In this document: positions 1 through 64,000 of the stretch, piece after piece
How positions within the stretch are numbered: the stretch's first letter is position 1
Layout: each line of letters begins with the position of its first letter
IMG/VR virus record: IMGVR_UViG_3300031787_000075
Coordinates: 1-64,000 of that record
From: a virus
Strand: one strand, 5' to 3'
Length of the DNA stretch: 64,000 nucleotides
Notes under the pieces: generated by a model
Told to the model about the DNA's origin: nothing
What the model saw: only the letters and a program-made list of their open reading frames with translations
The model's database searches: none
Position numbers and translations under genes: made by a program

Positions 1-804
1 CCTGTCTGCTTTGTTGTTTATAACCTCTTTCAGCTTTGGAACAGCATTGGCCATGGCAACATTGTCTGCTACTGCAGATAGTATTAATTGCGCCTTTTGA
101 TCTGGATTAGGTTCCTTGCCTTGAAATTCAGGTTCAGTATATACGGTTTTGTATTTTTCATTAAACTCCTCCAAGGTTTTTACTTTTGGTTCTAATGGAG
201 TTCCCTTTTTGTACCCACCTTTTGCATAAGCCTTGGCTTCTTCATCTGTTTTAAACTCTTTATACTCCCCTGTTTTCATAGCGTATTCAAACGCTTCATC
301 ATCGGAAAGTTCTTGTAAGCCCGGACCTTTTTGAATTATTGTTGGATAAGCAATATATTTTCCATCCACTTCGGCGCTTGCCATTTTGTGGGTTTTTGTT
401 TTTCCAGGATTTTCTTCATCAGGAAGAGCTGGTTGGTTAGGATTTTTAGCCCTAGTTTCAAATCCTTTTTCTTTATTTATACCGCCCGCCCAAGGCTGCG
501 TACCATCAATGATAGTGCCTGTGGATGTGAATGTTGATTTGGATTGGGGTTTTGGACCTGAACCAGTCTGCGGCTTTTGCCCAGATTGACCTTTTTTTTT
601 TAAGGTTTCGTGTTCGGTGTCGAAAAAGCTAAAAAAATCACTTCTAGCCCATTCGTACTCTTTGGCCAAATCCATATACAAGCTTTCCTTGTTTTTAGGG
701 TCCGAAAACGCTGCTCTAAAATCCTCTTCTGTTTTATACTTGTTGTATTGAGAAGATTTAAAGTCTTCAAAAAGGTCTTTTATTTTATCTTTATTCTCTG
801 GCAT
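1..804 (-). CDS. N-terminus of a large virion ejection/cargo protein (runs off window start; not in ORF track)
   Basis: ATG at 804, read by hand: MPENKDKIKDLFEDFKSSQYNKYKTEEDFRAAF...LKKKGQSGQKP...EVINNKADR, no stop before position 1; follows two other ejection-type genes. Confidence 0.75.
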   Translation of the reverse strand, partial: MPENKDKIKDLFEDFKSSQYNKYKTEEDFRAAFSDPKNKESLYMDLAKEYEWARSDFFSFFDTEHETLKKKGQSGQKPQTGSGPKPQSKSTFTSTGTIIDGTQPWAGGINKEKGFETRAKNPNQPALPDEENPGKTKTHKMASAEVDGKYIAYPTIIQKGPGLQELSDDEAFEYAMKTGEYKEFKTDEEAKAYAKGGYKKGTPLEPKVKTLEEFNEKYKTVYTEPEFQGKEPNPDQKAQLILSAVADNVAMANAVPKLKEVINNKADR

Positions 805-812
805 ATCAATTA

Positions 813-2480
813 TTATTTACTGCTTACTGGAGGCTTTCTTTTTGTTGGTTTGGTAGGTTGTTGCGCCTGCTTGTTTTGGTTTTGATAACTTGTATTAAAT
901 TGATTCATACCTGCAGAACTATAATACATAGATTGGTTTGCATGAGTTCTGTCGGTAGAATTGGTTAAATCGTATTGAACCTTAAAATCATTTCCATCTG
1001 CGTCTGTGAATATGGCTTGTAAATAAGGTATTGCTGTGGGGTCCGAAGGTGTTGAGGTTACACCGTTTTTGTCTTTAAACATAATAACAGGGGCGCTTTT
1101 AATGCTTCCTACAAATGTTTTATCTGAACCTGCGGGTTGATAATATCCTCCTCTCATTGTTAAAACATTTTGACCGTTAAATTGAAATGGAACTGCTTTC
1201 CCATCAGTTCCTAATTTAACCGGAGGAGAAGGCAATTCCAAAACATACCCTCCGTTACTTAATTTAACTGTTTTAACGCTTCCGCTATTATCTCCAAAAT
1301 TCAAAGCTTTGGCTATCTCTTGAAACTGCTCGTCTAAAGACATTGAAGAGGTTCTTATTTTTTCCAAAGTAGGAGTTATAGCCATGTTGTAAAAATCAGG
1401 CTCGGTTATTTTCTGATTATTTGCTCCTCCACCTCCAGGTGTTTGTTTTAAAATCTGCTGTTGGAAATAATTAGGTATTCTTGAAGGCTTTTCTTCTGTT
1501 GGATGGTAGTTTTTGAAGATTACTTTACCATACTCTCTTGATAATTTAGGTAAAATATCTTCTATTTTATCTGTTTTCTTTTTAGTTGCCATTAGATTGT
1601 CTATGGCAGCTTGCATATCAGGATTGTCTGAAATAAGTATCTTATTGCCATTTTTATCCTCAACTATTTCTAATTCAGATTTAACAGCTTTATCCATTTG
1701 TTTTCTAAACTTCTCTCCTTTTAAAGAGTTTCTTTCCCAAAAATCAGTAAACGTGCTTTCAAGTCTTTCAGGTTTTATGCCTTTTTTAATGTTCCAAAAC
1801 TTTTCCCCTCCAATAGTTTTTATGTCTTGATCCATCCAAGTATCTAACTTAACGCCTTGGCTTTTTATGTCCTCATTTATACTATAAGCTGCTTCGGGAA
1901 CAAATTTTCTCCAGTTCTGTACCCTCCATGGTATAACACCTCCTGCCTTTTTAATTTCTTCTTGTAATTCAGGAACATTGTATGGGTTTGCCAAAACCTC
2001 TTGGGCTTCGTCAACATTGTATATCCTACCATTAACCTCAACTTCTGTATCAAATTTGTTTGGGTCTTTTTTATAGGCATCTACATATTTTTGGTATTCG
2101 TCATATACTTGACTATCAGTTTTAGCCAACTCCTCTAATTGGTTGAATTTGTCTGCATATTCTTGCTTTAATATCTCCCTTTTGTAAGGGTCTTTTTCGT
2201 TTTGAATCTGCCTCATTACATCTCCAAATTGCTGCCTGTATTCTGAAATTTTAGGCATTATTTCTTGGAAATTAGTTTGTGACCACTTGCTTGTAACTGA
2301 ACCGGAGGTTAGTTTGGCCATGTCGGCAGTTTCTTTATCTCGCTTCTGCTTCTCATCCCTATCCTTTGCAAGTATTTGGTCTGCAATAGCTAGACCTGGG
2401 CCTCTACCAATTATTTGGGCCTCCCCAGTTCTTTCTATTCCCTTAAATACGCTACTTAAACCATCACCAGTATTTACCAT
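813..2480 (-). CDS. putative internal virion/ejection protein (555 aa)
   Basis: long helical hydrophilic ORF downstream of the tail genes, typical position of podovirus ejection proteins. Confidence 0.55.
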   Translation of the reverse strand: MVNTGDGLSSVFKGIERTGEAQIIGRGPGLAIADQILAKDRDEKQKRDKETADMAKLTSGSVTSKWSQTNFQEIMPKISEYRQQFGDVMRQIQNEKDPYKREILKQEYADKFNQLEELAKTDSQVYDEYQKYVDAYKKDPNKFDTEVEVNGRIYNVDEAQEVLANPYNVPELQEEIKKAGGVIPWRVQNWRKFVPEAAYSINEDIKSQGVKLDTWMDQDIKTIGGEKFWNIKKGIKPERLESTFTDFWERNSLKGEKFRKQMDKAVKSELEIVEDKNGNKILISDNPDMQAAIDNLMATKKKTDKIEDILPKLSREYGKVIFKNYHPTEEKPSRIPNYFQQQILKQTPGGGGANNQKITEPDFYNMAITPTLEKIRTSSMSLDEQFQEIAKALNFGDNSGSVKTVKLSNGGYVLELPSPPVKLGTDGKAVPFQFNGQNVLTMRGGYYQPAGSDKTFVGSIKSAPVIMFKDKNGVTSTPSDPTAIPYLQAIFTDADGNDFKVQYDLTNSTDRTHANQSMYYSSAGMNQFNTSYQNQNKQAQQPTKPTKRKPPVSSK

Positions 2481-2482
2481 TT

Positions 2483-3250
2483 TTAAAACCCTCCTAAAAA
2501 CATTAATTCCATTAATCTTCTTTGCTCCGGAGTGTCATAAGACTGCATTTCCATACCTCCCATTCTTTGGATATTGTTGTTTGGAAAGCTTTGTGGCAAA
2601 TCGTCAATTATGGGATTGCTATAAAAATCTTCGGTTGGTGCTGTAAACTTTACTAAATCCTTTGAAAAAGGAGTTGCCGAACCTTGTGTTCCCACATTGT
2701 TAGGCTGTTCTAGCAATCCAAACTTTGCCATAATGCCAAACATATCCTGCAATCCACCTGCAAGATTTTGTATTCCTGCTCCTTTTAGTGCTGATATTTG
2801 AGCAACCTTGCTCATGTAAGGATCTACTTCGTCAAACTTAAACTTCTTGTTTTCCCATTCAGCCATTCTAGCTTGTTCTTGCCTTAATTTGTCTTGGTTT
2901 GTAAGCCACATATTTCCGGCTTGAACTCCTAGTTCTGTCTCTTTGTCTAATTGATTTCCATACGCCCTAGATGCAGCGTTTATGGATGAAACAGGGCTAT
3001 CGCCAATTCTTTCCAAAGTATTTAATGTATTGGCAGTAACCCTATCTAATCTGCCCTCTATTTGGGATTGACCAGGCAGCCTTCCCAAAGTGGCCTGTGT
3101 TTCCATTCCCTCTAATGCAGCTTTCGCCGATTCAGGTATTTCGTATTCAGGTCTTGTAGGTGGTTTTTGAGTAAATCCACTAATCGTTTGCCCTAAACCT
3201 AGCGCGGTTTGTGGCAAAGTCGTTAGAAGAGTCATGGTCAATGGGTCCAT
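2483..3250 (-). CDS. putative small ejection (pilot-like) protein
   Basis: MDPLT... start, Gly/Ala-rich amphipathic ends and Gln-rich coiled-coil centre; synteny. Confidence 0.6.
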   Translation of the reverse strand: MDPLTMTLLTTLPQTALGLGQTISGFTQKPPTRPEYEIPESAKAALEGMETQATLGRLPGQSQIEGRLDRVTANTLNTLERIGDSPVSSINAASRAYGNQLDKETELGVQAGNMWLTNQDKLRQEQARMAEWENKKFKFDEVDPYMSKVAQISALKGAGIQNLAGGLQDMFGIMAKFGLLEQPNNVGTQGSATPFSKDLVKFTAPTEDFYSNPIIDDLPQSFPNNNIQRMGGMEMQSYDTPEQRRLMELMFLGGF

Positions 3251-3270
3251 TTATGAAGATTTTATTACTT

Positions 3271-4143
3271 TCAAAAGTAACAAATTTCTTCAACATATTT
3301 CCAAGAAGCAAATTCTCTGCTTAAATGATTGAAATCTAATCCTATTGGACTTTTAATCATGTAGTCGCCTTTGTAAAACATTTTGTCCTTATTTTCAGGC
3401 AGAACCCCGGCATTATGTAATATTTTAACCTCCTTTAATCTTTCTATTTTTGAGGTGCTAAATGTGAAATCTAATTCTTTTGAAACCGAAACAGATTTTC
3501 CATAAGCATACATATTCCATAGAGTTGCCCACATTTCTGCTGTCCAAGATTGAATAGGGTGTTTAATTCCTACCTGTGTTTTATGGCTTTGCATAACCCT
3601 TAGTAAAGTTAGGCTATCTGCCTCGACTTTTTCCCAAAACTCTTTTGGAGTATCATTTAAGAAATACTGGGCGCCAATAACATTGTTTTTATTAAACTCA
3701 ATGATGGCAGGATTTATATGGATGGAATTAGCCATATCCTCTAGTAAGCTTTCACCTTTGCTTTTTATGTATTCCACCCCTAAATATGCCCTACAATCGC
3801 TTCCATACCACTTACAAGTGCATAGCGTTTCTAGTTGTAATGGCTCTATTAAAACAATATCAGAATCATGATAAAAGAATTTTTGCCTTAAATATTGAGA
3901 GTGCTTTGCCATGCCTTGTGGTTTATACATAGCAACGTATGTCCTTGGTTCTATTTCATAACAAAATATTTTTATCGGCAGCCTTTTTTCTAACTCCAAA
4001 AGACCTTGTGTTTTTTCTTTTTGAATTAAAAATATGGCATGAATGTCTTTCGGGTCTATGCCTTTCCTTATAAAGTTTTTGGAATAGACCTCTACCTGCC
4101 AATGAAAGTATGGTGCATCAGGCTGTGAACTTACATATATCAT
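3271..4143 (-). CDS. GT-A fold glycosyltransferase resembling HPAT/peptidyl-serine galactosyltransferase (protein O-glycosyltransferase-like)
   Basis: motifs YFHWQ, YVAMYKP, YHDSD (DxD), WTAEMWA, ILHNAG; ATGA overlap with the poly-Thr gene. Confidence 0.65.
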   Translation of the reverse strand: MIYVSSQPDAPYFHWQVEVYSKNFIRKGIDPKDIHAIFLIQKEKTQGLLELEKRLPIKIFCYEIEPRTYVAMYKPQGMAKHSQYLRQKFFYHDSDIVLIEPLQLETLCTCKWYGSDCRAYLGVEYIKSKGESLLEDMANSIHINPAIIEFNKNNVIGAQYFLNDTPKEFWEKVEADSLTLLRVMQSHKTQVGIKHPIQSWTAEMWATLWNMYAYGKSVSVSKELDFTFSTSKIERLKEVKILHNAGVLPENKDKMFYKGDYMIKSPIGLDFNHLSREFASWKYVEEICYF

Positions 4144-5579
4144 GGAGCTGGAATTGTTACTTCATAAATACATGGACCCAAGAAGAATATAAACTTAACA
4201 GGCAACGTATAAGGGGCAGATGGTATGGTAAGTGATAGTAAATCAATGTTTGTGCCAACTAAAACTCCAAATTCATCGTAAACATAATCAAAAGGACCCA
4301 ATGGGCTTCCTGTAAATGTTATGTTTCCATCAAGGTCTTGCCCTACAATCTCGTTAGGAGGACACTCTGTTGTTGTCGTTGTTGTGGTAGTGGTGGTAGT
4401 TGTTGTGGTGGTTGTAGGCATTGTGACAACAACATCGTATTCACAGCCTCCAATAGTGAATGTCCATGTTCCTATTTCTAAAGAGAAGCTAAATGGCAAT
4501 GTTATGTTATTATAAACAACATTAGAAGGGCTTGTTATTGTAAATGGACCCGAAGGGCTTCCGTTAAATATTATGTACCCAGGGCCTATTATATAAGTTA
4601 TTTCGTTTGGTGCACAAGTTGTTGTAGTCGTAGTGGTTGTTGTGGTAGTAGTTGTTGTGCTAGTAGTAGTGGTGGTTGTCGTAGTGGTTGTGGTAGTTGT
4701 AGTAGTCGTTGTGGTTATACCTATTTCGACATTATAAACACAAGAGTCATACTCTCCTCCAAAAACAGTAAACTCCCATGTTCCTGCCACATCTCCAATC
4801 ACATCAAAAACTTCCGGCAATTGAACCTCTGAAAAGAATTGAACTAACAAAGGATCGGAAGGAGTAAATTTTACATTAAAAACATAGCTTTCAAAATCTT
4901 TTGCCTCAAAAAGAATAGAAGACTCTGTAATTATTGAACCAACGATAGGTATTACAGGGCAGGAGTTTATTGTTGTGGTGGTAGTTGTGGTTGTAGTGGT
5001 TGTAGCTGTTACCGCGCAAAAATAAGAACACTCTAATGTTTCAAAACCTATACCATCGCTGTTTTTAAGTAAATTAAACTTATATGTTCCTTGTTGTATT
5101 CCCAGTTCTAATGTTCCTGAACTCACAACAAAATTTCCTAAATCTTGTGGCTCACCCAATTCAGGATAGTAAATAACATTGTAGGTTCCGTTTTCAGAAA
5201 TATTGAATACTAGAACTGTTTCTTGAACTGTGTAAGATATGATTATTGTGGGGCAATTTCTAGGTGCGACTGCAGGAACTTGAACTACTTTGTCGCAATC
5301 GTCATTGCAATTATCTTTTACTACATCATAAACACTCATACCTAAAACATTCATTACATACAATTCGCCAATCAATATCCTTGTGCCATCTTCTTTTTGG
5401 CAATAAACAAATATTTGAGCATCGTTAAGGTAAATAGAGGTTATGACCGTTTTTACAAAACAAACTTCATAATAGTATTTACAATCAATATCAGTCGATA
5501 TGAAATCTCTTACCGCTTTTATCAGATACGCCTCCGGACCTGAATTAATGTCGTTTCTATAAAAAGTTTGTATTGGCAT
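4140..5579 (-). CDS. mucin-like virion protein: small Cys-containing beta domains separated by three poly-Thr tracts
   Basis: Thr tracts at 4971-5003, 4617-4715 and 4368-4415; directly downstream of the muzzle gene. Confidence 0.7.
   Translation of the reverse strand: MPIQTFYRNDINSGPEAYLIKAVRDFISTDIDCKYYYEVCFVKTVITSIYLNDAQIFVYCQKEDGTRILIGELYVMNVLGMSVYDVVKDNCNDDCDKVVQVPAVAPRNCPTIIISYTVQETVLVFNISENGTYNVIYYPELGEPQDLGNFVVSSGTLELGIQQGTYKFNLLKNSDGIGFETLECSYFCAVTATTTTTTTTTTTINSCPVIPIVGSIITESSILFEAKDFESYVFNVKFTPSDPLLVQFFSEVQLPEVFDVIGDVAGTWEFTVFGGEYDSCVYNVEIGITTTTTTTTTTTTTTTTTTSTTTTTTTTTTTTTTCAPNEITYIIGPGYIIFNGSPSGPFTITSPSNVVYNNITLPFSFSLEIGTWTFTIGGCEYDVVVTMPTTTTTTTTTTTTTTTTECPPNEIVGQDLDGNITFTGSPLGPFDYVYDEFGVLVGTNIDLLSLTIPSAPYTLPVKFIFFLGPCIYEVTIPAP
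4368..5003 (-). repeat. three ACN-codon (poly-Thr) tracts of 11, 33 (one Ser) and 16 codons
   Basis: NGT triplet runs on the plus strand with mixed synonymous codons. Confidence 0.95.
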
Positions 5580-5581
5580 TT

Positions 5582-8500
5582 TTAAGACCTTTCTGAACCT
5601 ACTACTTCCATTGAACTAGAGTACAATATTACTATTTCGTTTCCATTAAATTCTGTAATTGTATTGCAGGCATGACCACGCAAATCATCTCCGTTTATCA
5701 ATCCATTTCTTTTTTGGGCATCGTTTAAAGGAGTTCCAAATCTTAAATAGTTTTTGTTTGTGGCAGCATGATAAACGCCTTCTTTCATCCTGTATTGAGC
5801 GCCTTTTATTTCGCTTTCTTGTCCATTAGGATTTACTTCGGAAGGTGGTATGGATTGAAATGAAATCAATGGAACCCTATTGCTTCTTAAAGAATGAGCG
5901 TCAAAAACTTTAACCTTCTTTGGTTCTACATTTGTAACCACACCAGCTTTCATGGTTTTAGCCTGCCCTAAAAAATTTAAAAAATCATCTCCGCTATTCA
6001 TTATCCAAATATTACCTTGATAGAAAGCTACTCCTAATCCAACGCAATCTCCATAATTATCAATAGGGTTTATTCCAAAACAATGGTCGTAAAATCCATG
6101 CCAGTAACCTTTATCCGGACACCAAGCTATTGCATCGTAAAACTCTTCATTTTTGGTTATTAAAACGTAAAGTAATTTGTTTTCTTGATCCCAACCAGTA
6201 ATAACCTCCGAATCTGCTTCTCCTGATAATTGTTCTGAAACGTCTTGCCAAAACCTTATGGCCTTTCTTTTGGATATGTCTTCGCTTCCGTTTGGAGAAT
6301 TTCTAACAAAGCATCGGTTTAGCACGTCAAAAAAGTAAACACTTCTTTCGTTTACATAGACAGACTCCGGATGCTTGGTTCCGTAACTATCCTCTGAATA
6401 GTTTATTGAACCTATTAGCGAATCCGTAACAACAAGCTGTGTGCTTCCATCTGCGTTTTGAATTTGTCTTCTACCTATAAAGGCAGAACTGATATTGGAC
6501 CATTGCAGTATCTTCATGGTGTAACCAATAAGCCTCAACCCTGTTATTGCTCCATACTTTTGCTCCAGTATTCTGTAATCGCCTTCATAAAAAACATTAG
6601 TGTTATTTACGTTGGTGTTTTCAAATAGCTTTCCTGTCCACCTCAACATTGAAAATATGTTTTGACTTTTCATGTTAGGGGTTTCGGCCTGCACCCTTCC
6701 TTTGGAATAAAATTCAGACCTCCACCATTCAGATATGCTAAAACTTTCTATATGGTATTGTCCAGGCTTTGACGCATCTGAACCCATAGACCTCCATCTT
6801 TTGTAAATATTGCCTGCATAGGTTTCAAATCCTGAACCTAATCCATAAGACCTTGCTTCTGTTCCGGGGTCAATTATCTCTCCGTATTGAATACCTGAAT
6901 CATACTCATTCATTGGCAATTCAAAGTAAACCGGTTCAAATCCTGGCTGATAAACCTCAAATAAAGTATTGTCACCTATTTTTGAGGCAGGATACCCGAA
7001 ATCTGAAATGCTTATTACAGGATATCCGCTTCCATCTAATTTAACACTCAATATTTGAACATCTATGTATTGAGGCACAATTATTCTATTGGTATCATCC
7101 AAATCGTTGTCGTGTTGGGTTTGCGTTAAAAACCTTAACCTGTTTCCTGCCCATTCAGTGTATTCAAAATCAACCACTCCCTTTGAACCAAATCTTATAG
7201 AAGAAATTGTTGGGTTATTTCCTTCCACAAAAAACTTATAAGAAGCTACGGTTATTTCAATCACATTATCTACATAATGTATATTCGATAAAGTAAAAAA
7301 CGCGCATTTTTTTACGTTGCATTTATGGACTATTTTAAAATACTTTGCCCATATCGGAGGTTGTGTTGTTATGTTTATTTTGGCTCCGTACTTCTTAGGA
7401 ATGTATTCATAGGAATCTGATATTGGATACCTTTCTTGAACAAATGGTATGTATAACTCTCCTAAAACCTCTGTTGCGCCCTGCCTCATAAATTCATCAA
7501 AATGAACTATGGCAAATTTATGTGTGGCACCTTCTTTAAATGCTTGTTCAGGATTGTTTGTGCTATAAACATAAGAGTCGTTTATTTTATATCCTATCAA
7601 TGGATTTACTAATGTTCCATATAAATAGTTGCTTACAGAGTTCCAAAATATATCGGCTCCAACAATATTAGTTAAAGCAATAGAAAGATTTGTTCCAAAA
7701 GTATTTAACGAAGCTATGTCTGCAGATGTTAAAACATAAGACCAACTATAAGTTTCTGTGTCTGTCGGAGAAGAAACGATTGAATATGTTCCATAAACAA
7801 TATCTCCTACACTTCTGCTTGCCACAGAAGACACTATTGATATGAAATAAGGAGGTGTGGGGTCAATAACCACTAACTCTATTATTTTTTCAGGGTAAAA
7901 ATTAAAAACCAAGCTTTCTTCTATTTCTTCTATTTCAGCTTCCACTCCAATTGGATTGTAACCCTCGGTTATATCTCCATATAAAACTTGGTTTCCTGGA
8001 ACTATTTCTTGTTGGTTAGCTAATTGAGGTATGGCATAAAAATTTGTTTCGGCTTCGATATCGCTTAATGCGATCGTTTCTTCATCTCCGTAAAAATTAA
8101 CAGAATTTACTGGGGCATCTATTTCAGCAAACCTATACCAATTAGGATTTGTTTCTCCCGAACCTGCTCCATTTCCTTCCCTAACAAACCATTCAACCTT
8201 TTCAACGGTTTCATGTATTGGCGCTGTACTATAAACAGAAATGTAGTTGAAATCGTCTGAACCTGATATTGGTCTATCAAAATTTAAGTAAAAGCCTTCT
8301 TTTTTCCATAACAAACTTATTTCGCTAAATGGGCTTAAAGGGGAGTATTCTCCATCCTTGTACTTGTATCTTAGCGCGAATTGGTAATGGTTGTATGGCA
8401 GAAAGTTTGTCTTCCTATTAAAGTCTTTTTGAAAAGAAAGCATGGGGCTTCTTTGCGGCTGAATCTTGCCAACACTAATCCAAAACTTATCTATATCTAA

Positions 8501-9106
8501 GCTTCCACCTTCCTGCAATTTAAGGTAAACATCAACGGTATTAAGTCTTTTTGGAATATCTACCCCATCTGTCCAAAACAATAATTGAACTGGTATGTCA
8601 TTCCCAAAAACAGGATGCAATGGTTCTCTTTCCGGCCAATCAGAAATTACTTTTCCTGTTTCTACTATGAAAGGATTTTGAAACCTCTTTGTGAAATTTA
8701 ATACATCACCCCAATTTAATGGAGGTATTCCTGGGCTGTATAAAGACAATGCTTCGATAAAAGGAGTTAATCCTATTGGGCTTCTCCAATATCTATAAAT
8801 GGCATGATAGCCATTACTATTCATATTGAAAAATATTATAGCATTGTTTTTTATGTCTTTACACCATGCCACACACTTGTTACTGCCTATTGGCAATTGA
8901 AAGTTATTTGTAAATGATTGCGTAACCGCGTTCCAAAATCTAGTCACTTTGGTCCACGACTTTAAAGACTCTGCTGCACCTTTGTTTCTAGCACTAGAAG
9001 AGTTTGCTGTGGCATTTCTCAAATAAGAGTAAAAACCCGGCTCTATGTTTCTGAAATCGCTGTCCAGATCCAAACCATTTCTAAATAAACTTTCTTGTTC
9101 AGGCAT
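5582..9106 (-). CDS. tail nozzle/muzzle (stabilisation) protein, crAss-like
   Basis: 1174 aa beta-rich; GLDLDSD start, YQFALRYKYKDGEYSPLSPFS, LYGDITEGY, YGAIT, YG..HPES, YFFD, KEGVYHA, GDDLRG motifs. Confidence 0.85.
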   Translation of the reverse strand: MPEQESLFRNGLDLDSDFRNIEPGFYSYLRNATANSSSARNKGAAESLKSWTKVTRFWNAVTQSFTNNFQLPIGSNKCVAWCKDIKNNAIIFFNMNSNGYHAIYRYWRSPIGLTPFIEALSLYSPGIPPLNWGDVLNFTKRFQNPFIVETGKVISDWPEREPLHPVFGNDIPVQLLFWTDGVDIPKRLNTVDVYLKLQEGGSLDIDKFWISVGKIQPQRSPMLSFQKDFNRKTNFLPYNHYQFALRYKYKDGEYSPLSPFSEISLLWKKEGFYLNFDRPISGSDDFNYISVYSTAPIHETVEKVEWFVREGNGAGSGETNPNWYRFAEIDAPVNSVNFYGDEETIALSDIEAETNFYAIPQLANQQEIVPGNQVLYGDITEGYNPIGVEAEIEEIEESLVFNFYPEKIIELVVIDPTPPYFISIVSSVASRSVGDIVYGTYSIVSSPTDTETYSWSYVLTSADIASLNTFGTNLSIALTNIVGADIFWNSVSNYLYGTLVNPLIGYKINDSYVYSTNNPEQAFKEGATHKFAIVHFDEFMRQGATEVLGELYIPFVQERYPISDSYEYIPKKYGAKINITTQPPIWAKYFKIVHKCNVKKCAFFTLSNIHYVDNVIEITVASYKFFVEGNNPTISSIRFGSKGVVDFEYTEWAGNRLRFLTQTQHDNDLDDTNRIIVPQYIDVQILSVKLDGSGYPVISISDFGYPASKIGDNTLFEVYQPGFEPVYFELPMNEYDSGIQYGEIIDPGTEARSYGLGSGFETYAGNIYKRWRSMGSDASKPGQYHIESFSISEWWRSEFYSKGRVQAETPNMKSQNIFSMLRWTGKLFENTNVNNTNVFYEGDYRILEQKYGAITGLRLIGYTMKILQWSNISSAFIGRRQIQNADGSTQLVVTDSLIGSINYSEDSYGTKHPESVYVNERSVYFFDVLNRCFVRNSPNGSEDISKRKAIRFWQDVSEQLSGEADSEVITGWDQENKLLYVLITKNEEFYDAIAWCPDKGYWHGFYDHCFGINPIDNYGDCVGLGVAFYQGNIWIMNSGDDFLNFLGQAKTMKAGVVTNVEPKKVKVFDAHSLRSNRVPLISFQSIPPSEVNPNGQESEIKGAQYRMKEGVYHAATNKNYLRFGTPLNDAQKRNGLINGDDLRGHACNTITEFNGNEIVILYSSSMEVVGSERS

Positions 9107-9906
9107 TATCTTTTAATAGATTGTGAGGTGTTACTGTATTTTGTATCCAATATCTCTTGAATAGTAAACATATTCTTGTATGTGCGCATCAATTCTATTG
9201 CTCTATGATATTGGTCCATTTTTCTGTCTTTTTCGTTGGCAGGAACTCTAGGGTCGTTCTCTATCCTTTGCCAAGTCAAATAGGTTCTTATAGGCGAAAT
9301 CAATTCCTGCTCAATTATAGTATTTGGACTTACGCCTGTGCTTTGGTATTCTACAATGACTTCTCTACCTATCAATGCTGTTCCGGCTAACTGAAACCTT
9401 TTTGCTGTATCATCCCATCTGAATTGAGGATTTGTAAAACCTCCTCCTAATCCATACATGGCACTTACAATTTGTCCTTGCGGATTTGCATGCTCTGAAA
9501 AATAATAGCCATCTACTGGAGAGAATACGGATAATCCACCCCTAACTATATCGTCAACAGGGCTTCCGCACCTAGTTGCTCTATTTAGTATTATATCCTC
9601 GTTTACGGATAGTATGTATAGGAACCCTCCAATGTTAATGCCTATTTTTATGTACTTAAGGCAGTCTTTTGGCATTTCGATTATGCCGGAATCTCCTACC
9701 TTGGTGTAAAACACTTCCACATTTGCGGCATGGTAAAGTCTAATTTCTTCACTAACGCACTCTATGGCTATTTGCATTAACCTTTTGTACTCATTCGTGC
9801 TGTAATTGCCAACCCTATTTAGGGTGCTCATTACAACCTGCCTTAATGTTTTTCCTGCAGCTACATTAGCCGGTCTTATTACCTGATTGTTTTGTTCCCA
9901 ATTCAT
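9106..9906 (-). CDS. tail ring/adaptor protein (crAss-like)
   Basis: 266 aa, MPKDCLKYIKIG motif, immediately before the muzzle gene. Confidence 0.65.
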   Translation of the reverse strand: MNWEQNNQVIRPANVAAGKTLRQVVMSTLNRVGNYSTNEYKRLMQIAIECVSEEIRLYHAANVEVFYTKVGDSGIIEMPKDCLKYIKIGINIGGFLYILSVNEDIILNRATRCGSPVDDIVRGGLSVFSPVDGYYFSEHANPQGQIVSAMYGLGGGFTNPQFRWDDTAKRFQLAGTALIGREVIVEYQSTGVSPNTIIEQELISPIRTYLTWQRIENDPRVPANEKDRKMDQYHRAIELMRTYKNMFTIQEILDTKYSNTSQSIKR

Positions 9907-10514
9907 TATGGCATCTCCTTATTTTCGTTTAAATCATCGTTTGGCTTTTGATTTTGCCAGTATTGCATGGCAGATATGTAAAGCGCCTGTGTCGGAACCT
10001 TTATTTCGTCTTCCGGGCTTAATTGAGAAAAGTTAGGTATAATCTTGGCCAAAACTTTTGTTGGATGAAGATTGGATGGAAATTTTTGGTCAAAATATAT
10101 TCTGTCTATTTCCACCATAACTCCTATCGTATTGTCAATAGTGTTAACATCTAACTCGTTCCATATAGGTTCACTTACGGCATCTATGATAGCAAATAAA
10201 TAAGATTGGTTTTTAGGCAATGTAAATTGTCTTGCAAACCTTTCATCATCAACATGAAGGTCTATGTAATATTGCGCCCTGTCTTCATCATATAAAACGT
10301 CTTTCACATACGTTTTTATCATCGAATCTGAACCAGGCAGAATGTACTCTCCAAACTTATCTGCACCCTGTACTATTTGCTGTAAAATAGCATCATAACC
10401 TAGTTCAATACTTTTTTCAACCACTCTTGGGTGATATCTATTATTTGAAGCGATAGTTGAATTACCACCTGTTAACTTGTTCCTAATCAGCGATATTAAT
10501 TCGTTCTTTTTCAT
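9906..10514 (-). CDS. tail ring protein (crAss-like)
   Basis: synteny between ring genes; size and N-terminal helix pattern. Confidence 0.55.
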   Translation of the reverse strand: MKKNELISLIRNKLTGGNSTIASNNRYHPRVVEKSIELGYDAILQQIVQGADKFGEYILPGSDSMIKTYVKDVLYDEDRAQYYIDLHVDDERFARQFTLPKNQSYLFAIIDAVSEPIWNELDVNTIDNTIGVMVEIDRIYFDQKFPSNLHPTKVLAKIIPNFSQLSPEDEIKVPTQALYISAMQYWQNQKPNDDLNENKEMP

Positions 10515-10516
10515 GA

Positions 10517-11248
10517 TTACCAGCCTTGTATTTTACGGTTTTGAGCGTCTTGAATATTTACCCCTGATTTAATGTTAACGGCCATCCAATTGTAAAGTAT
10601 TACGGCAAATTCATTATACATCTGTTCCGGCCAATCGGGTTGAGTTGAACCAATTTCATTATAAACAATGTTATAGTTGTCGTCAATTGTGTAACCCAAT
10701 ACAGAAGGATTTGGCTTTCTTAAATATGTAAAATCTACTGAACCTAGTTTTCTTGGCCTAAACTCTATGTACCCTGAATTGAATCTGCAGATAGGGTATT
10801 CCATGTCAGGCTTCATTAAAACATCTGCAATCCTAGTATCCCAATCGCCATCTTTTACAACCTCTACTGGAACCCTTATTTCGTCTTGCTCTTCATCGCC
10901 ACAAACATAGCTGTAATCTACAAAGGCAATTGAGGAGTAGTGTAAATAATTTTCAGGAATATCGGCATATCCATCCTTGTCAATTGGTAATTGTGCTTCA
11001 TTTCTGCCACCCATGTAAACTTTCAGGTGCGACAAAGCATCTGTTATTTCTTGGGTTATTTCCCATCCTTGAGCTGGAATTGGCATGCCGGGCCTATACT
11101 GCTCCGGAAGGCCGTACTTAAGTTTCATCAACTCATAATCGGCAAAACCACAAGCCAAGTTAAACTCTTCTGGAGTAAAAACTCTTCCTGATTGATCCTT
11201 ATTCAATCTGAAATTGACAAACTGATATATATCCCAAATAGTTTTCAT
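10517..11248 (-). CDS. tail tubular/ring protein (P22 gp4-like, crAss-like)
   Basis: LNKDQSGRVFTPEEFN and YLRKPNP motifs. Confidence 0.8.
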   Translation of the reverse strand: MKTIWDIYQFVNFRLNKDQSGRVFTPEEFNLACGFADYELMKLKYGLPEQYRPGMPIPAQGWEITQEITDALSHLKVYMGGRNEAQLPIDKDGYADIPENYLHYSSIAFVDYSYVCGDEEQDEIRVPVEVVKDGDWDTRIADVLMKPDMEYPICRFNSGYIEFRPRKLGSVDFTYLRKPNPSVLGYTIDDNYNIVYNEIGSTQPDWPEQMYNEFAVILYNWMAVNIKSGVNIQDAQNRKIQGW

Positions 11249-12429
11249 TATGCGCTATACAAAGGGGTTATTAATTCGGGCTCACCATCTGCTCCTGCTC
11301 CTGAACAACCGCAATCGCAATTGGCTCCGGAGGTATTCATAAATTCTTTTAATGCAGATAATATGTTACTTGCTGCGACTGTGTCTTGACATTCTACGGC
11401 AAGTTCATACCTCATTCTGTATATGCTAATATTGAATAACTGATTAGCAAGAGAAGCCATGTCTTTTGAACCAACCCTTAATGCTTGAAGATATTTCTCA
11501 TGAATACTATCAATACACTCCCTTAAACAGCACCATGAGGTATCGCATTGAATGTTTGGATACTTAAACCCTTCTACTGCCCCTTCTACTACAAGACCAT
11601 CTTCTTGGGTGTATAAAACATTTGCTGAAACAGATATAGTGTAGCCTCCTGTGTAAATATTTGGTCCAACAATTAATGAATATTGGTCTGTTTCAACTGG
11701 AGATGCTACGGCAGAACCGGCTTTATTTCTTGGATATTGCAGCTTTATTAGGTGGTCTGAAACATTGTACCCTGCAGGCCAAATAGTTTTGTCAGAAACG
11801 CTTATTTGTGCTCTTAGGCAATCTCCAAACACTTCTATACAAACATCAGGCAATGTATTGCAAAAGTTGAAAGTATATTCTTTTGAATAGTATGTAACAA
11901 TTCTAAAAGAATCTGCATCGGCATAAGTTGATAATGCTTGAACCTGAACAGATATTGAACCAGCTCCAAAACTAAAATTTCCTGCAATGTTTCTAATTCC
12001 AAGCAAATTTGCTCCGGAATCATAAATGGCAATTGCTACTTGGTTCGAATTAGTTATCAACGCATTTAATTGTGATGAAACATCTGAACTAGCAAAACTA
12101 ACATTAACAGAACTTGTCATACTTCCGGATGCTCCTGCAGTAACTACTTCATCAAATACTCTTATACTGTACTTGAAATTATATATGCTTTCAGGCAGCT
12201 TGCTTCCCGGACCTGAAATCGTATCTACCAAACTTGTTCCTGGGCTAATGTCTGGAGCATCATAGTTTGTTGTGGAATGAAAAACCGAATTGGCTCTTTT
12301 TGCGGTTATAATACCTGCTACTTTTGAAGGAGTAATGCTCTCTGCAGCATAGTCTGTATTGTCGGTAAACTGAACCTGTAAGGTATCTAATAAAAATTTT
12401 ACCGCTAAATTTATGTCTTGGTTTTGCAT
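11248..12429 (-). CDS. virion structural protein with Cys-rich C-terminus (possible tail hub)
   Basis: beta-rich body, C-terminal CDTSWCCLREC...CDCGC; ATG at 12429 lies downstream of a promoter motif. Confidence 0.5.
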   Translation of the reverse strand: MQNQDINLAVKFLLDTLQVQFTDNTDYAAESITPSKVAGIITAKRANSVFHSTTNYDAPDISPGTSLVDTISGPGSKLPESIYNFKYSIRVFDEVVTAGASGSMTSSVNVSFASSDVSSQLNALITNSNQVAIAIYDSGANLLGIRNIAGNFSFGAGSISVQVQALSTYADADSFRIVTYYSKEYTFNFCNTLPDVCIEVFGDCLRAQISVSDKTIWPAGYNVSDHLIKLQYPRNKAGSAVASPVETDQYSLIVGPNIYTGGYTISVSANVLYTQEDGLVVEGAVEGFKYPNIQCDTSWCCLRECIDSIHEKYLQALRVGSKDMASLANQLFNISIYRMRYELAVECQDTVAASNILSALKEFMNTSGANCDCGCSGAGADGEPELITPLYSA

Positions 12430-12450
12430 TTTAATTTGCTTTTGTTTCAA

Positions 12451-12458
12451 CAAATTTA
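12451..12458 (-). promoter_or_regulatory. Bacteroidota-type -7 promoter element TAAATTTG
   Basis: matches TAnnTTTG, 21 nt upstream of ATG 12429. Confidence 0.65.
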
Positions 12459-12469
12459 ATGTTTTTTAA

Positions 12470-12501
12470 AACAAAAAAGCACCCCCTATTGGAGATGCTT
12501 T
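12470..12501 (-). terminator. intrinsic terminator
   Basis: AAAGCATCTCC-AATA-GGGGGTGCTTT followed by T-tract on the minus strand. Confidence 0.8.
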
Positions 12502-12537
12502 ATTGTATAATCACATGGCAAATTAAAACACTAAGTT

Positions 12538-13452
12538 TTAAGGCTTTTTCTTGGTAGTAGTTTTAGGCTCTTCTGTTTCATCAGAAGAGTTGTAAGATTT
12601 AAACTGCTCCCACTTATTTTTATCTGTTTTTAATACATAGATAAGCGAATCCATTGGGCTTTTTCCAACAATGACATCGCAAATCTTTGAAGATATTTCG
12701 TACTTGCTTTGGTCTTTATTAAAGCTTAAGAAATACCAGGCATCGCTGAAATTAATTAAATTCAAATCAGTCAACTCTTGAATCTTGGCTCTAATGTCCA
12801 TTTCCATTTCGGATTGAGTAATCTCCATAAAAGCATTTAATCCATGACTCTTTTTAACCAATGAAACTAATGTTGCTTGTACTTGCGAAATGCCAATCAA
12901 ATTTTTGTCTAATGCGTTTGGAATAGACATTGCTGCGGCAACCTTTCTAACCTTGTTTTCGGTCCATTCACCTGTAATAAACCAAATAGCTGCTGCTTCT
13001 TTCTTTTCTCTATCTACAAATTCAGCGCTTTCAGCCTCAATGTTTTCTAACATAAACATTGTTCTTGTGTTTGGAGTGGCATGAATACTTCCTTTTAAAA
13101 TAGGGCAGCAATTCAATAAGAAAAACAAAAAATCCATTCTGTTTGAACCTACTGTCATTTCGACTTCAAAGCTAATCATGGAATCTGAACTTGTTAAAGT
13201 TCCGTTTTTATCCTTCTTAAATGTTCTTCCATAAACCCATGTGACAAATTCGTCTTCATGAGTAACAACACTTTTTGTTACAATATTTACTCCTGGAGGC
13301 CTAATAATCCTACCCTTGTTTACTGGGTCTGGACGAAATAGTTCTGGAACCATTTTGAATTTTACTGGAAATTTATTTCCAACTTTTTTCCTTATCGCGC
13401 TTTTGTCAGCATCAGTTAAGGTGTAAGGAACACCGTTTTTTAATAGTGGCAT
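12538..13452 (-). CDS. conserved hypothetical protein following the capsid gene (crAss-like synteny)
   Basis: ~304 aa from ATG 13452 (A-rich context; alternative GTG 13494); has its own promoter and terminator. Confidence 0.6.
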   Translation of the reverse strand: MPLLKNGVPYTLTDADKSAIRKKVGNKFPVKFKMVPELFRPDPVNKGRIIRPPGVNIVTKSVVTHEDEFVTWVYGRTFKKDKNGTLTSSDSMISFEVEMTVGSNRMDFLFFLLNCCPILKGSIHATPNTRTMFMLENIEAESAEFVDREKKEAAAIWFITGEWTENKVRKVAAAMSIPNALDKNLIGISQVQATLVSLVKKSHGLNAFMEITQSEMEMDIRAKIQELTDLNLINFSDAWYFLSFNKDQSKYEISSKICDVIVGKSPMDSLIYVLKTDKNKWEQFKSYNSSDETEEPKTTTKKKP

Positions 13453-13532
13453 ATTTTTATTTAAAGGTTTGATTCGAACAAACAAGCCGGACACTTTTTA
13501 GTGTGACTTATCCAACAACTTTGTTGCCGCAA

Positions 13533-13562
13533 CAAATGTAATTATAATTTTATAAAAACAAA
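13533..13562 (-). promoter_or_regulatory. Bacteroidota-type promoter (TTTG...TACATTTG)
   Basis: TAnnTTTG at 13540-13533 with TTTG ~18 nt upstream. Confidence 0.6.
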
Positions 13563-13584
13563 ATGGCCAGGTTTCCCCGGCCAA
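13554..13584 (-). terminator. intrinsic terminator after the major capsid gene
   Basis: TGGCCGGG-GAAA-CCTGGCCA followed by TTTTGTTTTT. Confidence 0.85.
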
Positions 13585-13616
13585 ATTGAAAAATAAACGA
13601 TATATGAAGATACAAC

Positions 13617-15203
13617 CTATTGAGGCCTTACATTGATAAAACGGTTTGAACCGAAAAACTCTGCGAAAAACTCACACATCATGTTTACATTACGAACGTC
13701 ATTTTCGTCTGTTGAGTAAGGTCTTGCATTTGCGCCGGTTTCCCAAACCTTCATTCTACGGCTATAACCACCAAGGCCGCGATAAACAATACCCATTGTA
13801 GGTATGCTATTTTTGGTTTTAGGGTCTTTACGTTTTGCTAATGGAATAACAAATCCTCTTTGATTATAGTCATAGGTATCTGCACCATATAGTTTTGGAT
13901 GATAGAAAGCATCTACGTTTTTAATACAGAAAGTAAAGCCATCAACGGTAACGTATTTGAATCCAATGGCCATTTCTGTTTGTCTGCCATCATCATCCAT
14001 GTTTCCAAATAAATGGGCTTGCGCTCTTTCGATAAACACCGCTGCGGTATCTTTGTTGGTTTCGAACAAGCTTTGATCTAATTCTTGTCCTAAGTCAAGA
14101 CCTACGAAAAATGCAGCATATCTATCTGTATATTTCTTCTTCATTAATTTAGAGAAGTTATAGAAATCTTGCATTTCCCATGCTCCTGGTGTGTATGGAT
14201 AAAACTCTGAATTAAGGTTCATTTCAGGAATTAAACCTCTAGTACCTTCTCCAACTAAGGATGCGTTAGCGTTGTTACCATCAACGGCTAATGTACTTGT
14301 AGCTACCTTACCTGATAAGAAAGCGCCTTGGATTTTTAATTGTTGCTCATACTCTAGGTCTAAGAAACCTTTATTTGCCCAAGTTCCTACGTGCTCACCA
14401 TCTACTGATTGAATCCATGACTCGGTGGCAAGTTCACGTCCAGAAGCTTTACGCTTTGATTTAATGGTTTGTGAAGAGTTTTGCCATTTGTAAACACCTT
14501 GTAAGATAGAACTTGGCTGTCCACTACCCTCCGAAGCATAAGAAGTAATAATCGCTAACTTAGTGTTTGCAGCTACGGCAGGAATTGTATCTGTCGCATC
14601 TACTGGGGCAACCGTTAAAATCGGAGCGCTAGGAGTAGTTACGTTGATAGCTGTGATAACACCTAAAATATCATTAGGGAATAATACCGCATGACCGATT
14701 TGAGGAAAATACTTGTTGTCAGAAGTTACAGACTCCGGTGCTAATGTAAATCTACAAGCCGTATTCACAGTAGGAGTATATGCGCCTCCACCTGTTGCTG
14801 TTTGGCTTAAAGAAGTAAACGTGTTCCAGATCCATTCTTCTTCGTAATGTTCCAAAATATCAACCCCATCTGTCCTTACAAAACCTAATGCGTGAATGGT
14901 GTCGAAAAATTCTTTACCCTGCGTACCGAACCTACGATACAATTGAGGTAAAACTTTTCTAGCGTTAAGGTCTAACGTGGTTATGTAGTTGTTGAAATAG
15001 TCGGCAGTAATGGCCGGGGCAGTAGGGTTTGAACCTAAAGCATTTACAGGTAAAGCACCTGAAATAGAGAAAAAGCCTAATACAACAAATGTGGTTAAGG
15101 CTGTGGCACCTAAATCGGTTTCATAACTAGCCGAAATTGGAGCGGCAAAGACAAAGCTTGCCATAATTAGCGCAATGAGCGCGAATAAGATATTTTTTTT
15201 CAT
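13617..15203 (-). CDS. major capsid protein (crAss-like HK97 fold) with an N-terminal hydrophobic leader
   Basis: follows portal and scaffold; motifs EHYEEEW, WQNSSQTIK..ASG, GTRGLIP, GFKYVTVDGFTF; strong terminator; ATG at 15203 lies 1 nt after the scaffold stop. Confidence 0.85.
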   Translation of the reverse strand: MKKNILFALIALIMASFVFAAPISASYETDLGATALTTFVVLGFFSISGALPVNALGSNPTAPAITADYFNNYITTLDLNARKVLPQLYRRFGTQGKEFFDTIHALGFVRTDGVDILEHYEEEWIWNTFTSLSQTATGGGAYTPTVNTACRFTLAPESVTSDNKYFPQIGHAVLFPNDILGVITAINVTTPSAPILTVAPVDATDTIPAVAANTKLAIITSYASEGSGQPSSILQGVYKWQNSSQTIKSKRKASGRELATESWIQSVDGEHVGTWANKGFLDLEYEQQLKIQGAFLSGKVATSTLAVDGNNANASLVGEGTRGLIPEMNLNSEFYPYTPGAWEMQDFYNFSKLMKKKYTDRYAAFFVGLDLGQELDQSLFETNKDTAAVFIERAQAHLFGNMDDDGRQTEMAIGFKYVTVDGFTFCIKNVDAFYHPKLYGADTYDYNQRGFVIPLAKRKDPKTKNSIPTMGIVYRGLGGYSRRMKVWETGANARPYSTDENDVRNVNMMCEFFAEFFGSNRFINVRPQ

Positions 15204-15204
15204 T

Positions 15205-16266
15205 TTAATCTTCGAATAATTGTGATTCAAAACTCTTAGCGGATTTGCCTCGCGGCTGTTCTCCAGAATTTCTGCTTTTAAAAGCGCTTGGATTATCAAG
15301 TTCAATCTCAAATTGTTCAACTATCTCTTGCTCGCGTTGTTTAATTGCGGCATGGATAATTGTTTTGAAATTCTCGGTAATAGCGTTGTTAATTACAGCG
15401 GCTCTAATGTTAGGAAGAGTTTGTTCCGTAACATCTATACCTTGTTTTGCGATTATCCTTGACATATTTTCTGCCGACTTAGCAATAAACTCTTCCGGAA
15501 TGGCAAAATCCATGACTTTAACCACTTTTCCATCTTTGTCTGCTGCTTCAATCGGAATAGCTTTAATGTCGGCAATCGCCTTCATTATTTGAGGCTTTGT
15601 TGACTCGTATCTTTGGTTAACAGCGGTTTCAATCGACTCTTTTGATACCGGAGAGAATTTAAGGTCTTGGTACTGCTTTAGCATCTCGCGAAGCGGTTTA
15701 ACCCTTTCCTTCAACTCAATCATTTTGACATCAATTTCGTCTTGACTAAGCGTTCCATTGTCTTCTAGCCCATGCTGTCTTTCGATTTCTTTCCGTAAAA
15801 TAGACTCCTTACCTATCAGTTCAGGATTTTTAAGAACTCTGTCGGCCACCATTATCTCAATTGGGTCGGCAGTTTCCGCTTGTAAACCCTTTACATAATT
15901 AAAGGTTTGGAAATCATTAATTCCGGTTTTTTTAACGAACTCGTTGAAACCTGCTATGGTTTCATTAGCGAATGGGTTAGAATTTAAAGATTTCAAGTCT
16001 TCAATTTCTTGTAGTTTGGTTTCGTATTCTCTGGCTTTTGATACAAAATCAGGGATTTTTGTTTTTAATTCATCCCAATTATCGGCAACATCAAAATTTT
16101 CACCAAAAAAATCTTTTGGAGAAGGCAATTGTGCTTGTTGGGTTTGCGCCTGTTGCGATTGTTGAGATTGCTGCTGCTGTTGTTGGCTAGAACCACCGGG
16201 CTCACCACCATCTGCAGGCTTAAATCCTCCTAATTCTGAATAAAAATCATCGTTTTCTGTGTTCAT
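15205..16266 (-). CDS. capsid scaffolding protein (putative)
   Basis: acidic/Gln-rich N-terminus, coiled coil, located between portal and capsid genes. Confidence 0.7.
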   Translation of the reverse strand: MNTENDDFYSELGGFKPADGGEPGGSSQQQQQQSQQSQQAQTQQAQLPSPKDFFGENFDVADNWDELKTKIPDFVSKAREYETKLQEIEDLKSLNSNPFANETIAGFNEFVKKTGINDFQTFNYVKGLQAETADPIEIMVADRVLKNPELIGKESILRKEIERQHGLEDNGTLSQDEIDVKMIELKERVKPLREMLKQYQDLKFSPVSKESIETAVNQRYESTKPQIMKAIADIKAIPIEAADKDGKVVKVMDFAIPEEFIAKSAENMSRIIAKQGIDVTEQTLPNIRAAVINNAITENFKTIIHAAIKQREQEIVEQFEIELDNPSAFKSRNSGEQPRGKSAKSFESQLFED

Positions 16267-16273
16267 ATATATG

Positions 16274-16306
16274 CAAATTTAAAGTGTTAGTTTAGATTTA
16301 TCCAAA
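16274..16306 (-). promoter_or_regulatory. Bacteroidota-type promoter for scaffold-capsid
   Basis: TTTG (16306-16303), 21-nt spacer, TAAATTTG (16281-16274). Confidence 0.75.
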
Positions 16307-16307
16307 T

Positions 16308-18638
16308 TTATTGTTGAGTTTGTGTGGTTTGACTAAGTTGAGGTATCAAATAAGTCTTTAAAACCTCGTTTTGTAGTTTTGAGGTTTCGTTTAGATCGTT
16401 TGCTTGCATTTGGAACAATCCTTTAATTAGTTCCTTCATCAATTCATCCTTTCTCTTCTGTGCTTCAAATGCGGCTTTTTCGGCATTTGTTTTTCTAGCT
16501 TCTTCTCCAGTTAACCTAATGTTTTCTTCCTGAATTTTTCTTGCCTCTTCTTTTCTTAGGTTTAATCTGTAATTCAAAAGCATCCTAGCTTGTTTAAGCA
16601 TGCCTCTAAATACCATTTCGCTAATCATTAGGTAGTCTGCTGCAGAAATGTTTTCACCATCCTTTCCAGGTTTTAATGCTTCTCCAAGAGTTTGTAGCAT
16701 TGTTTGGGCATAAGCACCATTTGGAATAACCTCTATTTTTATTCCATAAGCCCTGTCAGCATACTCTCTGCTTATTTTGAAATTTTCTATTGTGGCAGAA
16801 CCCAATATCGGGTAGTAAACATCATAACCCTCTCTGTATTTTACTTGCTGCCTTATTCTTTCAATAGCGTTTTTGGCGCCACTTTCTCTAACTTTTTCCC
16901 AGCTTTTAACTACACCCTGAATAACATCGGATGCGGAGGCCATGGTTTGATTTATTTCTGTGGCAGTAACCTCTCCTCCTTTTGGAGCAACGGCAGAAAG
17001 CCTATCAATTCCAGAAAGTTCAGCTATGAAATTAAAGTTTATTTCAAAGGTGGAAACTAATTCGTTAAATAATGGGCCTATACCTCCTTCCAATTTTTCA
17101 ATTGGCTTGCCTTGATACATATTATACTTTCCATTGTGAGTGGTAGCTTTATAGACCATTCTTCCGGATGCTTCGTATATATTGATAAGGTTAATAGGCT
17201 TTAAATCTCCATTTCCAAGGTTTATGTTATTTAGCGCATTAAACTCTATTGCCAAACCATTTGGAGCGGCAGTAGCCATCGCGTTTTGCATTTTCAAATA
17301 TGCCAATTCTATTTGGTCTAATGGTCCAATACATCTTTCAACCATAGACTTTCCAGGCAATGCGTCAGCATGAATACTTAGCCTAGGAACTCTTTTAGGA
17401 CCTACTCTTGGAATATCGTTTTGCAGGCCATAATCATAGCAGATATCGGAACCAATTATCCATGTGCATTTATAAACATTTGGAATGTTTCTAACAACGG
17501 TCTTTTTGTTTGGAGTATCCCAAACCTTGCCCCAGTCTGATTTGCCATAAATAGTTGTTCCGTATTTTGTTGTTCTTTTGGTTCTGTAATTTATGTCATT
17601 GCTTAACATTTCGCATTGTACGGTAGGAACAAGGTAATTGTCGTAAACATAAGTATTTGTTACAGGGTCGTAAATGTTTGTCATGTCGGCTTGCATTTGG
17701 TCCCATATAAATGCAGGATTTCCAAAAAACTCCTGATATTTTTGGCAATACTTTACCAATTCTTTTTCAGGCAATCCTGTTTTTGCTCTAACATTTGCTA
17801 TTGTTTCAAATCTTAAGTATCCCCAAAAGCGACTCTTCTTAAATCCTACCTCTCTGTTTCCATCTATAATAACTCTAGCAAAGTCTAGGTATTCGTATTT
17901 TTCTACTCCATCTACATCGACAAAGTCTAGGTATGCTCCACAACCAATGGCAAGCATGTCAAAATAATATCTCCTTCTAACGTCTTCGATATCGCTTATG
18001 TAATCAGTATATGACAATGCCTTTTCAAAATCTACCTCATGCTTTAGTTTAAATCCTCCTGCATTGTTAAATGCTTCTAATTCTTCCATGCTAGAAGGAA
18101 CGTACTTTGTGCCTGAATCTTTGTTTGGTATTTTGGCAGCTTTTCTAATGGCCTCTTCTTGCTTTCCAAATTGCAGTTCAAAATACTTATCCCACATTTC
18201 ATTTTCTCTTTCTACACCTGAAATTGGGTCTATGGCAGAAACAGTTATTTTATGGTCTTGTTGCTCTAACCTTCCAATTACTTTTGATAAGTATGCAGGC
18301 ATAGGCGAGAATATGGACCAATCCACATTGTAATACCCTTTTCTATTGGCATTGTTAGATATATTATTTGACTTCAATAAAAAGTCTTTATACTTATCGG
18401 TAGGTTGGTTTCCTGTGGCATAAAGTCTTAGCAATTCAAATCGCATCATTCTATCCACGCTAACATAAGACTGGTTATTTAGCATTTTTGAATACAGGGC
18501 TTTTGCCCATGCCATACACCATTCAGGACCTTTTTTTACTTCCGGGTCAACATCATCAGAAGGAAACGTATATGCCTTTCCTATATACTCTTCATCTTTA
18601 TAAAGGAAATCGGGTTTAACTGCTTTATTGTTTGCCAT
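16308..18638 (-). CDS. portal protein (crAss-like)
   Basis: 776 aa after terminase; LRLYATGNQPTDKYKD, YYNVDWS..PMP, AIDPIS motifs. Confidence 0.9.
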   Translation of the reverse strand: MANNKAVKPDFLYKDEEYIGKAYTFPSDDVDPEVKKGPEWCMAWAKALYSKMLNNQSYVSVDRMMRFELLRLYATGNQPTDKYKDFLLKSNNISNNANRKGYYNVDWSIFSPMPAYLSKVIGRLEQQDHKITVSAIDPISGVERENEMWDKYFELQFGKQEEAIRKAAKIPNKDSGTKYVPSSMEELEAFNNAGGFKLKHEVDFEKALSYTDYISDIEDVRRRYYFDMLAIGCGAYLDFVDVDGVEKYEYLDFARVIIDGNREVGFKKSRFWGYLRFETIANVRAKTGLPEKELVKYCQKYQEFFGNPAFIWDQMQADMTNIYDPVTNTYVYDNYLVPTVQCEMLSNDINYRTKRTTKYGTTIYGKSDWGKVWDTPNKKTVVRNIPNVYKCTWIIGSDICYDYGLQNDIPRVGPKRVPRLSIHADALPGKSMVERCIGPLDQIELAYLKMQNAMATAAPNGLAIEFNALNNINLGNGDLKPINLINIYEASGRMVYKATTHNGKYNMYQGKPIEKLEGGIGPLFNELVSTFEINFNFIAELSGIDRLSAVAPKGGEVTATEINQTMASASDVIQGVVKSWEKVRESGAKNAIERIRQQVKYREGYDVYYPILGSATIENFKISREYADRAYGIKIEVIPNGAYAQTMLQTLGEALKPGKDGENISAADYLMISEMVFRGMLKQARMLLNYRLNLRKEEARKIQEENIRLTGEEARKTNAEKAAFEAQKRKDELMKELIKGLFQMQANDLNETSKLQNEVLKTYLIPQLSQTTQTQQ

Positions 18639-18650
18639 AATGTTTCAAAA

Positions 18651-20993
18651 TTAATCATTATACTCTCTTTCTACAAAGATTTGTCTATCAGTTGTTTTTT
18701 CTCGTTCTGCACTTTTCTTCTGCTCTTCATTCAAATATACTATTTGGCTGCCCATAATAGCGCCACCATTGGCAACTAATAAGTCTAAATCTGTAAAATC
18801 TTCTATACTTCCTGCATCCTTACATTGCTGCATAAATCTTATATGCTTTTCTCTGTGGCCATGCTTTTCTATGTAATCTCTTACAGAATTAAATAGCTTT
18901 TGTTGGCTACCCCTACTTGTAAATCCTGGAGTATTTTTAAGTTTTTTAGTGGCAGGGTCAATATCATATTTCATATAGCCTCCGAAACCTTTTTCATCAA
19001 AATAATGCCATATAGCGGGAACGTCAATTTCAGGGTATGACATAGCATTGTAATACAAGGCAGCTTTCAATTGGTCTTCACAATATTCTGTTAAGGTACC
19101 TGGCCTATACAAATATGTTGCTACGGTGGTGTGACTGGACCATTGACTAACAGGAATGTTGTGATCTATTCTTTCATCGTAATTCCAAAATATGGAACCA
19201 CCACCTAATGACATTCTTTTACCTTCTGTTTTGTTGGCCTTAAATGGGTCGCCTCCATGAGTAAATTCTTCTGAAAATCTTGGGTCTGGTTCAAAATGAA
19301 ATCCGTTGAAAATTCTTTTGTTGTTGTGATGTATAAGTTTTGTTACATGCCATCTGCCATCGCTTTTTTCTACAAACTCAACTTTGCCTCCAAATATGTT
19401 ATCTACCCATTCAAAATCTCCAATTCTAAGTTCTGGAGGATTAAACTTAAGTTCATCAATCCTGTCTTCTATTATCTTGGAGTTAAATCCTATTTCACCA
19501 TCCTTTGTTCTAAAACACTCTCTAAATTTAACTGGATATAGTCTAACCTCTTCATTGTAACTATCAATATCTCCAACTTTTATGTAGGCATCTCTTTGGC
19601 TTTTTAAGGCAACTTTAGAACCAACGGTTATAAATTTTCCGTTTACGCCTTTTACAGGAACTTTAGGTGTTTCTACTACCGTATCACCATATTCATCAAC
19701 ATAACCTTCCAAACCATCCCATGCAGGAAAAAAGAAATTCATTAATCCGCTAGGTGTTTGCCCTAACGCATCTCTTGTCTGCCAATGCGAAAGTTTTGAT
19801 AGTCTAAAATAAGAATCTCCACCCTTTTTGGTCATTTCGCCAACGGTTGAAGGATAGCCTATAAATCCGTTTACAACGGCCCTATTTCCTTGCGCAACAC
19901 ATGGCAGCAATACCTTGTGTCTTGCATCTACTTTTTCTGCAGTTGTTTTTCCTCCCTCGTCTGCCAATAACCAATACAGCTTTAAACCATCGTAAAATGA
20001 ACCACTTGCCTTGTCTGAATAAGTTATCCTAGACCTTAATGCTTTGTTTTTAACGCTGTCCTTGTCAGCTTTTGTTTGGTTCTTATTCTTTTGAGGTTTA
20101 AATTCTAATCCGGCAGAAGGGTCGTCATATCCACCAGTCATTGGTTTGAAAAAGAATGGCATCCTTCTCCATCCAGGCAAAAGTATTGTGTCGTAAATCT
20201 CCCCGGCTTTATCTCCTGTATCGGCAATTATTCCACTTTCTATACCAGCTTTATAAATTGTTTCAAGGTATTGAGCGCACAAATGTTTGTTTGTTGCTCC
20301 ATCCCTTCTGCCTTTTGGATATTGATATCCAAGCATGGTTCTTTTGCCAACGTCTTTTGTTTTTGGTTTTTTGCCATAAATGGTTTCTTCGTAAACCATT
20401 CTTCCGTATTCATCAAAAACAGGCGTTTCAGACGTTGTGTAAGCGTATTTTACGGCATGATACCATCTTCTATCTTTATCCCTGTAATCAGGTGGTGTAA
20501 GGTCTGCAAACAACCAAAAATTTAGATAGGTATAATGCCACCCATCTATGTATGTGGGCTTTCCTTTTATAAACTGCCATTCCCCAACAAACCTTTTTTT
20601 AATGGCTCTTTTTATCCAAACAATTTCATCATACCAATCAACTCCTGAATTTTGTTTTAAAATATCCCAAATCCTGTCTGAATTATTTTCTTCTTCAAAA
20701 ATTAACCTTTTAAGTCGTTCCGGCATTTCATCCTTTACAAACTTTTGCTCTAATGCAGGTAAACCCCAGTTAACCATTTCATGGAGTTCGGGCATTTTTA
20801 TTTTGACAAAATTGTGGTTTATTGTATGAACATTCCACTCCTCTCTAGGTTGAGGCAACTCAATCCATATCTCATGCAAATCTTCATCTCCCCTGTTTAA
20901 AATAACATACTTGTCGGGTCTTTTATAGGTGACAAGTGTTTTTGGGTCGATTTCATCTTTATATCTTGATATTAAATCAGACAGGTAACTCAC
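18651..20993 (-). CDS. terminase large subunit
   Basis: HYTYLNFW..PDYRD, Walker A KGRRDGAT, Walker B LLADEGGK, nuclease GGDPF and DLLVA. Confidence 0.93.
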   Translation of the reverse strand: MSYLSDLISRYKDEIDPKTLVTYKRPDKYVILNRGDEDLHEIWIELPQPREEWNVHTINHNFVKIKMPELHEMVNWGLPALEQKFVKDEMPERLKRLIFEEENNSDRIWDILKQNSGVDWYDEIVWIKRAIKKRFVGEWQFIKGKPTYIDGWHYTYLNFWLFADLTPPDYRDKDRRWYHAVKYAYTTSETPVFDEYGRMVYEETIYGKKPKTKDVGKRTMLGYQYPKGRRDGATNKHLCAQYLETIYKAGIESGIIADTGDKAGEIYDTILLPGWRRMPFFFKPMTGGYDDPSAGLEFKPQKNKNQTKADKDSVKNKALRSRITYSDKASGSFYDGLKLYWLLADEGGKTTAEKVDARHKVLLPCVAQGNRAVVNGFIGYPSTVGEMTKKGGDSYFRLSKLSHWQTRDALGQTPSGLMNFFFPAWDGLEGYVDEYGDTVVETPKVPVKGVNGKFITVGSKVALKSQRDAYIKVGDIDSYNEEVRLYPVKFRECFRTKDGEIGFNSKIIEDRIDELKFNPPELRIGDFEWVDNIFGGKVEFVEKSDGRWHVTKLIHHNNKRIFNGFHFEPDPRFSEEFTHGGDPFKANKTEGKRMSLGGGSIFWNYDERIDHNIPVSQWSSHTTVATYLYRPGTLTEYCEDQLKAALYYNAMSYPEIDVPAIWHYFDEKGFGGYMKYDIDPATKKLKNTPGFTSRGSQQKLFNSVRDYIEKHGHREKHIRFMQQCKDAGSIEDFTDLDLLVANGGAIMGSQIVYLNEEQKKSAEREKTTDRQIFVEREYND

Positions 20994-21582
20994 TAGGATT
21001 TTCTCTTAATTTTATGGCAATTTCTTCCGGTGTTAATTCTACCTTTTCTTCCAAGTAGTATCGTTGTAGTCTTCTAATTAAAACATCTGAACTTTCAGAT
21101 TTTATAATTTGATTTCTTGTAGCCAACAATTCTTTTTCTGCTTCGGTTAATGTTTTTATGGAATCTTTTTCTCCAGTCAACAATTCTTTTGAGGCTCTAT
21201 AATAAACCTGCATTAATACATGATATTTCTGCCAACGAATATCATTTGTCATTATCAGGTACCTACAAATCATTTCATTGATTATTGGATCCTCGCAAAC
21301 AATCATTTTTTCTACATTCTCCGAAAATTTTCCATTTTCTTTTTTAAACCCGGCAAGTTCGGCAGAAATTAGTTTGGCTCTTAAGGCATCTTTAACCTCT
21401 TCTAGTATAGGAGAATTTGGGTCATAGAAATATATGATATATTTTAATACATTCTTTCTTGGCAATGAAGATACAGCATAAAACTCTTGGTGTTTATTAA
21501 AACCTTCAAAAACCAAAAAAGGGTCTTGATTACCCTTTAATGTGTCAACTCTAAATGTTAGATTAGAAAAATCAAATTCCAT
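20977..21582 (-). CDS. hypothetical protein, candidate terminase small subunit
   Basis: helical ~200 aa ORF overlapping the terL start. Confidence 0.45.
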   Translation of the reverse strand: MEFDFSNLTFRVDTLKGNQDPFLVFEGFNKHQEFYAVSSLPRKNVLKYIIYFYDPNSPILEEVKDALRAKLISAELAGFKKENGKFSENVEKMIVCEDPIINEMICRYLIMTNDIRWQKYHVLMQVYYRASKELLTGEKDSIKTLTEAEKELLATRNQIIKSESSDVLIRRLQRYYLEEKVELTPEEIAIKLRENPSELPV

Positions 21583-22114
21583 CGGCAAGTTTATTAATAG
21601 CCATTTTGCCTAAAAATAAAAATATGGAAACTCCTCCAATAAAAGCCAATGCCTTCATCCACCATGGGGTATGCGTTATGACTCTAACAATTGGAGGCAA
21701 TGTTTTAACCTTTTCTTTGGTGCTTAACTTATAAGTTAAATTTTTTATTGTGGTTTCCTGCTCTTTAATCTTAGAACTAAATCTGCTTACTGAACCCTGT
21801 AAGTTAACTTTTAAGTCTATCATTCCGTTTTTAACAGATACATCAAAAACATCTCCTCCTCTTACAATTCTTGTTTTGGCTCCATCTACGCATGGCAAAC
21901 TTTGTTGAACAACTAAGCTATCTTTAATAACTACTGAATCTTTAATGTTCAATACGGTCTTAACAGATATGGAATCCTTTATCCTAATAGAATCTTTAAT
22001 GGCAATAGAATCGTGACTAGGACAAATCTTTTGCGCTCTTTGGCAGGGGGTCTTTCTAACCCCACAGCCAAAAAAGTAAACAGCAAATAACAATACTATT
22101 GTAATACGGCCCAT
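21572..22114 (-). CDS. putative unimolecular spanin (lipoprotein with C-terminal TM)
   Basis: signal peptide with lipobox FFGC, C-terminal PWWMKALAFIGGVSIFLFL; in the lysis cassette. Confidence 0.7.
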   Translation of the reverse strand: MGRITIVLLFAVYFFGCGVRKTPCQRAQKICPSHDSIAIKDSIRIKDSISVKTVLNIKDSVVIKDSLVVQQSLPCVDGAKTRIVRGGDVFDVSVKNGMIDLKVNLQGSVSRFSSKIKEQETTIKNLTYKLSTKEKVKTLPPIVRVITHTPWWMKALAFIGGVSIFLFLGKMAINKLADGI

Positions 22115-22365
22115 ACGTCTGCCTCCCTCATGATTAAATAATCTTCCGAATTGTAGTTGATTGAAGAACCCGCGTGTTTTGCAAACAAAACTTTATCGCC
22201 TTCTTTAATCTGAATAGGCTCGTCTTTTGACTTACCTGGACCGCAACTTACAACAACTCCTGTTTGGGTTTTTTCTTTGGCAGTATCCGGAATAAAAATT
22301 CCTGATGCCGTTTTTGATTCTGCTTGATCTGGACGTACCAGAACTCTGTCTGCTAGCATTTTCAT
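22096..22365 (-). CDS. groES: co-chaperonin GroES
   Basis: LADRVLV, TASGIFIPDTAKEK, GDKVLFAK, YLIMREAD. Confidence 0.95.
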   Translation of the reverse strand: MKMLADRVLVRPDQAESKTASGIFIPDTAKEKTQTGVVVSCGPGKSKDEPIQIKEGDKVLFAKHAGSSINYNSEDYLIMREADVWAVLQ

Positions 22366-22381
22366 ATATCTGTGTAAAAAT

Positions 22382-22897
22382 TTAATTTGATAATTTTGGG
22401 TAATTAGTGCCTTGAATTACATTTTTTGTTCGAACCCTTTGGTCCAAAACAACAACCGATAATCCAAATGTTTTTTGGAAATGCGGTGCGTCCGGAAAAG
22501 AAGCCCAATCGCCTCCCCACTCCCAACCATATTGCTTGGCAATGGTAACGATCTCTTGCCAGTCTATTTTTCCGTCTTTGTCGAAATCTAATCTAGTATC
22601 CCAACTAGCTTCTTCGAATACGCCATCTCCATTTCTGTCAATTAATAGGCAAATATCAAAAGCTAATCCAAAATTGTGGTAGCTTCTGCCTCCTTTTGCT
22701 CTAGTAACTATTTTGCCAGGCTTTGTTCTGCCCTGCGCAAACAATTCATCTTGTTCTGCATAAGTAGAATAAACTCTAGTAAATCTAACCCTGATACGGC
22801 CAGATAATACTACGCACATTTCCTTATACATTTCTTCCAGCTCAAACCTAACTGCAGGGTGAGCGGTTTTAATACGGTCTAATGTTATCCTATCCAT
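22382..22897 (-). CDS. endolysin, M15 family peptidase
   Basis: EQDELFAQGRTKPG, SYHNFGLAFD, WGGDW, DAPHFQ. Confidence 0.92.
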   Translation of the reverse strand: MDRITLDRIKTAHPAVRFELEEMYKEMCVVLSGRIRVRFTRVYSTYAEQDELFAQGRTKPGKIVTRAKGGRSYHNFGLAFDICLLIDRNGDGVFEEASWDTRLDFDKDGKIDWQEIVTIAKQYGWEWGGDWASFPDAPHFQKTFGLSVVVLDQRVRTKNVIQGTNYPKLSN

Positions 22898-23481
22898 GCG
22901 TTTACTTTTTCAAACGAATATATAATTTGTTTTGGTGCTTTTTCATCTCCTCCAAAATATCCTGGGGCAGAAAAGCCTGCTAGACTTGGAATACTTTGTG
23001 AAAAAGAAAAGGTTTGGAAATCGTCTATTACAGGGTAAGTGTGTAAAAATGATGACCTTATACTTTTAGAATACCTAAAATTTACAATTTGCTTGTCTTG
23101 CTGTGGGTTAACTATTAAAAATATTTTTTCATCAACCTTTAGGTTTATTATAGGAAAATTTCCTAGTTCAGCCCAAATAGTCATTCCGTTTTGGTGGACG
23201 TATGGGGCAACTTGAAAGCACTCCAACTCCGGTTTCCATCTCCATGACCAACGGCTGCTATTGATTTTCATTTGGAATTGCTTTGCCAATGGAAACAATC
23301 CCCAGCTTGCGCCAAACAATTTATTCCAATCGTCTTGGTTAACCACATCTTTGGTTTCGTAAATAGCATCTTTACCAAAACTAATCATTGCGGCCATGGT
23401 TCCGGTACCAAAAAGATTTAGCCTCAAACCAGTAAATTGATTTGAGGCCAAGTGACAATTTTTGTTTATTCTAACCTTCAT
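22885..23481 (-). CDS. hypothetical beta-sandwich protein in the lysis region
   Basis: 198 aa, WNKLFG and YFGGDEKAP motifs; overlaps both neighbours. Confidence 0.55.
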   Translation of the reverse strand: MKVRINKNCHLASNQFTGLRLNLFGTGTMAAMISFGKDAIYETKDVVNQDDWNKLFGASWGLFPLAKQFQMKINSSRWSWRWKPELECFQVAPYVHQNGMTIWAELGNFPIINLKVDEKIFLIVNPQQDKQIVNFRYSKSIRSSFLHTYPVIDDFQTFSFSQSIPSLAGFSAPGYFGGDEKAPKQIIYSFEKVNAWIG

Positions 23482-23857
23482 TGCTTTTTCGTTGCAAGAA
23501 ATTAAATAATCCTTTTAAAATATCTGTGCCAGTAATTGCTTCTATATTTTCTCTCATTGACTGCAATTCTGTTAGGGCAATTATGGCTACCAATGGCTTT
23601 ACTAATGGAATATTGCTTTCGTCTGCAAAATACAATTCACACGCTCGAACCATCATTAAAGCAACTAGGTAGGCAGAACCAGTATAAAATTTCTTTATCA
23701 TGGATCTACTATTAAAATTTCCTTTTTTGGAGCCTTTTATCATTCCAGTCACCCAATCAAACATCACAAGGCTGCCAACAAATAAAAGTGAGGTATAAAT
23801 AGGAGCCAAATAAGCTACTATTCCCGCAATAACAAGTGGCAGATATTTTTCGTACAT
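23471..23857 (-). CDS. holin
   Basis: three hydrophobic segments, DWVTG and ELQSMREN motifs of the phage holin 4-like family. Confidence 0.8.
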   Translation of the reverse strand: MYEKYLPLVIAGIVAYLAPIYTSLLFVGSLVMFDWVTGMIKGSKKGNFNSRSMIKKFYTGSAYLVALMMVRACELYFADESNIPLVKPLVAIIALTELQSMRENIEAITGTDILKGLFNFLQRKSNEG

Positions 23858-23859
23858 GA

Positions 23860-24201
23860 TTATTTACCTTCTATTAAAGCATCTACTTGGGCCAAAACAA
23901 TAGGATTAAATCCAGCTAATTTGCATTGCTGCTTAATTTCGGTTAAATCCTCAACTTTAAAATCAGGACATTCATTTTTAGTAATTGAAATAATCCAATG
24001 CCCTCTTTTTACCAATACGTCAACTTCTGGACCGTTCTCTTTTGGAACAAAGTTTAATGCCGTTTTTAACACTAATGCTAGTGTTAATGGAACTTCGATA
24101 ACTTCTTTTGGAGAGCCATCTTTGTTGTAACCTGTTACAGTTGTTTGTGTTGCGGGTTTACCTTCTAAGTCAAATAATTGTTTGGTTAAATCTAACTTCA
24201 T
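23860..24201 (-). CDS. hypothetical protein (tail-fibre associated)
   Basis: MKLDLTKQLFDLEGK start; follows the fibre genes. Confidence 0.55.
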   Translation of the reverse strand: MKLDLTKQLFDLEGKPATQTTVTGYNKDGSPKEVIEVPLTLALVLKTALNFVPKENGPEVDVLVKRGHWIISITKNECPDFKVEDLTEIKQQCKLAGFNPIVLAQVDALIEGK

Positions 24202-24211
24202 ATTTTGTAAA

Positions 24212-24586
24212 TTAAACGATTTCAAATTGAACTGTTGGATATGCTTCTTTTAGTTTAGTTAACATTTGATTTTGTAATGTTGTAAAACTTGGGTCTTCTT
24301 CTTTTGTTGTAAAAGAAGCAATAGTATCAGCTTTATCCCAATAATTGATAGTTTCTGTTTTAGGTACTTCTACCTTAACTGTTTCAAGTTCCTCTGTTTC
24401 AGGGTTAACAATTTCCTTTTCCTCAAATACTGAATAGTTTTGAGTTTTTTCTTTTACCTCCCCAATTTCTGCTGTTACTATTAACCCTATAAATTTATCT
24501 GGACTTGCGTAATCAACATTAATTAATGGATCTGTGTATTTAGCAATCCCATTGCTACCCACAATTATTCCTTTTGCTTGTATCAT
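24212..24586 (-). CDS. hypothetical protein (possible fibre chaperone)
   Basis: 124 aa directly downstream of the tail fibre gene. Confidence 0.5.
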   Translation of the reverse strand: MIQAKGIIVGSNGIAKYTDPLINVDYASPDKFIGLIVTAEIGEVKEKTQNYSVFEEKEIVNPETEELETVKVEVPKTETINYWDKADTIASFTTKEEDPSFTTLQNQMLTKLKEAYPTVQFEIV

Positions 24587-24589
24587 TTA

Positions 24590-26398
24590 TTAAGATATTT
24601 TAATTGTTCCACCATCGTTCCATAATTCTCCAGGACTTCCTGCTGTTGTTCTTAAATTTTTCAAAAACACTCTACCTTGTTCTACATCTATTGCTCTAAA
24701 ATCTGGGGCAGTACCTATTGTTACTGTTCCCGTTCCAGACCCAGCTCCAGTAGCTACAAATACAACGCCTACAGTATTTGATGAAGCCCCTATTAATGTA
24801 AAGTCTGTAGTTCCAATACTTGCAATTGTATATCTTTGACCTACTGTTAGTCCACTAGAAACATTTACAGTAGCACCAATTAAAGGTGCAACCCATAATC
24901 CTCTTGTAATACCATTTGCACCGCCAGTTTGATTAATAGTTCCACTATAAACAAAAGCTGAAAAGTTAGCATTTCCAGATGTAGGAGCAAAACTTATATT
25001 CATATTAAAACCTGCTCTGTCTGTACTTGTATTTGTCCAAGCACTAATTGAAGTTAAAATAAAAGCATTTGGATTAAATGTTGTTGGTCCACCTACAGTT
25101 GCATTAAAAGCATTTCCTGCAAAACTTAATGTTACAACCCCCATTGTAATTAGTGGATTTAATCCCGGAACTTGTGGGTTGTATGTAATACCTGTCGTTC
25201 CACCTACGCTAAAAACTGTATTTCTAGCTAATGCAGTTCCGTCATTAAATAATGTATCAAAGTTTAATTGAGGTACAGGATTTGAAGCCGCTTGAACAGG
25301 AGCTAAATAAATCTCATAAGTTATTTTTTGACTTGCAGCAGTAGCATTTGTTTTCCAACCATTACCTTCTAGTATAATTGAAGGACTAAATTGTTGATTT
25401 CCTGATGTGGCTGCGGCAGGATTAGTTAATTGAATACCTATAGTTCTTGTATTTGAAGATACTCCATTTACATTATACATAAATCCTCTATTAACCATTC
25501 CATTTAGGTTAGTTAATGTAGCGTCTATTCTAATACCAGATGCAAAACCTGTTGCAGCAACAGCTACTGTACCTGTACCACTTCCTGCGCCTGTAGCTGT
25601 AAATACTAAACCAACAGTATTAGAAGCTGCGCCTATTGCAGTATAGTTTGTTGTGCCTACAGTTAAAATTATGTATGTTTCTCCTACTGTCAATCCGCTA
25701 GACACGTTTATAGCAGGAAGAGTATTGTTAATAGTATAAGCAAGGCTAAGACCTCTATAATTAATAGTTTTAGATGCAGCATTACTTATTCCAAAAATAT
25801 GAGAAGGAATGTCAATAATTGATGCTACTGAACCTGTCGGTGCTGTACTAAAAGTTCTGTCTGTGGCAAAAAATGTATAACTAGCGGTAGCAAAAGAACT
25901 ATTGTGGCCGCTAAATAGTCTAACGTACTCTCCATTACTTGCAAAAGTTGTCCCTAGTAATGTTGCGCCAATAGCAGGTGGTGTTCCTGCCGTTCCAAAA
26001 CCGATGCTATTGTTTGCTAATACTCTTGTAGCATTGACTTGGAAATGATTTACTGAATTTATTGTTACAGTATGAGTTCCTCCAGTAGGCAATACAACTC
26101 CATTAGAGTCTAAGTATCTATCTGCCGCAAAATGGTACCTGTTAGCTAAAACGGTTCCACTACTTGACTGAACCCATAAACCATAACTTGCAGAAGGATC
26201 GCCTCCAATACCTACATTTACATCAAACCTTAACTTATCTGCAGCAACTTGGATAGGCAAATTTGCACCAGTACCATCGGTAATGTAAATCATTGCGCTT
26301 CCTGCTCCCGGCAATGGCGTTCCAATGCTTGAACCAAGATTTAAAATGCCTTTATAATTGTTTGTGCCTCGAATATTTTGATTTAATAAATTTGCCAT
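24590..26398 (-). CDS. tail fibre/spike, receptor-binding protein
   Basis: Gly/Thr/Ala/Asn-rich; NVGIG repeat; C-terminal GELWNDGGTIKIS; duplicated 50-aa module. Confidence 0.8.
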   Translation of the reverse strand: MANLLNQNIRGTNNYKGILNLGSSIGTPLPGAGSAMIYITDGTGANLPIQVAADKLRFDVNVGIGGDPSASYGLWVQSSSGTVLANRYHFAADRYLDSNGVVLPTGGTHTVTINSVNHFQVNATRVLANNSIGFGTAGTPPAIGATLLGTTFASNGEYVRLFSGHNSSFATASYTFFATDRTFSTAPTGSVASIIDIPSHIFGISNAASKTINYRGLSLAYTINNTLPAINVSSGLTVGETYIILTVGTTNYTAIGAASNTVGLVFTATGAGSGTGTVAVAATGFASGIRIDATLTNLNGMVNRGFMYNVNGVSSNTRTIGIQLTNPAAATSGNQQFSPSIILEGNGWKTNATAASQKITYEIYLAPVQAASNPVPQLNFDTLFNDGTALARNTVFSVGGTTGITYNPQVPGLNPLITMGVVTLSFAGNAFNATVGGPTTFNPNAFILTSISAWTNTSTDRAGFNMNISFAPTSGNANFSAFVYSGTINQTGGANGITRGLWVAPLIGATVNVSSGLTVGQRYTIASIGTTDFTLIGASSNTVGVVFVATGAGSGTGTVTIGTAPDFRAIDVEQGRVFLKNLRTTAGSPGELWNDGGTIKIS

Positions 26399-26409
26399 TT
26401 TATGTGTAA

Positions 26410-26556
26410 TTAAAGATTATCACCCCATTTTTCTGTTCCACCGTTGTCACCCCATTTTTCAGTTCCGGCATTGTCGCCCCACCTCCAAACAACAGAAACT
26501 ATAGACGTAAAAGTCTGTCTTAAAAATTTTGAAATACCTATTCCTCTGCCTGGCAT
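26410..26556 (-). CDS. 48-aa small protein with three WGDN repeats (not in ORF track)
   Basis: MPGRGIGISKFLRQTFTSIVSVVWRWGDNAGTEKWGDNGGTEKWGDNL; TAATG coupling to the upstream gene; fills the gap. Confidence 0.75.
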   Translation of the reverse strand: MPGRGIGISKFLRQTFTSIVSVVWRWGDNAGTEKWGDNGGTEKWGDNL

Positions 26557-26942
26557 TATATGTTGTCGTTAATTTTTTTATTCAAATCCTTTGTGCTTAA
26601 TAAAAGATAGGCAACAACGCTACCAGATGTTGGTCTTATTGTTGTAAAACAACCAAACCTTGGAACATAAATTTCTCCTGCATGCAAGGTTTCGCCATCA
26701 ATGTTTTGTCCGGTACCTGTAAAAAGAGTTGTTGCTCCAACTACGGTTACGATATCGTCACCTATAACATTAACTTCTGTTTCTTCTTGGTTTAAAATAA
26801 CCTTCTCCCTCAAAGTTTCAATGACAGTGTCTTCTCTAGGAATAAAGCTAGATACAGCGCCTTCAAAAGTTTCTCCTGTCTTTATAATTCTACTTTGCGA
26901 TGCTCCGGCAATTCTGTTTATTGGTGTATTTCCTCCTGCCAT
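26556..26942 (-). CDS. small virion (fibre/decoration-type) protein
   Basis: first gene of the minus-strand structural operon; C-terminal GETLHAGEIY..FTTIRPTSGSVVAY beta pattern. Confidence 0.5.
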   Translation of the reverse strand: MAGGNTPINRIAGASQSRIIKTGETFEGAVSSFIPREDTVIETLREKVILNQEETEVNVIGDDIVTVVGATTLFTGTGQNIDGETLHAGEIYVPRFGCFTTIRPTSGSVVAYLLLSTKDLNKKINDNI

Positions 26943-27013
26943 GTCAATAATAATTTATCCTCAAAATTAATATTTTTTTGCAAATAAAATACAAGAGGTT
27001 ATTTTTGACCCGC

Positions 27014-27129
27014 TTCCCAAAGCAAAAACCACGAATGAAAAGATATTTTAAATTAAGCCATTCCTTGAACACGTTGGGTTTTCTGTGGACCCTTTGGGAA
27101 CGTGGGAGAGGGGTGGCTTAATTTTTTTT
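27014..27129 (+). ncRNA. candidate structured RNA/attenuator in the divergent intergenic region
   Basis: 16-bp stem 27050-27065/27109-27124, inner stems, T-tract, and a 9-nt complement 27014-27022/27092-27100. Confidence 0.45.
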
Positions 27130-27136
27130 ACAAAAA

Positions 27137-27191
27137 AACAATAATATCGGAAAATAATCCTTGCAATATATCCGAATTAAGATTATTGTTG
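27137..27191 (+). promoter_or_regulatory. promoter bracketed by an inverted repeat (possible operator)
   Basis: AACAATAAT/ATTATTGTT and TCGGA/TCCGA dyads around TTGCAA...TATTGTTG just before the HTH gene. Confidence 0.45.
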
Positions 27192-27195
27192 CATC

Positions 27196-27687
27196 ATGGA
27201 AATACAAGTAGAAAAATCTTTGTCAAAGATTAAAGAACAAAAAATTTCAATTACAGAATTATTTTTTTTAGAATTAGTTAAAAAGCTTGGAGAGCCTATT
27301 GCTGTTAAAGATGTTATGCCTCACATTAAAGAAGCAAACATGAAGCAAGATACGGTTTACAGGATTTTAAAAAAGCTGGAAAAAAAGGGATTGATAAAAT
27401 ATAAATCTAATCTTACGCCTCCAGATTCTTTATATCTAATTATAAGCGAGCCTAGTAAATTACTTAAAATAGGAATAAGCAGTAATCCATTAAAAAGGGC
27501 TAAAGATATTTCTTTGGCATCAACTCTTCCAACAAAAGTTCTTTATTCTTTCAATGGGCTTTCTCACTTAGAAAAAGAACTTAAATTAAAGTACAAGAAC
27601 CTAAATATTGGAGGAGAGTGGTTTAATTATTCAGAAGAAATAGTTAAAGAATTTCAAAACTTAAAAAATAGCACGACAAATGAATAA
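27196..27687 (+). CDS. winged HTH + GIY-YIG-like (T5orf172/MUG113) protein
   Basis: TVYRILKKLEKKGLI wHTH; LYLI...LKIGIS.NP.KR...LEKEL...GEWF. Confidence 0.75.
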   Translation: MEIQVEKSLSKIKEQKISITELFFLELVKKLGEPIAVKDVMPHIKEANMKQDTVYRILKKLEKKGLIKYKSNLTPPDSLYLIISEPSKLLKIGISSNPLKRAKDISLASTLPTKVLYSFNGLSHLEKELKLKYKNLNIGGEWFNYSEEIVKEFQNLKNSTTNE

Positions 27688-28531
27688 GCAAGAATTTCAC
27701 ATGTTTAACACAGAGGAGGCGAAAGAATTTAGTATTGAATCCGCAATTCTTCTAAACAACATTAGGTTTTGGTTAAGAAAAAATAAGGCTAACCAAAAAA
27801 ATATTTTTGAAGGCAAGGTGTGGACTTACAATTCTGCAGAAGCTTTTACAATTCTTTTTCCTTACATGAGCAGGACAACTATTTGGAGGAGGTTAGACGA
27901 ATTGTTTAAAGCAGGAAAGATTTTAAAGGGTAATTTCAATGATGATAAAAGGGATAAAACTCTTTGGTTTTGCATAAATGAACCGGAGTTCACTAATCTT
28001 TCCAAAATGGATAATAGCAAATCTCAAAATGAAATCTCCATAGTTCAGGATGAAATTAACATAGTTCAAAATGAACCACCATTACCATATATTAAACCAA
28101 ATATAAACACAGATAATAATACCCCTATATCCCCAAAACAAAAAACCGCTTCTGACTACGTCCGCGGTTTTGTTTTGGAATCCAGAACAAGACCTGATGA
28201 TGGTAAATTAACTCTCCTAAATGATGAAGCTGTTTCAACAATAAAAAGATTTGAGCACTACTACTACAAAGAAAAGAAAAGGAATATGTCTTTAACGGAC
28301 CTAGTATTCACAGAAGCTTTTGAAGTAGAATTAGAATACTTTGGGCAGAAATACCATATCAAATCAATTATTGAGGACGTAAATCACGAAGACTTTAATC
28401 CAGTAGTATTTGAAAGAACACTAGCTGCCGCTAAAAAAATGAATGAATTAGGCTTTGAATGTTTTGAGTTTTACTTTAGCTACCTAAACATAAGAGCAAC
28501 AAACGTATTCAGAAAGTATTTTAACAATTAA
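27680..28531 (+). CDS. phage replication initiator (lambda O/DnaD-like N-terminal HTH)
   Basis: AILLNNIRFW..KN...WTYNS....FPYMS..TI.R.L..L...GNFN....DKTLWF pattern; internal heptad repeats encoded by iterons. Confidence 0.75.
   Translation: MNKQEFHMFNTEEAKEFSIESAILLNNIRFWLRKNKANQKNIFEGKVWTYNSAEAFTILFPYMSRTTIWRRLDELFKAGKILKGNFNDDKRDKTLWFCINEPEFTNLSKMDNSKSQNEISIVQDEINIVQNEPPLPYIKPNINTDNNTPISPKQKTASDYVRGFVLESRTRPDDGKLTLLNDEAVSTIKRFEHYYYKEKKRNMSLTDLVFTEAFEVELEYFGQKYHIKSIIEDVNHEDFNPVVFERTLAAAKKMNELGFECFEFYFSYLNIRATNVFRKYFNN
28001..28179. repeat. putative replication origin: four 21-22 bp iterons, AT-rich tract, inverted repeat
   Basis: CAAAATG/CAGGATG cores at 28003, 28025, 28046, 28067; AT-rich 28081-28120; CCAAAACAAAAAACCGC...GCGGTTTTGTTTTGG. 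Confidence 0.65.
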
Positions 28532-28543
28532 TCACCTAAAATC

Positions 28544-29251
28544 ATGATAAAATTAAATCAAAAGCAAATCAAAAGCCTTAAACCTGGGGTTGGAAAAGTA
28601 TTGGTAGCACCAGATCGCAGAGTCGATGAAATAAATGTTGGCGACAAAAAGTTATACTTTGACCCTACATTCAATTACAACGAACACGCCCCAGTAACAG
28701 GTTCCGTAATTTCATTTAACCCTACACCGCATTGGAATCACAATCATTACCTTAGTGTTCCATACCTACAAGTAGGTGACAGAGTTATATTCAGTTATCA
28801 TGAAGGTTCAAAGATTTTAGACCCAAAGTTTGACGAAACCATTGTTTGTACCGACACCAATCAAATCTATTTGTTCATTCAATATTTCGAATGTTATGCA
28901 AAGGTTTGCCATGAAACAAATAAAATTTATGGATTAAATCATTACCATATCTGCTCTCCTGTGCAACGAAATGTTGTTGCCGGCATAGAACTACCACAAC
29001 ACATGAAAAAACGCAACAGCCAAAGCGTTTGTAAGGTAGAATTTAGCCCAATAGAACCAGTAAGGTACAGAAAAGAGGTTAGTCCAGGACAAAGAGTAGA
29101 GCCAGGAAGCTATATCGTATTCGATAAATTTGGAGATGTGCCGCTAGAATACGATATGCACAGAAGCTTAATGGGTAAATCCGAACTTTTTGCCATAGCA
29201 CAAAGAGATATTGTTGCCGTTATTGATAACCCCGAACAGGTAAACACATGA
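28544..29251 (+). CDS. tandem GroES-like domain protein
   Basis: two repeats of VLV.P / G.V / LQVGDRVIF and VEPGSYIVF...DIVAVI. Confidence 0.6.
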   Translation: MIKLNQKQIKSLKPGVGKVLVAPDRRVDEINVGDKKLYFDPTFNYNEHAPVTGSVISFNPTPHWNHNHYLSVPYLQVGDRVIFSYHEGSKILDPKFDETIVCTDTNQIYLFIQYFECYAKVCHETNKIYGLNHYHICSPVQRNVVAGIELPQHMKKRNSQSVCKVEFSPIEPVRYRKEVSPGQRVEPGSYIVFDKFGDVPLEYDMHRSLMGKSELFAIAQRDIVAVIDNPEQVNT

Positions 29252-29739
29252 GAAGCGCTGACATAGAAAAAGCGATTTGGCTTCACTGGGCAAGAAAGCA
29301 AAACAGAGTAATCTGCCACAACGTGAGCTGGGGAATGTTTAACCATGAGTGTGATATCTTGGTCCTAGAACAGGATAACACCTTCACAGAAATAGAAATC
29401 AAGGTGTCAAAATCTGATGTCAAAAAAGACCTGCAGAAACCTCACAAACACGAAAGCAAAAAAATATCAAGACTATACTTTGCCATACCCGAAGACCTAT
29501 ACAGGCCCGATGTTATAGAACTAATACCAGATCGCGCAGGAATACTTGTGGTAACAACCAAATTACAGGTACAAAACAAAAGAAAACCTGCCAAACCTAA
29601 AACACCATATACTGCCAAAGAAAACGAAATCCGACAACTTGCATACCTCCTTCAATTCCGATTCTGGAAAGAACGTATCAAAGCCAATAACCTCAACCAA
29701 AAACTAATAGACAATAATCAGGTGAAACTAAATCTATAA
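29248..29739 (+). CDS. MmcB-like PD-(D/E)XK nuclease
   Basis: HECDILVL...EIEIKVSKSDVKKD..K.H, LYFAIP, AGIL. Confidence 0.75.
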   Translation: MRSADIEKAIWLHWARKQNRVICHNVSWGMFNHECDILVLEQDNTFTEIEIKVSKSDVKKDLQKPHKHESKKISRLYFAIPEDLYRPDVIELIPDRAGILVVTTKLQVQNKRKPAKPKTPYTAKENEIRQLAYLLQFRFWKERIKANNLNQKLIDNNQVKLNL

Positions 29740-29976
29740 CTAATATTTAGGCGTAGCCTCAAAATTGAAATCCACACACCTTACCTCCTCATACCTATCC
29801 CCAACCCTGTACTCGTAATACCAACACCCCTGCCTCACAAAACTCCCAACCAACTTTACCTCAACACCCTTAAACAAATACCACAGCTTCCGGTCCTGAT
29901 CCGTATTACGTGGCAACAAAACCTTCCAGTTATGCTTGTCCTTCTGCTCCAAACCCTTCCGCTTTACAACACCCAT
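29740..29976 (-). CDS. hypothetical protein (78 aa)
   Basis: ATG at 29976 just after the upstream stop at 29978. Confidence 0.5.
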   Translation of the reverse strand: MGVVKRKGLEQKDKHNWKVLLPRNTDQDRKLWYLFKGVEVKLVGSFVRQGCWYYEYRVGDRYEEVRCVDFNFEATPKY

Positions 29977-29977
29977 C

Positions 29978-30391
29978 CTAAAACTCCGAATCCAAATCCA
30001 ATACATCACCGCCACCACCCAAAACACTACTAGGTATCCTCGGCAATCCACTCAACTCCTGCATAACCTCAAATGAACTCTTTACCGAAGTCTTAACCTT
30101 CTTCTCCTCCTTTGCCTTCACCACCTCAACAACCCCCTCCACACGCTCCGGTACCACTCCAAACTCTATCCCGCCAAAACTCTTTACCCTCGTCACCCTA
30201 TAACCCCTGAACTCATTCTCACCCCTACTCACCAAATTCCGCAACGTCCCCGGCCTTACCCCTGCATCCCTCGCGACATCACTCAAACTCCGGTAAACAT
30301 AAATCCTACCATCACCCAAATGCTGCAAAACCACAAACTGCTTGCCCTGGTTCCTATCACTCACCACAACCTCGCCCTTTTTAAACCCCAT
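29978..30391 (-). CDS. NUMOD1-like HTH DNA-binding protein
   Basis: YRSLSDVARDAGVRPGTLRNLV...FRGYRV. Confidence 0.5.
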   Translation of the reverse strand: MGFKKGEVVVSDRNQGKQFVVLQHLGDGRIYVYRSLSDVARDAGVRPGTLRNLVSRGENEFRGYRVTRVKSFGGIEFGVVPERVEGVVEVVKAKEEKKVKTSVKSSFEVMQELSGLPRIPSSVLGGGGDVLDLDSEF

Positions 30392-30695
30392 ATCTATTAC
30401 TATTTATTACGCAATATTACCAAATTTTGTAATAAATGACAAAAAAACAATGTTACAAAAACCATACCTTATGTAAACGTGTGGCGTGGACCTTGATGAA
30501 AATTGATCCGGTCCAAGCAAAATCGCCCGACTCGAAATCGCGGACCCCTACCCCCAGTTTCAAGGCCAAACGTGTGCAATATCGAACACGAACGCAATCA
30601 ATAGCCATCGCCTTCAAAAGCACACAAAAGCAAGTAGGGGAGGGGAGAAGCATAACCCCATAGGATGAAATCCTTCACACCATCCAAAAATATCT

Positions 30696-30723
30696 ACTTA
30701 ACATAATAATAGTTATGAGGACA
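30696..30723 (-). other. dif-like XerC/XerD recombination site
   Basis: minus strand TGTCCTCATAA-CTATTA-TTATGTTAAGT; 11-6-11 layout, XerD arm 10/11 identical to E. coli TTATGTTAAAT. Confidence 0.75.
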
Positions 30724-30893
30724 ATCTAACACCCATTAGACAGACATTGCACATTAGCGTGGAACATATTGCCAAGACAATAGCACGTTCCACGAATGAA
30801 TATCAATAACTTAGGCAGTCAAAACCCGCATTTTTTGATACCCTGATTTGCCAAATTAGGATATTTCTAGACCATTGCCTATGTTTGTTTTTT

Positions 30894-31457
30894 ATGGACA
30901 CACAGACAAATAAACCTAATGTAAAACTTCAAGTTTTGCCTCGTAAACCCTTGACAACAAATAGATTAAACCAAAAAATCCCAAAAAATTATTTCCATTT
31001 TGAGGACAACGTGCAAGAGCGTGGGGTTTTGGATGGTTTGGTTTGCCCTATTTCTTTGCTTCTGTCGTCTTCTTCTTCTGTCTATCTTTCTCAATACATC
31101 TATTTGTGGCAGGACAGCATTAAACAATCAAAAAAAGCCTATTTTGACGCGTTACCAGTTGACAAGGCAGATAAACATCACGAACTTATAAAGTCATCAT
31201 TTCAGTTTGTTTATTTCATGGCTTGTCAGCCCTTCCCTCCTACCACCTTACAACTTACTTCTTTGTATGGCAAAAAGAGTATAAATGTGGGCAGATTAGT
31301 ATTACTCCGTAAGATAGGCATAGTTTATAAGCACCAAGGCGGTGGATGGTCTTTAACCCCCAGTATTTATGCGGTTATCAAGCTAATCAATGACAATGCA
31401 ATAACCATATTCAACAATAGAATAGAACTATTGATGCAAAACGACACTATTTTGTAA
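30894..31457 (+). CDS. hypothetical protein, possible winged-helix
   Basis: RLVLLRKIGIVYKHQGGGWSLTP resembles a wHTH wing; TATGTTTG at 30880. Confidence 0.45.
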   Translation: MDTQTNKPNVKLQVLPRKPLTTNRLNQKIPKNYFHFEDNVQERGVLDGLVCPISLLLSSSSSVYLSQYIYLWQDSIKQSKKAYFDALPVDKADKHHELIKSSFQFVYFMACQPFPPTTLQLTSLYGKKSINVGRLVLLRKIGIVYKHQGGGWSLTPSIYAVIKLINDNAITIFNNRIELLMQNDTIL

Positions 31458-31536
31458 CATTTATTAAATTTATCGGCCTGATTATTAGTGTTTTGTGTTT
31501 TTATTACAAAAATATTTGTTTTTGTAATATTTAGCG

Positions 31537-31567
31537 CTTGCATAGTATAGACTATTGTCTATATTTG
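31537..31567 (+). promoter_or_regulatory. early promoter, Bacteroidota consensus
   Basis: CTTG, 19 nt, TATATTTG ahead of the long plus-strand run of small genes. Confidence 0.7.
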
Positions 31568-31587
31568 TGATACCAAAACAAAACAAT

Positions 31588-31776
31588 ATGAACACACAGA
31601 ACACAACACTTTACAAGGTTTTTAAGGTTTTCCGCAAGTCAGGCAGAAGACAAATTTTAAGAGTAAATTTAAGCCTTGAACAAGCCAAGATGCTTGTAAA
31701 CTCTTACCCTGATAGCAGCCGTTCAATGGTTTGCTTTGCCTCTCAATCTTCACATATAACCATCGTAAAAAGATAA
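31588..31776 (+). CDS. early hypothetical protein
   Basis: ATG 31588 after the promoter; LSLEQAK motif. Confidence 0.6.
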   Translation: MNTQNTTLYKVFKVFRKSGRRQILRVNLSLEQAKMLVNSYPDSSRSMVCFASQSSHITIVKR

Positions 31777-31781
31777 TTATC

Positions 31782-31934
31782 ATGAAAATGAGAACTATAT
31801 TTTCATCCGTTGCTGCCGCGTTGATGCTAGCAATGGCAATGGTTAGCGGTGAATCATTTTTTTTATTTCCCGTTGTACTTAGCGTTGGCGTTGCTGCCTT
31901 ATTTATTCACGAAGATACACATAAGGAGGCATAA
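31782..31934 (+). CDS. small two-TM membrane protein
   Basis: 50 aa with two hydrophobic segments. Confidence 0.55.
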   Translation: MKMRTIFSSVAAALMLAMAMVSGESFFLFPVVLSVGVAALFIHEDTHKEA

Positions 31935-31936
31935 GC

Positions 31937-32515
31937 ATGAAAGCAACTAAAGAACTAAGAGAACGCGCTGAAAGCTACGGAACAGCGCATTTATCAGACA
32001 TTGAACTTGCCGCGCTTATTGGTTACAAACCAAAGCCAAATGAAGCCCTTGTATCTTCTGAATTTATTAAACACGTTCATGAACTTTCTAACAGATTTAG
32101 AGCGGCAGATTTTGACCTTGCTATGAAGGTGCAATCTTCAAGGCAGCTATTTGATTACATTACCACGCGCCACACCCTTCAAAACTTATTTGTTGAGCAT
32201 TTCTATGTTATTGCCTTAAATCGTCAAAATAAAGTCATTAAAAGCATTAAAATAAGTGAGGGCGGTTTGGATGCTTGCCTTGTTGACCCTAGAGTAATTT
32301 TCACGCAATTATTGAGCATTAAAGGATGCACCACTTTTGCCCTATTTCACAATCACCCAAGCGGCAATTTAACACCAAGCCAACAAGACATCAACATTAC
32401 TAAGAAGCTAAAGGAAGGCGGCAAATTGCTAGACCTTCACTTATTAGACCACATCATTATTGGAGGCAATAATTTTAATACTTATTTATCACTAGGGGAT
32501 GAAGGCCATTTGTAA
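31937..32515 (+). CDS. radC: RadC-family JAB domain protein
   Basis: LSDIEL, EHFYVIALN, VDPRVIF, HNHPSG...PSQQD, LLDHIII. Confidence 0.92.
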   Translation: MKATKELRERAESYGTAHLSDIELAALIGYKPKPNEALVSSEFIKHVHELSNRFRAADFDLAMKVQSSRQLFDYITTRHTLQNLFVEHFYVIALNRQNKVIKSIKISEGGLDACLVDPRVIFTQLLSIKGCTTFALFHNHPSGNLTPSQQDINITKKLKEGGKLLDLHLLDHIIIGGNNFNTYLSLGDEGHL

Positions 32516-32540
32516 GCCTTCCCCCACAAATAAACCGATT

Positions 32541-32996
32541 ATGAACACATTTTTTGTAGTTGACATAGCAAATTATAGGGGTTGGATAGAAACCACTATA
32601 AACACAGACAAGGCAATAACCGACAACTTGAATAATTGCCTTGTGTCGTGGATGGATGGTATGACCTTCGAGCAATACCAAGCCAAACATGGCGGCAAAT
32701 TATCTATTATCACGCAGGAGGAATACGCTGCAATGAGAGCAAAGTATGTTTTAGCCCTTCAGGAAGATTTTAATGAGATTAGCCTAGATAAGTATTATGA
32801 GGCATTAAATTGTTTGCCTCCGTTAAGATTTACCTCACAATATGGCAAAGAAATGTTTTTTATTGGAGAGTGCTATACAGACAATTTATACCAATGCTAT
32901 GTAAAAATAGCCGACAAATGTTATACCGCGCTTCGCGCCATCAACACACCTAGAACCGATATTTTTAACCTTAAATCAATCAATCATGGAAGTTAA
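32541..32996 (+). CDS. hypothetical protein, DUF1419-like
   Basis: EIS..KYYEALNCLPP...FFIGE motif. Confidence 0.6.
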   Translation: MNTFFVVDIANYRGWIETTINTDKAITDNLNNCLVSWMDGMTFEQYQAKHGGKLSIITQEEYAAMRAKYVLALQEDFNEISLDKYYEALNCLPPLRFTSQYGKEMFFIGECYTDNLYQCYVKIADKCYTALRAINTPRTDIFNLKSINHGS

Positions 32997-33309
32997 TCAA
33001 TTAGTAAAGGACTTTGTAAGCACCTTAAAACAAGCTAGTGAACATCAAGGCATCGAATATGATTTTGATGAATCCAAGGCATTTTTTATGAGTACCTATA
33101 AGGAAGAAATTCCTAAGATTATGGAGGTAATGAGAACAGACATGGAGGCAGCTAATTTGTTTGGGCAGGACCTTCAAAAAATGATTAAACAAGGCAAGCA
33201 ATTGCCTGCCTTGGTATCAGCAGCAGGCCAAATATCCTATAAGGCCGCAGTTTGTGAATATGTAAATAGATTTTTAGCCACACAAAAGAAAGAGGAGGTA
33301 ACAGCATGA
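32986..33309 (+). CDS. hypothetical protein
   Basis: coupled ORF in the early run. Confidence 0.6.
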   Translation: MEVNQLVKDFVSTLKQASEHQGIEYDFDESKAFFMSTYKEEIPKIMEVMRTDMEAANLFGQDLQKMIKQGKQLPALVSAAGQISYKAAVCEYVNRFLATQKKEEVTA

Positions 33310-33689
33310 GTACATTATTTAATCAGTTAGTATGGCCAAGGGGTGGAAATGTTCCACCCTCCATTGTGTTTCATGAAGACGCGGGGCATGGATGGCTTCA
33401 AGTTCCTAGGCATTTATTAGAATCATTGGAAATAGCGGAAAAAATATCGGGTTATTCTTATAGTGACCTTGATAATGGATATCTAGAGGAAGATTGTGAC
33501 CTATTTTTATTTATTCAAGCCCTAGAGGCCAAATATGGATTAACAAGAGAAGAATCCATAAGATTTTTCAACGATATACCGAAAGAGTATTCAGAAAGAA
33601 GCAAGGTAAGGAGATTAAACCACTACCAATACAAGAAAACCACGACAAAAAATCAATTCAGTAATAACCAACAATTATCTTTTTTATGA
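33306..33689 (+). CDS. conserved phage early protein (DxGHGWL...YSY...YLEEDCD family)
   Basis: motifs FHEDAGHGWLQV, ISGYSY, YLEEDCD. Confidence 0.7.
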   Translation: MSTLFNQLVWPRGGNVPPSIVFHEDAGHGWLQVPRHLLESLEIAEKISGYSYSDLDNGYLEEDCDLFLFIQALEAKYGLTREESIRFFNDIPKEYSERSKVRRLNHYQYKKTTTKNQFSNNQQLSFL

Positions 33690-34015
33690 TTATAAGATTA
33701 ACAGACAGCCGAGGCAGTTTATTTGCCCAAGTAGCAAGTTTTGAGGCCGCAAATTTAGCAGCCCGCGCAATTTGGAAGCGCGACAAATGGAGTGACATAC
33801 ACTATTTTATTGAATTTGATGATTTACAAGAAACTCATGGCTCAATAGATATTGAACCGCATGATTTTTTTGCTCGTAATCAAAGGCAAATTATTACTTG
33901 GCATCTTAAGACCTTTTGGGGCAATATCGTGAAGCATGGGGCAAATTTGCCCTATTCTATAAGTTCAGAAGACATTTCTTTTTTCAAATTTTTACTTACC
34001 AAATTACCTAATTAA
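33686..34015 (+). CDS. hypothetical protein
   Basis: ATGA-coupled ORF. Confidence 0.6.
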   Translation: MIIRLTDSRGSLFAQVASFEAANLAARAIWKRDKWSDIHYFIEFDDLQETHGSIDIEPHDFFARNQRQIITWHLKTFWGNIVKHGANLPYSISSEDISFFKFLLTKLPN

Positions 34016-34016
34016 T

Positions 34017-34592
34017 ATGAAACCAAATTTCACTAGCGCAGGCATTGATACTGCAACCAAAGTAATGGCACTAATGGCAATGAAACAAACCATTGCTGAA
34101 AAGTACACTAATTTACAATCACAAGTTTTAGAGCAGTTGAAACTTGAACCTAGCGAGGCAAGAGTTGAGAAGCTAAGAGGCAGGGGGGTAGAAATACCTC
34201 CATATTGCACAAAAGAGGAGCATCTTTATTTACTAGAAATGGGCACAGATAAGGAAGGAAATTGTTTGCCTCACCTTCCAATAGCCAAATATTACAGCGA
34301 GATGGACAGAAGAGCGAAAGATATTGGTTTTATTAATGGGGTCAACGCGGTGGCGCAAGTGGATCATGAATTGAGATTAGCAAAGGTTAGTTTATTTCAG
34401 CACACACAAAATTTAGAAGGTATGCCCAATTTAGAATGGGACAAACTAACCGCATCACCTAAGTTTTACGACTCTTATTTTGAACTCACCCTCAAACTAT
34501 ATGCACCATTGGTTAAAGTTAATCAAAACCTTAAGTTAATAGAAAAAGAGGTTTTTAAATCACATATTCAACCATCATTTGTAACTAACTAA
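34017..34592 (+). CDS. hypothetical protein
   Basis: 191 aa ORF in the early run. Confidence 0.65.
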   Translation: MKPNFTSAGIDTATKVMALMAMKQTIAEKYTNLQSQVLEQLKLEPSEARVEKLRGRGVEIPPYCTKEEHLYLLEMGTDKEGNCLPHLPIAKYYSEMDRRAKDIGFINGVNAVAQVDHELRLAKVSLFQHTQNLEGMPNLEWDKLTASPKFYDSYFELTLKLYAPLVKVNQNLKLIEKEVFKSHIQPSFVTN

Positions 34593-34598
34593 AACATT

Positions 34599-34641
34599 GT
34601 TTTGTGTTGCCTAGCCCTTTGATGGGCGGGCAGCGCAGAAC
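34599..34641 (+). other. long GU-rich RNA hairpin without U-tract
   Basis: GTTTTGTGTTGCCT-A-GCCC-TTTGAT-GGGC-GGGCAGCGCAGAAC. Confidence 0.6.
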
Positions 34642-34657
34642 CTAATTAAGACACATC

Positions 34658-34876
34658 ATGAAGCACAAAACATTAGCAGCCAAAGAAAGGCATTTGAACC
34701 AACTATATGCAGACATTTTTAGTCAAGAGCAGGCAGTTGAACACTTTATTTATTTAACCAATAAAAGCCGCGGCAATTACACTACCGAGGCTAATATTCG
34801 CAAGCACCACACAAACCATACACTTGGTACTCTTTTACGCAAGTATGACCCAATAGCTTTTAATACAGCAGACTAA
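34658..34876 (+). CDS. hypothetical protein
   Basis: C-terminal LLRKYDPIAFN motif. Confidence 0.65.
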   Translation: MKHKTLAAKERHLNQLYADIFSQEQAVEHFIYLTNKSRGNYTTEANIRKHHTNHTLGTLLRKYDPIAFNTAD

Positions 34877-34891
34877 ATAATATACAATCAC

Positions 34892-35581
34892 ATGGAAAGA
34901 ATTAAATTAACCCAAGACTTCGCCTGGTTTTCGCTAACCGAAAAAGAGGCCATTAAACTATTTGCCCTAGACTTTGAAATCTATTCAATCACAGATGGGG
35001 TGGATTCGCTTATTAAGACATTCAATGACCTTGATAATGCAATACAGACAGCGGATTATATTGCCTTAGAATGTGGCCATATAGCAGCGTTTAAATTGTT
35101 TCAACAAGAAGATTTTGAGTCACACTATGAATTTGTTGCAATGCTAGAAGGGCTTGAAAATTACCCTGAATCATTGGAAAGCACACCCGATAGATGGGAA
35201 TTTAGCAAGAAATTAACATTTGAGTTTAATGAGCAGCATAAAGAAACAAATTGGGGCACAGAACTAGACTATTTTGATGAACTAGAAAAGTTTTTTGATG
35301 CCAAAATTAAAGAGTTAAGCAATCCCCCTGCCACACCCGAAACCAATCAACCCACAGCTACTAAATTTTATTTGTTTGGGGGTGAGGCTTGCAGGCTTAT
35401 TGAGGAAGATGGTATTGATAGTCTTAAAAATGCAGACTTTGAAACCTATATGTTTAATCCAATGATTGACAATCCAAATGATTTACTAGCTAAATTCGAT
35501 GGATGGGAGGCATGGCGCGAAATAACAGAAGAGGAATTTTTGAAGCTAATGAACAAAGACTCTCAAAATGGAAGCAACTAA
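34892..35581 (+). CDS. acidic multi-domain hypothetical protein
   Basis: 229 aa, strongly Asp/Glu-rich. Confidence 0.65.
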   Translation: MERIKLTQDFAWFSLTEKEAIKLFALDFEIYSITDGVDSLIKTFNDLDNAIQTADYIALECGHIAAFKLFQQEDFESHYEFVAMLEGLENYPESLESTPDRWEFSKKLTFEFNEQHKETNWGTELDYFDELEKFFDAKIKELSNPPATPETNQPTATKFYLFGGEACRLIEEDGIDSLKNADFETYMFNPMIDNPNDLLAKFDGWEAWREITEEEFLKLMNKDSQNGSN

Positions 35582-35765
35582 TCTAACCTGCCAATTATCG
35601 GTATTGGCAAAACAACCTAAAACCTATGCAGTAAAACAAATACTGCATAAGTCATTGATACCGAAATCAGCGCGATATATTGATACAATCTATATCAATA
35701 ACTATGCGCAGGATATTTACAAGACCCCTAACAACATTTTTTACGCAACCAACCCAAAATACTAA
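35568..35765 (+). CDS. hypothetical protein
   Basis: coupled ORF. Confidence 0.5.
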   Translation: MEATNLTCQLSVLAKQPKTYAVKQILHKSLIPKSARYIDTIYINNYAQDIYKTPNNIFYATNPKY

Positions 35766-35767
35766 TT

Positions 35768-36148
35768 ATGAACACAAACGAGTTTATTTTAATCAACTAC
35801 AATCTAGGTATGAAAAATGCCTTTATTGTGCAGGATGAAGCCAAAAGTGGCAACCTTGTATTCGCAAATTATGTGGCAGCCACCAACAAGGCGGCAAAAA
35901 TAAATGCCACAACTTACCCATCATTTGAGATTTTTGGCTTGGCAGATGTTAAGCAGTTTTTCAAGTGGCTACTGGAGGAAAAAATCAGTTTCCATCCCGA
36001 TGATGATTTTAAAGAGTATGGTTTAGATTGGCAAGCGGGGGAATTGTTCAACGCGTTAATGGAATCCTGCTATATTATTTGCGAAGAACACGAAGTTGAT
36101 ATATACGAACTAGCTATGCAGTGCATAGAGGAGGTGGAAAATGCCTAA
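35768..36148 (+). CDS. hypothetical protein
   Basis: FHPDDDFKEY motif. Confidence 0.6.
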   Translation: MNTNEFILINYNLGMKNAFIVQDEAKSGNLVFANYVAATNKAAKINATTYPSFEIFGLADVKQFFKWLLEEKISFHPDDDFKEYGLDWQAGELFNALMESCYIICEEHEVDIYELAMQCIEEVENA

Positions 36149-36653
36149 TTGGTGTATTAATTTTGTTTCTTTCAGGTTTGAGAACCAAGAGAAAGCAACC
36201 TCACTTTATGACAAATTTTATGCTTTACAATCGTCAGATAAAGGAGAAGTTCCCGAAAATTGTCAATGCGTGGATGGGTATCTGTTTGATGTTGTTGTAG
36301 CAGACCAAGGTATTTTTCAGGTCGCTAATGAAACCAGCTTTGAGTTTGGTATTGTATTTTCAAGTCGATGGGCACCAATCAATGAAACCCTAATAAATAT
36401 TGCCAAAACTTATGATGCCATTGGCTTCGAGTGCGAATATTCTGAAACTGGCAATATGGTTTATGGCAAGTTTTTTTATGATACTGCCACAGATAATACA
36501 CTAGACCAACCATTGAGCGATGATGATTTTGATAAGTATGTTTGGAATGAAGAAACCGAAAATTACACCTACAATGGTGTTATTTACGAATCAGACGAAG
36601 AAATCCTTGAACTAATTCACGCAGAAAAATATCCTAATTTCTTTAAATCATGA
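36141..36653 (+). CDS. Api92/YubB (DUF1281-like) ferredoxin-fold protein
   Basis: MPNWCIN start, FSSRWAP, YSETG...G. Confidence 0.7.
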   Translation: MPNWCINFVSFRFENQEKATSLYDKFYALQSSDKGEVPENCQCVDGYLFDVVVADQGIFQVANETSFEFGIVFSSRWAPINETLINIAKTYDAIGFECEYSETGNMVYGKFFYDTATDNTLDQPLSDDDFDKYVWNEETENYTYNGVIYESDEEILELIHAEKYPNFFKS

Positions 36654-36775
36654 GAGTACAACCATTTCAACCTCTTGGGGTAAGAGTTAAGCCTAGGAAG
36701 GCTAAAATCAACAAGAAACAAAAATTAGAGGCAGTATTCGCCAAAATCGTTAAACCAATTAAACCCAATGACTAA
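36650..36775 (+). CDS. 41-aa basic peptide (not in ORF track)
   Basis: MRVQPFQPLGVRVKPRKAKINKKQKLEAVFAKIVKPIKPND; overlaps both neighbours. Confidence 0.55.
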   Translation: MRVQPFQPLGVRVKPRKAKINKKQKLEAVFAKIVKPIKPND

Positions 36776-36962
36776 CAGAATTTATTACATTGCCATTGCC
36801 TGCATGATTGTAGGCTTTGGCTTTACCCCTAACCAGCTCGCGATTAAAACCGCTTTTTTTGGCATGGTTTCATTCGCTTTAACAGCGCTTTATGAAATCA
36901 TAGTCATAATCATTCAAAACTTTAACAAACCACCTAAAAACAATGGAAATTACAAATTTTAA
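36768..36962 (+). CDS. small two-TM membrane protein
   Basis: two hydrophobic segments. Confidence 0.55.
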   Translation: MTNRIYYIAIACMIVGFGFTPNQLAIKTAFFGMVSFALTALYEIIVIIIQNFNKPPKNNGNYKF

Positions 36963-37110
36963 AATCGAACACCCATTTGCTTATTGGGTGGCACTCATTT
37001 TTTGTTCCATAGCTATTATTGGCATAGTATTGCTAGTATTAGCTGTGGCAGCATCATTTATTTATGAAGATATTGAAAATGAAGAGGAGGATCAATGGCC
37101 AAAGAGTTGA
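36943..37110 (+). CDS. 55-aa single-TM protein (not in ORF track)
   Basis: MEITNFKIEHPFAYWVALIFCSIAIIGIVLLVLAVAASFIYEDIENEEEDQWPKS. Confidence 0.6.
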   Translation: MEITNFKIEHPFAYWVALIFCSIAIIGIVLLVLAVAASFIYEDIENEEEDQWPKS

Positions 37111-37232
37111 TTATCCCGCTCACCCTTTTGTTTTTCTATATCTTATTTACTTGGGCGCAACCTCCAAAAGCAACCAAGCCCAAAGAATCAAAACCAAGTT
37201 CAAAACCAAAAAAATCAAAACACAAATGTTGA
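37095..37232 (+). CDS. 45-aa TM peptide with Lys/Pro tail (not in ORF track)
   Basis: MAKELIIPLTLLFFYILFTWAQPPKATKPKESKPSSKPKKSKHKC. Confidence 0.5.
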   Translation: MAKELIIPLTLLFFYILFTWAQPPKATKPKESKPSSKPKKSKHKC

Positions 37233-37684
37233 AATACACAGATTTACAGCCTAACAAATTCTATACGATGATAGGCACAAACATGATGGCCGTAACGGTG
37301 GCTCAAACCATTCAGTTCATTAAAATTAGTGAGGCAGGCAGCATAATTTTCAAAAGGATTGAAAAGACCGGCTTAAGCAAGCAGTTATACACGCTACCAC
37401 CCAACAAGTATGAGTATTTGGATGGCAGCAAGACCAGTATTGGTATATGGACAGATGCAGAAATACCTTGCCACAGCGGATACATAACATTTCGAGGCGA
37501 CAACAACATTAATATTTGCGCCAAAGCAAGTGATGTCGATAAAGTTAAAGCTATCCTAGAGCAGGGGTTGAGCGAAGACTACAAGTCTAGGGTGTGCTTG
37601 TTTGTCATAGATGAAAAAACCAATACCAGATCAGATGAAGGAGAAATGATTTTTGATACCGAAAACCAATTAATTTACAAGTAA
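37226..37684 (+). CDS. hypothetical protein
   Basis: ATG 37226 preferred over 37064 because small ORFs occupy the upstream part. Confidence 0.6.
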   Translation: MLKYTDLQPNKFYTMIGTNMMAVTVAQTIQFIKISEAGSIIFKRIEKTGLSKQLYTLPPNKYEYLDGSKTSIGIWTDAEIPCHSGYITFRGDNNINICAKASDVDKVKAILEQGLSEDYKSRVCLFVIDEKTNTRSDEGEMIFDTENQLIYK

Positions 37685-37911
37685 TGGCAACATACATTCA
37701 AGACTTAAACATTAAATTAGCTTTTCATCCCGATGGGAAAAAAGCACAGCTATTCGTTCCAGAATCTTTGACCAAAGAGTTTCCAGCTCTCACCCCTCAT
37801 GTGTTTGTTTTGTCAGACAAAGAGTTTAATGGCCCATATTGTCGCGACATAATTGAACACAGATTGTCTAACTTTTACAAAACCGAAGAAGAGGAGGTTA
37901 GTAATGGCTAA
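37684..37911 (+). CDS. hypothetical protein
   Basis: TAATG-coupled. Confidence 0.6.
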   Translation: MATYIQDLNIKLAFHPDGKKAQLFVPESLTKEFPALTPHVFVLSDKEFNGPYCRDIIEHRLSNFYKTEEEEVSNG

Positions 37912-38125
37912 GACTTTCACTAAATGGTACAACAATCTGCCTGCCTCCAAACAAAAGGAGGCAAGGCAGTTCATGACCACCATCATGGGCAGAAGCACCA
38001 TGTATAAAGTTATAGGCGAAGAGTTCAGCCCTTCGCCTGATAGATGCCAAAAAATAGCAGATTACGCTAGAGTACAAATTAGTTTTAACGACATAATTTA
38101 TTCGCCAAATGATACAATTCAGTAG
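37904..38125 (+). CDS. XRE/Cro-like HTH protein
   Basis: MGRSTMYKVI....SPSPDRCQKIADY. Confidence 0.55.
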   Translation: MAKTFTKWYNNLPASKQKEARQFMTTIMGRSTMYKVIGEEFSPSPDRCQKIADYARVQISFNDIIYSPNDTIQ

Positions 38126-38297
38126 GACCAGTCTTGCAGATGCCATGCTGCATTTAATTTATTTGAAAAAAAGTTTTGCCACCTATAAAATAATAGGAGG
38201 CAATTATGTTTTTAGGGCATTTTGCAGCAAGGAAGACAGAGATAAATCTATTTCTAACACCCAAGATGTATTAGTATTAATCGACATTAAGTATTAG
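38109..38297 (+). CDS. hypothetical protein
   Basis: coupled ORF. Confidence 0.45.
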   Translation: MIQFSRTSLADAMLHLIYLKKSFATYKIIGGNYVFRAFCSKEDRDKSISNTQDVLVLIDIKY

Positions 38298-38299
38298 GT

Positions 38300-38632
38300 A
38301 TGGCAAAATTCACCAAAAAAAAGAAGGTAGAGGCAGCTAATTTGCAGATAGTGTATATTCATGCCTTATGCAAGGCCATCCACCACTCAATTAAGCTTCC
38401 AAAAGAAAATATTGGCTTAATCGGTACTGCCGAGGAGAAGGAGGCCATAAATCAACTATCTGCCAAAGTAAATTATTTTATCAAGACCTATGATAAGATA
38501 TTTGAGCAAGACCTTATGGCAAAGAAATATGTCATGGGCAATTTTAATAGCATAGACGAATTTTCGATGCAAATACTAGAACAAGTAGAATTAATTTTAT
38601 CCAAACCACATCATGAACAAAACAAACACTAG
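38300..38632 (+). CDS. hypothetical protein
   Basis: ORF in the early run. Confidence 0.6.
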   Translation: MAKFTKKKKVEAANLQIVYIHALCKAIHHSIKLPKENIGLIGTAEEKEAINQLSAKVNYFIKTYDKIFEQDLMAKKYVMGNFNSIDEFSMQILEQVELILSKPHHEQNKH

Positions 38633-38987
38633 AACCTTGGAGCAGGTGTTCCAAGACCTCACAGAATGGCAGATGGCCAAATTTCCAAATCCAAACCTCA
38701 ATGGATTAGTAAATCACATTAGAGAAGAATTGGTAGAGTTTGAGGCAGAAATTCAAGCCCTAACTGCCGAAACCCGAACCAAAGCCGCCACAGAGATTGT
38801 GGATGTAATTATCCTATCGTTTCAAGCACTTAGGGTAGTGTTACAGCCCATTAGTGATGAAACCAACACAGAAATGCTAAAATCGGTACTGGAGGAAAAA
38901 CTATCTGTACTTAAGGATAGGCAATATCCTACCGAGCCCGACCAGGATGGCAAGTTCAAGCATTTAAAAGGAGGTCAAGATGTATAA
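38613..38987 (+). CDS. MazG-like dATP/dGTP pyrophosphohydrolase (DUF550-like)
   Basis: WQ..KF, HIREELVE, EIVDVII, EKL....R.YP......FKH. Confidence 0.7.
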   Translation: MNKTNTRTLEQVFQDLTEWQMAKFPNPNLNGLVNHIREELVEFEAEIQALTAETRTKAATEIVDVIILSFQALRVVLQPISDETNTEMLKSVLEEKLSVLKDRQYPTEPDQDGKFKHLKGGQDV

Positions 38988-39474
38988 CGCAGTACAAGTA
39001 GTTGACGCCATGGACCAGTTCTGTCGACAATGGCTGCCTGATTATTCATTTTCCAGCTCCAACACCTCTTATTTAAAAGCAAAATATAGTGATGGCAAAG
39101 ACTATAGTAATTATGAATATGGCTTTTTTATTAATTTTAACAAGCCAGTAATCGGGGTTGACAAGCAATACCTTCACTTGTCATTTAGCGTATCTCATAT
39201 AGAGGCAGATTTTCGGAATTTCAAAGAGTTTTGGCAAAGGTTTATTGACACCATAGAGCCTTTGATTTACTTGTCACCACTTAGCCCCAAATACGTTGAG
39301 TACAAGATTATGGGCGCAGTTCATGAGGCTGTTAGTACAATAGAATTGTTTGAGAGTATTCGTGACGTTCAAAGGCAGCGTGAAAGATTATATGGTACAG
39401 AACCCTGCCCTATCTGCCACTACCCTAGCAATGGCAAAGGCCATAGATGTATTCTAACCAATGAACAGCTTTAA
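38980..39474 (+). CDS. hypothetical protein with C-terminal Zn-finger-like motif
   Basis: CPIC...H.C at the C-terminus. Confidence 0.55.
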   Translation: MYNAVQVVDAMDQFCRQWLPDYSFSSSNTSYLKAKYSDGKDYSNYEYGFFINFNKPVIGVDKQYLHLSFSVSHIEADFRNFKEFWQRFIDTIEPLIYLSPLSPKYVEYKIMGAVHEAVSTIELFESIRDVQRQRERLYGTEPCPICHYPSNGKGHRCILTNEQL

Positions 39475-39486
39475 TCCATACCGACC

Positions 39487-39741
39487 ATGAGTAAAGTAAC
39501 AATGGAATTATCAGCCACAACAGCTTTGAATATACTAGGCTTTTTAAAAGAATTTGAACAAGAACTTAATTTGCATCCTCTATGTAGATTCATGTTAGAA
39601 AGCTATCAAGAATTTGAGGCAGAGATAAACTCTAAAATGACACAAGAGCAGTTTGAAGATGCCGTAAAGGAAATTAAAATAGCTGTATTAATGGGAAAGG
39701 CTCCAGACAATGCCAAAAGCGGTTCAATATTCAACAAATAA
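39487..39741 (+). CDS. hypothetical protein
   Basis: ORF in the early run. Confidence 0.55.
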   Translation: MSKVTMELSATTALNILGFLKEFEQELNLHPLCRFMLESYQEFEAEINSKMTQEQFEDAVKEIKIAVLMGKAPDNAKSGSIFNK

Positions 39742-39746
39742 AAGTT

Positions 39747-39950
39747 ATGAGCATCGAAGTAACACCAGAGAAGATATTGGCTAGAGCCAAGATTCTTCAT
39801 ATAGATATGCTTGCCGACCAAATAAGAATACGCCAGCATTTGTGCATGAGATTTTTTAAAGAAGAAAAAGATGACGAATTAAAAAGGCAGAGCCAAATTA
39901 AACACCAATTGGTTTGCATATTCTTGGACCGAATCAACAAACTAAATTAA
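39747..39950 (+). CDS. hypothetical protein
   Basis: last ORF before the terminator. Confidence 0.55.
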   Translation: MSIEVTPEKILARAKILHIDMLADQIRIRQHLCMRFFKEEKDDELKRQSQIKHQLVCIFLDRINKLN

Positions 39951-39954
39951 CTTT

Positions 39955-39993
39955 AAAACAAAAGCCCGACTCTTAAATGAATCGGGCTTTTTT
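39955..39993. terminator. bidirectional intrinsic terminator between convergent arms
   Basis: AAAAGCCCGACTC-TTAAAT-GAATCGGGCTTTTTT. Confidence 0.85.
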
Positions 39994-40006
39994 ATTTGCC
40001 TATATC

Positions 40007-40834
40007 CTAGTTTGAGTCACTACTCAACAACAACCTTATAATAGACTTGGTATCATCGGGAAAGTCTTTGCCCAAACACCAGTTCATTAATCCTCTTTGG
40101 TCATAATCTTGGGCATCTACTGGCTTACCCATAAACTTGCCAAACCCCCATGTGGTTACTCCATCTTTGGATCTGAAATTGCCACTAACATCAAGCATAT
40201 CGCCTCCGTATCTTGAAGCCTTGCCATACACCTCCCAAAAGTCCTTAAAAATGTCAGGCTCCGGGAAATCTTTTAGAAATGGGTAATAATTGTATTTCTC
40301 GAAATCAAGGTAAAGCATATCATTAATAGTGGCAGTTAAACTAGCGGTTGCCTCCACATCTACCATGGCATTATGGGCATCTCCATATTTATCCTTGATT
40401 GTTTCCCCAGTAAAGAAAAAGAATGAGGCTTCCAAGGTTCTAGGTGCTAATAGCTTTACTAAGTTACCTGTATCGAATACGTTTCTACCCTTAATCTCGA
40501 AATTTAGTCCGCAACGCTCAAATTCTTTATACAGAAGCTTTAAGTCAAAGCCAATGATATTGAACCCTGCCAATACGGTTTCGGCCTCCATAAAGTCATT
40601 AAAAACGACTTGCGCAAATTCAGAAAATTTAGGCTTGTCTTTAACCATATCGTCTGTGATTTTATGGACCTCGCTTGCCTCTGCACTTATCGGCTTTTCA
40701 GGATTGAAAAACAAATCGTGTCTAAAAATCTCATTAAATCCAGTATCAACTACTAAATAAGATAGCTGTACTATCCTATCGGTTTGGGTGTCTAACCCTG
40801 TTGACTCTATGTCAAAAAATAGAATTTTTCTCAT
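40007..40834 (-). CDS. DEDDh 3'-5' exonuclease (DnaQ-like)
   Basis: FFDIESTGL, AGFNIIGFDL, AHNAMVDV; C-terminal FGKF.GK. Confidence 0.9.
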   Translation of the reverse strand: MRKILFFDIESTGLDTQTDRIVQLSYLVVDTGFNEIFRHDLFFNPEKPISAEASEVHKITDDMVKDKPKFSEFAQVVFNDFMEAETVLAGFNIIGFDLKLLYKEFERCGLNFEIKGRNVFDTGNLVKLLAPRTLEASFFFFTGETIKDKYGDAHNAMVDVEATASLTATINDMLYLDFEKYNYYPFLKDFPEPDIFKDFWEVYGKASRYGGDMLDVSGNFRSKDGVTTWGFGKFMGKPVDAQDYDQRGLMNWCLGKDFPDDTKSIIRLLLSSDSN

Positions 40835-41288
40835 GTTCGTATTGTTGTTTTAAAAATTGTTGATACTCTAGTAAATACTTGGCTCCTGGTCCAAGCTTTA
40901 AAAAATCCATCTTAGTGCCATGGTCGAAACAGCCATGAACATTTGTGTCATAATCGTAGCTTAACAAAACCACGTTAAAATCCTTCTCTCTATATCGGGT
41001 GTGGTTTCTTGTCAATACATGGGCAAAACTGCCGGGAACCATGTTTTTAATCGGCTTATAGGTCACGCAGCACACCCTATATTGCTTTGTGTGTTCATAC
41101 CATTCCTCCATACTCATGTACTCTCTCTTGACAAATTGACTTCCTGGCTTTCTTTCGGTCCAGATCCTTACGAATAAATCCATGAGATTCCTCTCCTTCT
41201 CCACCCTCTTTTTCTTTATAGGGGTCCTTTTTATGGCCTGCTTTAGTTTTTTCGCAGGCATACCTTTCTTTGGATACGGTTTTGCCAT
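40812..41288 (-). CDS. HNH/NinG-like nuclease (putative)
   Basis: CCVT...FAHVL......R....NVVLL......H. Confidence 0.5.
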   Translation of the reverse strand: MAKPYPKKGMPAKKLKQAIKRTPIKKKRVEKERNLMDLFVRIWTERKPGSQFVKREYMSMEEWYEHTKQYRVCCVTYKPIKNMVPGSFAHVLTRNHTRYREKDFNVVLLSYDYDTNVHGCFDHGTKMDFLKLGPGAKYLLEYQQFLKQQYEHEKNSIF

Positions 41289-41947
41289 TACTTTATATCG
41301 TTTAGTTTGTTAAATACATAATCTCCAAACTGCTTTGCCATTGCATTGGCGATACCCTCAAAAAACCTGCTCCTTTTGTGGCCGCCACCATTAATACCCT
41401 TTATTGAATCCGTTAAATACCTTTTCTTGCCCGACTTATCTATATAAACAGGTTCAGGATATTCTGTATGAGTGCCTTGCTCAAACAAATTGGTGTTGGC
41501 GCTATGAACTAATTTAGGCAAATCCTTTAGCCACAAACAAGTTCTTTTTAACTCTCTGTCACCAAAATAATAGGGGTGAATTACTTGGTCATGCTTTCTT
41601 ATGGCAGCATCAGCACACCCCATAGGGTTCTCAATACAAATGTGTGGAATATTTGCCTCCAGTAGTGTTGCGAAAAATGTTAATGCCTCCAACCTCTTAA
41701 AAACCCTGCCTGGTTCATTCCAATACTTCTTGCCCGAAAAAGTTAAATATGTGCATGGTGGATGCCCTATCATAATATCCCAACCATCATTGATAATGTC
41801 TAACACACTACCTTTATAATGATTTCCCGGAACCTCTGTGTCTAAGATATCACAACTCCATGCCTCAAATCCTTGCCTAGCAAAAGCATCTCTAACGATT
41901 CCTGAATACTCACAAGCTACCAAAACCTTTATTTTACCTCTTTCCAT
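41288..41947 (-). CDS. phage-type DNA cytosine methyltransferase
   Basis: VLVACEYSG, SCDI, HPPCTYL, IENP, KRTCLWL, GIANAMA.Q. Confidence 0.8.
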   Translation of the reverse strand: MERGKIKVLVACEYSGIVRDAFARQGFEAWSCDILDTEVPGNHYKGSVLDIINDGWDIMIGHPPCTYLTFSGKKYWNEPGRVFKRLEALTFFATLLEANIPHICIENPMGCADAAIRKHDQVIHPYYFGDRELKRTCLWLKDLPKLVHSANTNLFEQGTHTEYPEPVYIDKSGKKRYLTDSIKGINGGGHKRSRFFEGIANAMAKQFGDYVFNKLNDIK

Positions 41948-41952
41948 TCCAA

Positions 41953-42204
41953 TTAAATAATATAGCCTTTTTTATTTCTTTGAAACATCGGACCTTTTTT
42001 ATCATGTCCTTTGGGAAACATAAGTTTTACATTGCCTAAATCGTAATCGCTTTCTAACAATCCTCTATCGTTTCTTGGTTTAATACTTCTTTCTTGTCTG
42101 ATTATACATCTTTCTCCCAAATAGTCCGTTAACAAGAAAGGACTGGTTTCAACGCAATGAATGCGCTCTGGCAGGTTTAAGTGGCTGTTGTTGTCTGTGT
42201 TCAT
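41953..42204 (-). CDS. hypothetical protein
   Basis: ORF in the operon. Confidence 0.5.
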   Translation of the reverse strand: MNTDNNSHLNLPERIHCVETSPFLLTDYLGERCIIRQERSIKPRNDRGLLESDYDLGNVKLMFPKGHDKKGPMFQRNKKGYII

Positions 42205-42251
42205 AAATTTGGTTAATTAAAGGGCAGAGAAACTCCCTGCCCAGTGAAAAA

Positions 42252-42755
42252 TTAGTCTAGGATAATCCAATCTTCTGCTAGGGTGTCGCTTCCTGATGGT
42301 GTCCAAGTGGCAATATCTTCTTGGGCTGTTTTTAATGCCCAATAAGCACGATAGGGAACCATTGCGTTTTCTCCAAAGTGTGCTTTCGCTGCACCTGTTT
42401 GAGCGGGGTAACTTGCGGCAGGTACAATGTAGGCGAACATTCCACTTCCGTTCCAACCCAACCTTGCTACTCTCTTACCAGCTTTTGCGGCTTCGGTAGC
42501 GTGTCCAAAGGTTAAATGACCATTGGTTCTGTAACTTTCATCAAATGCTTTGGCAGGACTCCAAGAAATGTAATCATCGCTGTAAGCAACGACATAGCCA
42601 ATTTCGGTAGGGTCTTCATCGTCTGGCACTGACCAACCCTTAAGGTTGCAGTAATCTACTTTCGACATTGGCGCGGCATGGATAGTCTTTGTACCCATGT
42701 GCATTTGTAAGCTGATTTTAGAGCCTTCTTGTGGCCCATCTATAATTTTTGTCAT
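42252..42755 (-). CDS. DUF2829 / Tad2-like nucleotide-sponge anti-defence protein with extra N-terminal domain
   Basis: TFGHATEAAKAGKRVARLGWNG...WTPSGSDTLAEDW; N-terminal GTK...GY.V.Y...YISWSP..F..SY. Confidence 0.8.
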   Translation of the reverse strand: MTKIIDGPQEGSKISLQMHMGTKTIHAAPMSKVDYCNLKGWSVPDDEDPTEIGYVVAYSDDYISWSPAKAFDESYRTNGHLTFGHATEAAKAGKRVARLGWNGSGMFAYIVPAASYPAQTGAAKAHFGENAMVPYRAYWALKTAQEDIATWTPSGSDTLAEDWIILD

Positions 42756-42786
42756 AATTTATTGTGTTCAGATTCCTGTTCCCGAT

Positions 42787-43527
42787 TTATAGTTTTTGCA
42801 AGAATTTATGTAGAGCCATGTTCCAACGTGCATCTTCTAAGGCATTATGCTCTTTAGTTATTTTTGGGTAGTTGGGCAAATCTTTAATTGATTTTATAGT
42901 CTTTCCTGCTTCCGACAAAATTCTAAGTTGGTAATCTGTTCTTCTCAATGAACTATAATAGTTTTCAATTTCGTCAAATTTTTGCTTCAAGTCAATACAA
43001 TACTTTGGAAACCCTTTTGGCAGGTCCAGCATCTTGCCAAACAGCCAACAAAAAACCACCCAATCATAGTCTGCATAGTAGCCGTAAAACTTAGGTTCGC
43101 TCTTGTAAGTATCATTGTACTTATCTTCTGTAGATTGATTATAAACAAATTCTTTAATTTCAATTGCTATTTCAGCATTGGTTTTGCCAAAGCTATTTAG
43201 CAGCATTTTCATACTTCCGTAGTTAAACTCTACTCTATTTCTTGCATCTCCATGAACCAACTCTGTGTAAATTTTGACAAGGACATTCTCTCTTATCCAA
43301 TACACTTTCTTCATGCCTCCGTTGTCAATGTCTGGTTTAAGGTCATACCTATTCCAAGCCTCACGCAAGTTAAAATCTTTTGATATAGCATAATACGCTC
43401 TGCCATCTTCTGCCACAATACCTATACTAATTAGGTCAATGGTAGGTTTGGTTTTTCCAAATGGTATTCCCAGAATACGTTTGGTTTGTGTTCCTTCTAG
43501 GAACTCTGTGTCTATATAGTAATTCAT
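42787..43527 (-). CDS. 3'-5' exoribonuclease-like (Rv2179c/DUF5051)
   Basis: YIDTEF, DLISIGIVAEDG, YYADYDWV, HNALEDARWN. Confidence 0.85.
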   Translation of the reverse strand: MNYYIDTEFLEGTQTKRILGIPFGKTKPTIDLISIGIVAEDGRAYYAISKDFNLREAWNRYDLKPDIDNGGMKKVYWIRENVLVKIYTELVHGDARNRVEFNYGSMKMLLNSFGKTNAEIAIEIKEFVYNQSTEDKYNDTYKSEPKFYGYYADYDWVVFCWLFGKMLDLPKGFPKYCIDLKQKFDEIENYYSSLRRTDYQLRILSEAGKTIKSIKDLPNYPKITKEHNALEDARWNMALHKFLQKL

Positions 43528-43533
43528 GCTTGT

Positions 43534-43782
43534 TTACATATTTTGGTCCAACAGCCTATTGATAGCTAACCAGGTTTCCTTGTCTTTAAAGTAAATCTCC
43601 ATGGTTGTAGCACCTCCTTTTTCGTTCATGAGGTAAATGTCCATGCCGTACAGATTGGTATCGTCTTTATAGAAATAATACCCCTTAAAATCTATTTGGT
43701 TGAAGGTAAACATCACATATCCGTTGACATAAACCTTGATACGACCATTGTAGGTCTTGAATACATATTTTTTCTTGTTCAT
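43534..43782 (-). CDS. hypothetical protein
   Basis: ORF in the operon. Confidence 0.6.
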   Translation of the reverse strand: MNKKKYVFKTYNGRIKVYVNGYVMFTFNQIDFKGYYFYKDDTNLYGMDIYLMNEKGGATTMEIYFKDKETWLAINRLLDQNM

Positions 43783-43785
43783 GAT

Positions 43786-44037
43786 TTAGAATTTTAAATG
43801 GTTTTCTTTGGGTACGCCTCTTCTGTCGTATGCAGGAATAAGTCTAACACCGCCATCGTTATGGATAATGAACATATATTGGGAGTTGTTATACATCAAC
43901 TCTTGAATATGCCTAATAATATGATTGCCTCGGTCTATCCTTTGTTTTAACTCCGAAATTTCCTTTTCTTTCTGATTGGCTAAGCTACTTGTGTATTTTA
44001 GCTTAAACATCAAGTTATTGTGCTTTCTTATGCTCAT
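43786..44037 (-). CDS. hypothetical protein
   Basis: ORF in the operon. Confidence 0.55.
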   Translation of the reverse strand: MSIRKHNNLMFKLKYTSSLANQKEKEISELKQRIDRGNHIIRHIQELMYNNSQYMFIIHNDGGVRLIPAYDRRGVPKENHLKF

Positions 44038-44038
44038 T

Positions 44039-44344
44039 TTACACCTCCTCTATTTGTAGCCCCCAAAATCTATGCGTTTCACTTTGTGTCATAAACGATT
44101 GAAACGATTTGAAGGCAAAGTTGTATTTTAAATTTTCAAAGTTTTTAGGGTCTGTTTCTGCAAAAAACATCATGTAGTATATAAATGCTGCCATGTCTTT
44201 AGTTTTTGCCTCGATAATCTTTTCAGGGAAAATGTCTGGATGCCCATCCATACCGCTTGCCAAATAAAAATAAGATATTTTAAACCGCTTAAGCTTAGCC
44301 TGATGTTTTTCAAGAGTGTCTTTGTATTTTTCTGTTCTATCCAT
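44039..44344 (-). CDS. hypothetical protein
   Basis: ORF in the operon. Confidence 0.55.
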   Translation of the reverse strand: MDRTEKYKDTLEKHQAKLKRFKISYFYLASGMDGHPDIFPEKIIEAKTKDMAAFIYYMMFFAETDPKNFENLKYNFAFKSFQSFMTQSETHRFWGLQIEEV

Positions 44345-44355
44345 TTTATTTCCTA

Positions 44356-44547
44356 CTATTCTGTTTGTCCGTTAAGCATTTTTAAGTGATTGCCTGACAA
44401 TACACCCTTGTTTTCAATCTCAATCTTCCTATCCCTGGCATAGATTACCATTTCTCCAATATCCTTGAATGTTTTTCTAAAGCTGTTGTTATCGCTGTCC
44501 TCCAATACACAGGTGGCGCCCACGATTTTGATTTTTGCCTTTTTCAT
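44356..44547 (-). CDS. hypothetical protein
   Basis: TAATG-coupled to the helicase gene. Confidence 0.55.
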   Translation of the reverse strand: MKKAKIKIVGATCVLEDSDNNSFRKTFKDIGEMVIYARDRKIEIENKGVLSGNHLKMLNGQTE

Positions 44548-45977
44548 TATTTATTAACTATTAGTTTACAGAATTTACTCGCTCTTGTGATTGAGGTGTA
44601 TAAAATACGATTTCTTTCCTCTAGGTTAGGATTTCTTACTATATCCGCAACATCCACATATACTCTTTCGTATGTGCTGCCTTGGCTTTTATGTGCTGTA
44701 ATAGCATAGGCGTAGCTGTAATCGATGAAAAAGTCTTTGGCTTTATAAAATTGCATCCAAAACCATTTTCTCTTTATTGGAGGCGCAAACTTGGCTGAAT
44801 TAACCAATGAGTTTAATATCTTCTTGTAGGCATCCTTTTGGTCTTCCCTCAAAATATGTATATCCATCTCCACGTCTTTATTGGCATCAAAATCAAAGTA
44901 TTTAACCTTGGTTTCATAGCCCCAAACCTCTGTTTCGATATGCTCATTAGTAGAAAATGCCTTTTCCTTGAAACTTAAAACCATCATTTCTGTGTTAGAG
45001 TTCAACAATATTTTCTCTCCCTCCATTACTGGCTTATTGTTGATAATCAACTCGCCTTCAATTAGCTGTTTTAAGTCTATGCTAGGCAGCTTATGGTAAA
45101 ATCCCCTTATAATCCTGTTCCAAGAATCTACCTGAACATTTCTGTAAGCTATTACCTTGGCGTATTCAGAATTTGATTTTATTTCTTCGCCACCAAAAAC
45201 TCGTTTAACCTCATTCTTTAAAGTTTCCTTACTCTCAATAAAGGCAGTGTTTATTACCTCTAAGTCGTTTTCGGAATTGAACTGGTTAAAATCTATGTAG
45301 CTGCTATTAATATTCTCTCTGACATATATAGAGCTGGAAAGTATTTTACTTTCATCTGCCTGCCTCATAATCTTAGTTAACTCCAATACCTCAATGCCGT
45401 AAAAATCGGGCCTTATAAATGGCTCACAATCCACCTTACCAACTGGAGGAATCTGTTTAGGATCTCCCATGAAAATTATTTTAATGATGTGGCTGCCCCC
45501 AAACCTATGGTTAGAACTATTCTTCTTTGGGTCAATAGCCTCCAATAAGTCGTAAAACAATTCATCATTAAGCATTGAAACCTCGTCAATAACTACAATG
45601 TCGTAATTGCCAATCTCAACATTTTTTCCCGGCAGAAACAATTCGTTGCCATCATCGTCATAGCTAACCTTTACCCCTAATAATTTGTGAATGGTGGAAA
45701 AGTCTAATATGTCTTTAGCTTCCTCTGGAGTCGATTTCTTTAAAACCGTAACAGCTTTATTGGTTGGTGCTGTCAAACATATCTTTTTCCTCTTATTCTT
45801 ATTTTTAAAGTATTGAAGGCATCTAACAATGGTATATGTCTTACCTGTGCCTGCAAACCCCTTTAAGCATATCAACTGCCTGTTAGGGTCTTCCAAAAAT
45901 TCAACTAGGCCATTGAAAGCCTTATTTTGGTCCTCATTTAAACCACCGCTATAATCCTCTTTATTCACCTCTTTCAT
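44547..45977 (-). CDS. SF1B helicase (Dda/RecD-like)
   Basis: GFAGTGKT, APTNKA, IDEVSM, GDPKQIPPV, RQ, TAHKSQGS, YTSITRA. Confidence 0.93.
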   Translation of the reverse strand: MKEVNKEDYSGGLNEDQNKAFNGLVEFLEDPNRQLICLKGFAGTGKTYTIVRCLQYFKNKNKRKKICLTAPTNKAVTVLKKSTPEEAKDILDFSTIHKLLGVKVSYDDDGNELFLPGKNVEIGNYDIVVIDEVSMLNDELFYDLLEAIDPKKNSSNHRFGGSHIIKIIFMGDPKQIPPVGKVDCEPFIRPDFYGIEVLELTKIMRQADESKILSSSIYVRENINSSYIDFNQFNSENDLEVINTAFIESKETLKNEVKRVFGGEEIKSNSEYAKVIAYRNVQVDSWNRIIRGFYHKLPSIDLKQLIEGELIINNKPVMEGEKILLNSNTEMMVLSFKEKAFSTNEHIETEVWGYETKVKYFDFDANKDVEMDIHILREDQKDAYKKILNSLVNSAKFAPPIKRKWFWMQFYKAKDFFIDYSYAYAITAHKSQGSTYERVYVDVADIVRNPNLEERNRILYTSITRASKFCKLIVNK

Positions 45978-45992
45978 TTCTGTACTAAATTA

Positions 45993-46018
45993 GATAGGGG
46001 AGCATGAACTCCCCTATT
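45993..46018. terminator. hairpin (terminator or processing site) between recombinase and helicase genes
   Basis: ATAGGGGAG-CATGAA-CTCCCCTAT. Confidence 0.5.
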
Positions 46019-46019
46019 T

Positions 46020-47327
46020 TTATGAATTAATAAACCTTTCTACAATTACAGATGGAGCGTTGTCCAAAAAGTCTTGGAAATCTTTGTAGCCATTAGTTAT
46101 GGCAAAGGTTTCCCCAACAACGCTGTCCTTGCCTGCCTTAGAAATTAACTCCAATACATAGCCGCTACCATCAAAATCCCTTGGCGCTTCCGGAATGGCC
46201 ATTTCAGATGTTTGAGGAATTTCACTTGCTTCTGCAGGCACTTTTTGTTCTAATTCAGGAAACACAACCTGCCCAAAATGGTCTAAGCATAAAGCCTTGT
46301 ATCCGCTGCCATTTGGCTTCATATACATTAGAATGATGCCCGCAATCCTTAACGTGGATTTTGTTTTGGTAAACTCCAAAAAATTTGTAAGGCTGTCAAA
46401 ACCTTGTTTCTTAAACTCTTGGTTTAGGTAGTCTAAAACAGCATCCTTGTTTTTTGAAATAAATTCTACAACGCTTTCATCAGTCAATGCCTCTAGCTTG
46501 TTTTCAAATGATGGCTCCTGAATTTTGGTTTCAACAACCTTTGGTTCCTGGACCGGAGGCGCTACCTCTTCTTTTTTAGGTTCAGTCTTTTTTTCTGCGG
46601 CAGTAGCGGTCCTGCTTCTAGAAGCACTTTTTAAAGCTGCATCCTCCATTTTCTCTTGAACACTTAAATCGGCATTGGTGGATACTTGAACGCCTGTATT
46701 AGTAACAGCTTCCACTTTCAGGCTTTCTTTGCCATAATCTTCTGCCTCCTCTAGCGTAACCATACCTTGTAAAACATCAGGAAAAAGGTCACGACATAGG
46801 AAGCCTAGCGCCCTGTACTTTAACATTCTCTTAGGGTACTTGTACCATGCAGAATACTTTAGATTTCCGTTTCTGCTTGCGGCTTCATCAGTAATCCAAA
46901 GCCCTGCTCTTTTAGCCTCTAAAATAGTGAAAGTGGCAGTCTTAGTTTCCTTGGTGTCTTTTCTTGAAGCTGTAATTTTAAAGCCAAAATTATCTCCTTG
47001 GCCAACCTCTTCTTCCACCCACTTGTCACATAGGCCCGAAGACATAATTAACGCCTTGGCTCCATCTCCTTTAATTGACAAGGTATTGTTTACTGGAACA
47101 ATTTGTTGAATGGCTTGAAGGTCTGACATACCAACTTCTTTTCCCATTTGAATAACCAATAAACAGGCTTGTGCAGAACCATCTTTTGGTTTTCCATTTT
47201 CGTAATAATGCTTTGGAAGCATACCCGACTTTACTAATCCTTCTGCATACACTAATGCAGATTTTAGGCTCTCTAAAGCCTTCTCTACAAACCCTAATTG
47301 GGGCTTACTTGATTTTGCTAACTCCAT
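46020..47327 (-). CDS. RecT/Redbeta-like single-strand annealing protein
   Basis: G.EVG.....AIQ.I..VN, EAKRAGLW, WYKYPKRMLKYRA...RDLFPDVLQG....EEA. Confidence 0.85.
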   Translation of the reverse strand: MELAKSSKPQLGFVEKALESLKSALVYAEGLVKSGMLPKHYYENGKPKDGSAQACLLVIQMGKEVGMSDLQAIQQIVPVNNTLSIKGDGAKALIMSSGLCDKWVEEEVGQGDNFGFKITASRKDTKETKTATFTILEAKRAGLWITDEAASRNGNLKYSAWYKYPKRMLKYRALGFLCRDLFPDVLQGMVTLEEAEDYGKESLKVEAVTNTGVQVSTNADLSVQEKMEDAALKSASRSRTATAAEKKTEPKKEEVAPPVQEPKVVETKIQEPSFENKLEALTDESVVEFISKNKDAVLDYLNQEFKKQGFDSLTNFLEFTKTKSTLRIAGIILMYMKPNGSGYKALCLDHFGQVVFPELEQKVPAEASEIPQTSEMAIPEAPRDFDGSGYVLELISKAGKDSVVGETFAITNGYKDFQDFLDNAPSVIVERFINS

Positions 47328-47625
47328 GTTTTTTATTTAAAATTTTCTTGTTTTTCTTGCTTGCAATGACAATTCCTTTTCTTACCACATACTGATTTAG
47401 TAGTCCTTGGCTCAAATACGCCTTAATTCTTTCTCCAGTATCCATTTTGGTTGACTTGTCTTTGTCAACCATTATGTACTTACCAGATCCAATATACATT
47501 AAATCGTTTTTGCCTGACACCACTAAATCACCTAACTGTCGGTCTTTATGGAAAGGCATATCAATTTTGATAATAGGCTTCCTGCTGAAAGTTCTAATAC
47601 CCCAAAACCAAATCCTTTTTATCAT
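47305..47625 (-). CDS. hypothetical protein
   Basis: coupled ORF. Confidence 0.5.
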   Translation of the reverse strand: MIKRIWFWGIRTFSRKPIIKIDMPFHKDRQLGDLVVSGKNDLMYIGSGKYIMVDKDKSTKMDTGERIKAYLSQGLLNQYVVRKGIVIASKKNKKILNKKHGVSKIK

Positions 47626-47921
47626 AGCTGTGTTAATGATTGGCCTTGGAAACTCATATACACTTTACCCTCCTTTGAACTGCCTCTATAAGTAACCGTA
47701 ACCATGTAGTTCTTACCAGCTTTTACCATGGCAGGAATGTGAGAGTTTTGGCCAACGAAATCTACGGCCACAAATTGAAATCGGTCTTTTTCAGGAACCC
47801 TAAAAATAACCTTTCTTAAAGGAATACTTGTTTGTCTTCCAATATCCTTTAAATCATCTACTGATACGGCTTCTGCCACAAAACTAAAACTATCGTTTGC
47901 TAAATTTACTTGTTGATTCAT
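47622..47921 (-). CDS. OB-fold protein, DUF3127-like
   Basis: RKVIF......QFVAVDF...G....V....RG....GKVY.S; ATG 47921. Confidence 0.55.
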   Translation of the reverse strand: MNQQVNLANDSFSFVAEAVSVDDLKDIGRQTSIPLRKVIFRVPEKDRFQFVAVDFVGQNSHIPAMVKAGKNYMVTVTYRGSSKEGKVYMSFQGQSLTQL

Positions 47922-47956
47922 ATTACAAAAATATAGGTTTTTACAATATTTCAAAA

Positions 47957-48409
47957 TTAAAATGGCAAATCATCTTCCGGTTCTGAATTTGGAACCAATG
48001 ATGGCTGTGTTGTTGGATTATCAACCACATATTCAGAAGCCTTATTTTCTTGCTGTGGCTTTTGAGAATCGTCTTTCTTGCTGTCTAGCAATAAGATTTC
48101 TGAAACCCTTAACTCTAAAATAGCCTCTGCAACATTGTTTTTATTCATGTACGCTCTGGCAGAAGCTTTGCCCTCAACCATTACATGAGTGCCTTTTTTT
48201 AGAAACTGCGTTATGGCTTGACTCTCATTTTGACCAAAAAACTTAGAGCAACTAACCCAAGTGGTTTGCTGCTTTTTCTCTCCAGTCTTTGAATCCTTCC
48301 ACACCTCTGTTGTGGCAACACTAAAGTTTAGGACCACACTTCCGCTTGTTAGCGTTTTTAGGTCGGCATCACCTCCAAGGTGGCCAACAATTCTTAATAC
48401 ATTTCTCAT
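47957..48409 (-). CDS. ssb: single-stranded DNA-binding protein
   Basis: IVGHLGGDA, FSVATT..W, LKKGT.V.VEG, C-terminal EDDLPF. Confidence 0.93.
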   Translation of the reverse strand: MRNVLRIVGHLGGDADLKTLTSGSVVLNFSVATTEVWKDSKTGEKKQQTTWVSCSKFFGQNESQAITQFLKKGTHVMVEGKASARAYMNKNNVAEAILELRVSEILLLDSKKDDSQKPQQENKASEYVVDNPTTQPSLVPNSEPEDDLPF

Positions 48410-48897
48410 TTTGTTTCCTTTATTTTTTTACAATAATTTGCTATTAATAGGGCATCGGCCATGTCGTTGGTGATTTTGATTTTTGGCCATAACTGCTCTG
48501 CCCTTTGTTTTAGGTTTCTCTTATGGTCGGTTTGGCTTTCGGTTTTGGCATCTTTCTTTATTCCATAATACTTCTGCCATGTTTGAGGAACATAAAACTC
48601 GGATGGTATGTATGTGGCAGTTAAGAAAGCTTTTAACTTGCCATTATTCTCTCCAAAAACAAACATGGTTTGAGCGCCCATTTTCCTTGCCTCTCCATCT
48701 TCTCCTTTGGCAGGCATGGCCCAAACCTTTTCCATGACAGCAAAACAATCGTACTTGAATGACAATGCGCTCAAAAACTCATAGATTTCTTGGTCTGTTG
48801 CCTTGGCAAATCTTAGGTAAGTTATTTCACCGCTTTCTGTTATAGCCGCTATCGCTCCACTTGCTCCAGGGTCTATTCCTATATAGCACTTTTCCAT
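48406..48897 (-). CDS. RuvC-like Holliday junction resolvase
   Basis: IGIDPGASGAIA, EKV, FG...G, PQTWQK, ADALLIA. Confidence 0.85.
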   Translation of the reverse strand: MEKCYIGIDPGASGAIAAITESGEITYLRFAKATDQEIYEFLSALSFKYDCFAVMEKVWAMPAKGEDGEARKMGAQTMFVFGENNGKLKAFLTATYIPSEFYVPQTWQKYYGIKKDAKTESQTDHKRNLKQRAEQLWPKIKITNDMADALLIANYCKKIKETK

Positions 48898-49781
48898 TAA
48901 AATTCTGCGTTTTCGTCAATGATTTTAGAAATAGAAGCTGCGATTAGAGTTCTTACGTCTTCACTCAATTTGCCATCAAGGACAAATGAATACCCTGCAT
49001 ACGAAAATGTTTGATTTTGTTGGATCATTGGTGCGGTATGAGCGCTTGTTGAACCCGGTATTGGATTTCTAACTTGTTCTGCAGGAAGAGTATCTTTTGG
49101 CGTATGAGGATAAACCGAATGTCCGTTTTGATAAACATCAGGTATGGTTTTAACACTTTCTTGTGTCAACTCCTCTTCTTCAAACTGCACCTCCTGAATT
49201 TGCTCTAATTCAGCTTTTTCAGCCTCCTCCTCTTTCTTCTTTTGGGCCAAGGCAGCCTCTAAAGCAATCTTATGACTAGAAATGGCAGATTTTAACGCGC
49301 TTACGTTTTGATTGATTTCATCCTTAAACTCTTCGCCATCATAGGTGAACTCCCAATTAATCAAATCCTGCTCCATTTGATTTAATTCATCGATTTCTGT
49401 TTTCTGAAACACAGATATTAACCTGTTTTTTAAACCTTCGATAACTTTCTTATGCTTATCCACCCTCTCTTTTTCAATATTCTCTATTGCCTGAACATTT
49501 TTCTGTATTTCATCTTCGACCGGCTTGATTACGGCAACCAATTCTGTTTCTCGCTCGTCATTAATCTTTTTGGCCTTGTTTAAAGCATCTTTGTTGGCTT
49601 TAGCAATTCTCTGTATCTCCAATCTCTTTCGATACAATACAAGGCGCTTTTCATTCATTTCCTTGCAATTGTCTGCAGTAACTACTAATCCCCTAAAATC
49701 CTTTACAAACTCTTGTAATTCGGATTTTTGTTGTTCGAACGGAGTTAATACAACTAACTCCTTTTTTTCTTCATTGTTCAT
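48897..49781 (-). CDS. coiled-coil protein (DUF1351-like)
   Basis: long heptad pattern, adjacent to the YqaJ nuclease. Confidence 0.5.
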   Translation of the reverse strand: MNNEEKKELVVLTPFEQQKSELQEFVKDFRGLVVTADNCKEMNEKRLVLYRKRLEIQRIAKANKDALNKAKKINDERETELVAVIKPVEDEIQKNVQAIENIEKERVDKHKKVIEGLKNRLISVFQKTEIDELNQMEQDLINWEFTYDGEEFKDEINQNVSALKSAISSHKIALEAALAQKKKEEEAEKAELEQIQEVQFEEEELTQESVKTIPDVYQNGHSVYPHTPKDTLPAEQVRNPIPGSTSAHTAPMIQQNQTFSYAGYSFVLDGKLSEDVRTLIAASISKIIDENAEF

Positions 49782-49791
49782 ATATGTTTAA

Positions 49792-50931
49792 TTAAAGGTT
49801 GTTCAATATCTGTGATACCAATCTCTTGGCTTTGGCCTGAATTTCTTCCAACGACTCTCCTTTTGGTTTGGCTTTAAAACCAACAAAATCTAATGTGTGG
49901 GTCTTTCCGTTTCCTTTTATGTAATACCTTAATTTACCATCGCTGCCTGCATCCATATACTCTATACCTCTTAGGGCAAATTCTCTTCTTATTTGGTTCT
50001 CAAAAGCATCTATTTCAGCCTGAATTTCTTTGACAGCTGCGGTTAGCTTAACCCTAGATATGGCATTTTCATATACATCTTCCGGCATCTTTTCCAGCTC
50101 TTTTTGTTTCTGAAACTTCTCGCTGTAAAACTTTTTGTATAAAGGATTTTCATCAGGCAATGGCAAAATAGAGTCGATATGACTTTGTATCTTTTCCTTT
50201 TCTGAATAAGGTGCATTTTCTTTTGTAAACACAAGTTTCTTTACGGTTTCAATTGTATTCCAAGCCTCTTCACTCTTCTCCAAAATTATATTTACTATAA
50301 CCTGGCTTAACTCTAATGGTTGAACTATAAATTCTGTTCCATTTTTTAGCATGGCAAATTCGCAATACTCCACGCCAAAAATCATCATTTCTTGATTGGC
50401 CTGAAAAATGTATTGAGGAGGAACACCACTAACCCACTTGTCGTTATGGAACCCTGAAATAATCTTTGACTCTACCGGAAATCCTATTGGCATTTGTTCG
50501 GCAGTTATAAGGTTAATAGAACCAGGTAGCGCCCAACCATCTGTACTTGTAAATAGTCTTGGATACTTTTTATTGGTCATGTAGCCGCTGAATTGGCTCA
50601 TTTCGCGTATAATCTTATTCGCTACATAATTTTCTACCCATGACCTGCCATTTCCATCCCAATGCTTCCAACGCCTCAAAATACCTGCCTCTGCTAATAA
50701 ACCCGCTACCATGCTTTCGTTCATGACATTTTCCTGCCTTAAACCTACCTTTTCCTCAATTAACTGTGGCAATATCTTCCATTCCGAAGCCCCAGTCACA
50801 ACACCTATCTCGGATGCGCCAAAACCTCTATTTCTGAACTCAAACCACTCCTTAGAATGGGTTTTAATGTTGTAATGTGTGCAATCAGGGTTTAATCTCC
50901 ATGGCTTGCCCTCAAATTTTGTCTGTGTCAT
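49792..50931 (-). CDS. YqaJ/lambda-exonuclease family nuclease
   Basis: EWFEFRNRGFGASE, G..AE, STDG, ESK, PPQYIFQ. Confidence 0.88.
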   Translation of the reverse strand: MTQTKFEGKPWRLNPDCTHYNIKTHSKEWFEFRNRGFGASEIGVVTGASEWKILPQLIEEKVGLRQENVMNESMVAGLLAEAGILRRWKHWDGNGRSWVENYVANKIIREMSQFSGYMTNKKYPRLFTSTDGWALPGSINLITAEQMPIGFPVESKIISGFHNDKWVSGVPPQYIFQANQEMMIFGVEYCEFAMLKNGTEFIVQPLELSQVIVNIILEKSEEAWNTIETVKKLVFTKENAPYSEKEKIQSHIDSILPLPDENPLYKKFYSEKFQKQKELEKMPEDVYENAISRVKLTAAVKEIQAEIDAFENQIRREFALRGIEYMDAGSDGKLRYYIKGNGKTHTLDFVGFKAKPKGESLEEIQAKAKRLVSQILNNL

Positions 50932-51278
50932 AATTTGTAATCCTCAATATCTTTAATTTTAATCATTTGTTCCTTGATCCATTCCAATTCCTTTTTTTGA
51001 ATAGGCATTAAAACATCTCTTTGCCCAATCTTAAATTGGTCCATCTTATTAACTACCATTTCTGCCATCGCTAAAAAGTCCATATTTATAACTCTAGCCC
51101 TTTCCAATGCAGAAGCAACCTGCTCCAACAACTCTTCTTGTGATGCTATTTTTTTGTATTGAGAATTGCCCGGTCTTTGGCTTATCGGAAAGTCTTGCTT
51201 CCTTTTTTTAGCCATGTCCACTATTTCAGTTCTAAATCTCTCAATCAAATCTAATGTTATGTCGGTTTTAGCTGCCAT
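50928..51278 (-). CDS. hypothetical protein
   Basis: ORF in the operon. Confidence 0.6.
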   Translation of the reverse strand: MAAKTDITLDLIERFRTEIVDMAKKRKQDFPISQRPGNSQYKKIASQEELLEQVASALERARVINMDFLAMAEMVVNKMDQFKIGQRDVLMPIQKKELEWIKEQMIKIKDIEDYKL

Positions 51279-51281
51279 ATC

Positions 51282-53336
51282 TTAAAAAGGTAAATTATCT
51301 GGGTCATCGTCAAAGTGAAATCCATCGTCTTTTTCATCTTGCTTTGGATTGTCAAGTAGTGGCGTATCTAGTTTTGCGCTCTTATGGGTTTTCTCTTCCA
51401 CCGTTTTTGCAAAATCATCATTAGCCTCTAACTTGTAGTAATCAGGAATGTCGTAAACAAATGTTTCAGCATGCTTCCAATCCATAAACATTTCAAAATC
51501 TCCCTCCTCTCCTATTTCTGCTTGCTTAATCTTGTTTACAATTACTTGGGTAGGAAAAGTATTATCTCTGACCTCTTTGTAAACTGGTCTGTTACCCATT
51601 TTGCCAATCTCTATTTTCTTGTATTTCTGCCTATGGATGGTAAGTCCTAAATCTGCTTTTTCGTACCATGCAGAACTTCCTTTTACATTGTATAGATCTG
51701 GTGGTTCATAATTTCTACTGCCCTTTATTCTCTCTAATTTGGTTGGATGGGCAATAATGCCTCCAAAAAGGTCTAAATCTCTATTAAAATCCAAAACCCT
51801 ATCTAATTGCTTTGAAACAAATTGTTCATCGCTTTGGCCATTAGGTTTTTGGTGGTCTATTTTATTCCAAGCATCCACGCAATACCCAAAAATATTGTAT
51901 TGAAGCTTTAGGGTTTCTAGGTAATAAAATAACGCATCCAAACTCTTTACTCCTTGTTGGCCTTGGCTTATTTTGGCAATTAACTCTTGGTTTCTATAAT
52001 CAGGCTTAATAAGGTAAAAATGCTCCCTAACGAAATCTTTAGCACGTCTTCTCTGAACCTCTGACATAGACCATGGTTTATTTCTTTCCCATTTAGCACC
52101 ACAAGTTATTTCGGCAATTTTAGCTATTTCCCGCTCTTCGGGCCTACTATCAGGAACAAACAAACCCCATTTAACACCATTCTTTATTGATTGTTGGGTC
52201 ATGTACCACCTCCAAAAAGATGTTTTACCCATACCCGGTATTCCTGTAATAACTCCTAGATACGGCCTTTTTAAACTTATGTACTTATCTACTCCGTTTT
52301 CATGCTCTTTTTCTCCCAATATTAAACCTCTCTGAAATCCTTGCAAGGAAAGTTCTTCCAACTTAGATTCCATCATGTCAAAGGTTACAATTCCTCCTAC
52401 CGGAAATGGTTTCGCGTTCTCAAAACATTGAATTACGCCTTCTTTTCCAAGGCCCTGCAGTTCCTTTTTCTTTTCGCCTGCATGAACCTCGTTTATATCT
52501 TTTCTGCCGCTATAAGTAATGATGTAGCATTTTGATTTACCTATAATACTGGCCAACTCTTCGCGCATCCTTATCCCTGGACCATCATCATCTAGTGCTA
52601 AAAAAACTCTTTTAGCTTTGGCATAGACATTCTCTATAACCCATGGGTCTTTGGCAAAGTCAAGTTTATCATCAATGCTAACTACATTTTCATTTATGGC
52701 TCCATTGGGAACGCTCAATATGTTTTTAAATCCGGCTTCATCCCATGTCATTGCATCTATTTCGCCTTCTGAAATAATTAGGTCCTGACATTCTTGGAAA
52801 TCTAGCAAATGCAATCCCCAGTAACAAACCTTGGCTCCATCCTCCTTTTTCATCTGCCAATTTTTGGAGCAATAGTTTTCCTCTCCTTTAGAATCAATTA
52901 CTTTAATGTCGTATTCTAATCTCCTAAATTTGACATTGACTAACGACCCTCTATAAAAGTATGGAAATCCAACCTGCCCATATTTTTCACCTTTAGATGT
53001 CCAAGCCGGTATCTCGTATAGCAACCATTTTTTAGCTGTGTTAACTGAAATCTTCTTGGGAGAAAGCAGCATATTAACCGTATCCACACCATAGATTTGA
53101 GGAGTTTCTGCAGGAAATCTTGACTTTATTCTTACGGTTTCATACTTCTCGTAGGATTCTAGGTTTCCAGAAAAATTACAATGCTGACATTTGAACCAAT
53201 TATTGTTCGGCTCCGAATTAACGGTTAGGCATGGAACCTTACTTTTCTTTCTGTCCTTGCTGCATTTTGGGCAAGTAGTATAAAACCTTCCGGTCTTGCC
53301 TTTGGTTTCTATGCCTAGGCTTTCAAAAGTGGTCAT
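51282..53336 (-). CDS. primase-helicase (T7 gp4/Twinkle-like)
   Basis: Zn finger CPKC...CQHC, TOPRIM EGEIDA and LDDD.PG, Walker A GIPGMGKT, AHPTK, KGSS, C-terminal NLPF. Confidence 0.92.
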   Translation of the reverse strand: MTTFESLGIETKGKTGRFYTTCPKCSKDRKKSKVPCLTVNSEPNNNWFKCQHCNFSGNLESYEKYETVRIKSRFPAETPQIYGVDTVNMLLSPKKISVNTAKKWLLYEIPAWTSKGEKYGQVGFPYFYRGSLVNVKFRRLEYDIKVIDSKGEENYCSKNWQMKKEDGAKVCYWGLHLLDFQECQDLIISEGEIDAMTWDEAGFKNILSVPNGAINENVVSIDDKLDFAKDPWVIENVYAKAKRVFLALDDDGPGIRMREELASIIGKSKCYIITYSGRKDINEVHAGEKKKELQGLGKEGVIQCFENAKPFPVGGIVTFDMMESKLEELSLQGFQRGLILGEKEHENGVDKYISLKRPYLGVITGIPGMGKTSFWRWYMTQQSIKNGVKWGLFVPDSRPEEREIAKIAEITCGAKWERNKPWSMSEVQRRRAKDFVREHFYLIKPDYRNQELIAKISQGQQGVKSLDALFYYLETLKLQYNIFGYCVDAWNKIDHQKPNGQSDEQFVSKQLDRVLDFNRDLDLFGGIIAHPTKLERIKGSRNYEPPDLYNVKGSSAWYEKADLGLTIHRQKYKKIEIGKMGNRPVYKEVRDNTFPTQVIVNKIKQAEIGEEGDFEMFMDWKHAETFVYDIPDYYKLEANDDFAKTVEEKTHKSAKLDTPLLDNPKQDEKDDGFHFDDDPDNLPF

Positions 53337-53587
53337 AACAATACCTCCTTTTCGTTTTTATGCTCTACTTTGTATTCTGTCACCAGCTTTGCAATAGAAA
53401 CTCTTACTCCATTGTATAAAACCTTTCTAATGCCATTTTTATTTGTAACACTAGCTTTTTTTAATCCCATGAACTTCTTACCAACTTGTCTTGGCAACAA
53501 ATAAAAGTCTTCACCATCGTAAGCTAAATGGCTGTATGGCGGCTTAAAACCAACCCTGTAAGTGAATTTTTTATCTGATATAGGCAT
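53333..53587 (-). CDS. hypothetical protein
   Basis: coupled at both ends. Confidence 0.55.
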   Translation of the reverse strand: MPISDKKFTYRVGFKPPYSHLAYDGEDFYLLPRQVGKKFMGLKKASVTNKNGIRKVLYNGVRVSIAKLVTEYKVEHKNEKEVLL

Positions 53588-54357
53588 TACAATAAATTAT
53601 CTATTAAAACTTTAAATCCGTTGTTAGAAACAAAATCATAATGGTTCTTGCCTTGACTAACTACATTAGGAGCATAGGTGCAAACCTCTAGCATCCTAGG
53701 AACCTGATTAAACTCTGCTATTGCATAAAACAAGCTTTGGTTTCCTATGTATAATTGGCAGCTTTTAATTAACTCCTCTGCTTCTTTAAGGCTTTTGACA
53801 TCGTTTTTTATAGCGGCAGGAACATCTTGTTTAAAAATATTAAACTCTTCGTCTGTGCCAATAAAAACTATGTTGCTGTCAATTTTATTCAGATACGAAT
53901 AATCAATGTATGGGTTTTGCCATCTCGTGGTTCTGTTAACCAAAACAAAATTTTCTTTTATTAGTGAGTAATCTGTGTTAAAAAAGAGTTTTCCTGTATT
54001 TAGTTCCGGATAAGCAAAAACATACCACTTTCTGATATCTGAATATGGTATTGCTATTGACTGGCCCAATTCTTTTACATAATCTAAATCCAAACATACT
54101 TGTCCATTATATTTTGAAACTTTGATATCCAAACCTTCCAACCAATCCTTTATAAATGATATGGCATCATCGTTAATTCCTCCAGGATACAAATGCCCTT
54201 CGTCTTTCAGGTTTTTTAGAGCTGAATTATCCCATAAACAATACTCTAAATCAAAGTCGTGAACCTCTGAATATGCTTTTAGCACCATTACGCTGTAAAC
54301 CACATCTCCTAGCCTACCGCAATGCTTAACTCTTAATAATTTCTTAGGTGTGCCCAT
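53587..54357 (-). CDS. GT-B glycosyltransferase (GT9/heptosyltransferase-like)
   Basis: GRLGDVVYS N-terminal motif; LKEAEELIKSCQLYIGNQS. Confidence 0.7.
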   Translation of the reverse strand: MGTPKKLLRVKHCGRLGDVVYSVMVLKAYSEVHDFDLEYCLWDNSALKNLKDEGHLYPGGINDDAISFIKDWLEGLDIKVSKYNGQVCLDLDYVKELGQSIAIPYSDIRKWYVFAYPELNTGKLFFNTDYSLIKENFVLVNRTTRWQNPYIDYSYLNKIDSNIVFIGTDEEFNIFKQDVPAAIKNDVKSLKEAEELIKSCQLYIGNQSLFYAIAEFNQVPRMLEVCTYAPNVVSQGKNHYDFVSNNGFKVLIDNLL

Positions 54358-55115
54358 TTCTGTATTAATTTAGGTAAATCTTCGTGAATAGGTGTAGTAT
54401 CAAATACGTCATGCCATGCCCAAGGATTAAACTTATCCATGCCCTTTAGCTTTTTATCGCTATCCATGACGAACACGTCTTCCTGCATGGTTTTGATTTT
54501 AGTTGGGTGAATGTATGGGTCACGAACAAATCCCATGTGGTATATTCTAAGGTGAGGAATACTGGCAGTATTTGTTATTGGCTTTAATGAACCTATGCTT
54601 TCGGCATCTCCATGCGCACCATAAATTTTATCTGATTTAACCAACCTAGTTACTATTGTACTACAAGGCTGTCCATTTTTTGGATGATCTAAATATTGGT
54701 ATGGCGAACCCCATAAATTAAACCTAGTGAACTGGTATTCGTTATACTTGGAATCAGAATCAACTATTCCCCTTAAAACATCGTAGCTGTCTTCATGCAA
54801 AATTTCATCTGCTTGCAAGCTAAAAACCCAATCGCAATTTCTCATTTTTACTAAATGGTCTATGCCTAAATTGGTGTAATAGCTAAGTCTTAGTTTGCCA
54901 ATTCTTTTAAAACTATTCCATTCGTAATCGGTGCAAAATATTCTATCTATGTTTTGAATAGAATTAATAATATCAAATGTTTGGTCCTCGGTTTTGATAC
55001 AAACCACGCAAACATGGTCGCAAACCTGTTTCAAGCACTCAATGGCTTGCTGAAATGGGTAATCTAGTTTAACACCATCTCTTATGAACAATACTCCTCC
55101 TAATTTATTTTTCAT
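54333..55115 (-). CDS. GT2-like glycosyltransferase
   Basis: LDYPF, EDQT, WVFSLQADE, IYHMGFVR. Confidence 0.8.
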   Translation of the reverse strand: MKNKLGGVLFIRDGVKLDYPFQQAIECLKQVCDHVCVVCIKTEDQTFDIINSIQNIDRIFCTDYEWNSFKRIGKLRLSYYTNLGIDHLVKMRNCDWVFSLQADEILHEDSYDVLRGIVDSDSKYNEYQFTRFNLWGSPYQYLDHPKNGQPCSTIVTRLVKSDKIYGAHGDAESIGSLKPITNTASIPHLRIYHMGFVRDPYIHPTKIKTMQEDVFVMDSDKKLKGMDKFNPWAWHDVFDTTPIHEDLPKLIQKWAHLRNY

Positions 55116-56475
55116 CGTGCCAACAACATAAAGGTATTTGTAATCCTAAAATACATGGTTGGCCTTGGGTTCCTCCTTCTATATGCCAACACCCATGATA
55201 CTCGCATTTGCCTTGCCTAATATCAATATCTGATAGGTCTAAATGAATCAATTCAGGCTTAACGCTTCCAAAATAAATTACAGACTTCTTTTTCATAGCC
55301 ACAGCTAAATGAGAAGGACCGGAATCTATTCCTATGAAAAATTCGCTATGCCATATAATTGACATAATAGTTGTAATCGAAAGATTAATGACAGGAATAA
55401 CGCCTTCAACATTATAAACATCCTTATCCAACTTTTCGCCATTGCCAATCAATATAACATTGGTTCCTGAATCAACTATCTCCTTGCATATTTTAGCAAA
55501 ATTATCTACTGGGTTTCTGTAATTCTGCTCTCTTCTATCAATGTGCATTACGGCATAAGGAAAATCAAATATTCTATTAGTGTCATTCAACTCTATTCTT
55601 GGTGGGTTAGCTTTTGGCCTTTCTCCAAATGCTGCAAAATAAGCCTCGATATGATTTAGGGTTGGCATCATTTCGTATGACATATCCAAATCCACAACTA
55701 AATCATAATCTATTTGACTTGTATGTAATCTAACCGTATAGGGTTGAAAAGTAAAAACTTGTTCTAGCCCTGGTGTGGTTTCTAAATAAACGGTATAACC
55801 TTTTTCGCTAAAATACCTTAATACTGGCTCCACTTGAATTACATCTCCAAGCGCTCCCATTCTCTTAACCAAAACATTCTTGCTTGCTATTTTGTGAAAT
55901 GTGCCATGAAAGCCAAATGTTTTACCTTTAGGAGGATTAAGTTCATAGGAAAATTTACTGGCAATATGCTCTGGGGCAAATTTACACCCGCTAATTTCTA
56001 AGCTGCCTCTCCATAACCTGCCAATACATTCATCCTCCGGACCTAAAACAGGCTTATCCTCTGTTAATTCAAGTAGCTTTTTACTCCTTAAACTAAAACC
56101 TCCATTACCTACGTTTCTACCATCAATGTAAAGCCATGGCGCTCCAATGTAATCGTATTCTAAAAATTCGTTGGACCATTCGCTGCCATTAATTACAAAT
56201 CCATCATGCTGAATCACCAATACATGACTATAATCCAAGTTCAAGCTGTTTAACAGGTGCGGCATCTTGTTAATAATAAACCTGCTGTAATCATTAGCAT
56301 CTACAATTTTGTCTATTTTGTAGGTAATTGTGTTGGTAACACTAATACTAAGGTCCGTAAACCAAACCACCTTTTGAGGTCGAATGTGTTTTAGGGTTTG
56401 ATTGATTGCATATACGCAATCGCTATAATTCTTTGTGTCAGCAATGACGACAACTATTTGTTTTAAATCAATCAT
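55105..56475 (-). CDS. two-domain glycosyltransferase: DUF5672-like GT-A + GT9-like GT-B
   Basis: QHDGF, YDYIGAPW, GNGGFSLRS, PED, FGFH; then GALGDV and FIGIDSGPSHLA; real start ATG 56475 (the ORF-track extension overlaps the tRNA-like element). Confidence 0.85.
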   Translation of the reverse strand: MIDLKQIVVVIADTKNYSDCVYAINQTLKHIRPQKVVWFTDLSISVTNTITYKIDKIVDANDYSRFIINKMPHLLNSLNLDYSHVLVIQHDGFVINGSEWSNEFLEYDYIGAPWLYIDGRNVGNGGFSLRSKKLLELTEDKPVLGPEDECIGRLWRGSLEISGCKFAPEHIASKFSYELNPPKGKTFGFHGTFHKIASKNVLVKRMGALGDVIQVEPVLRYFSEKGYTVYLETTPGLEQVFTFQPYTVRLHTSQIDYDLVVDLDMSYEMMPTLNHIEAYFAAFGERPKANPPRIELNDTNRIFDFPYAVMHIDRREQNYRNPVDNFAKICKEIVDSGTNVILIGNGEKLDKDVYNVEGVIPVINLSITTIMSIIWHSEFFIGIDSGPSHLAVAMKKKSVIYFGSVKPELIHLDLSDIDIRQGKCEYHGCWHIEGGTQGQPCILGLQIPLCCWHDEK

Positions 56476-56479
56476 ATTG

Positions 56480-56561
56480 TGGGGAGGACAGGATTCGAAC
56501 CTGCACGATGTTTTAGTTGTCGTTACCAACCTTACTACCACCATTCCACATCTACCTCCCC
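56480..56561 (-). ncRNA. tRNA-like element (intact acceptor and T arms, non-canonical D/anticodon region)
   Basis: GGGGAGG...GCAGG-TTCGAAT-CCTGT-CCTCCCC-A. Confidence 0.65.
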
Positions 56562-56694
56562 CTACGTCCGATATATGCCTCGGACAACGGCCGTACGTCT
56601 AATAGTTTTTGAGGCTATCGTTTCCGTTCTTGTCAACCACCCTTTGTTCAGTCAGCTATGTTTTTACAAGCTTCGCTGTTAAGGCAGGATTTTG

Positions 56695-56765
56695 TCACCT
56701 CACTTGGACTTGAACCAAGAATACTACCCCAGCGCTAGGGCTGCCTCACATTTGGCTTTGAGGTG
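56695..56765 (-). ncRNA. tRNA-like element (cloverleaf with 6-nt palindromic anticodon loop)
   Basis: CACCTCA-AA-GCC-AAATGTGA-GGC-A-GCCCT-AGCGCT-GGGGT-AGTATT-CTTGG-TTCAAGT-CCAAG-TGAGGTG-A. Confidence 0.7.
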
Positions 56766-56790
56766 ATTTGGAATACAACAATACAAAAAA

Positions 56791-56833
56791 TCAATTATAA
56801 GTCAATCATAGGTCAATTATAAGTCAATTATAA
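56791..56833. repeat. four tandem 11-bp repeats (TCAATTATAAG)
   Basis: tcaattataag tcaatcatagg tcaattataag tcaattataa. Confidence 0.9.
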
Positions 56834-56859
56834 TTTATTTAAAACCCTGATTTTTAAGC

Positions 56860-56896
56860 AAAAAAAAATCCAACTCTTTTTTGGAGCTGGATTTTT
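56860..56896 (-). terminator. intrinsic terminator ending the structural transcript
   Basis: AAAAATCCAGCTC-loop-GAGTTGGATTTTTTTTT. Confidence 0.8.
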
Positions 56897-56913
56897 AAAT
56901 TAGCTAAAAACTA

Positions 56914-57189
56914 CTAGGCGTTAATGTCGGCAATGATATCGGCAACGCTTTTGTTGGTGTAATAGGTCTTGTAACCTCTACGACCGTTTTTAACTTGAAT
57001 ACCCGCGCTAATGAAGCGATAAATACTTTCATCAACGGTGTCCTCTACTCTTGCCCAGGTGCTACCTTGACGTGTTGGGAATACACCTCTGCGAGTAATT
57101 TCCTCCACAGGCAAACCTTGGGTTTGAGGGGTAACTAACTTGCTACCATCAATTTGATAGACAAGGATTGAAACTACTGATTTTGGCAT
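56914..57189 (-). CDS. small hypothetical protein, possibly an abundant virion component
   Basis: 91 aa; codon style (CGT, GGT, AAC) like the capsid gene; followed by a terminator. Confidence 0.6.
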   Translation of the reverse strand: MPKSVVSILVYQIDGSKLVTPQTQGLPVEEITRRGVFPTRQGSTWARVEDTVDESIYRFISAGIQVKNGRRGYKTYYTNKSVADIIADINA

Positions 57190-57226
57190 CTTTTTAAAAT
57201 ATTAATTGGTTAAACAGAAATCAAAA

Positions 57227-60200
57227 CTACATTTTTTTAGGTAATTTTCCATAAATAGATTTGATTTTATCTTTTTGGGCAGGAATTAAAGCTTTATTGG
57301 TCATTAACTTATCTAAGAAATCTTTGGCCTGAACGTACTGCATAGGAAGGTTTCTGTTAAATGCGTACAACAATTCAAACCATTGTAATTTCTGCTCTGG
57401 TGTTATTGACTCTTTTTCGCTTAAATCATCAACTATGTAAGATAATTCCTTAAGGTTTTCGCCAAACCTGAATTGCTTATAAGAATCCTCGAATTGCTTT
57501 GCCTCTACTGGAAACTCTTTCTTAAACTTTTTCATGTTTTCAGGCTTTACATAATCTGCAGGAGTTATGTGGTCGTCATTGAACATCTTTTCTATTTCTA
57601 GCATGTTAACGCCTTTTGACTCTAGCATAGGATTAAAGCTGTTTTTGTGTTTTGTAACGGCTTCTAATTGCTTCCAAAACAAAGCGTATTCTCTACCTCT
57701 TTGCCATGTATTTTTAGTGGCAAAACGATATGGATTTTCAAGTAGCTTTCTTTCGCTATCGCTATTTAGTTCTAATGCAAATCTAGCGTTTGCACCAAAC
57801 TGCGCTTTTAAGAAATAGTCTGTCTTCATAGGGCTTACACCAAACTTTTCTCCCATCCACTTAGCAAACTCGCTTGTGTTCTTGTTTTGTTGGTATTGAC
57901 TCTCCATATTAGCGTACTCTCCTGTTACAATAGGCATTAATGTAGGGTAAGATTTAACACTTAATAAAGTATTAATTGTTGGAGAAACAGCTGTTGGAAT
58001 CATTTGCAAAGCATTTGCTCCTGCCATATCGCTATCTCCAGTCAAAATACCTTCCAAAATACCTTCCGCTTGTTTAACTCCTCCTGGCAAACCCTCTCTT
58101 ATTGGTGAAAAATATTGGCTTGGAGTGTATTTGAATGGTGCTTTTTTGTTTTTCTCATAAGCATAAGAAAAGGCAGCCATTTGAGAAATACCTGTGATCG
58201 CTGTAATAGATTCAGGAACCCTTACCCTAATCCATTTCAATTCAGGTCCACCCCATATAAATACATACTTGGCAAACTCTTCTGATGGTTTATTGGCCAT
58301 TGCAGCAATATCATCATCATCTCCTCCTCCATTAAACACCTGCATAATACTATACGCACTTATAAATGCTAATGTGGCAGCTAATCCTCCTCCTCGTTTT
58401 GGATTTTTCTTTATCGACTCTATGTTTTTTAGTAGCGCCTGCAATGATGCGTTCCAATAAACGTGTGACCTATAAGCTACCCTTCCAGCTCTACCAAACA
58501 TTAAACCTCTTCTGTAAAAAGGGGCAGAAACATTGGCTGCCATAAATAATGCTGTACTATCGTCATAACCTAAGTCTATTGCTCTTTTAAATTCAGCAAA
58601 CCTAGTCATAATCTCTGTGGCATTAACAGGAGCGGCCAAAACATCAATGGCGGTATCAAAAACTTGTTTAGCCTTGGTTCCAATTGTTTTCTTAGGAGAA
58701 ACTCTGTTAATTATTTCACCTACGGTTTCTGTTCTGTCAAAATTAAACGCCTTAGAAGCATTGAATCTATCCCCTGCTAGTGCTAAATACTTTTTAAGCA
58801 ACTCTTCACCTTGCGGGGTGTCTATCTTCATTCCCAACTCGTTTAAAACAGTTCTCCATTGCGTGAATACTTGTATAGCATCTCCGGCACCAATGAAATC
58901 TCTTTTTCCTGTAGTTGAGTTTATAAAGGCAGATATTTGGTCAATGGTAAAGTTTCTTAACGCAAATGTCGGGTTGGCGGCTGTGGTCATTAATCCAAAC
59001 ACATTAGCACCTGCAAACAATATCTTTTCCCATGCACCATTCATGTCTTCCGGGCTTAATGTTGTGGCTAAAGCCTTAATCCAATCCGCTGCCTCGTAAT
59101 ACTGCTTGCTTCCATTTATGTAAAAACTAACATACCCTCTGTTCTCTAAGTGGCCAAATGTAGGAACGCCACCAATCATAACAGCGGTCTTAGGTACTCT
59201 AATAAAATCTTGGTTTAGCTGTCTTTTACTTATGCCCATGTCCTCACCATGCTCGTTAACGAATTGGGCAAATTTCATCCAAAACATATTGTTGTAACCC
59301 TTCATGATGGTTTTAGGAATATGTAAAATCATTGCCTCTAACGGACCAATGAAAGACTTTCCTGAACTACCAGTTCTCTTTTTAAACTGTGTTAGGTTTC
59401 CTCCTTGTGAGTTTCCTCCCCCTGTCATTAAATCGTCATGGATATATCTTTGGAAGGAAGCATAGTCTTTATTTTTAGACCATTCCTTATAAGACTCTTC
59501 ACTTATTAAGCCGGTATTCCTAGCGACCTCTAACAAATGCTCATTTATCTTATCAAAAATGGCAGTAGCATCTTTAAACTCTTTCTCAAAGGCAGCTATG
59601 CCTGCATTTACCTGCCTAATATCAAAATTATCGTTGTTTACTATGGTTCTGTACTCAACAAATTTATCAAGAAGCCTTTTAGCTATTTGGGCTTGAACAG
59701 GAGTCATTGCATCAGGGTCCGGAAAGTTTGCCATATACATATCGTAATCGTTCTTAGCATCAACCATTCTATTATAATCCCCTTTTGCCCTCCTGTTGAT
59801 TAGGTATTGATTAAATACATCTCTAACAAACTCTATATCCCTATCATTCTTTTTTGCGATCCTACCTAATTCATCCAAAATACTATTAACACTAAGTTTT
59901 TCATATTTGTAGGTTCCATTTTTTTGAATAATGGCCATCATTTGCTTTCCATTTAACCATGCCTGGGCAATAGGTCCGCTCTGCATATTGGTAAAATAAG
60001 CAATCTCTAGGCTTTCATCACTCAATGCGGTATCAGCTAATTCATCCAATGTCCTAAATGCGCTGCCGGTGTCGAATTGCAATGCCATATACATTTTAAA
60101 TCCTACATCAGACACGTTTACGTTTTTCCATGAACTTTCAGCGCCAAAACCTTTTTTAACCTCTTGTTGCGCATCTGCCATCCTTAATCCTGTACTGAAT

Positions 60201-63200
60201 ATTGGTGACAACTGTTTTACACCATCCATTATGTTAGCCATGGCATCATACAGCTTGTTCACCAATGGATGATTGTATGTTGAACCACTAACAAATACTT
60301 TATTGAATATCTCTGAATAGTCTTGCGAAATCTTAATAGGGTCCGCTAAATACTCATTCATAAACACCGCTAGACCTTCTATTACTTGTAAGCTTGTTGG
60401 GTGTGTTGGCTTGGCATTAGGATAAAATTCTTGGTAAATCTGTTTTAGTTCATTTATTAAATCCTTATCCCCTGAATCAATAATGTTTTTGGCCATACCA
60501 TTTGTTTGGTCGATAAAGTGCATGCCCTCATGTATGGCAGTAAATATCTCCATCAACGATCTGGTGCCAATATATTTCTGCCTAATAAAATACGCTCCCA
60601 ATGCTCTAGGAACCTTTTTCTCTCTTACAGGAACTCCAATATCATTTAAAGCCTTTTTAACTCTGCCAGACAAACTAAAATAATCAGCTGTCAAAGGACC
60701 CATTCCTCTATCATTGTAAATGTATTGAGGAACACCATTTCTATTTACGGCGATTTGAACATTTGGTTTAGCATTTCCTACCTCCGATATGAATTGTTGG
60801 GCAGTTTTTAGGTCTTGGTAAGCCATTGACTTTAACGAGGCAAATATTTGTTTCTGCTCTTCATTGTCGGTTGCCGCTGCCAACGCATCCATATTCTGTA
60901 AAAACTCTCTTAGCGTTTTTGCAGGCATTAACTTGGCAGCGCTAACGGCATCAACAAAACCTTTACTTGCGCCTTGTCCAAAAACAGCTAATGCCAGGCT
61001 ATCTGTCGTAACGGCTTTGTACTTTGTCTTAACCCTTTCGTAGGCGTATCTAATCCATTCCTCTGAACCCTGTCCTAACCTTACCGCTAAATCTTTGAAA
61101 TTAGTAATGCCTTGTTTTACATATAAGGCAACTACTTTTATGAACTTACCTGCCATAACTAAGCCGGTAGGGTCGTTTTGATTTGGCCTAATGCCTAAAC
61201 TCTTGTTTTTATCCCATTCCGATTTTAAATCGTCTATGGCGGCTTCTAGTTTTGTTTTTGAAACTTCATATTGTGGGCTCTCAACTTCATTAAAGATTCT
61301 TTGGCGTTCTGCCTCAAAGAATTTATCTCTGATTGAGTTAAGCGACTTGAATTTATAAATTCTTGCTGCTTGTCCTTTAGTAAGTTCTTCTGTGTTTCTT
61401 GCGATTCCATAATCTTGGACAAATGTATTTAATTTTTCTTTACCAAACTTATCATTCAACTTATTTAATAAATCTTTTGAAATAATTTGGTTTGGACCAA
61501 ACCTGCCTTGCGCCAAATTTGTTGACAAAACAACCTTTCCTCCGTTTTCCTCTACAAAAATTTCTAAAGCCTTCAAAGTTGCTCCGCTAGTGCTTACATC
61601 ATCAATAAGAATGTATTCTTGACCTGGATTTATTTTACCATCGAAATATACAGGTCTTAAAAGTCTTGCAGCTGGGGAAGCGCCTGTATGATAAGACCTA
61701 TTTGATTGAACAATATCTGTTTCTATCTCATTTCCGTATATTTCATGTATTTTTTGAGCATAAGCCAAAGGCAGCATATTTCTACCTGTCCTTTCATTTG
61801 ATATTACAGGAATTAACTTAGCGTTAGGGTAATTAGATATGCTAGACAATCTTTCACTCTTTACTATCTTATTTACAATCTCGTAAGCTGAAATAATATC
61901 ACCTGATTTAGCTTTTTCGTAATCTTTTGTTTTGACTAAATTAGAAATTGAGGTATGATTAATGTTTTCAACCTGCATTAAAGGCAATCCCCTATCAGAA
62001 AGTGCATTGTAAAGATTATCGGTTATTGGAATAGACATTCCGGAGGTGTATCCTTTTGCGTAATCCATGTCAACATCTATTGGAGAAACCCTTACGTTTT
62101 TGTCGTACTTTCTAGCAACCTTCTCAAACGCCTTGCCTACATCGCCTATTTCACCTTCTTTTACTGAACCGTAATACTTTTTCATAGGTTCAGAACCAAT
62201 AGTATGCTCGTCAACCTTTATTTCTTTTAAACCTGTGCTATACTCTCTGCCTTCTCCATTTTTTATTTTATTGGCTATTTCAGAACCTAATAAATCTTTA
62301 ACCCTATCAAAAGAAACATTTGTTTCAAAAAAAACTTCTTTGTTATTGTAAGTACCTGTTATAAAATAATTGTCGTAGGTCTTAAAGTAGTTATACTGAA
62401 TAGTATCAACAACATTGGATATTCTAAATCTTTGAGAAACCTGCTCCCCAGTATTCCATGCCACAGCATCATATCCGTTTTCAACCGCGTATTTTAATGC
62501 TCTCTTAGCGGCAAGGTCTGTATAAGTTTTTTTGAATGGGGCAATTGGAGTTTTGCCTTCTTTAATTCTGTATGATTGGTCTGTAAATTCAGGGTTGTTA
62601 ATCGCCCAATCCTCGGCCTCTTCTGATGAATAGAAAATAGGAGCTCCTTTTATCTTATCTCCATTCATTTTAGTGACAAAGAATTGACCTTTATAGCCAT
62701 AATCTCTTCCAGCTTCATGCCTTTGGCTTTGTATTTCGTCAATAACCATTACTTTTCTGCCATCCTCTGTAACGGAATCTCCAAACCTTAGCCACACCAA
62801 GGCTCTGCCAGTTGTTACTGTTCCAAAATGTATATCATCATTTAGATTATATAATTCAACCTCTTTAGAATATTTTGCATTACTTGAAAATTCTCTTCCG
62901 CTTGCGTATATAACAATTTCTTTTTTATTAGATAAATCAGGTGAGGTGTATTGTAATCTAGTTGAGTTTATTTGGTTTTCGTACTCTTCAAAATATGATT
63001 CCCTTATTTCGTCTTGAACAGCTTCTTTAATTGTATCTACTGAATTAAGAAACTTATTGGCATAATCAAGCATATCCATAGCGGTTGCAAACGCATCTGG
63101 ATTTTGAATTAAATTTGAGGTTATAAGTTCTTGTTCTAAAACCTTTAAGGAGTCTTCGTTAGGGTTTTGATTATATTTTGTTACAGCATCTCTAACATCT

Positions 63201-64000
63201 TCAATATAAACCACGTCTTCTTCTGTAGCATCCCATCCTGAACCAAAAACATAATAAGAAGAGTCTTCACCTCTGCTTAAGTTATTTTCACTTAAAAACA
63301 GTCTAGCTTCGGCTATTGTGGCTCCATCTAAACTGCTTTTCTTTTCTGTTGACAGTATCTTTTCAGCAATCTCAACCTTGTTTTCTTTCAAAAACTTTAA
63401 TGCAGCATCCTTAGTGATTTTATTGTACTTGTTCTCTTCAATGTAATCCTCGAAGCCGGTCCAATAAACCTCTTCTCTGTCCAATAACCCTTCGTTTGCT
63501 CTTGCCTCAATCCAATCCTTCCATTGCGCTCCGGTCATGGTGTTGCCTTTTTGTTCAATAGCTGAATTTAGTCTGCTGTACCAGTCAACAACAATTGTTT
63601 TGGCAGTTTTATCCTTGGCAATGTCTTGAATAGCGGCTTTGTCAAACATGGTTTTAACAGCGGCTTGTGTAAAGGCATCTAAATCCATTTCAGACAATTG
63701 TTTGGCAGTAACCTTGTCTAGGCCAACTATATCTTTAATTGCTTGCCAAAACTCTTTTAGCCACTCCGTAAAGCCTTTCTTTTCATTGGCAGCCATTACC
63801 ACTCCTTTGTCTGCAATGGCTCTTACTAGGGCTTCTTCTTGCTTCTGTTTGTACGTTAATTTAGCATAGGCAGGATTGTTCTCCACCTCTTCTAAATACT
63901 TGCTACCCACAACCAATTCCAAACCTCTTCTTAAAACATCGGGTCTGTGTTCTGAAAGCAATTTAGTAAAGGCATGGCCAAACTCATGTATTGGCGTTTC
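57227..64000 (-). CDS. giant polyvalent ejection-type protein (zincin HExxH x2, PRTase-like, LPD38-like C-terminus); N-terminus outside window
   Basis: frame open to 64000 (ETPIHEFGH at 63988-63974), IDEIQSQ domain, LIDDVSTSGATL, IHEGMH, NPTFALRNF..D, E..TRFAEF. Confidence 0.8.
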   Translation of the reverse strand, partial: ETPIHEFGHAFTKLLSEHRPDVLRRGLELVVGSKYLEEVENNPAYAKLTYKQKQEEALVRAIADKGVVMAANEKKGFTEWLKEFWQAIKDIVGLDKVTAKQLSEMDLDAFTQAAVKTMFDKAAIQDIAKDKTAKTIVVDWYSRLNSAIEQKGNTMTGAQWKDWIEARANEGLLDREEVYWTGFEDYIEENKYNKITKDAALKFLKENKVEIAEKILSTEKKSSLDGATIAEARLFLSENNLSRGEDSSYYVFGSGWDATEEDVVYIEDVRDAVTKYNQNPNEDSLKVLEQELITSNLIQNPDAFATAMDMLDYANKFLNSVDTIKEAVQDEIRESYFEEYENQINSTRLQYTSPDLSNKKEIVIYASGREFSSNAKYSKEVELYNLNDDIHFGTVTTGRALVWLRFGDSVTEDGRKVMVIDEIQSQRHEAGRDYGYKGQFFVTKMNGDKIKGAPIFYSSEEAEDWAINNPEFTDQSYRIKEGKTPIAPFKKTYTDLAAKRALKYAVENGYDAVAWNTGEQVSQRFRISNVVDTIQYNYFKTYDNYFITGTYNNKEVFFETNVSFDRVKDLLGSEIANKIKNGEGREYSTGLKEIKVDEHTIGSEPMKKYYGSVKEGEIGDVGKAFEKVARKYDKNVRVSPIDVDMDYAKGYTSGMSIPITDNLYNALSDRGLPLMQVENINHTSISNLVKTKDYEKAKSGDIISAYEIVNKIVKSERLSSISNYPNAKLIPVISNERTGRNMLPLAYAQKIHEIYGNEIETDIVQSNRSYHTGASPAARLLRPVYFDGKINPGQEYILIDDVSTSGATLKALEIFVEENGGKVVLSTNLAQGRFGPNQIISKDLLNKLNDKFGKEKLNTFVQDYGIARNTEELTKGQAARIYKFKSLNSIRDKFFEAERQRIFNEVESPQYEVSKTKLEAAIDDLKSEWDKNKSLGIRPNQNDPTGLVMAGKFIKVVALYVKQGITNFKDLAVRLGQGSEEWIRYAYERVKTKYKAVTTDSLALAVFGQGASKGFVDAVSAAKLMPAKTLREFLQNMDALAAATDNEEQKQIFASLKSMAYQDLKTAQQFISEVGNAKPNVQIAVNRNGVPQYIYNDRGMGPLTADYFSLSGRVKKALNDIGVPVREKKVPRALGAYFIRQKYIGTRSLMEIFTAIHEGMHFIDQTNGMAKNIIDSGDKDLINELKQIYQEFYPNAKPTHPTSLQVIEGLAVFMNEYLADPIKISQDYSEIFNKVFVSGSTYNHPLVNKLYDAMANIMDGVKQLSPIFSTGLRMADAQQEVKKGFGAESSWKNVNVSDVGFKMYMALQFDTGSAFRTLDELADTALSDESLEIAYFTNMQSGPIAQAWLNGKQMMAIIQKNGTYKYEKLSVNSILDELGRIAKKNDRDIEFVRDVFNQYLINRRAKGDYNRMVDAKNDYDMYMANFPDPDAMTPVQAQIAKRLLDKFVEYRTIVNNDNFDIRQVNAGIAAFEKEFKDATAIFDKINEHLLEVARNTGLISEESYKEWSKNKDYASFQRYIHDDLMTGGGNSQGGNLTQFKKRTGSSGKSFIGPLEAMILHIPKTIMKGYNNMFWMKFAQFVNEHGEDMGISKRQLNQDFIRVPKTAVMIGGVPTFGHLENRGYVSFYINGSKQYYEAADWIKALATTLSPEDMNGAWEKILFAGANVFGLMTTAANPTFALRNFTIDQISAFINSTTGKRDFIGAGDAIQVFTQWRTVLNELGMKIDTPQGEELLKKYLALAGDRFNASKAFNFDRTETVGEIINRVSPKKTIGTKAKQVFDTAIDVLAAPVNATEIMTRFAEFKRAIDLGYDDSTALFMAANVSAPFYRRGLMFGRAGRVAYRSHVYWNASLQALLKNIESIKKNPKRGGGLAATLAFISAYSIMQVFNGGGDDDDIAAMANKPSEEFAKYVFIWGGPELKWIRVRVPESITAITGISQMAAFSYAYEKNKKAPFKYTPSQYFSPIREGLPGGVKQAEGILEGILTGDSDMAGANALQMIPTAVSPTINTLLSVKSYPTLMPIVTGEYANMESQYQQNKNTSEFAKWMGEKFGVSPMKTDYFLKAQFGANARFALELNSDSERKLLENPYRFATKNTWQRGREYALFWKQLEAVTKHKNSFNPMLESKGVNMLEIEKMFNDDHITPADYVKPENMKKFKKEFPVEAKQFEDSYKQFRFGENLKELSYIVDDLSEKESITPEQKLQWFELLYAFNRNLPMQYVQAKDFLDKLMTNKALIPAQKDKIKSIYGKLPKKM

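Follow-up and report, generated by a model that had tools for sequence, protein, structure and literature searches.

The window analyzed here, 64,000 nucleotides that make up positions 1 to 64,000 of the IMG/VR record IMGVR_UViG_3300031787_000075, encodes a 290-aa protein that is probably a phage protein O-glycosyltransferase. Judging from sequence comparison and a predicted structure, its acceptor would be poly-Thr in virion proteins. The same pairing of enzyme and poly-Thr recurs across many unrelated phages and points to a widespread, apparently undescribed sugar-coating of phage particles.

The enzyme and the poly-Thr protein

The gene for the 290-aa protein lies at 3271..4143 on the minus strand and was delineated by ORF, profile match, and predicted fold. 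The model (pLDDT 97) has a GT-A glycosyltransferase fold, its single Rossmann-like α/β/α domain superposing on solved GT-A enzymes. The nearest solved structures are retaining enzymes of what we take to be families GT8, GT77, and GT24, several of which glycosylate proteins. A DxD motif, D93-S94-D95 (codons at 3859..3867, minus strand), directly follows a strand of the model (residues 88–91) and is invariant in 56 sequences. A reading of the window made earlier from sequence only had described this gene as a DxD glycosyltransferase, and the model bears out a GT-A fold with DxD. The motif residues named in that reading all exist and are invariant across the family (W15, Q16, Y69, D93, D95, M204, and W205).

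The 290-aa protein matches PHROG 4417 over its full length (E 1.5e-66, residues 1–287 on profile positions 1–288 of 293), a profile annotated as "unknown function"; the enzyme family comprises 1044 clusters at 50% identity. Pfam yielded no family for the protein at E ≤ 1, NCBIfam gave no match, and sequence searches of the PDB returned chance-level matches only. Among the matches of 56 family members at E ≤ 10 there is no GT family, including GT8 (Pfam Glyco_transf_8). With the predicted fold taken into account, the best reading is that PHROG 4417 represents an uncharacterized, mostly phage-borne glycosyltransferase family. By analogy with the nearest folds, the linkage formed would be retaining (α), the donor is presumably a UDP-sugar, and the acceptor is probably Thr. 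A transfer of some other group to the tracts, such as a sugar-phosphate (in the manner of GlcNAc-1-phosphotransferase) or a nucleotidyl group, seems to us highly improbable.

The putative acceptor is a 479-aa protein (4140..5579, minus strand), defined from the ORF list and sequence analysis. After an N-terminal part (residues 1–108), it contains four diverged Cys-bracketed repeats of ∼70–85 aa (residues 109–192, 204–288, 322–388, and 405–479), with cysteines at positions 109/184/188, 207/280, 322/379, and 406/470. Segments D2-D3-D4 are recognizable as diverged repeats by BLASTP (E 1e-4 and 9e-7). A single-repeat model based on the four-row alignment is all-β with six strands, its pLDDT of only 63.7 being too low for fold comparison. 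Between the repeats lie three Thr tracts, located by sequence and TRF on the minus strand: 11 Thr in tract 1 (residues 193–203, 4971..5003), 33 residues in tract 2 (18 Thr, Ser, 14 Thr; residues 289–321, 4617..4715), and 16 Thr in tract 3 (residues 389–404, 4368..4415). The tracts had been reported as 11, 33, and 16 codons of Thr, and they are present as claimed, with tract 2 including the one Ser.

The codons within the tracts are mixed, as had also been noted (ACA 23, ACT 16, ACC 16, ACG 4, AGC 1), and runs of the same codon are never longer than three. TRF detects the three stretches only as imperfect arrays, with periods from 3 to 21 and 71–92% matches. The Thr codon mix of the tracts does not differ from that of eight neighboring genes (chi-square p 0.75). 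Codon choice in the tracts thus mirrors local Thr codon use, and selection therefore appears to act on the residue. Throughout the 64-kb window, the poly-Thr gene is the sole ORF of at least 80 aa with an [ST] run of at least 8. PHROG profiles gave no match for its product, Pfam gave only weak low-complexity "Mucin" matches, a search with residues 1–192 returned zero relatives at E ≤ 0.001, and the ESM Atlas held no credible neighbor (best feature score 0.76, TM ≤ 0.40). Inspection of the N-termini revealed no signal peptide.

The two genes are joined by the ATGA overlap described in the sequence-only reading: the TGA stop of the poly-Thr gene shares letters with the ATG of the enzyme gene, and the junction reads ...CCATGATATATG.... 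Directly upstream, after a 2-nt gap and in the same tightly packed operon, is the gene for a muzzle-like virion protein of 1174 aa (5582..9106, minus strand). This protein is muzzle-like by PHROG 14478 alone (E 1.5e-36); Pfam crAss_MUZ_C is sub-threshold (E 0.071). Of the earlier placement of the pair between muzzle and ejection genes, the muzzle side thus has a putative counterpart; the genes downstream are without family matches. Going by gene position only, the poly-Thr protein would be a component of the virion.

Linkage of enzyme and tract across phages

The surroundings of enzyme homologs were sampled at the best 80 of 577 relatives in IMG/VR and the best 80 of 141 in genomes, near-duplicates included. 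Genes were called crudely, as longest non-overlapping ORFs. A tract was defined as an [ST] run of at least 8 or, under a relaxed rule picked after viewing the misses, as a T run of at least 6. A metagenome scan with the enzyme yielded only three short loci (L082–L084), which were left out of the counts.

The coupling proposed from the window alone holds well beyond it, as poly-Thr/Ser ORFs are closely associated with enzyme homologs in the phages sampled. An [ST]-run ORF is found in 55 of 81 phage loci with an enzyme homolog, always on the enzyme's strand, and in 48 of the 81 it lies no more than 150 bp upstream of the enzyme. By gene position in these loci, tracts occur upstream in 47/79 genes at −1, 14/71 at −2, and 6/57 at −3, downstream in 2/78 at +1 and 3/69 at +2, and in 6/246 genes four or more positions away (Fisher p 1e-28 for positional enrichment). 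Counted by enzyme clusters at 50% identity, 10 of 13 show the link. Muzzle-like homologs in IMG/VR are only 24–40% identical and served as controls, not as relatives: in 80 loci around such structural genes from other phages (794 kb), a tract was present in 0 of 625 genes and an enzyme homolog in none, and the relaxed rule gave the same outcome. Even by the relaxed rule, no tract lies near the enzyme in 6 of 80 viral loci (best 80 of 577 relatives) or, among the 45 genome loci with the short form (best 80 of 141 relatives), in 8, a few of which are on short contigs.

The proteins that bear the tracts are mutually non-homologous across phages. In Bacillota phages and prophages, the tracts are found at the C-terminus of the major head protein, the major tail or tail-tube protein, and a ∼105-aa protein, with C-terminal tracts on proteins of PHROG 10, 88, 238, and 6686. 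In aquatic and jumbo phages, the bearers are large uncharacterized proteins. The window phage and Chryseobacterium phage MA9V-3 have homologous enzymes, whereas their tract proteins are not homologous. The location of the tracts differs as well: those of the window are inter-domain linkers, whereas in the best-annotated relatives they form tails at the C-terminus of capsid and tail-tube proteins. On present sequence comparisons, the tract-bearing proteins are best read as surface proteins that act as acceptors.

Where the structural proteins can be compared as homologs, enzyme and tail occur together or not at all. For a homologous major head protein at 65 loci, enzyme and poly-S/T tails are both present in 5 and both absent in 60; on the capsid tree, this combined state needs four changes, at least two of which are forced by well-supported branches. 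For a homologous major tail protein at 27 loci, the corresponding numbers are 12 and 15. Pooling the two sets gives 17 loci with both, 75 with neither, and none discordant.

These patterns bear on the idea that the enzyme glycosylates a non-protein target, such as phage DNA bases, teichoic acid, or O-antigen, with the tracts being flexible linkers that carry no modification and owe their proximity to something else. Both the concentration of tracts at gene −1, as against distant and control genes, and the perfect co-occurrence with tails on homologous capsid and tail proteins argue against it. Within the window, no base-hydroxymethylase or thymidylate-synthase-like match was found among the ORFs scanned, no membrane segment is evident, and the enzyme gene sits in the late structural operon of a phage of lytic type. 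We regard a non-protein target as quite unlikely and favor a protein acceptor.

Proposed mechanism and its reach

We propose that a soluble, cytoplasmic, metal-dependent GT-A enzyme transfers sugar to Thr (and Ser) hydroxyl groups within Thr homopolymers of phage structural proteins. In the window phage, the protein encoded upstream would receive sugar on its three poly-Thr linkers before or during virion assembly. Once glycosylated, the linkers would resemble mucin and act as extended spacers that separate four small β domains, and the protein that carries them could be a tail-associated fiber or decoration protein. Such a glycan coat might shield the virion, promote adhesion, or bait glycan-foraging hosts, as suggested in the sequence-only reading.

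A broader proposal, to which we give somewhat better than even chances, is that phages glycosylate themselves by a "poly-threonine code", undescribed so far and very widespread, with PHROG 4417 as its catalytic core. Under this code, any virion protein that gains a Thr homopolymer, whether as a tail at its C-terminus or as a linker between domains, would become a substrate, and the module of enzyme and tract would move freely among capsids, tail tubes, fibers, and decoration proteins. It would span phages of Bacillota and Bacteroidota as well as aquatic and jumbo phages. The same superfamily, remotely akin to plant HPAT, would also glycosylate ribosomal peptides in natural-product clusters of Bacteroidota. 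A tract is absent in 34/34 long-form Bacteroidota chromosomal loci (best 80 of 141 relatives), and therefore the family is not everywhere tied to poly-Thr. This chromosomal clade lies in peptide-maturation-like clusters: 3 of 4 loci encode a LanC-like protein, one has a weak, sub-threshold SPASM match, and a different one encodes a C39-peptidase ABC exporter. Such a setting fits a peptide or protein acceptor for the family.

A second glycosyltransferase domain is present as a fusion in many family members; among 37 long members, it is GT2 in three, Glyco_transf_7C in two, GT6 in one, and a weak GT25 in one. Multi-step glycans are therefore likely in some lineages. The fusions also lend themselves to an explanation in which the enzyme modifies neighboring proteins and poly-Thr is only a spacer or docking site, or in which another enzyme modifies the tracts and the 290-aa enzyme extends the glycan. 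Other candidates for such a role are a host-encoded enzyme or the further candidate glycosyltransferases of the window, DUF5672/GT9 and GT2-like proteins encoded at 54333–56544, and the C-termini of the acceptors in mycobacteriophage Che8, its capsid and tail proteins, are without a Thr run, unlike those of the Bacillota relatives. However, the enzyme is the sole conserved partner of the tract in most linked loci, and the tracts are the only feature common to otherwise unrelated neighbor proteins. The DUF5672/GT9 homolog is not counted as part of the conserved module because it is absent from five other records that carry the pair of enzyme and tract. An indirect role for either the tracts or the enzyme is in our view unlikely, and direct glycosylation of the tracts by the 290-aa enzyme is preferred.

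To our knowledge, mycobacteriophages are the only phages in which experiments have shown that phage enzymes glycosylate the particle. If our proposal is correct, another enzyme family, found much more widely, has this function too, with a Thr run as its simple acceptor signal. That signal would be readable in sequence, and therefore glycosylated virion proteins could be predicted directly from genomes. The phages affected would include isolates of Enterococcus, Staphylococcus, Lactobacillus, Lactococcus, Clostridium, and Chryseobacterium, along with crAss-like and jumbo phages; because cultured isolates carry the pair, among them Chryseobacterium phage MA9V-3, Lactobacillus phages Semele and iLp84, and Clostridium tyrobutyricum phage phiCTP1, it is directly testable. 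The proposal would bear on phage adhesion to mucus and polysaccharide and on how unexplained densities and mass shifts seen in structures and proteomes of virions are interpreted, and would provide a compact pair of enzyme and tag for cytoplasmic protein glycoengineering. It would also bear on phage immunogenicity and pharmacokinetics in therapy. Virion glycosylation in mycobacteriophages reportedly blunts antibody recognition.

Comparison with known systems

Our literature searches returned nothing on the PHROG 4417 family and nothing on phage structural proteins whose poly-Thr tails go together with a glycosyltransferase. Mycobacteriophage virion glycosylation was reportedly described by Freeman et al. 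in 2023 (Che8 gp108-110, Corndog gp38, Myrna). Glycosyltransferases encoded by the phage there act on the C-termini of its capsid and tail-tube subunits (PMC12363180, PMC12619734). The poly-Thr tails of the Bacillota relatives sit on the same two proteins, capsid and tail tube, whereas the tracts of the window link domains within a separate protein. The enzymes themselves appear distinct: Che8 gp108, gp109, and gp110 have no detectable sequence homology to the PHROG 4417 family profile (hhalign probabilities 0.07%, 0.06%, and 0.44%, respectively), and none of the 77 phage records matched by the enzyme is a mycobacteriophage. The Che8 enzymes are encoded at the far end of the genome, away from their acceptors, whereas the window enzyme adjoins the tract gene. 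The hosts differ too, being Bacillota and Bacteroidota for the enzyme family.

The sequence-only reading had called the enzyme HPAT/SGT-like. In structure, there is a lead: three PF23452-bearing clusters are ESM Atlas neighbors of the enzyme (TM 0.76–0.80), and one viral feature-neighbor cluster has PF23452 in 10% of its members. In sequence, however, PF23452 (cut-off 23.9 bits) has no match at E ≤ 10 in the window protein, 55 relatives, the phage genome, or five homolog-bearing genomes, and none in 301 Bacteroidota genomes or 14 control genomes, a set that holds no positive control. Kinship with HPAT/GT95 is only a structural lead from predicted models. Plant hydroxyproline O-arabinosyltransferase (HPAT, GT95) and peptidyl-serine α-galactosyltransferase (GT96) act on extended structural proteins, where they attach the first sugar to hydroxyl groups of homopolymer-like tracts. 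Their acceptor is Hyp or Ser, whereas that of the phage enzyme is putatively Thr, and they are Golgi-anchored, whereas the phage enzyme is predicted to be soluble.

Other retaining GT-A enzymes that glycosylate proteins are AgtA (acting on Skp1), glycogenin, GlyE, and UGGT, whose identity to the window enzyme is 6–13%. We take AgtA to belong to GT77, glycogenin to GT8, and UGGT to GT24, and GlyE presumably belongs to GT8 and to the pneumococcal serine-rich-repeat adhesin pathway. A64R of chlorovirus PBCV-1, involved in capsid glycosylation, is a weaker structural match than the GT8 and GT77 enzymes; it comes from a eukaryotic virus with N-linked atypical glycans.

Mucin-type O-glycosylation is begun by retaining GT-A enzymes with a DxD motif (GT27) on dense Thr/Ser tracts, and the glycans turn these tracts, which lie between folded domains, into stiff bottle-brushes that resist proteases. 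The polypeptide GalNAc-transferases of GT27 have no sequence relation to the phage enzyme, which is without a lectin domain and putatively cytoplasmic. The outline of the proposed phage system is nevertheless the same.

Fold and relatives of the enzyme

The 290-residue enzyme encoded at 3271–4143(−) belongs over its full length to PHROG 4417, a family of unknown function (E = 1.5e-66), and gave no match to Pfam or NCBIfam models or to PDB sequences. A word-indexed search returned 697 relatives, with neither a Pfam domain nor an informative name on any of the 120 listed, and an exhaustive profile search returned 1044 clusters at 50% identity. Homologues occur in at least 577 IMG/VR stretches, in 141 species-representative bacterial genomes, and in 77 GenBank phage records, every one below 60% identity to the enzyme. 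The hosts of these GenBank phages are mostly Lactobacillus, Enterococcus, Staphylococcus, Lactococcus, and Clostridium; the closest among these records is Chryseobacterium phage MA9V-3 (39.5%). In viral structure entries derived from UniProt, members of the family are labeled "uncharacterized."

The fold predicted by AF2 from a 56-row alignment is that of a GT-A glycosyltransferase (pLDDT 97.2, pTM 0.92). With this model as query, Foldseek found 291 matches in the PDB at E ≤ 0.001; WbbM, UGGT, blood-group GTB, LARGE1, LgtC, and glycogenin head the list. A Foldseek-independent aligner placed Skp1 α-galactosyltransferase AgtA at 15.3 (209, 3.4), followed by LgtC at 14.8 (224, 3.4), glycogenin (14.7), WbbM (14.3), GlyE (13.7), UGGT (13.6), and the PBCV-1 capsid glycosyltransferase A64R (11.2). 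The nearest solved structures are of enzymes from the retaining CAZy families GT8, GT77, GT24, and GT6, several of them acting on protein hydroxyls. Because no curated glycosyltransferase sequence model matched any of 56 family members, this likeness is one of fold rather than membership. Immediately after the central strand of the model lies an invariant D93-S-D95, and W15, Q16, Y69, Q159, M204, W205, and H243 are likewise invariant. Transfer of a non-glycosyl group is improbable.

The sequence-only reading had proposed a DxD glycosyltransferase resembling the plant hydroxyproline O-arabinosyltransferases (HPAT, GT95, Pfam PF23452). Its motifs are all among the family invariants, and the modeled fold and D93-S-D95 bear out the DxD assignment. 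The HPAT part fared unevenly. Three PF23452 clusters are among the Atlas structural neighbors of the enzyme (TM 0.76–0.80), and a viral feature-neighbor cluster carries PF23452 in 10% of its members, but the PF23452 model, even at E 10, matched neither the window protein nor 55 relatives, and nothing in the phage genome or in five homologue-holding genomes. The likeness is therefore a lead and not a membership.

Pairing with Thr/Ser tracts

The stop codon of the 479-residue poly-Thr protein (4140–5579(−)) overlaps the start of the enzyme gene as ATGA. Its Thr runs are 11, 33 (with one Ser within), and 16 residues long and use all four ACN codons, with no same-codon repeat longer than 3 and codon proportions the same as in the rest of the operon (chi-square p = 0.75). 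The segments that the runs separate each have Cys at both the beginning and the end; three of them are recognizably diverged copies of one another (alignment E = 1e-4 and 9e-7), and a low-confidence model of one copy is all-β (pLDDT 63.7). No other window ORF of at least 80 residues has an [ST] run of at least 8 (hereafter, a tract). Every checkable detail of the first description was confirmed. Because this protein is without relatives, the argument for it as acceptor is by analogy with the pattern across the family.

That homologues should travel with poly-Thr/Ser ORFs had been named beforehand as a test, and the outcome was positive. The sample comprised the best 80 of at least 577 IMG/VR loci plus MA9V-3; a tract ORF was present in 55 of these 81 loci, every time on the strand of the enzyme, and in 48 of the 55 it ended within 150 bp of the enzyme start. 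With one locus left out because the gene caller missed its enzyme, tract genes occupied position −1 in 47/79 cases, −2 in 14/71, −3 in 6/57, +1 in 2/78, +2 in 3/69, and four or more genes away in 6/246; the gene calls behind these counts are crude. Most apparent misses have runs of 6–7 Thr in gene −1, and a relaxed rule (a Thr run of at least 6), set post hoc after inspecting the misses, scores 74 of 80 viral loci as positive. The loci do not form an independent sample, being best-scoring subsets of larger lists with near-duplicates included; clustered by enzyme identity, the link appears in 38/54 clusters at 90%, 21/32 at 70%, and 10/13 at 50%. A control set of 80 loci (794 kb, 625 genes), taken around muzzle-like structural genes from other environmental phages, had no tract by either rule and no enzyme homologue.

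Enzyme and tract are also gained and lost together. We compared 80 loci whose major head protein shares 46–100% identity with a single tract-bearing capsid. A capsid was called in 78 of them, and in 65 the sequence extended far enough downstream; 5 of these 65 have both the enzyme and a poly-S/T tail, 60 have neither, and none is discordant. The five positive loci also carry such tails on the tail protein and on a ~108-residue protein. When the capsid tree was computed with the tails removed, the positive state had to change four times, and well-supported branches force at least two of these changes. A second acceptor family, the major tail protein PHROG 238, has both features in 12 of 27 loci and neither in 15, the positives falling into two separate identity bands.

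Bacillota phages and prophages carry the tracts as C-terminal tails, and the proteins that bear them are of four kinds, all high-copy, outward-facing particle subunits: the major head protein (PHROG 10), the major tail or tail-tube protein (PHROG 88, 238, and 6686), a small head-associated protein (PHROG 909), and a ~105-residue protein (PHROG 749). In aquatic and jumbo phages, they lie inside large proteins of unknown function (PHROG 38559, 28177, and 2295). The window phage, MA9V-3, and a third phage locus (L010) share a homologous enzyme and have unrelated tract proteins, so what is conserved is the pairing of enzyme and Thr run rather than a particular substrate protein, as one would expect if the run were the acceptor motif of the enzyme. 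It is unlikely that the acceptor is something other than protein and that the tracts are plain linkers.

Two further features were seen at homologue-bearing loci. One to three genes downstream of the enzyme, aquatic and jumbo-phage loci (L003, 10338–12920; L006, 8287–12255; L011, 9108–12917; L002, 7001–7612) encode large proteins that contain repeated Gly-Thr-Ser triplets (GTSGTSGSSG...); these collagen-like proteins could be further Thr-bearing acceptors. The two MA9V-3 tract proteins upstream of the enzyme (L001, 5606–6343 and 6709–7995) resemble each other over an N-terminal stretch of ~50 residues that precedes the Thr/Ser runs, as though one anchoring module had been given different glycosylated extensions.

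Chromosomal relatives and other genes of the phage

Many family members are 500–790 residues long. Second domains in 37 of these comprised GT2 in three, Glyco_transf_7C in two, and GT6, a weak GT25, and radical-SAM/SPASM in one each; 27 had no second named domain. Fusions to radical-SAM/SPASM domains, and one methyltransferase domain just under the Pfam cut-off, were noted for P0142 (658 residues) and P0126 (779 residues). A well-supported chromosomal clade of 39 Sphingobacteriales and Chitinophagales genes has the long form (~570 residues), with a poly-Thr neighbor in none of 34 such loci. Four loci, from Chitinophaga, Pedobacter, Mucilaginibacter, and Sphingobacterium (L251, L305, L256, and L302, each near position 5001), encode long forms of ~570–710 residues with several small ORFs upstream. 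LanC-like proteins adjoin the enzyme in three of the four; other neighbors are thioredoxin/AhpC-fold proteins, a weak sub-threshold SPASM match, and a C39-peptidase ABC exporter. Neighbors of this kind are typical of ribosomal peptide maturation, and the loci look like an uncharacterized glycosylated-peptide (RiPP-like) gene cluster. Together with a PqqD-fused HPAT-like cluster among the Atlas structural neighbors of the enzyme, this context fits a superfamily with peptide or protein acceptors.

The virus record is linear, 73.5 kb, and rated complete, and the 64-kb window has a crAss-like layout on its minus strand: large terminase (18651–20993(−)), portal (16308–18638(−)), and virion structural proteins, among them one of 1174 residues that is muzzle-like (5582–9106(−); PHROG 14478, E = 1.5e-36; Pfam crAss_MUZ_C only at E = 0.071), 2 nt after which the poly-Thr gene starts. 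A giant ORF of ~5400 residues (57227–64000(−), continuing to position 73444 of the whole record) has a single family match, PHROG 22413 (unknown function), at residues 657–887 of its in-window part, and may be a giant virion protein of the type typical for crAss-like phages. Just downstream of it, a trio at 53587–56544(−) may form a second glycosylation module: a 479-residue protein with DUF5672 (E = 6.8e-16) and Glyco_transf_9 (E = 7.7e-9) domains (55105–56544(−)), a sub-threshold GT2-like match (54333–55115(−)), and a protein without any match (53587–54357(−)). The first has weak NCBIfam likeness to heptosyltransferases, including the model for autotransporter O-heptosyltransferase (E = 3.9e-6, well short of its cut-off); none of five other records bearing the poly-Thr pair has a homologue of it. 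That another enzyme begins a glycan which this GT-A extends, or that the tract is a docking element, is unlikely.

Two other window proteins were noted. A 167-residue protein (42252–42755(−)) has a Tad2-like (Thoeris anti-defense 2) domain (E = 6.2e-21), and a 124-residue protein (38613–38987(+)) matches the Pfam dATP/dGTP pyrophosphohydrolase family (PF04447, E = 4e-7). In some phages, enzymes of this type occur together with base-substituted genomes; the scan of window ORFs showed no partner enzyme.

Proposed reaction and known virion glycosylation

We favor, as fairly probable, O-glycosylation of Thr by the enzyme. A soluble, metal-dependent GT-A would be expressed together with the late structural genes. 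In the cytoplasm, ahead of assembly or while it proceeds, this enzyme would move a sugar from a nucleotide-sugar to the hydroxyls of Thr in homopolymeric tracts. The window product would attach through its N-terminal part and have four small β domains spaced by three glycosylated extended linkers; its gene position makes a fibre or decoration close to the tail muzzle probable. The computations show the tracts, the fold, the DxD motif, the linkage, and the joint gain and loss; the acceptor atom, donor, and anomeric outcome, like the virion location and a role in stiffening, protease or antibody shielding, or adhesion, are steps that we infer.

Capsid and tail tube are reported to be glycosylated in mycobacteriophages (PMC12363180, PMC12619734), and this same pair is among the tract-tailed proteins of Bacillota phages. 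The family is unrelated in sequence to the mycobacteriophage Che8 virion glycosyltransferases gp108–110 (hhalign probability <1%), and the Che8 capsid and tail proteins, unlike the tract-tailed Bacillota proteins, have no Thr run at their C-terminal ends. In the non-subscription literature searched, we found no report of the family or of a phage glycosyltransferase that is paired with poly-Thr tails. That phages glycosylate their own virion proteins is already known; what would be new is the different enzyme family, its different and simple signature for the acceptor, and a far broader range of hosts.

What the first reader, a model, noticed from the sequence alone, without database searches (positions are those of the whole stretch)
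15036..15203. Major capsid protein begins with a signal-peptide/two-TM-like leader
Seen: the capsid ORF starts 1 nt after the scaffold stop with MKKNILFALIALIMASFVFA-APISASYETDLGATALTTFVVLGFFSISGALPVNALG, a basic N-terminus plus two hydrophobic segments. No further in-frame Met occurs after residue 14 until deep in the capsid fold, so the leader is hard to bypass with an ATG start. Knowledge: HK97-fold capsids assemble in the cytoplasm and normally lack membrane anchors. Inference: the precursor is tethered to the inner membrane by a helical hairpin and released by proteolysis, i.e. membrane-templated procapsid assembly. No prohead protease was recognised, so a host protease could be responsible.
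Basis: partly seen in the sequence, partly recalled or inferred. Interest (0 to 1): 0.7.

Follow-up and report, generated by a model that had tools for sequence, protein, structure and literature searches.

The report
Membrane-type leader on phage capsid protein
The main shell protein of this uncultured 73.5-kb tailed phage is made with a secretion-signal-like, membrane-spanning-type leader, which is unexpected for a capsid that must assemble in the cytoplasm; what the leader does is untested.

Summary
The major capsid protein (MCP; window 13617-15203, minus strand, 528 aa) is an HK97-fold protein related to the SU10 MCP family. It starts 1 nt after the upstream stop. It carries about 57 extra N-terminal residues: MKK, a 24-residue uncharged hydrophobic run, a short acidic loop, and a second, weakly hydrophobic segment.

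No ATG, GTG or TTG lies between codon 14 and codon 88, so the leader cannot be bypassed by a standard start. Leaderless relatives start at the position of window residues 58-60 and have stops 1-18 codons upstream.

The leader changes fast in sequence (47-49% identity against 88-89% in the body) but keeps its character. It occurs in 23 of 150 family representatives, in four separate clades; a test rejects a single clade (p-AU 0.0002).

Sister lineages have only one signal-like segment, so a hairpin is not required. Seven protease families (prohead, signal peptidase, rhomboid, S2P) were searched and none was found.

My best reading is a transient membrane-targeting leader that is removed near residues 57-60. 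This is inferred, not shown. I found no printed description. Earlier notes of this scan report similar leaders on other phage DNA.

The parts
13617..15203 (-). Major capsid protein gene, 528 aa (P0001), HK97 fold, related to the SU10_MCP (PF17236) family
   Evidence: ORF. PHROG 13704 virion structural protein, E 1.1e-24. Relatives carry PF17236. AlphaFold2 mean pLDDT 87.2. Foldseek top hits are phage MCPs: crAss001 7qof_B E 5.7e-20, VP1 9in6_M, SU10 7z46_J.
15195..15203 (-). n-region of the leader, residues 1-3 (MKK), net charge +2
   Evidence: 26 of 28 related leaders have an n-region with +1 to +5 charge and no acidic residue.
15123..15194 (-). Hydrophobic segment 1, residues 4-27: an uncharged run with a signal-peptide-like h-region, followed by small residues (V18-F19-A20, then A21-P22)
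   Evidence: Kyte-Doolittle 19-residue peak 2.66 at residues 5-23. Uncharged run 4-27, mean hydrophobicity 1.91. Predicted helix 2-27, pLDDT 83-91.
15114..15122 (-). Short acidic loop, residues 28-30 (E28, T29, D30), with no basic residue
   Evidence: Predicted turn between the two helices.
15033..15113 (-). Hydrophobic segment 2, residues 31-57: weakly hydrophobic and rich in Gly/Ala/Ser/Thr, ending A55-L56-G57
   Evidence: Kyte-Doolittle 19-residue peak 1.85 at residues 35-53. 51% G/A/S/T in the uncharged run 31-67. Predicted helix 31-48.
14955..15032 (-). Junction and start of the N-arm, residues 58-83. Leaderless relatives begin at the position of S58-N59-P60. The model is disordered here.
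   Evidence: Alignment A1. Leaderless loci have stops 1-18 codons upstream. pLDDT is below 50 at 54-66 and 71-83.
15205..16266 (-). Gene in the scaffold position, 353 aa, Gln-rich N-terminus, no hydrophobic leader. Its TAA lies 1 nt before the MCP ATG.
   Evidence: No Pfam or PHROG family. The same position is conserved in 12 related loci.
16308..18638 (-). Portal protein, 776 aa, no hydrophobic segment
   Evidence: PHROG 6547, E 1.3e-26. Not flagged in the hydrophobicity scan.
18651..20993 (-). Terminase large subunit, 780 aa
   Evidence: PHROG 6681, E 4.5e-54.

Best explanation
Residues 1-57 form a real, translated and selected membrane-targeting leader fused to an otherwise ordinary HK97-fold coat protein.

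**Shown**
- The leader belongs to the only usable reading frame and start.
- It has the three-part build of a Sec-type signal peptide: basic n-region, hydrophobic h-region, small residues after it. In this phage a short acidic loop and a second, weakly hydrophobic helix follow.
- It has been kept over deep divergence, while its sequence drifts about as freely as signal peptides do.

**Inferred**
- The two helices insert as a hairpin with the N-terminus in the cytoplasm, the loop outside, and the C-terminus in the cytoplasm.
- The capsid domain therefore stays in the cytoplasm, on a roughly 30-residue flexible tether at the inner membrane.
- The leader is cut off close to residues 57-60, after the conserved x-L-(A/G) motif. 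This leaves the same N-terminus with which leaderless relatives start.
- A host enzyme does the cutting, because no phage protease was found.
- Cutting happens before or while the subunit joins the shell.

The likely benefit is control of where and when free coat protein is available. This is a guess.
For: **Frame and start**
- The ATG lies 1 nt after the upstream stop. No ATG, GTG or TTG lies between codons 14 and 88.
- Codon 88 lies past the invariant residues Y69 and D78.

**Relatives**
- 9 of 18 first hits carry the leader. The other 9 start at the column of window residues 58-62.
- 49 of 50 viral loci are leaderless, with stops 1-18 codons upstream.
- 7 of 20 further loci carry a leader, one of them with a GTG start.

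**Build of the leader**
- The n-region has +1 to +5 charge and no acidic residue in 26 of 28 leaders.
- The loops between the segments are short and mostly acidic.
- Segment 2 is 51% Gly/Ala/Ser/Thr.
- AlphaFold2 gives helix 2-27 and helix 31-48 with pLDDT 83-91, then a disordered stretch at 54-83.

**Selection**
- Leader identity is 47-49% against 88-89% in the body for P0002 and P0003, yet the hydrophobic profile is kept.
- All 14 members of the window's clade, down to 34-39% identity, carry a leader.
- dN/dS between L056 and L059 is 0.52 in the leader (29 codons only) and 0.21 in the body.

**Junction**: a conserved x-L-(A/G) followed by P-A-(A/V)-T-A-D-Y, in 16 right-justified sequences.

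**No phage protease**: Pfam S78, S77, ClpP, S49, S26, rhomboid and M50 gave 0 matches in a genome rated 100% complete.

**Precedent for a membrane step in head assembly**: T4 and SPN3US proheads form on the inner membrane and need proteolysis for release (passages read in PMC9958956 and PMC7411985).
Against: - No experiment and no dedicated predictor (SignalP, DeepTMHMM) was available. The hydrophobicity scales and the -3/-1 reading are my own.
- 12 of the 23 leader-bearing representatives have one segment only. With a basic N-terminus, a single segment would place the capsid domain outside the cytoplasm, or would act as a plain secretion signal. Neither fits a cytoplasmic anchor.
- Only 4 of 11 two-segment leaders have a basic residue directly after segment 2. 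The window has none before R82. The positive-inside signal for the C-terminus being in the cytoplasm is therefore weak.
- The conserved x-L-(A/G) junction would lie at the cytoplasmic face, where signal peptidase I does not act. The enzyme that would cut there is unknown.
- The Pfam searches can miss a divergent protease. The five related records searched for a rhomboid are only 44-76% complete.
- All leader-bearing sequences come from metagenomes, so there is no virion proteome to consult.
Confidence: 0.42

Rival explanations
1. The leader never enters a membrane. It is a greasy N-terminal propeptide that works inside the procapsid, like a short delta domain. It would bundle under the capsomers or bind the scaffold-position protein, and would later be trimmed or simply tolerated.
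For: The N-terminus of HK97-fold coat proteins is where delta domains and propeptides sit (general knowledge). The leader joins the fold through a disordered linker. One-segment and two-segment forms swap within clades, as expected if only bulk hydrophobicity matters. Leaderless relatives show that the fold itself does not need the leader.
Against: The build is that of an export or anchor signal, not of a soluble helix. There is a basic n-region with no acidic residue in 26 of 28 leaders, followed by uncharged runs of 16-28 residues. Several hundred such helices would aggregate in the cytoplasm. A separate gene already sits in the scaffold position. No prohead protease was found.
Confidence: 0.2
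2. The first segment works as a true Sec signal peptide. Part of the coat protein would then be exported and cut by signal peptidase I, or would engage and block the translocon. Possible uses are as a decoy, in exclusion of other phages, or in host shut-off. The rest would escape export and build capsids.
For: One-segment leaders look like plain cleavable signal peptides placed directly before the N-arm, for example in L055, P0135 and P0151. Small residues follow the h-region in the window (V18-F19-A20) and in relatives. Earlier notes of this scan describe small phage genes that join export signals to capsid pieces (unchecked).
Against: Portal, terminase and the scaffold-position protein have no signal, and DNA packaging is cytoplasmic. 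There is no leaderless form from an internal start, so all capsid-building protein would have to escape export. In the window, the second hydrophobic segment would act as a stop-transfer.
Confidence: 0.1
3. The leader stays in the head, either attached or cut but trapped. Several hundred hydrophobic hairpins would then form a lipid-binding core, or membrane-active peptides that leave with the DNA.
For: No protease gene was found that would remove it. The N-arm faces the capsid interior (general knowledge). No tool result speaks directly for this reading.
Against: Leaderless relatives of the same genome size and gene order exist, so the head needs no such cargo. Apart from the MCP, only two lysis-type proteins and one ORF with an internal hydrophobic segment were flagged among the 74 ORFs. 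This is unlike membrane-containing phages, which encode many small membrane proteins (recalled). The leader sequence is poorly conserved.
Confidence: 0.08
4. Artefact: the leader is not made. Translation would start downstream at an unusual codon, or the frame would be an assembly or gene-calling accident.
For: ATT and ATA codons exist at positions 47, 65 and 74. Shine-Dalgarno motifs are rare in this genome, in 15 of 74 ORFs, so start sites cannot be checked by that signal. L002 has a TTG at codon 53.
Against: The open frame with the same kind of leader is kept in 28 sequences from independent assemblies. They differ by in-frame insertions and deletions, and some use GTG starts. Leaderless relatives close the frame within 1-18 codons. 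The window has no ATG, GTG or TTG between codons 14 and 88.
Confidence: 0.04

Closest known systems
SU10-type major capsid proteins (Pfam PF17236) and the MCP of Cellulophaga phages phi38:1 / Calle_1 (Pervagoviridae, Callevirus)
   Same: Homologous body: relatives at 28-30% identity carry PF17236, and tblastn gives 23.5-23.8% identity to the Cellulophaga phage MCPs. Same fold. Same gene order of terminase, portal, scaffold-position gene and MCP. Similar genome size of about 72-73 kb.
   Different: Those proteins start directly with the N-arm. phi38:1 gp093 has no hydrophobic N-terminus. 127 of the 150 aligned family representatives lack the leader.
Sec-type signal peptides and the helical-hairpin precursor of filamentous-phage coat protein (M13 procoat); names and properties recalled
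   Same: A basic n-region, a hydrophobic h-region and small residues after it. A short acidic loop and a second membrane-type helix follow.
   Different: No sequence relationship was tested or claimed. The passenger here is a 470-residue HK97-fold domain of a tailed phage, not a 50-residue coat protein that stays in the membrane until extrusion.
Membrane-bound prohead assembly of T4 and SPN3US
   Same: A tailed-phage head step at the inner membrane, with release that depends on proteolysis (passages read in PMC9958956 and PMC7411985).
   Different: There the anchor is the portal, with gp40 and YidC in T4 (passage in PMC9958956), and a phage prohead protease is present. Here the coat protein itself bears the anchor, the portal has no hydrophobic segment, and no protease gene was found.
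N-terminal propeptides of coat proteins: the HK97 delta domain, the T4 gp23 propeptide, and the 80alpha leaders cut by host Prp (recalled; the 80alpha case is also named in scan notes)
   Same: An N-terminal extension that leaderless relatives lack. It is plausibly removed at a conserved junction.
   Different: Those propeptides are soluble. This one is of the membrane type. The scaffold-position protein does not share it. No prohead protease family was found.
SAR (signal-arrest-release) domains of phage endolysins (recalled)
   Same: Segment 2 is a weakly hydrophobic helix rich in Gly/Ala/Ser/Thr, 51% in its run. This is the kind of helix that can leave a bilayer.
   Different: A SAR domain is the first and only N-terminal segment of an exported enzyme. 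Here the segment is second, and the passenger should stay in the cytoplasm.

Membership tests
HK97-fold major capsid protein, SU10_MCP-like (PF17236) | Sequence match to the family | tested here: inconclusive
   Pfam scan of the window protein itself: 0 families at E up to 0.01. PHROG 13704 matched at E 1.1e-24. Relatives at E 1e-51 to 1e-64 carry precomputed PF17236. Membership therefore holds by transitive homology only.
HK97-fold major capsid protein, SU10_MCP-like (PF17236) | HK97 fold | tested here: met
   AlphaFold2 pLDDT 87.2, pTM 0.76. Foldseek found 270 PDB chains at E up to 0.001; the ranks shown are phage capsid proteins.
HK97-fold major capsid protein, SU10_MCP-like (PF17236) | Position in a head module after terminase, portal and the scaffold-position gene | tested here: met
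Sec-type (signal peptidase I) signal peptide | Positively charged n-region | tested here: met
   MKK, +2. 26 of 28 related leaders have +1 to +5 and no acidic residue.
Sec-type (signal peptidase I) signal peptide | Hydrophobic h-region | tested here: met
   Kyte-Doolittle peak 2.66 at residues 5-23. At about 16-20 residues it is rather long for a cleaved signal (my reading).
Sec-type (signal peptidase I) signal peptide | Small residues at -3 and -1 of a cleavage site | tested here: inconclusive
   V18-F19-A20 before A21 fits the rule by eye, and similar triplets occur in relatives. No trained predictor was run and no chance control was made.
Sec-type (signal peptidase I) signal peptide | Passenger is exported and the signal is cleaved | not testable with these tools
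   Needs fractionation and N-terminal sequencing.
Helical-hairpin membrane precursor (M13 procoat type) | Two membrane-type helices joined by a short loop without basic residues | tested here: met
   Helices 2-27 and 31-48. The loop E28-T29-D30 has no basic residue. Only 11 of the 23 leader-bearing representatives have two segments.
Helical-hairpin membrane precursor (M13 procoat type) | Basic residues on the cytoplasmic side after the second helix | tested here: not met
   The window has no Lys or Arg between residue 4 and R82. 4 of 11 two-segment leaders have one directly after segment 2.
Coat-protein propeptide removed by a phage prohead protease (HK97, T4, lambda types) | Prohead protease gene in the genome | tested here: not met
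   Pfam S78, S77, ClpP and S49: 0 matches at E up to 1 in six frames of a genome rated 100% complete.
Leader-bearing MCP paired with a phage rhomboid (earlier notes of this scan) | Rhomboid protease gene (PF01694) in the phage | tested here: not met
   0 matches at E up to 10 in G000. 0 of 5 related leader-bearing records, which are 44-76% complete. No multi-spanning ORF in the window scan.
T4-type membrane-bound prohead initiation | Membrane attachment through the portal and a gp40-like chaperone | not tested
   The portal has no hydrophobic segment. No gp40 search was made.

The most novel reading that the evidence does not exclude
The leader is not a throw-away tether. It stays inside the head, either attached or cut but trapped. 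The head would then carry several hundred membrane-active hairpin peptides, or a small lipid core. These would leave with the DNA and help breach or depolarise the next host's inner membrane. That would be a phage counterpart of the lytic capsid peptides of non-enveloped animal viruses.
Probability: 0.08. Interest if true: 0.9.

Novelty: new variant of a known kind. Interest (0 to 1): 0.65.

Why it matters
Tailed-phage heads are textbook cytoplasmic assemblies. The known links to the membrane, in T4 and SPN3US, run through the portal.

A coat protein that carries a secretion or anchor-type leader, kept in whole clades and gained or lost at least four times in one capsid family, implies an undescribed step in head morphogenesis. 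That step could be targeting of the most abundant late protein to the membrane, followed by processing by an unknown, probably host, enzyme.

If this is true, it would link phage assembly to the host SRP/Sec/YidC machinery and membrane proteases. It would give a new handle on how free coat protein is controlled. It would also mean that predictors which label such proteins 'secreted' mis-annotate capsid genes in metagenomes.

It is directly testable by expression, fractionation and N-terminal mass spectrometry.

Tried and rejected
- **Internal start:** rejected for standard start codons.
- **Sequencing or gene-calling accident:** rejected, because independent assemblies keep the frame with in-frame insertions and deletions and with GTG starts.
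- **A separate small membrane-protein gene next to the MCP in leaderless relatives, as a possible source of a fusion:** none found between the scaffold-position gene and the MCP in 12 loci.
- **Phage protease:** seven Pfam families gave no match.
- **Rhomboid lead from earlier scan notes:** absent here and in 5 relatives.
- **Leader as an internal duplication:** only one weak 16-nt direct repeat, 75% identical, 75 nt apart. I treat it as chance.
- **Leader in the best structural relatives:** crAss001 gp32 and phi38:1 gp093 have none.
- **More DNA of close relatives:** the metagenome scan returned only the contig already held.
- **Host identification:** the genome-collection scan gave two leaderless contigs binned to metagenome-assembled genomes, one titled Acetivibrio sp. 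and one Bacteroidetes bacterium. No firm host follows. A Bacteroidota host is only suggested, by the Cellulophaga phage relatives, rare Shine-Dalgarno motifs (15 of 74 ORFs) and A-rich upstream regions.
- **Cultured leader-bearing phage with a proteome:** none. All 10 clusters looked up are metagenomic.
- **Literature:** searches found no tailed-phage coat protein with a signal or transmembrane leader. Two candidate papers were checked by passages and are unrelated.
-, L060 was read one codon off.
Full report
**What is there**

On the minus strand the window holds a head module:
- large terminase, 18651-20993 (PHROG 6681, E 4.5e-54)
- portal, 16308-18638 (PHROG 6547, E 1.3e-26)
- a 353-aa gene in the scaffold position, 15205-16266, with no family match
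- a 528-aa ORF, 13617-15203 (PHROG 13704 'virion structural protein', E 1.1e-24)

The window is bases 1-64000 of a 73,532-base virus record that CheckV rates 100% complete.

The 528-aa protein is the major capsid protein (MCP):
- Relatives found at E 1e-51 to 1e-64 carry Pfam PF17236, SU10_MCP.
- tblastn finds the annotated capsid or structural protein of Cellulophaga phages phi38:1, phi40:1 and Calle_1-3 at 23.5-23.8% identity.
- An AlphaFold2 model built on 150 aligned relatives has mean pLDDT 87.2.
- Its best Foldseek matches are phage capsid proteins: crAss001 7qof_B at E 5.7e-20, Vibrio phage VP1 9in6_M, and SU10 7z46_J.

**Check of the observation**

The ATG at 15203 follows the TAA of the upstream gene after one base. 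It is 57 residues long, so it spans 15033-15203; the given start of 15036 is 3 nt off.

Its parts are:
- residues 1-3, MKK
- residues 4-27, an uncharged run with a Kyte-Doolittle 19-residue peak of 2.66
- residues 28-30, E-T-D
- from residue 31, a second uncharged run with a peak of 1.85 at residues 35-53 and 51% Gly/Ala/Ser/Thr

The rest of the protein does not exceed 1.42.

Methionines are at 1 and 14, and the next is at 328. There is also no GTG or TTG in frame between codon 14 and TTG at codon 88. Codon 88 lies behind residues Y69 and D78, which are invariant in the family alignment.

In a scan of 74 non-overlapping ATG-ORFs of at least 70 aa, only four have a comparable hydrophobic segment:
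- the MCP
- a spanin-like protein
- a holin (PHROG 199, E 3.5e-7)
- one ORF with an internal segment

**Relatives**

*First protein search.* Of 18 proteins found, nine (54-84% identical) have an N-terminal hydrophobic extension. The other nine (28-33% identical) start at the column of window residues 58-62.

*Leaderless forms are truly leaderless.* In 50 viral loci examined, 49 have an in-frame stop 1-18 codons upstream of their start. One, L002, carries a leader. L047 was left out because its match is cut at the locus end.

*Exhaustive search.* It gave 658 family members at E up to 0.001. Of the 150 I aligned (fragments under 400 aa dropped):
- 23 have a hydrophobic leader
- 8 have a longer but non-hydrophobic N-terminus
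- the rest start 15-29 residues before the D78 column

*Two further scans of viral contigs.* These gave 20 distinct loci. Seven carry a leader: L055-L059 and L074, plus L060, which starts with GTG. The other thirteen are leaderless.

*Gene order.* Terminase, portal, scaffold-position gene and MCP come in the same order in leader-bearing and leaderless phages. No extra gene lies between the scaffold-position gene and the MCP.

**Evidence of selection**
- Against P0002 and P0003 the leader is 49% and 47% identical, while the body is 88% and 89%. The hydrophobic profile is nevertheless kept.
- In 26 of 28 leaders the n-region has +1 to +5 charge and no acidic residue. P0009 and P0021 begin inside the hydrophobic run and look like truncated start calls.
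- I built a FastTree tree from the columns after the leader. The leader-bearing proteins fall into four groups:
  - a clade of 14, which holds the window and reaches down to 34-39% identity, all 14 with a leader
  - a clade of 6, all with a leader
  - a pair
  - the single protein P0101
- That tree needs at least four changes.
- On a reduced set of 57 rows, IQ-TREE again needs four changes. An AU test rejects one clade for all 23 (p-AU 0.0002). The group was named after I had seen the first tree, and the model was LG+G4.
- Gain and loss cannot be told apart from these trees.
- For the one close pair with DNA (L056 and L059), dN/dS is 0.52 over 29 leader codons and 0.21 in the body. The leader sample is too small to weigh.

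**Anatomy and what it suggests**

AlphaFold2 predicts helix 2-27, a turn, and helix 31-48, all with pLDDT 83-91. A disordered stretch follows at 54-83, and then the fold.

The loop between the helices is short and acidic in the window and mostly so in relatives. This fits a hairpin with both ends in the cytoplasm and the loop outside. The capsid domain would then stay in the cytoplasm on a flexible tether.

Right-justified on the N-arm, 16 of 18 sequences of the window's clade show a conserved x-L-(A/G) followed by P-A-(A/V)-T-A-D-Y. P0020 and L060 did not fit my pattern and were dropped. This motif lies exactly where leaderless proteins begin. A cut there would recreate the ordinary N-terminus.

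**What speaks against the simple hairpin-tether picture**
- 12 of the 23 leader-bearing representatives have one segment only, and one-segment and two-segment forms alternate within clades. P0004 is 79% identical in the body and lacks about 25 leader residues.
- A single segment after a basic N-terminus looks like a plain cleavable signal peptide, and that would export the passenger.
- Basic residues directly after segment 2 occur in only 4 of 11 two-segment leaders. The window has none before R82.
- The junction motif would face the cytoplasm, where signal peptidase I does not act.
- The N-arm of HK97-fold proteins faces the shell interior (general knowledge, not tested here). A closed procapsid therefore cannot remain tied to the membrane by its subunits. 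Removal must come before or during incorporation.

**Proteases**

Six-frame searches of the whole record with Pfam S78, S77, ClpP, S49, S26, rhomboid and M50 found nothing. The named control genomes matched in all but the S77 search, which reached its cut-off in none of them.

Earlier notes of this scan (unchecked AI notes) report similar leaders on capsid proteins of other phages, some next to a phage rhomboid. I tested that lead. There is no rhomboid here, and none in five related leader-bearing records, although those are only 44-76% complete. If the leader is removed, a host enzyme is the likely agent.

**Comparison with what is known**

The body is an ordinary member of the SU10-like capsid family. 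The leader works like a Sec-type signal peptide and, in this phage, like the helical hairpin of filamentous-phage procoat (recalled). It is not a member of either: the passenger is a cytoplasmic shell protein.

T4 and SPN3US proheads form on the inner membrane and need proteolysis for release, but they are held by the portal (passages read in PMC9958956 and PMC7411985).

Five full-text searches found no tailed-phage coat protein with a signal or transmembrane leader. Two candidate papers proved unrelated when I read the passages. The library misses most subscription journals, and I opened no supplementary files.

**Verdict**

The mechanism is inferred. I rate it as a new variant of a known kind, with interest 0.65.

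The same kind of leader has been noted by this scan on other phage DNA. That makes it look like a widespread, undescribed feature rather than an oddity of this one genome.

Noticed in passing
window 21572-22114 (-): A 180-aa ORF with a lipoprotein-like signal (hydrophobic start, then F-F-G-C-G) and a C-terminal hydrophobic segment at residues 154-169. This is the build of a one-piece (unimolecular) spanin. It matches no PHROG family.
   Followed up: partly
window 23471-23857 (-): A 128-aa membrane protein that matches holin PHROG 199 (E 3.5e-7). Together with the spanin-like ORF it marks a lysis region just upstream of the packaging genes.
   Followed up: partly
window 56479-56561 (-): ARAGORN calls a single tRNA-Val (anticodon AAC). 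It is 83 nt long with the anticodon at position 38, which is unusual. It could be a false call or could hold an insertion.
   Followed up: no
L072 12143-13669 and 13671-15125; L073 12921-14441: In relatives whose MCP has no leader, large proteins downstream in the structural module (484-508 aa) begin with a hydrophobic N-terminal segment. Signal-like leaders may sit on other virion proteins in this phage group.
   Followed up: no
window 15033-15048 and 15108-15123: A weak 16-nt direct repeat, 75% identical and 75 nt (25 codons) apart. It encodes the ends of the loop (E-T-D-L-G) and of segment 2 (V-N-A-L-G). It could be a trace of an internal duplication of the leader, or chance.
   Followed up: partly
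window, all ORF starts: Only 15 of 74 ORFs have a Shine-Dalgarno core upstream. The 20 nt upstream of starts are 43% A, and the window is 36.9% G+C. This fits a Bacteroidota-type host but does not prove one.
   Followed up: partly
L055 5709-6929: This leader-bearing relative has an extra 406-aa ORF between the portal and the scaffold-position gene. The other loci lack it. It was not annotated.
   Followed up: no
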